Origin: Fidelibacterota bacterium
GTDB taxonomy: Bacteria > Fidelibacterota > Marinisomatia > Marinisomatales > UBA2128
Direction of reading: 5' to 3'
NCBI GenBank assembly: GCA_046861645.1
Contig: JBHHUM010000060.1
Coordinates: forward strand, 1 to 13,091
DNA length: 13,091 nucleotides
Below, in pieces: positions 1 to 13,091 of the stretch. The number at the start of each line of letters is the position of its first letter. Position 1 is the first letter of the stretch. Made by a program: the position numbers and the translations under genes. The notes below the pieces were generated by a model, which worked only from the letters and a program-made list of their open reading frames with translations, did no database searches and was not told where the DNA came from.

Positions 1-875
1 ACATTGGCATCGAATGCCATGAGGTTACTCAGGCGGATTTCCAATTTCTCCATTGTAAAACCAACTATAGATAGAGTACCGGCAGTACCTAAAAGAGCAT
101 AGGCTAATTCCTGACCAGCTTTCGTACCGGACATCTCAAAGATCTTCCATTGATTCGCAGGTGCTCCCATCTTGCCACAGATTTCCTTGACGTGCTTCTT
201 AATATCACGGATATTCATCCCTGTGGTGTTCAGAGTTTGGGATATACCCACCTGCTCCAGTTGATCTAATTTCTCCTGAGCTATGTCCAGCGCAAGCACG
301 TACGCGCCGGATACCTTCGCCAGTTGTACAGCGTAGATGCCTACACCTCCCACACCTATCACTACTGCAAAATCCCCGGCTCGAATTCCACTTTTTATCA
401 TCGCCTGATAGGGTGTCGCTACGGCATCGGCAATAACTGCTAACTCAGCCAGGGTATGGTTCTGAAGGGGTTCCTCAGGAACCTCAATCAGGAAACGGGC
501 AGGAACAATCACATGACTGGCGAAGCCACCATGGAAGTCATTACCAGGCATCTTCTGGTGCTGGCAGATATTGCTTCGATTTTGACGGCACAGGTCGCAA
601 TCGCCGCAGGGAAGTACGGCCGGAATGATGACGGGTTTTCCTGACAGATCTGACGGACCCTCCAGTACAATTCCACTGATTTCATGTCCCAGCGTCAAGG
701 GTAAGTCGTGACGTGTCGGGACATCATAAAACCAGAAACTGAGGTCAGTGTGGCAAACGCCACAACCAGAAACTTTGATTAGGGCATCTCCCTCCTCTAA
801 GGAGGGTAGTGGTCGTTTGGTCAACTTGAAAGATTGACCCTTATTCACCATTTGCCAGGCTGAAATGGTATCCAT
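1..875 (-). CDS. had: 6-hydroxycyclohex-1-ene-1-carbonyl-CoA dehydrogenase (Zn-dependent MDR family); 3' end lies outside the window
   Basis: Hand-translated from ATG at 875; the frame is open to the window edge: MDTISAWQMV...GCGVCHTD...LPLTLGHEISG...PAVLPCGDCDLC...NIC...MPGNDFHGGFASH...LAVIADAVATPYQA...VIGVGGVG...WKIFEMSGTKAGQELAY...VGFTMEKLEIRLSNLMAFDAN. It has catalytic and structural Zn motifs, a Rossmann motif and the RLSNLMAF motif I recall from Had, and lies in a bcr operon. Not in the ORF track. Confidence 0.88.
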   Translation of the reverse strand, partial: MDTISAWQMVNKGQSFKLTKRPLPSLEEGDALIKVSGCGVCHTDLSFWFYDVPTRHDLPLTLGHEISGIVLEGPSDLSGKPVIIPAVLPCGDCDLCRQNRSNICQHQKMPGNDFHGGFASHVIVPARFLIEVPEEPLQNHTLAELAVIADAVATPYQAMIKSGIRAGDFAVVIGVGGVGIYAVQLAKVSGAYVLALDIAQEKLDQLEQVGISQTLNTTGMNIRDIKKHVKEICGKMGAPANQWKIFEMSGTKAGQELAYALLGTAGTLSIVGFTMEKLEIRLSNLMAFDAN

Positions 876-888
876 TATTCTACCTGCT

Positions 889-2139
889 TTATGCCGTCGG
901 ATTTTCGATCAATATTGCGGTACCCTGTCCACCACCGATACAGGCCGAGGCTATCCCATAGCGAGCGTTTCGACGGCGGAGTTCCAGCGCCAGGGTATGA
1001 GTCAGTCTCACTCCTGTCGCTGCCAGAGGGTGTCCGATAGCAATCGCCCCGCCATTAACATTCAGTTTACTTCGATCCAGATGCAATTCTCTCTCCACGG
1101 CAAGAATTTGTGCTCCGAAGGCTTCGTTGACTTCAAAAAGGTCAATATCCTCCATAGTTAAACCGGCTATTGTCAAAGTGTTAAGAATGGCTGAAACAGG
1201 ACCGATACCCATGATTTCGGGCTCGACCCCGGTAGAAGCCGAGGAAATTATCCGTGCCAATGGTTTAATTCCTTTGGTTTTTACCAAGTCTCCAGAGGAT
1301 ATAACGACTGCCGCCGCACCATCCACGATCCCACTGGAGTTACCTGCGGTCTGTACGCCATCTTTCGCAAAGGTGGGACGGAGGGCGGCCAGTTTCTGCC
1401 TGTCAGTGGGACGAATATTTTCGTCCGCATCCAGCATTGCTTTACTTGGTGTTGTTTTATATTTACGTGTTTTTAGAGGATTCATCTCATGGCTTCCCGA
1501 TGCTACAGACACCATTTCCTCCATCAATGTGCCGTCTGTAGTTTTTTCGGCCGCGAGGGCATGTGATCGATAGGCATATTCATCTGCTTCATCTCGGGTA
1601 ATGTTGTACTTCCGGGCCAGGTTTTCTGCAGTTTGTCCCATGGAACAGCTCACAGCAGGATCGTACAGACCTTCCCACAGCATGTCGCCAAAATGGAGCC
1701 CACCCAACCGGTATCCGGTGCGGTTGCCAAAGGAGGCCGTTGGAGCCAGGGTCATATTCTCCGCTCCACCAGCTAAAATGACCTGGGCTTTACTTAGGGT
1801 GATCTGTTCTGCGGCAGTAATAATTGTTTCGAAACCGGAACCACAAATTCTCTGTACGAGCTGGGCCGGGACGCTTTGTGGGATTCCGGTGTAGAGGCCG
1901 ATGTGTCGCGGTAAGTAGATAGCATCGAAACTGGCTTGAATAATGTTAGCAAAGACGACATGTTGAATATCCTTAGGTTCTAAACCCGATCGTTCTATAG
2001 CAGCCTTACTGGCGATGATCCCCAAGTCGGTAGGTGAGATTCTCCCCAGTGTACCACAAAATTTACCAAAGGGAGTCCGCGCTCCTTCCAGGAGATAAAT
2101 ATCGGCGTATAGTTGCCCGAATTGATGTTTAGTGTTCAT
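889..2139 (-). CDS. Acetyl-CoA C-acyltransferase (beta-ketothiolase)
   Basis: Motifs ARTPFGKF, QRICGSG (catalytic Cys), NEAF, GGAIAIGHPLAATG and ACIGGGQG. Overlaps the upstream gene by 11 nt. Confidence 0.95.
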   Translation of the reverse strand: MNTKHQFGQLYADIYLLEGARTPFGKFCGTLGRISPTDLGIIASKAAIERSGLEPKDIQHVVFANIIQASFDAIYLPRHIGLYTGIPQSVPAQLVQRICGSGFETIITAAEQITLSKAQVILAGGAENMTLAPTASFGNRTGYRLGGLHFGDMLWEGLYDPAVSCSMGQTAENLARKYNITRDEADEYAYRSHALAAEKTTDGTLMEEMVSVASGSHEMNPLKTRKYKTTPSKAMLDADENIRPTDRQKLAALRPTFAKDGVQTAGNSSGIVDGAAAVVISSGDLVKTKGIKPLARIISSASTGVEPEIMGIGPVSAILNTLTIAGLTMEDIDLFEVNEAFGAQILAVERELHLDRSKLNVNGGAIAIGHPLAATGVRLTHTLALELRRRNARYGIASACIGGGQGTAILIENPTA

Positions 2140-2935
2140 GTTTGGAAAGGATGTTTATTTCTGGTTCTAAGCTGCCATTATTCCGGGCCAGAGCAGCTGC
2201 ACCCTGAGCGATGACGAATTGAGGATCAGCGCTGACGGTGATCTTTATACCGAGTTCTGCTCCTAAGAGTTCGCCCAGAAAAGGATGGTAAGCGATGACC
2301 CCCCCACAGAGGAATAGAGGTAGACTACTATTTACGGGTAGCTTACAAATTCGATTAACAATGGAAAGATAAATTCCCCTGGCGATTTCTTCGAGGGGTA
2401 CTCCTTTGAATTTCCATCCCATGATTTCTGTCTTGGCAAAAACAGTGCAAAAGCTGTTAATCGTTTTGTCCGTTGTGGTTCGTTGAGCAAAATCATTCAT
2501 CTCCGTGATATCCAATTCAGCCTTTTCAGCAATTTCGGTGATGAAGGCTCCTGTGCCGGCAGAACACTTATCGTTCATGTAGAAATTTCTTACTTCACCA
2601 CGGGGTCCACTCTCAATAATCTTGATGTCTTCTCCGCCTATATCGAGAATTGATTTGTGGATAGGATGCAACACAGAAACTCCTGCAGAAGCACAGACAA
2701 GTTCAGTCTTTTTAATGTTACCCTGATAGCTGTTGCGGCCGTAGCCAGTTGTGCAGGTTTTCTTGATCATATATCTACTTTGGAGGTAATCGATGACATC
2801 ATTGAAAGCTTCACGATGCCGACTGAGTGTAGGAATTACTTTCCTGAAAACTGGATTACCATCCTGATTGATAACTACAAACTTTGTGTAGGAAGAACCG
2901 AGATCAATTCCCAGATAGTATACCGCTGCTGACAC
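2129..2935 (-). CDS. CoA-substrate-specific enzyme activase (HgdC/HadI/FldI-like ASKHA ATPase, [4Fe-4S])
   Basis: Motifs GIDLGSS, TTGYGR, LDIGGED, MNDKCSAGTG, NSFCTVFAKTE (two cluster Cys) and LCGGV. GTG start with AGGGAG upstream. Confidence 0.92.
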   Translation of the reverse strand: MSAAVYYLGIDLGSSYTKFVVINQDGNPVFRKVIPTLSRHREAFNDVIDYLQSRYMIKKTCTTGYGRNSYQGNIKKTELVCASAGVSVLHPIHKSILDIGGEDIKIIESGPRGEVRNFYMNDKCSAGTGAFITEIAEKAELDITEMNDFAQRTTTDKTINSFCTVFAKTEIMGWKFKGVPLEEIARGIYLSIVNRICKLPVNSSLPLFLCGGVIAYHPFLGELLGAELGIKITVSADPQFVIAQGAAALARNNGSLEPEINILSKHEH

Positions 2936-2948
2936 GTAAGCTCGCTCC

Positions 2949-3896
2949 CTATTCTCCTTTATGTTCTAAAAGATTGATCAAAGTCGTAATGGTTTGATTA
3001 ACAGGTGTAGGCAGTGAATGTTTCTCGCCGTAAGCTACGATCCTTCCGTTTAGGTAGTCAATTTCAGTAGGCAGGTTGTTTTCGATATCGATCAACATGG
3101 AGGGTTTATGTCGTCCACCTTTATTCAGGTACTGGATGCAATAGGATAAGAAATCTTCTCCCAGATCAATTCCTTCTGCCCTGGCAATATTAATGGACTC
3201 TTTCAATATTTCTTCTACCAGATTTACCCCCCAACCCGTAGCCATCACACCCTCCATGGTTCGTCGGGAAAGGGCACAAACAGGGGAGAGGGAAGCGTTC
3301 AGAATCGCTTTTTCCCAAGTGTACACTCTGATATCGTCTGGGATTACTGTAGGTAGGTTCACGGAATCGAGCAGAGTAGTAATCTTGGTGGCTATCTCTT
3401 TACCGTGAGAATGTAACGGTGCGACATAATTGGGTGGATTGAAGAAAGTGACGCGAACCGTATTTTTATCTATCATGTTTCCAGCGTAATTGATGACCAT
3501 ACGCAAGGTCACCTTCTCCCCGAAAGTATCAGCCACCTCCATTTCGTTGTCAAGCCCGTTTTGAGCACTCATTACAAAAGTATGCTCACCTTTTATCTCT
3601 GCCAAGTCGTCTATTACCAACTTCAGGTAGGGTGTTTTCACGCTGATAGAGATCAGATCCAGGTCGTAATTGGCGAGTTCCCGGGCCCCGTAACAGATAT
3701 CTGAAACCTGAATATCCTTTTCGATAGTTTGCCTCAAGTGGATACCGGATTTTTTGATCAGGTTGATTTTATCCCGGTCGATATCACAGACAATAACATG
3801 AGCTCCTGCTTCTACAAAATGGGCAGCCAGGGTTGATCCTACTGGACCTAAGCCTATCACAGCTATGCGTAATGGGTTAGAAAATGGTTTACTCAT
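2949..3896 (-). CDS. Ketopantoate reductase (PanE/ApbA) family 2-oxoacid reductase
   Basis: Motifs GLGPVG (Rossmann), SVK, AQNGL, WEKAILNAS and PSMLIDIENNLPTEIDYLNG. The substrate is uncertain in this context, so no gene symbol is given. Confidence 0.9.
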   Translation of the reverse strand: MSKPFSNPLRIAVIGLGPVGSTLAAHFVEAGAHVIVCDIDRDKINLIKKSGIHLRQTIEKDIQVSDICYGARELANYDLDLISISVKTPYLKLVIDDLAEIKGEHTFVMSAQNGLDNEMEVADTFGEKVTLRMVINYAGNMIDKNTVRVTFFNPPNYVAPLHSHGKEIATKITTLLDSVNLPTVIPDDIRVYTWEKAILNASLSPVCALSRRTMEGVMATGWGVNLVEEILKESINIARAEGIDLGEDFLSYCIQYLNKGGRHKPSMLIDIENNLPTEIDYLNGRIVAYGEKHSLPTPVNQTITTLINLLEHKGE

Positions 3897-3897
3897 T

Positions 3898-5106
3898 CTA
3901 AGTCTCCCTGGCTTTAGCAGTCAGAAGTTCAATGAATGTTTCTAATTTTGTTCGTGTCTGTCCTTCTGAAAAGAAACGCAAATCATTTAAATCGCCATCG
4001 ATACTCAAGGTATCAATACCTGTCTCTTTCTGGACTCGTTTGGGAAGTCCAAACCGGCTGTTGGCATTATTGAAACAGGTCTTTGAATCGTGAAAAATCA
4101 CCCCGTCAACTTTGAATTCCTCCAGCATCCTTTTCAACATGGTCAGCTTTGTATTTTCGCCCCGGTTGATGAAAATCTGAGTATAAGCGTAGGCCATGGA
4201 TTCCAAAGGTTTATCAGGATCGAAATCATCGAATACCCAGCTGTTGCAATACGTGGATGCTACTACTGAAGTGTTATACTCAACCAACAGGTCAGCAAAC
4301 CAACGGAGACGACCCCAGATGGGCATCCCCTCCCAATAGAGGCGTGTCCTTTCATCAGGAACAGCGCCTACATTGTTACTTACAGCTTCTTGCAACTCGA
4401 GAAGCAGTTGCTCATAGAAATCGATGCAAACCGGAGTTCCTCGCAGAACTACGATTGGAGCCATCAGAATACATCCGTCGAAAAATGTCAGGGGAGCCGG
4501 GGAATTTTGAGCCGTGCTTAACACTTGTTTCCACAGTTGTGATGCCTTATAGCTTAAGCGGACTGTTTCTACCAACCGCGCTGGATCCATTTTATTGCCG
4601 GTGATCTCCTCTCCAGAGGTAATGAGCCTTTGCAACTGAGTCGTAACATGATTGATATCTGCTTTGGTGATCTCCTCCAGGTAACGGGGGGGGAAAATAC
4701 CTACCACAGGACAATTATATTCTCGTCCAAAAAAGTTGAACCATTCTGCTACTTCCCGGCACTGGTTAGTGTTGAAAACGATGAGGTCTGGTTGTGGGAT
4801 GGCGGGTAGCCCATAGGCACTGGTCAGGGGAGTCTCGTGCAGGAGCCAGGCGCCAATATCTGCGGTCAGATAAGAGCATATTTCACTGTTATAACCGGCC
4901 TGGTGGGCTTTAGGGATGTACTTTTGAGCTGTTCTTGATGCCCCCAGAAGAGCACCATGGTTTTCGGGAAAATATACTTCGAAACCAAGCGCTCTGAGAA
5001 TCTCTGCAGGACCGGCGCTGGTACACCAGGCAATTGGAGATTTCATACCCGTGAAGTACTCTTTCAAAATAACTTTTAAGGCTGATTGTGATTTCAAACG
5101 GGGCAT
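3898..5106 (-). CDS. 2-hydroxyacyl-CoA dehydratase family subunit, alpha type (HgdA/FldB/HadB-like)
   Basis: AWCTSAGPAE...YFPENHGA, GYNSEICSY (C77), NTNQC (C116), HDSKTC (C344) and IDGDLNDLRFFSEGQTRTKLETFIE. This is the three-Cys [4Fe-4S] pattern of the family. Confidence 0.88.
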   Translation of the reverse strand: MPRLKSQSALKVILKEYFTGMKSPIAWCTSAGPAEILRALGFEVYFPENHGALLGASRTAQKYIPKAHQAGYNSEICSYLTADIGAWLLHETPLTSAYGLPAIPQPDLIVFNTNQCREVAEWFNFFGREYNCPVVGIFPPRYLEEITKADINHVTTQLQRLITSGEEITGNKMDPARLVETVRLSYKASQLWKQVLSTAQNSPAPLTFFDGCILMAPIVVLRGTPVCIDFYEQLLLELQEAVSNNVGAVPDERTRLYWEGMPIWGRLRWFADLLVEYNTSVVASTYCNSWVFDDFDPDKPLESMAYAYTQIFINRGENTKLTMLKRMLEEFKVDGVIFHDSKTCFNNANSRFGLPKRVQKETGIDTLSIDGDLNDLRFFSEGQTRTKLETFIELLTAKARET

Positions 5107-5108
5107 CT

Positions 5109-6827
5109 CTACTCCAGGTTGATGACGTATACTTTATCAGATAGCACCATTTCAGAATTGTAAAGGTGCTCGATATTTGCTTTGAAAACCTTCGCAATTG
5201 TATTCGGTGCCAGCTTCATGGAAGGAGTCAGTTCTTCATTTTCGATACTGAGCTCGTAATCGATCAACATGGCTCTTTGGGGCCGAGCATACTTGATATC
5301 AATAGATTTGTTCAGCTCTCGGAGGCAATCGTTTAAACAGACGGAGAAATCTCCCAGATTTTGTGGACACTTGCACCTGCTCTTAAGCTGGGATTCATCA
5401 GGAATTTGTTTGAACATCTCCTTGTTAGGAAACAGGAGGGTGACAGGATAATCCTTTCCACTGCCGGAGACATAAGCATACGAAATATAGGCACAGTCCT
5501 TACCGATGATATTCTCAATTTCAGTCGGAACCACCTTTTCGGCATTGCTAAGTTTAAAAATCCGGTCTTTCCGGCCAATGAGGCGCAATCCATGTTTGGT
5601 TAACTCACCTACATCTCCAGTATAAAACCAACCGTCTTTAGTCAATACCCTATCAGTCTCTTTAGTGTTCTTGTAATAACCGGTCATAATATTGGGTCCT
5701 TTGACCATGATTTCGCCATCATCTGCCAGTTTAAGGGAAATACCCGGTATGGGTTTACCTACAACCCCGGGAGATCGGGGCAGGTTGGGATTGGTTACTG
5801 TGCAACAGGGCGATGTTTCGGTGAGACCCCATCCTTCAATCACAGGAATATTCCGTTCGATGAAAATCTTGGCGATATTCTGTGGCAGGGGTGCTGCAGC
5901 TGTAAAGATAAAGCGCAATTCATTGTGAAAGATCATCTTTTCTATTTCAGTTGATTGAAGCACACGGGTGGCTATCTGTTGATAGATGCGGGGTACGCTG
6001 AAAAATACAGTGGGCAGAACTTGCTGCCAGTTATCCAACAGGATTTCGATGTTTTTTCCGAAACCATGTTCCAAGGAAAGGACGGCACCGTTGGTGATAG
6101 CGGCAAATTTTTCGAAAATGCCACCGAAGCTGTGGTGCCACGGCAGGTAAGAAAGTATTCGATCAGTGTTACTAAGCTTCCATAATACTTTCATGGCTGC
6201 CTGTTGGGATAGAATGTTAGCATGTGTCAATTGCACACATTTGGGTCGACCCATTGTCCCGGAAGTGTACATCATCAGAGCAATGGTCCCGGGATCTAAT
6301 TCTTCACCTGATATAGCGGTTCCCATCCCAGTAGATGATAGCAGCTCACTGAATGGTATCAGGTTAGTAAACTTGTCTGAACTGATGGGGGAGAAGTGGA
6401 TGATCCACTCATATTTACGTGGATTTTCCAATTTATTAAATTGCTCCTGATCAGCAACGACGACCAGACGAGGTTCACAAAAATTGGTTAACCTGTTAGC
6501 TTGGTTGGCAGGATAGCCAGCAAAGATTGGAACAGAAATGGCACCCATGGACATTACTGCCATGTCCAACACTAGCATATCCTGACAGTTCCTGGATAAA
6601 ATGGCTACCCGCTCCCCTTTTCTCAAGTGCAGGTCAGTCAGTGAACTTTGGAGAGCAATAACGCTCTGAGTAAAATCCTGCCAGAGCAAGGGAATATATT
6701 TGCCGTCCTGAGATTCCTGAAAAATTGGTTTAAGGGAAAATTTCCTTGAGTTGGTATTCAGCATTTCTGCCAGGTTACGGGGGAAATCTGGCAGGGGCTG
6801 ATTGCTGTGAAGGATATGACGAGTCAT
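5109..6827 (-). CDS. AMP-forming acyl-CoA synthetase (long-chain acyl-CoA ligase / feruloyl-CoA synthetase-like)
   Basis: Motifs YTSGTMGRPK (P-loop), YLPWHHSFGG, EGWGLTETSP, TGDVG, GRKDRIFK and LTPSMKL. ATGA overlap with bcrD at 6824-6827. Confidence 0.92.
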   Translation of the reverse strand: MTRHILHSNQPLPDFPRNLAEMLNTNSRKFSLKPIFQESQDGKYIPLLWQDFTQSVIALQSSLTDLHLRKGERVAILSRNCQDMLVLDMAVMSMGAISVPIFAGYPANQANRLTNFCEPRLVVVADQEQFNKLENPRKYEWIIHFSPISSDKFTNLIPFSELLSSTGMGTAISGEELDPGTIALMMYTSGTMGRPKCVQLTHANILSQQAAMKVLWKLSNTDRILSYLPWHHSFGGIFEKFAAITNGAVLSLEHGFGKNIEILLDNWQQVLPTVFFSVPRIYQQIATRVLQSTEIEKMIFHNELRFIFTAAAPLPQNIAKIFIERNIPVIEGWGLTETSPCCTVTNPNLPRSPGVVGKPIPGISLKLADDGEIMVKGPNIMTGYYKNTKETDRVLTKDGWFYTGDVGELTKHGLRLIGRKDRIFKLSNAEKVVPTEIENIIGKDCAYISYAYVSGSGKDYPVTLLFPNKEMFKQIPDESQLKSRCKCPQNLGDFSVCLNDCLRELNKSIDIKYARPQRAMLIDYELSIENEELTPSMKLAPNTIAKVFKANIEHLYNSEMVLSDKVYVINLE

Positions 6828-7645
6828 GCTTGAGCTTCCAGTAGTTTAAAGTGCCTGTGGCCACCCCAAAGAGCAGCCCCGATAGCGCCCGCCGCGTAAC
6901 ATTTTTCTGACGCGAAGATTTCCAGGGCCATATTCCGTTCCACTTTCAATTCGTTAATGGCAGCTATTAAGCCCCTGTCTTGAGCCATACCTCCAGTTAG
7001 AGCTACAGGTGATTCCACTTTAAGTTTCCTGAGGAGCTTTATGATCCTCCTGGCAATGGAAAGGTGAATACCTTTAACAATATCTGGAGTCGGAATGCCC
7101 TGTGAAACCATATTTATTACATCTGTCTCGGCCAGCACGGCACAGATGCCGCTGGTTTTTGCTGGATCTTTTGATTTCAGCGAGAGTGGTCCTACTTCGC
7201 CAATCGTGACCCCGAGATATCGGGTGATGTTTTCCAGGAACTGTCCGGAACCGGAAGCACACTGTCCAGTCATAGCGTAATTCTTTACCCGGGCCCCTTT
7301 CTCCAGAGAGATGACCCGACTGAATAACGCCCCCATATCCACTACGGTACGAACATCAGGATGAAAATGGTAAGCACCCCGGGCGTGAGTCGTCATGCTG
7401 TAAAAGTGTCCCCGCTTTTTAGGTACCAGTTCTCCTTCACCGGTGGAAGCCACATATAACAGATCCTCATAGGAGAGATTATGCTGCTCCAGTAAAATTT
7501 GTATTGTCTTCTGGATGAGTATGGTAGGATTTCGTTTTCTTATTTTTTCATTAATAATAGCGATGATCCTTGAATTATTACCATAGTCTATAAGGGCATA
7601 TTTAATAAAGCTGCTACCCACATCTATTCCCAGAGTGTAGCTCAT
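6824..7645 (-). CDS. bcrD: Benzoyl-CoA reductase (class I) subunit D
   Basis: Motifs GIDVGS, ASTGEGE, HFYSMTTHARGA, MTGQCASGSGQFLENITRYLG and SGICAVLAETDVINMVS, typical of BcrD/BadG. TGATG coupling to bcrA at 7643-7647. Confidence 0.93.
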   Translation of the reverse strand: MSYTLGIDVGSSFIKYALIDYGNNSRIIAIINEKIRKRNPTILIQKTIQILLEQHNLSYEDLLYVASTGEGELVPKKRGHFYSMTTHARGAYHFHPDVRTVVDMGALFSRVISLEKGARVKNYAMTGQCASGSGQFLENITRYLGVTIGEVGPLSLKSKDPAKTSGICAVLAETDVINMVSQGIPTPDIVKGIHLSIARRIIKLLRKLKVESPVALTGGMAQDRGLIAAINELKVERNMALEIFASEKCYAAGAIGAALWGGHRHFKLLEAQA

Positions 7646-8943
7646 CAGGAGTTCTTTCTTCTGGCGCTGAAGAGGGCAGCACCCAGAGCCCCCATGAAAA
7701 TGGAGTCCGGGTGGTTATTAATTTTCAGTGTACCATAGTTTTCATGGACCATTTGCTTCACATACTTGACTACGGCAGTATTACGGGCAACTCCACCAGT
7801 GAAAGTGAATTCATTACGGACACCTCCTGAGCGAGCAAGAAGAGCAAAGGCTCTCAGGACAATGGCTTTATGGAGTCCAGCCAACACATTTTCCTTCTTT
7901 TCACCAAGATTTAGATATTCTCTGAGTTCTGCTCCGGCGAATACGGTGCAAGTGCTGCAAATGTTGGCTTCGTAATCTGCTTCCATGGCAATAGGTCCCA
8001 GTTCTCCAACGCTGATATTCATTTCGTCCGCAATGTAGCCCAGGTATCGACCGCAACCGGCAGCACAACGGTCATTCATCTGGAAACTGGTTACCAAACC
8101 GTGTTTATCAACCTGGATCGCCTTTGTATCCTGCCCACCAATATCCAGTACTGTTCTTGTCAGGGGAAAACAGGCGTGAGCACCTAAAGCGTGACACAGT
8201 ATCTCTGACTTGATGTGTTGTTCTTCAAAGGGGAGCAATTGCCGACCATAGCCAGTACCCACATAATCAGCTGGTTCGAGAGACAGCTCTGAAACCTGAT
8301 TCAAAGGTTCTTCCAGTACTTTGCATTGCTCGGACATTTCCTCAGGCAAAAGGGTAATGGCTTCTTTTACCAGCGGTCCAAAGTCTGGATGTAAGGCTTC
8401 ATTTTCCACCGGTGTAATGGAGCGATCATACAGAGCAATTAGATGTTCGTACAGGGTAATATCTTGTTCTTGGATCTGGTGCATATATACGCTGCTGAAA
8501 AGCTCTCTGAAGAATTCGGAAGAGGTGGATACTTCACTATTAAAAAATCTATCCCTGATTTTATCCAGGATAGTAGCGGTGAGTGAAGTAACGATGGGGC
8601 CAATTTTTTCCCTGAGTGCGATATCAGGAATAGACTGGCTATTGGCAGCCATGGTGGCCATCAGTTTATGGAATCGTTGTTGAAATTCCAGGAAGTGGAA
8701 TCTATTTTCCAGGTGAGGGAATATCTCGTCCCAGTTAACCCCATTGGCAGCATCTTCCTTCAGTTTATTATAGAGGAGAGAGAAGCGGGCATTGAACTCT
8801 GCTTCAATGCGGGCTATATCAGCAGCCACTTCATAATTTGAGCGGGTATTGGTAATGCCCCGGCCTATGATTTTTCCCTGACGGTTGGTGATGACAGCTT
8901 TAGAAGTCGTGGAACCTAAATCGATGCCCAGATATACTTTCAT
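7645..8943 (-). CDS. bcrA: Benzoyl-CoA reductase (class I) subunit A
   Basis: GIDLGSTTSKA and GRGITNTRSNY, then a long insertion typical of Thauera-type BcrA/BadF, then GTGYGR, SEILCH, LDIGGQDTKAIQVD, FQMNDRCAAGCGRYLGYIADEM and STCTVFAGAELR. Confidence 0.94.
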   Translation of the reverse strand: MKVYLGIDLGSTTSKAVITNRQGKIIGRGITNTRSNYEVAADIARIEAEFNARFSLLYNKLKEDAANGVNWDEIFPHLENRFHFLEFQQRFHKLMATMAANSQSIPDIALREKIGPIVTSLTATILDKIRDRFFNSEVSTSSEFFRELFSSVYMHQIQEQDITLYEHLIALYDRSITPVENEALHPDFGPLVKEAITLLPEEMSEQCKVLEEPLNQVSELSLEPADYVGTGYGRQLLPFEEQHIKSEILCHALGAHACFPLTRTVLDIGGQDTKAIQVDKHGLVTSFQMNDRCAAGCGRYLGYIADEMNISVGELGPIAMEADYEANICSTCTVFAGAELREYLNLGEKKENVLAGLHKAIVLRAFALLARSGGVRNEFTFTGGVARNTAVVKYVKQMVHENYGTLKINNHPDSIFMGALGAALFSARRKNS

Positions 8944-8983
8944 TATCTACCGCTTTTAATGACTTGGAACTGCAACAGTGCTA

Positions 8984-10288
8984 TCACACCAGAACCTCAT
9001 CTGACAATATTTCGTCATCTACTTTGATGGATTGTCGCTGTTCGAGCATCTGGAAAAAGGAATCAAGCCTGTTTTTAATATTGGAATAAGAGTAGTACCG
9101 GGGATCTACCAGATCAGTTTCGATAAAACCGACGGGGATTCCCAGGCGATCTTCAAGCTCTCGCATTATCACTAACTGTCCAGCGGAGAAGGAGTTGCAA
9201 CTTTTAATGGAATTTACCAGCAAACCATCTGCGTGGTAGCGCTTTATGAATCGCTCCAGAAGATCGATACGCTGAGGAAGATTACGGTTGGTATAGCAAC
9301 CCAGACAGTATTCCGCCATGCTACTGAGTGGATTGTCTGCAGAATGTCTGAAACCGTCATCATAGACACCACCAACCCGGGTGTAAGTTGACCCTACGAA
9401 AACAGCTCCCTGGTCATAAAAGATCTTCCAGAAATTCCTGAAATGTGTCCAGTTAGGTGGGCCCTCGACAACGAGGCGAAATCGCTCGTTTTCCAAGTAA
9501 CCATCGGGAGTGATAGGGCCGAGATTGTTGTGGATTCGGTAGGTCACCTCTTTTGCTAATTCTCGGTAGTATTCAACACAACTCTCATTGCCCCGAAATG
9601 CGGTGAAGATGGGTCCAATATAATAAACTCCACCAAAAAACGCATCGATGGGAGAAGGCTGGTTTTGAGCGGAGTCGAATATTTCAATTAACAGGTCTTC
9701 TGCCTGAGCTGATAGATCCATTTTTTCAGCAAGTTTCTCGAGATGAAATTTTTTACCACTTACCTTCTCCATTTTGGGGATCACTTCCTGGATAAGCTGG
9801 TTCACGATATAATCAACCGCATGGGGTTCTATTTTACCTGATTCCTGATAGGGTATATGTAACATGGCAATTTCAGAATGGGGGTAAAGGTGCTTCAGGT
9901 TCTCGAACCACTTCATAAAGACAAAACAGCCGGTATAGCTCAGGAGGAGGAGGTCGGGGTCAGGGAGCTGTTGGCCGGTGGGACCGATATTGCCCTGCAG
10001 CATCATGCCTATATCGCACTTGACGTAGGAACAGACATCCTCAGAATAGCCCAGGTCCTCTGCCTCGCGAATGTAGTCTCTCGATTTTTTGCGCATACCG
10101 GACTGGAGAGCATTGATTTCCGGGTAGACCGGGAGCATGTCGAAGGTATAGATGAGTTCCGTGAGGTTGCCGGGGACGAAGGTATAAACTACTTTTTTAC
10201 CTGTTTCTCGAACCTGGGAGAGATCCATGAAATGCTCGGCTAACATCTGCTTTTGCTTGATCATGCTGTTCTCTTTTTGAATTTCCAT
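8984..10288 (-). CDS. bcrB: Benzoyl-CoA reductase (class I) subunit B
   Basis: Motifs YTFVPGNLTEL, PEINALQSGMRK, SEDVCSYVKCDIG, LLLLSYTGCFVFMKWFE, VEGPPNWT, NSIKSCNSFSAGQ and ETDLVDPRY. I prefer the ATG at 10288 (2 nt after the bcrC stop) over the track's GTG at 10300. Confidence 0.93.
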   Translation of the reverse strand: MEIQKENSMIKQKQMLAEHFMDLSQVRETGKKVVYTFVPGNLTELIYTFDMLPVYPEINALQSGMRKKSRDYIREAEDLGYSEDVCSYVKCDIGMMLQGNIGPTGQQLPDPDLLLLSYTGCFVFMKWFENLKHLYPHSEIAMLHIPYQESGKIEPHAVDYIVNQLIQEVIPKMEKVSGKKFHLEKLAEKMDLSAQAEDLLIEIFDSAQNQPSPIDAFFGGVYYIGPIFTAFRGNESCVEYYRELAKEVTYRIHNNLGPITPDGYLENERFRLVVEGPPNWTHFRNFWKIFYDQGAVFVGSTYTRVGGVYDDGFRHSADNPLSSMAEYCLGCYTNRNLPQRIDLLERFIKRYHADGLLVNSIKSCNSFSAGQLVIMRELEDRLGIPVGFIETDLVDPRYYSYSNIKNRLDSFFQMLEQRQSIKVDDEILSDEVLV

Positions 10289-10290
10289 GA

Positions 10291-11475
10291 TTATTCCCAC
10301 AGTTTGATCATATCGGCGAAAGTTCCAGTCTGCTCTTTGATGACATGGAACTGTCCAAGATTCTCATGGTATTGAAAGCTGGAATGTTTGATTTTGTGTC
10401 GGTCCATGGCCTTTTCCAGGAGGGGACGATCCAGCAGGGCTGGGTCACAGAAGCTGGGTGCACAGAAGATCACTCCGTCAGCATGGCGATTCTTTACCTG
10501 AGCAGCCAGGAGGTCTCCTTTTGCTTTTTGTCCCTCATAGACAGCAGAGGAGAAAGTACTCAGGGTCAGGTAACTGTCCACCAGTGCAGCTACAGGATCG
10601 TCTGTGTCTTCCGGAATATTTTCAGCAAACCAGTTAAGTCCCAATTGCCAATCATCCTCGACAATGTAACAACCAGCATTTTCAATAGTCTTGATCAATC
10701 CCAGAGGAGGTTGCTCACAGAATGAACCGGAGATTACCACCCGGATACGGTCTTCTTCTTCGGCAGCAACCCTGTCTGCCAGCTGGAGAACAGTTTCTAT
10801 AAAGTAGTTGTGATCTTCCACAGACATAATGGTACCGGCTCTCTGGATCAGATAATAATCAGTAGCTGCTATCTTTTGGGGCTGCTCGGACCGGAATTTA
10901 TTAAGTTTTTTTAGGAGGAACCGGTTACGATTGTAAAGGGCGATGGAACGGTTCAACTCATCTTTATCTGGAACCTTGGCGTTCAAAGCCTTGAGGTCCT
11001 TCCTGAGGCGCTCTAATTCAGCAAGGTAGAACTTACCACCCACCTCTGGATTGAAATCCTGAGGGAAGTCGAGGTAACGGATTAGTTTTTTAGGAAAGCG
11101 GATTCTGAAGATTCCAGACAGATTGCGGATAACATCACAGATGGCGGGAAAGATAAAACCATCGAAATCATCTAAATGGTTGTTCAGTGCAAGCTCTACC
11201 ACAGTTCTGGGAAGGTGACAGATGTAAGATTGGAAATAGGCATCACCCCGTACGGAGGGTATCCTGTCTCCAGCTCCAAAGATGCCTACGGGCAGCATTC
11301 CAGCCGCATGGATAATCTCCCGGGGGATATAAATGGGCAGATAACCGATAATCTTCCGAGAAGGGTCACCCTTCTTCCATTGGCTGGCATAGGTAAAGGA
11401 AAGATCATCGAACAACTTCCGTGCGAAGGCTACTGCATCAGTATAGTTGTTGAAGCGAATCTCACTCTTGTCCAT
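10291..11475 (-). CDS. bcrC: Benzoyl-CoA reductase (class I) subunit C
   Basis: Motifs PIYIPREIIHAAG, GDAYFQSYICHLPR, FPAICDVIRNLSG, GSFCEQPP, PSFCDPALLD and GQFHVIKEQTGTFADMIKLW. Overlaps the marR end by 14 nt. Confidence 0.93.
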   Translation of the reverse strand: MDKSEIRFNNYTDAVAFARKLFDDLSFTYASQWKKGDPSRKIIGYLPIYIPREIIHAAGMLPVGIFGAGDRIPSVRGDAYFQSYICHLPRTVVELALNNHLDDFDGFIFPAICDVIRNLSGIFRIRFPKKLIRYLDFPQDFNPEVGGKFYLAELERLRKDLKALNAKVPDKDELNRSIALYNRNRFLLKKLNKFRSEQPQKIAATDYYLIQRAGTIMSVEDHNYFIETVLQLADRVAAEEEDRIRVVISGSFCEQPPLGLIKTIENAGCYIVEDDWQLGLNWFAENIPEDTDDPVAALVDSYLTLSTFSSAVYEGQKAKGDLLAAQVKNRHADGVIFCAPSFCDPALLDRPLLEKAMDRHKIKHSSFQYHENLGQFHVIKEQTGTFADMIKLWE

Positions 11476-11893
11476 TAGCCGCGTTCCAAATCTGGTTTAG
11501 AGTATGGCGGAATGTTTCCAGTTCCTCCGGAGAAAGGGGTTTTACCAGTTGTTGATCCACAGTGGTCGCGATTTCGTCTAGACTCTGGAGTAGATTAGAC
11601 CCTTTTTCAGTCAGGAATAAACGAATTACTCTTCTATCGGTAGTCGTTCTCCTGCGTTCGACGAGATTATCTTTTTCCAGCCGGTCGGCCAATCCAGTTA
11701 TGGCCGGTTTATCCAGAAACACCCGTTTACCCACTTCAGAAAGAGATAGTCCATCTTCTTTGGCCAGGGTGCTGAGTACAGTGTGCTGTGAGGTGGTTAA
11801 ACCATACTGGGACAACTTAGCGTCAAGAGCCTTTTTCATCGTCCGAGCAGTACGGACGACCAGAAAACCAGTACTCTCTTCCAAAGTTGTCAT
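11462..11893 (-). CDS. MarR family transcriptional regulator
   Basis: YGLTTSQHTVL...LSLSEVG...LDKPAITGLADRLEKDNLVERR...DRRVIRLFLTEKG (winged helix with DRR motif). The ATG at 11893 gives 143 aa, a normal MarR size; the ATG at 11941 is an alternative start. The track's TTG at 12010 coincides with the predicted -35 box. Confidence 0.92.
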   Translation of the reverse strand: MTTLEESTGFLVVRTARTMKKALDAKLSQYGLTTSQHTVLSTLAKEDGLSLSEVGKRVFLDKPAITGLADRLEKDNLVERRRTTTDRRVIRLFLTEKGSNLLQSLDEIATTVDQQLVKPLSPEELETFRHTLNQIWNAANGQE

Positions 11894-11981
11894 ATCTTGT
11901 TGGCTTTCATTTAGGTATTCAGTTCTGCGATAATTGGGCATTGCTGATAACCAGTCAGGCTCTATTTTATCGGTTTTAATA

Positions 11982-12010
11982 AATATAGTTAACATATTAA
12001 CTATTTGCAA
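11982..12010 (-). promoter_or_regulatory. Sigma70-type promoter of the marR-bcr operon
   Basis: The minus strand reads TTGCAA (12010-12005), a 17-nt spacer, then TATATT (11987-11982), with AT-rich sequence upstream. Confidence 0.7.
11985..12004. promoter_or_regulatory. Palindromic operator, probable MarR binding site
   Basis: ATAGTTAA-cata-TTAACTAT has perfect 8-bp inverted arms and covers the promoter spacer and half of the -10 box. Confidence 0.72.
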
Positions 12011-12197
12011 GTGAACTTATTATTTTGTTGATGAACTCCAGTTTTTACTACCGAATTTTGCATGAAAAAATGCGAACGTTTCTAACTTGTATTTAGAAAA
12101 GATATACAGTAAGAACTGCTTATTTTTTAATAGCAGTGTAACATGTAGAAGAAATAATTACTTTCTAAAAATAATACTCAGTTCCAGATTTTAAAAC

Positions 12198-12206
12198 AGG
12201 GAGGAT
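12198..12206 (+). promoter_or_regulatory. Shine-Dalgarno site of the divergent gene
   Basis: AGGGAGGAT just upstream of the ATG at 12211. Confidence 0.75.
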
Positions 12207-12210
12207 AATA

Positions 12211-13091
12211 ATGAATAGTATACGGGTGTTCAGATTAGTGTCTCGCATGTTAATAGGGTTTGTTTCATTGAGTTCGTTGGCTTTTGCGAAGGATTATGTT
12301 GTGATTGTATTAGTTGATGAACTCTATAAAAACCACGATGATTGGGAAATCCACATAGATTAAAGTTTCAGTAAGTTGAATGAGGTGTACTTAAAATATG
12401 ATATTCAGTTTAAGGTTTCTTCAATCCAATCATTTGAAATAGAAGATTCTGTATATATTAGATACAAGACTTTTAAGAATTTATCAAAACTACGTTCTGA
12501 AGCTGATCTGGCAATAATGTTTTCGGGAAAAAAATTGAATATTTTGCAGGTAAGGCATCGGAGGAAAACTATTCAGCGATTATTTGCACTGATAACCGAC
12601 AGTGGGAAAAGAAAGTACTAATACACGAGGTTGGTCATCTTTTCGGTCTGCCTCATGTAGTAAATAATGATAAGACTAATTATATGCAATCGGGAGGCAA
12701 AATTGAATTGATAACTAGATTTATACCTGAATGTGAGGAGATTATAGAACTCATACGAGATTTAAAAGTTGGTATCATGCAAGCTTCACCATCGTATTTG
12801 AAGAAAAAGTTGGGTTTGTTAATGGCTATGCTTGAAAGCTACAAGACAGACCATATCATTTTGCGAGAAATAGCTGGATTATACTTTGACTTAGATGATT
12901 ATCAAAACGCCATTTTATACCTGGAAAGAGTACTTGGATATCTCAAAGAATTGAAGCCTGCTAAACCTGACTCAGTTGTAGATTGGATAATATCAGTTTA
13001 CAATAGTCTGGGGAATGCATATATAAAGCAAGGTAATTACCCCTTAGCCATTCAAAATTATGAAACAGCCATAGCCTTAGATCCAGAATAT
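12211..13091 (+). pseudogene. Disrupted gene for a secreted metzincin zinc metalloprotease with TPR repeats; runs off the right edge
   Basis: Signal-peptide-like N-terminus MNSIRVFRLVSRMLIGFVSLSSLAFA. In-frame TAA at 12361-12363, after which the same frame continues to ...ADLAIMFSGKK. The -1 frame then gives IEYFAGKA...LIHEVGHLFGLPH (motif at 12624-12656), a NYMQ Met-turn, and TPR-like ILREIAGLYFDLDDYQNAILYLERVL and VYNSLGNAYIKQGNYPLAIQNYETAIALDPEY. Confidence 0.8.

What the first reader, a model, noticed from the sequence alone, without database searches (positions are those of the whole stretch)
889..6827. Five-gene insert in the bcr operon: candidate phenylpyruvate/phenyllactate to cinnamoyl-CoA to benzoyl-CoA feeder pathway
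Seen: ligase, dehydratase alpha subunit, PanE-like reductase, activase and thiolase sit between bcrD and had, with junctions of -4, +2, +1, +13, -11 and +13 nt, so they are probably co-transcribed with BCR. Known: (R)-phenyllactyl-CoA dehydratase (FldBC with activator FldI) makes cinnamoyl-CoA in clostridial Stickland fermentation, where a CoA-transferase activates the substrate and the product is reduced. Some PanE-family enzymes are D-2-hydroxyacid dehydrogenases. Inference: here PanE reduces an aryl-pyruvate to the (R)-aryl-lactate, an ATP-dependent ligase activates it, and the radical dehydratase gives cinnamoyl-CoA. Beta-oxidation ending with the thiolase would then release benzoyl-CoA for BCR. 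This would link phenylalanine catabolism to ring reduction without phenylacetate or phenylglyoxylate. I do not know this layout from the model Thauera, Azoarcus or Rhodopseudomonas clusters. The required hydratase and 3-hydroxyacyl-CoA dehydrogenase are not in the window.
Basis: partly seen in the sequence, partly recalled or inferred. Interest (0 to 1): 0.85.

Follow-up and report, generated by a model that had tools for sequence, protein, structure and literature searches.

The report
Radical dehydratase module inside benzoyl-CoA operon
Genes for a one-subunit radical dehydratase, its ATP-driven activator, a keto-acid reductase and a CoA ligase sit inside an operon for anaerobic aromatic-ring breakdown in many uncultured microbes, and probably feed phenylalanine- or tyrosine-derived acids into that pathway by a route nobody has yet tested.

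Summary
On the minus strand the window carries marR-bcrCBAD, then a ligase, a single HGD-D protein ("HgdX"), a PanE-like reductase, an activase, a thiolase and a cut had. The junctions are as stated.

It is not a local insert. Of 80 loci fetched with HgdX, 38 have the same ligase directly upstream and 45 have PanE directly downstream. Twenty show the whole string bcrC to activase. In relatives, oah, a dch-like hydratase, a dehydrogenase-hydratase fusion, an SDR and a second thiolase follow had.

HgdX tracks the ring-cleavage gene oah. In the window's phylum, 20 of 23 HgdX-positive genomes have oah. In a second phylum, 33 of 38 do.

HgdX is alpha-like only. It keeps three cluster cysteines, has no beta partner in the genome, and is modelled as a homodimer.

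PanE is not housekeeping here, and PanE-HgdX and PanE-activase fusions exist.

A 2016 supplementary table for Desulfococcus multivorans labels a like-sized trio as phenyllactate dehydratase alpha, activator and phenylpyruvate reductase. It was never assayed.

The aryl-lactate route to cinnamoyl-CoA and benzoyl-CoA is the best reading (about 0.55). It is unproven.

The parts
11462..12010 (-). MarR-family regulator at the head of the operon
   Evidence: PF01047 53.7 bits. A MarR gene precedes bcrC in 12 related loci.
10291..11475 (-). bcrC, benzoyl-CoA reductase subunit C (Thauera type)
   Evidence: TIGR02263 440.2 bits, cut-off 421.15.
8984..10300 (-). bcrB, benzoyl-CoA reductase subunit B
   Evidence: TIGR02260 641.4 bits, cut-off 486.55.
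7645..8943 (-). bcrA-like ATPase subunit
   Evidence: TIGR02259 457.8 bits, below the cut-off of 578; PF01869 243.8 bits.
6824..7645 (-). bcrD-like ATPase subunit
   Evidence: TIGR02261 278.3 bits, below the cut-off of 312.85; TIGR00241 151.9 bits.
5109..6827 (-). ligA: AMP-forming acyl-CoA ligase of the long-chain/FadD11-like type, 572 aa. Proposed to activate the aryl-C3 2-hydroxy acid.
   Evidence: PF00501 and PF23562. No NCBIfam equivalog is reached; the best is PRK12582 at 219.6 bits against a cut-off of 777. It lies directly upstream of HgdX in 38 of 75 loci with an upstream ORF. The overlap with bcrD is 4 nt.
3898..5106 (-). HgdX (working name): alpha-type, single-subunit member of the 2-hydroxyacyl-CoA dehydratase / benzoyl-CoA reductase family, 402 aa
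   Evidence: PF06050 217 bits. HadB alpha 212 bits, BcrB 151 bits. The family profile scores 224.5 bits on HadB alpha and 22.2 on HadC beta. C77, C116 and C344 are invariant in 48 sequences and align with cysteines of HadB. Homodimer model 0.83 against a best control of 0.00.
2949..3896 (-). PanE-like NAD(P)H oxidoreductase, 315 aa. Proposed 2-oxo acid / (R)-2-hydroxy acid reductase.
   Evidence: TIGR00745 171.5 bits, cut-off 141.35. It is the only such gene in the genome. The family is found in 25 of 201 genomes of the phylum, 22 of them HgdX-positive.
2129..2935 (-). Activase: ATP-dependent electron-transferring activator of the HgdC/HadI family, 268 aa
   Evidence: TIGR00241 163.1 bits, cut-off 125.4. 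PDB matches score almost equally: DCCP activator 127.9 bits, HadI 125.4, HgdC 125.3, MbdQ 125.1.
889..2139 (-). Thiolase (BktB-like), 416 aa. Proposed benzoylacetyl-CoA thiolase, or else 3-oxopimelyl-CoA thiolase.
   Evidence: TIGR01930 400.9 bits. It lies between the activase and had in 15 loci and is missing there in 10.
3..875 (-). [quoted passage not shown]
   Evidence: TIGR03201 358.2 bits, cut-off 338.65, from 291 of about 349 residues.

Best explanation
The four genes ligase, HgdX, PanE-like and activase form one module, with the thiolase as an optional fifth. The module turns an aromatic 2-oxo or 2-hydroxy acid into an enoyl-CoA that is shortened to benzoyl-CoA for the reductase encoded upstream.

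**Proposed flow (every step is inferred).**
1. A transaminase encoded elsewhere makes phenylpyruvate or 4-hydroxyphenylpyruvate.
2. The PanE-like enzyme reduces it with NAD(P)H to the (R)-aryl-lactate.
3. The AMP-forming ligase makes the CoA ester.
4. The activase, reduced by ferredoxin and driven by ATP, injects one electron into the [4Fe-4S] cluster of an HgdX homodimer.
5. HgdX removes the alpha-hydroxyl through a ketyl radical, as known 2-hydroxyacyl-CoA dehydratases do. The product is cinnamoyl-CoA or 4-coumaroyl-CoA.
6. A hydratase, a 3-hydroxyacyl-CoA dehydrogenase and a thiolase yield acetyl-CoA and benzoyl-CoA or 4-hydroxybenzoyl-CoA. The window holds only the thiolase. Relatives hold a dch-like ECH, a 660-aa dehydrogenase-hydratase fusion and an SDR after had and oah.
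7. BcrCBAD, Dch, Had and Oah then open the ring.

**Shown here:** gene identities, the conserved layout, genome-level coupling to oah, the alpha-only make-up of HgdX, and gene fusions.

**Not shown:** the substrate, the direction of flow, and which acid the ligase activates.
For: 1. **The layout is conserved.** Of 80 loci fetched with HgdX, ligA-HgdX occurs in 38, HgdX-PanE (or the PanE-activase fusion) in 45, and the full bcrC-to-activase string in 20. By record title these come from Marinimicrobia/Fidelibacterota, Zixibacteria, Bacteroidota, Ignavibacteria, Acidobacteriota, Alphaproteobacteria-labelled MAGs, Eisenbacteria and Lentisphaeria.
2. **The module keeps company with different reductases.** These are the Thauera type, the bzd type (L041 BzdN 463.4 bits, cut-off 453.8) and a third BCR-like set (L004).
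3. **Genome-level coupling to oah.** In the window's phylum, 23 of 201 genomes are HgdX-positive, 22 are oah-positive and 20 are both. In the phylum of G005, 38 carry HgdX at 50% identity or more, 55 carry oah and 33 carry both (the split by identity is my own count). All 5 genomes whose HgdX locus lacked had and oah carry a true oah elsewhere.
4. **All parts of a 2-hydroxy-acid route are present and co-vary.**
   - PanE occurs in 25 of 201 genomes, 22 of them HgdX-positive.
   - PanE-HgdX fusions account for nearly all of the 103 longer proteins listed, and two were confirmed by Pfam.
   - PanE-activase fusions occur in 5 loci.
   - One GlcD-CCG-HgdX fusion exists, and a GlcD-CCG D-2-hydroxy-acid dehydrogenase stands in PanE's place in 8 loci.
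5. **A CoA-activating enzyme of one of three unrelated kinds** (ligA, a 526-aa ligase, or an ADP-forming synthetase) lies in 59 of the 80 loci. This fits activation of a free acid.
6. **Aromatic company.**
   - 4-hydroxybenzoyl-CoA-reductase-like genes are in 21 loci, and in three of them (L031, L032, L037) they sit between PanE and the activase.
   - A HisC-like aminotransferase lies between two PanE genes in 4 loci.
   - Indolepyruvate:ferredoxin oxidoreductase genes are in 3 loci and in L088.
[quoted passage not shown] Beside them are Hbd5, a 680-aa dehydrogenase-hydratase fusion and a thiolase. Section 9, read in full, makes four points:
   - The ligase, Hbd5, the hydratase and the thiolase are formed specifically on phenylacetate and phenylpyruvate.
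   - padB and padEFGHI are missing.
   - The route to benzoyl-CoA is unclear.
   - Phenyllactate supports growth (data not shown there).

   A paralogous fusion plus thiolase serves cinnamate degradation in the same organism.
Against: - No assay exists for any member of this family.
- The cluster holds only one ligase, and no canonical benzoate-CoA ligase (TIGR02262 over cut-off) was found in 0 of 5 HgdX-positive genomes. ligA may therefore simply be the benzoate ligase, which would leave aryl-lactate without an activating enzyme.
- Ten loci have only a dch-like hydratase, one SDR and one thiolase after the module (for example L004). The side-chain enzymes would then have to be shared or encoded elsewhere.
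- GlcD-CCG enzymes usually oxidise 2-hydroxy acids. That suits phenyllactate to phenylpyruvate, which is what the 2016 paper's text says, or the rival below.
- 20 of 22 oah-positive genomes in the phylum have HgdX. That looks more like a core part of the pathway than a side feeder.
- Known phenyllactate dehydratase is FldABC with a CoA-transferase and two different subunits (as cited in the passage). Neither feature is present here.
- I had no sequence of Dmul_24850-70, so their homology to the window's proteins rests on size, order and label only. The paper's Fig. 3 is not held, so I do not know whether those three proteins were detected.
Confidence: 0.55

Rival explanations
1. Reverse hydroxyglutarate shunt. 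In this reading HgdX hydrates glutaconyl-CoA, made from the glutaryl-CoA of the lower benzoyl-CoA pathway, to (R)-2-hydroxyglutaryl-CoA. The CoA is then removed by an ADP-forming synthetase or by the ligase running backwards. PanE or GlcD-CCG oxidises 2-hydroxyglutarate to 2-oxoglutarate. A 2-oxoglutarate:ferredoxin oxidoreductase then supplies the two low-potential electrons that the reductase needs per ring. The forward direction, glutamate to glutaconyl-CoA, is a variant of the same idea.
For: - HgdX is near-universal among oah-positive genomes of the phylum (20 of 22), which suits a core step.
- GlcD-CCG has the domain make-up of the D-2-hydroxyglutarate dehydrogenase YdiJ (NF049975, 213.9 bits, though glcD scores 392.8), and its usual direction is oxidative.
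- ADP-forming synthetases lie beside HgdX in 8 loci.
- Two sets of 2-oxoacid:ferredoxin oxidoreductase genes and an NfnB-like gene lie directly upstream of HgdX in L085. OFOR genes are also present in L047.
- No OAD_beta gene, the membrane subunit of glutaconyl-CoA decarboxylase, was found in 0 of 5 HgdX-positive genomes.
- The best PDB matches of ligA are oxalate- and malonate-CoA ligases, though only by a small margin.
- PanE-HgdX fusions would join consecutive steps if the dehydrogenase acts right after the hydratase.
Against: - In most loci the enzyme beside HgdX is an AMP-forming ligase (38 ligA), which normally works towards the thioester.
- Oxidising a 2-hydroxy acid with NAD(P)+ through a PanE-type enzyme is uphill (general thermodynamics, recalled).
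- ligA is of the long-chain/hydrophobic-acid type.
- The aminotransferase, IOR and 4-hydroxybenzoyl-CoA-reductase company, and the D. multivorans induction by phenylpyruvate, point to aromatic acids.
- No Acd-type non-decarboxylating glutaryl-CoA dehydrogenase over its cut-off was found in 0 of 5 genomes.
- Model degraders manage without HgdX (recalled).
Confidence: 0.12
2. ligA is only the pathway's benzoate or 4-hydroxybenzoate-CoA ligase. HgdX, the activase and PanE then act on some other CoA ester of the benzoyl-CoA pathway. One example would be an ATP-primed reductive dehydroxylation or dearomatisation of a substituted benzoyl-CoA, followed by reduction of a keto intermediate by PanE.
For: - There is a single ligase per cluster and no canonical benzoate-CoA ligase in 0 of 5 genomes.
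- In L085 and in D. multivorans two CoA-activating genes stand side by side, so one may serve benzoate.
- HgdX also resembles the catalytic subunits of class I reductases: MbdO 164 bits and BzdO 123 bits with the family profile.
- G088 keeps a divergent HGD gene, ligA and PanE but no activase, next to two reductase-type ATPase genes.
Against: - HgdX is closer to the dehydratase alpha subunit than to reductase subunits (224.5 against 164 bits; 212 against 151 bits).
- Its activase is a single gene, as in dehydratases that need only catalytic ATP.
- The PanE family is known for 2-oxo acids (family name; substrate knowledge recalled).
- The replacement of PanE by a GlcD-type 2-hydroxy-acid dehydrogenase is hard to fit to a ring ketone.
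Confidence: 0.15
3. The module degrades a non-aromatic 2-hydroxy acid, such as 2-hydroxyisocaproate from leucine. It is merely co-regulated with the aromatic genes in peptide-degrading organisms.
For: The best solved relative is the 2-hydroxyisocaproyl-CoA dehydratase alpha subunit. PanE-family D-2-hydroxy-acid dehydrogenases are known to take branched 2-oxo acids (recalled).
Against: - Coupling to oah holds in two phyla, and in genomes where the genes are far apart.
- The module sits inside the bcr-had operon with overlapping or near-touching reading frames.
- 4-hydroxybenzoyl-CoA-reductase-like genes lie inside the module in three loci.
Confidence: 0.08

Closest known systems
(R)-phenyllactate dehydratase FldABC with initiator FldI of Clostridium sporogenes (Dickert et al. 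2002, as cited in the passage read; details recalled)
   Same: HGD-D-family radical dehydratase with a separate ATP-dependent activator. The proposed substrate (phenyllactyl-CoA) and product (cinnamoyl-CoA) are the same, and a 2-oxo acid reductase lies upstream.
   Different: Here there is one alpha-like subunit only, modelled as a homodimer. A ligase or an ADP-forming synthetase replaces the FldA CoA-transferase. The reductase is of the PanE family. The product would be oxidised to benzoyl-CoA, not reduced to phenylpropionate. The genes sit in a benzoyl-CoA operon.
(R)-2-hydroxyisocaproyl-CoA dehydratase HadBC with HadI of Clostridioides difficile (PDB 3o3m, 4eht)
   Same: It is the best solved relative. 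HadB alpha scores 164 bits with the single sequence and 224.5 bits with the family profile. Three cysteines align. The activase matches HadI at 125.4 bits.
   Different: There is no HadC-like beta subunit (22.2 bits only with the profile; no such gene in the genome). NF052455 scores 212 bits against a cut-off of 750, so HgdX is not an equivalog.
Dmul_24830-24900 of Desulfococcus multivorans (Dorries et al. 2016, PMC5109826; section 9 and Table S1 read)
   Same: The cluster has ligases and a single 416-aa 'R-phenyllactate dehydratase subunit alpha'. It also has a 269-aa 'activator' and a 319-aa 'putative phenylpyruvate reductase'. Beside them are a dehydrogenase-hydratase fusion and a thiolase, and the whole lies between reductase genes and dch/oah. 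This is the same parts list as in the window's relatives.
   Different: The organism uses a class II (Bam) reductase, and its cluster also carries iorAB and a TRAP transporter. The names are predictions and nothing was assayed. The paper's text speaks of converting phenyllactate to phenylpyruvate, not of a cinnamoyl-CoA route. Homology to the window's genes was not checked by sequence here.
Known anaerobic phenylalanine route via phenylacetyl-CoA and phenylglyoxylate (Pad pathway of Thauera and Aromatoleum; as summarised in section 9 read)
   Same: It starts from phenylpyruvate and ends at benzoyl-CoA.
   Different: It uses decarboxylation, a molybdenum alpha-oxidase (PadBCD) and a phenylglyoxylate oxidoreductase (PadEFGHI). 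It has no radical dehydratase and no beta-oxidation of a C3 side chain.
Double-cubane cluster proteins with their activator (PDB 7yyl, 6eno)
   Same: They are a homodimeric member of the same superfamily with a single-gene activator. The window's activase matches that activator best (127.9 bits).
   Different: HgdX matches the DCCP only weakly (about 23 bits with the single sequence, 41.9 with the profile; NF040772 67.8 bits against a cut-off of 350).

Membership tests
2-hydroxyacyl-CoA dehydratases (HgdAB, HadBC, FldBC, LcdAB) | Catalytic subunit homologous to the HGD-D alpha subunit | tested here: met
   PF06050 217 bits. HadB alpha 164 bits with the single sequence and 224.5 bits with the profile.
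2-hydroxyacyl-CoA dehydratases (HgdAB, HadBC, FldBC, LcdAB) | Three cysteines that hold the [4Fe-4S] cluster | tested here: met
   C77, C116 and C344 align with cysteines of HadB and are invariant in 48 sequences. That these are the cluster ligands in HadB is recalled, not tested.
2-hydroxyacyl-CoA dehydratases (HgdAB, HadBC, FldBC, LcdAB) | Heterodimer of distinct alpha and beta subunits | tested here: not met
   The genome has only three HGD-D genes: bcrB, bcrC and HgdX. The profile scores 22.2 bits on HadC beta. The longer forms are PanE or GlcD fusions, not alpha-beta fusions. Homodimer model 0.83 against 0.00; the pass may be from memory of solved relatives.
2-hydroxyacyl-CoA dehydratases (HgdAB, HadBC, FldBC, LcdAB) | Dedicated ATP-dependent activator of the HgdC/HadI/FldI family | tested here: met
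   TIGR00241 163.1 bits against 125.4. HadI 125.4 bits and HgdC 125.3 bits. An ATPase-family gene lies in 65 of 80 loci. That family also takes in the reductase's own BcrA/BcrD ATPases, so the count is not of activases alone.
2-hydroxyacyl-CoA dehydratases (HgdAB, HadBC, FldBC, LcdAB) | Substrate supplied by a CoA-transferase | tested here: not met
   The annotated ORFs of the window and loci include no CoA-transferase. Instead ligA, a 526-aa ligase or an ADP-forming synthetase is present in 59 of 80 loci.
2-hydroxyacyl-CoA dehydratases (HgdAB, HadBC, FldBC, LcdAB) | Reversible syn-elimination of water from an (R)-2-hydroxyacyl-CoA | not testable with these tools
   Needs an anaerobic enzyme assay.
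Class I benzoyl-CoA reductase, Thauera type (BcrCBAD) | Four subunits that reach the equivalog models | tested here: inconclusive
   BcrC 440.2 against 421.15 and BcrB 641.4 against 486.55 pass. BcrA 457.8 against 578 and BcrD 278.3 against 312.85 do not.
Ketopantoate reductase PanE (housekeeping, pantothenate synthesis) | Membership of the ApbA/PanE sequence family | tested here: met
   TIGR00745 (subfamily model) 171.5 bits against 141.35.
Ketopantoate reductase PanE (housekeeping, pantothenate synthesis) | Distribution expected of a housekeeping gene | tested here: not met
   The family was found in 25 of 201 genomes of the phylum at E <= 1e-30. Of these, 22 are HgdX-positive, with the gene beside HgdX. 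Fusions to HgdX and to the activase exist.
Double-cubane cluster proteins | Sequence match to the DCCP model | tested here: not met
   NF040772 67.8 bits against a cut-off of 350.

The most novel reading that the evidence does not exclude
The module is not a feeder. It is a self-supply line for the reductase. HgdX would hydrate glutaconyl-CoA from the opened ring, at the alpha carbon. PanE or GlcD-CCG, with a CoA-releasing enzyme, would turn the product into 2-oxoglutarate. A 2-oxoglutarate:ferredoxin oxidoreductase would then return exactly two low-potential electrons per ring to the ATP-dependent benzoyl-CoA reductase. That would be the hydroxyglutarate pathway of glutamate fermentation run backwards, and a new answer to where class I reductases outside the model denitrifiers get their electrons.
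Probability: 0.1. Interest if true: 0.9.

Novelty: new variant of a known kind. Interest (0 to 1): 0.68.

Why it matters
The known anaerobic route from phenylalanine to benzoyl-CoA needs PadBCD and PadEFGHI. Sulfate reducers such as D. multivorans lack padB and padEFGHI, and the authors call their route unclear. A 2026 paper on an anaerobic benzene degrader needs just such a step and marks it as a yet unassigned dehydratase.

The module described here offers a concrete and widespread candidate. It was found in 33 of 55 oah-positive genomes in one phylum sample and in 20 of 22 in another. By record title it also occurs in Asgard archaea, Chloroflexi, Bacteroidota and others.

It would also be the first alpha-only, probably homodimeric, 2-hydroxyacyl-CoA dehydratase. 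It is served by a ligase and a PanE-type reductase, and is sometimes fused to that reductase.

The question can be tested directly with a cultured organism and four recombinant proteins.

Tried and rejected
- **Expression.** No RNA holder is listed for window 600-8000. Four DNA runs of one study hold the stretch.
- **Signals in the window.** Promoter and terminator scans gave numbers close to shuffled controls (31 against 23.1 +/- 5.3; 13 against 12.1 +/- 3.1). This gives no evidence for or against internal signals. No inverted repeat of 10 nt or more was found in 11950-12720.
- **Own genome.** oah was not found with TIGR03200. This says little, because the contig ends inside had.
- **Searches meant to separate the readings, all left open.**
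  - OAD_beta: 0 of 5 genomes.
  - Acd-type glutaryl-CoA dehydrogenase over its cut-off: 0 of 5.
  - Canonical benzoate-CoA ligase over its cut-off: 0 of 5.
- **The two oah-positive genomes scored HgdX-negative.** One (G088) has a 34%-identical HGD gene with ligA and PanE beside had. The other (G155) has a contig that ends in had.
- **Literature searches.**
  - 'benzoyl-CoA' + 'Marinimicrobia' + 'dehydratase': 0 papers.
  - 'benzoyl-CoA reductase' + 'Marinimicrobia': 8 papers, seen as listings only.
  - The phenyllactate dehydratase combinations brought in print only the 2016 annotation and the 2026 hypothesis.
  - A first supplement search with locus tags written 'C24850' found nothing. The table writes Dmul_24850.
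- **High-G+C loci.** My simple ORF picker fails on them (for example L086 and L087), so counts are lower bounds there.
- **Chance neighbourhood.** Rejected on the counts above.
- **Recent horizontal insertion.** Rejected on composition and on the breadth of the layout.

Full report
**What is in the window.** The window is a whole 13,091-base contig of a 2.5-Mb metagenome-assembled genome (94% complete, 43% G+C). Eleven genes lie head to tail on the minus strand:

| Gene | Coordinates |
|---|---|
| marR | 11462-12010 |
| bcrC | 10291-11475 |
| bcrB | 8984-10300 |
| bcrA | 7645-8943 |
| bcrD | 6824-7645 |
| ligase (ligA) | 5109-6827 |
| single HGD-D protein (HgdX, my working name) | 3898-5106 |
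| PanE-like reductase | 2949-3896 |
| activase | 2129-2935 |
| thiolase | 889-2139 |
| had (cut by the contig end) | 3-875 |

- BcrC and BcrB pass the Thauera-type equivalog cut-offs. BcrA and BcrD fall below theirs.
- had passes TIGR03201 although it is truncated.
- The activase passes TIGR00241.
- The PanE-like protein passes the apbA_panE subfamily model.
- The ligase reaches no equivalog and looks like the long-chain/FadD11 type.

Promoter and terminator scans are at the level of shuffled sequence. The G+C content of the five genes does not stand out.

**The layout is conserved, not a local insert.** A scan of one genome per species with HgdX returned 80 loci. I called ORFs crudely and labelled them by BLAST against the window's proteins. 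I also clustered all 1,140 ORFs without reference to the window.

Counts over the 80 loci:

| Feature | Loci |
|---|---|
| ligA directly upstream of HgdX | 38 (of 75 with an upstream ORF) |
| PanE or a PanE-activase fusion directly downstream | 45 |
| ligA-HgdX-PanE-activase | 27 |
| Whole string from bcrC to the activase | 20 |
| Thiolase between activase and had | 15 |
| Activase directly followed by had | 10 |

By record title the loci come from these groups:
- Marinimicrobia/Fidelibacterota, Zixibacteria, Bacteroidota, Ignavibacteria and Acidobacteriota
- Alphaproteobacteria-labelled MAGs, Eisenbacteria and Lentisphaeria
- At 50-54% identity and in other layouts: Chloroflexi, Asgard archaea, Thermoplasmata, Thermodesulfobacteriota, Aminicenantes and Gemmatimonadaceae

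What the window cannot show can be read in these relatives. After had come oah (over its cut-off) and a dch-like hydratase (about 230 bits, below the cut-off of 292.5).

**The module travels with different reductases.**
- The window has the Thauera type.
- L003-L007 have another BCR-like set, about 31% identical and with two short ATPases, but the same ligA-HgdX-PanE-activase-had.
- L041 has a bzd-type BzdN over its cut-off.
- Chloroflexi loci have true had and oah beside HgdX and the activase, with no class I reductase in the stretch fetched.

**Genome-level coupling.**

| Sample | Genomes | HgdX+ | oah+ | Both |
|---|---|---|---|---|
| Window's phylum | 201 | 23 | 22 | 20 |
| Phylum of G005 (record title: Thermodesulfobacteriota) | 201 | 38 (at 50% identity or more) | 55 | 33 |

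The exceptions in the window's phylum are these:
- Three genomes are HgdX-only. They are the window's own genome, whose contig breaks in had, and two genomes with distant hits (36% and 49% identity).
- Two genomes are oah-only. One carries a 34%-identical HGD gene with ligA and PanE beside had. The other has a contig that ends in had.

In the second phylum, 5 genomes have HgdX only and 22 have oah only. The split by identity is my own count from the tables. A further set of 35-40% paralogs exists.

All 5 genomes whose HgdX locus showed no had or oah have a true oah elsewhere. Related genomes are not independent, so these are counts and not tests.

**HgdX itself.**
- It is alpha-like. NCBIfam gives HadB alpha 212 bits, BcrB 151 and BzdO 98.
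- A profile of 48 family members scores 224.5 bits on HadB alpha, 164 on MbdO, 123 on BzdO, 42 on a double-cubane protein and only 22 on HadC beta.
- C77, C116 and C344 align with cysteines of HadB and are invariant. C287, R117 and H50 are also invariant.
- The genome has just three HGD-D genes, all in this window, so there is no beta subunit.
- A search among longer proteins found no alpha-beta fusion. Of the 103 longer proteins listed, nearly all carry precomputed PanE domains next to HGD-D, and one carries GlcD, Fe-S and CCG domains. Pfam confirmed PanE at the N-terminus in two cases, and confirmed the GlcD-CCG-HGD protein.
- Two copies of HgdX are modelled as a symmetric dimer. The score is 0.83 (runs 0.83, 0.83, 0.80) against a best control of 0.00. 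The partner's pLDDT is at least 93, and 98% of contacts are shared between runs. In the tool's calibration the mark was reached by 20 of 30 solved homodimers and 1 of 23 solved monomers.
- The interface lies around the cluster cysteines. Because related complexes are solved, the pass may reflect likeness only.

**The reductase and the CoA-activating enzyme.**
- The PanE-like gene is the only one of its family in the genome.
- The family is rare in the phylum. It was found in 25 of 201 genomes, 22 of which are HgdX-positive, with the gene beside HgdX. It is therefore not the ordinary ketopantoate reductase there.
- Five loci fuse PanE to the activase.
- In eight loci a GlcD-Fe-S-CCG protein, a flavin D-2-hydroxy-acid dehydrogenase type, stands directly upstream of HgdX and no PanE is present.
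- Three unrelated CoA-activating enzymes take turns near HgdX: ligA (40 loci), a 526-aa ligase (11) and an ADP-forming synthetase (8). In all, 59 of 80 loci have at least one.

The simplest common denominator is a 2-oxo/2-hydroxy acid interconversion, CoA activation, and a radical enzyme acting on the 2-hydroxyacyl-CoA.

**Company that points to aromatic amino acids.**
- 4-hydroxybenzoyl-CoA-reductase-like molybdenum enzymes (810-845 bits, below the cut-off of 994.55) are in 21 loci. In three of these they lie between PanE and the activase.
- A HisC-like aminotransferase sits between two PanE genes in four loci.
- Indolepyruvate:ferredoxin oxidoreductase genes occur in three loci and in L088.
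- A Gemmatimonadaceae locus reads molybdenum enzyme, thiolase, hydratase, SDR, hydratase, PanE-HGD fusion, HgdX.

**What is in print.** In the 2016 D. multivorans paper I read section 9 in full, Table S1 in the supplement and further passages.

The table's 'phenylacetate, phenylpyruvate' block lists the following:
- Hbd5, a 680-aa dehydrogenase-hydratase fusion, a thiolase, a TRAP transporter and two ligases
[quoted passage not shown] - an ACT protein and iorAB

The block lies between the bam genes and dch/oah.

The text makes four points. The ligase, Hbd5, the hydratase and the thiolase are formed specifically on phenylacetate and phenylpyruvate. padB and padEFGHI are absent. The way to benzoyl-CoA is unclear. 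Phenyllactate supports growth.

A paralogous fusion plus thiolase serves cinnamate. The paper does not propose the cinnamoyl-CoA route for phenylpyruvate, and nothing was assayed.

A 2026 paper, of which I read passages only, draws exactly this route as a hypothesis for a benzene degrader. Its dehydratase is marked as unassigned. The paper notes a 'singular gene' about 30% identical to FldB.

My searches found nothing else. The library holds open-access papers and preprints only.

**Most likely mechanism (confidence 0.55).** The proposed steps are these:
1. The PanE-like enzyme reduces an arylpyruvate to the (R)-aryl-lactate.
2. ligA makes the thioester.
3. The activase primes an HgdX dimer with one ATP-driven electron.
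4. HgdX eliminates water to give cinnamoyl-CoA or 4-coumaroyl-CoA.
5. A hydratase, a dehydrogenase and a thiolase release benzoyl-CoA or 4-hydroxybenzoyl-CoA.
6. The reductase and Dch, Had and Oah do the rest.

The gene identities, layout, coupling, alpha-only make-up and fusions are shown. The substrate and the direction of flow are inferred.

**Rivals.**
- *A reverse hydroxyglutarate shunt (0.12).* It would run from glutaconyl-CoA to 2-oxoglutarate and feed the reductase with electrons. The near-universal coupling to oah favours it, and so do the oxidative habit of GlcD-CCG and the ADP-forming synthetases. Further support comes from 2-oxoacid:ferredoxin oxidoreductase genes beside HgdX in L085 and L047 and from no OAD_beta in 0 of 5 genomes. 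The AMP-forming ligases, the PanE energetics and the aromatic company count against it.
- *ligA as a plain benzoate ligase (0.15).* HgdX would then act on another CoA ester.
- *A non-aromatic 2-hydroxy acid (0.08).*
- *Chance neighbourhood.* Excluded by the counts.

**Limits.** All relatives but the D. multivorans record are metagenome bins. My ORF calling is crude and fails at high G+C. Clusters were drawn at 35% identity. No RNA data were found. No named reference sequences of HgdA, FldB or Dmul_24850 were at hand for a tree.

Noticed in passing
P0121-P0222; L078:6887-9169; L048:11197-12975; P0223: Gene fusions tie the module together. About a hundred 750-785-aa proteins carry PanE at the N-terminus and an HgdX-like domain at the C-terminus (35-50% identical to HgdX). 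By source names they come from Gemmatimonadota, Acidobacteria, Planctomycetota and Myxococcota. PanE-activase fusions of 592 aa occur in 5 loci. One 1322-aa protein joins GlcD, Fe-S, CCG and HGD domains.
   Followed up: partly
L078:6887-11227: In a Gemmatimonadaceae locus a PanE-HGD fusion (39% identical to HgdX) is followed by an unfused HgdX (51% identical). The enzyme there may be a pair of two alpha-like proteins. Six genomes of the G005 phylum sample also carry both a form about 52% identical and a form 36-40% identical.
   Followed up: no
L003-L007, e.g. L004:3942-8283: This is a third kind of BCR-like gene set. Its C and B subunits are about 31% identical to the window's and fall below both the Bcr and Bzd model cut-offs. 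It has two 267-269-aa ATPases and an 85-86-aa ORF with no family match. The same ligA-HgdX-PanE-activase-had follows.
   Followed up: partly
L082 (G088:C55) 9000-14703: This is a variant without an activase. Two reductase-type ATPase genes, an 82-aa ORF, a 404-aa HGD gene only 34% identical to HgdX, ligA, PanE and had follow one another. The HGD protein may borrow the reductase's ATPases.
   Followed up: partly
L031, L032, L037: XdhB-like and 4-hydroxybenzoyl-CoA-reductase-alpha-like genes are inserted between PanE and the activase. The alpha-like proteins score 810-845 bits on TIGR03194, below its cut-off of 994.55, so their substrate may differ from 4-hydroxybenzoyl-CoA.
   Followed up: no
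L085 (G170:C28) 112-7793 in locus coordinates: An NfnB-like gene and two successive sets of 2-oxoacid:ferredoxin oxidoreductase genes (alpha, beta, gamma) lie directly upstream of HgdX-activase-ACD-ligase-PanE-had-oah-dch. They are a possible electron supply for the reductase.
   Followed up: partly
window 12011-12683: A 670-base A+T-rich spacer (G+C about 0.33-0.37 in the profile) separates marR from a divergent TPR-repeat gene (12684-13091, cut by the contig end). No inverted repeat of 10 nt or more was found in it.
   Followed up: partly
L002:14968-15531: In the closest relative (84% identical HgdX), a REP-associated tyrosine transposase gene follows oah, where other loci have the dch-like gene.
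   Followed up: no
G104, G017, G120, G170, G001: In none of the five HgdX- and oah-positive genomes searched did I find an OAD_beta gene. I also found no Acd-type glutaryl-CoA dehydrogenase and no canonical benzoate-CoA ligase over their cut-offs. How these organisms get from glutaryl-CoA to crotonyl-CoA is open.
   Followed up: partly
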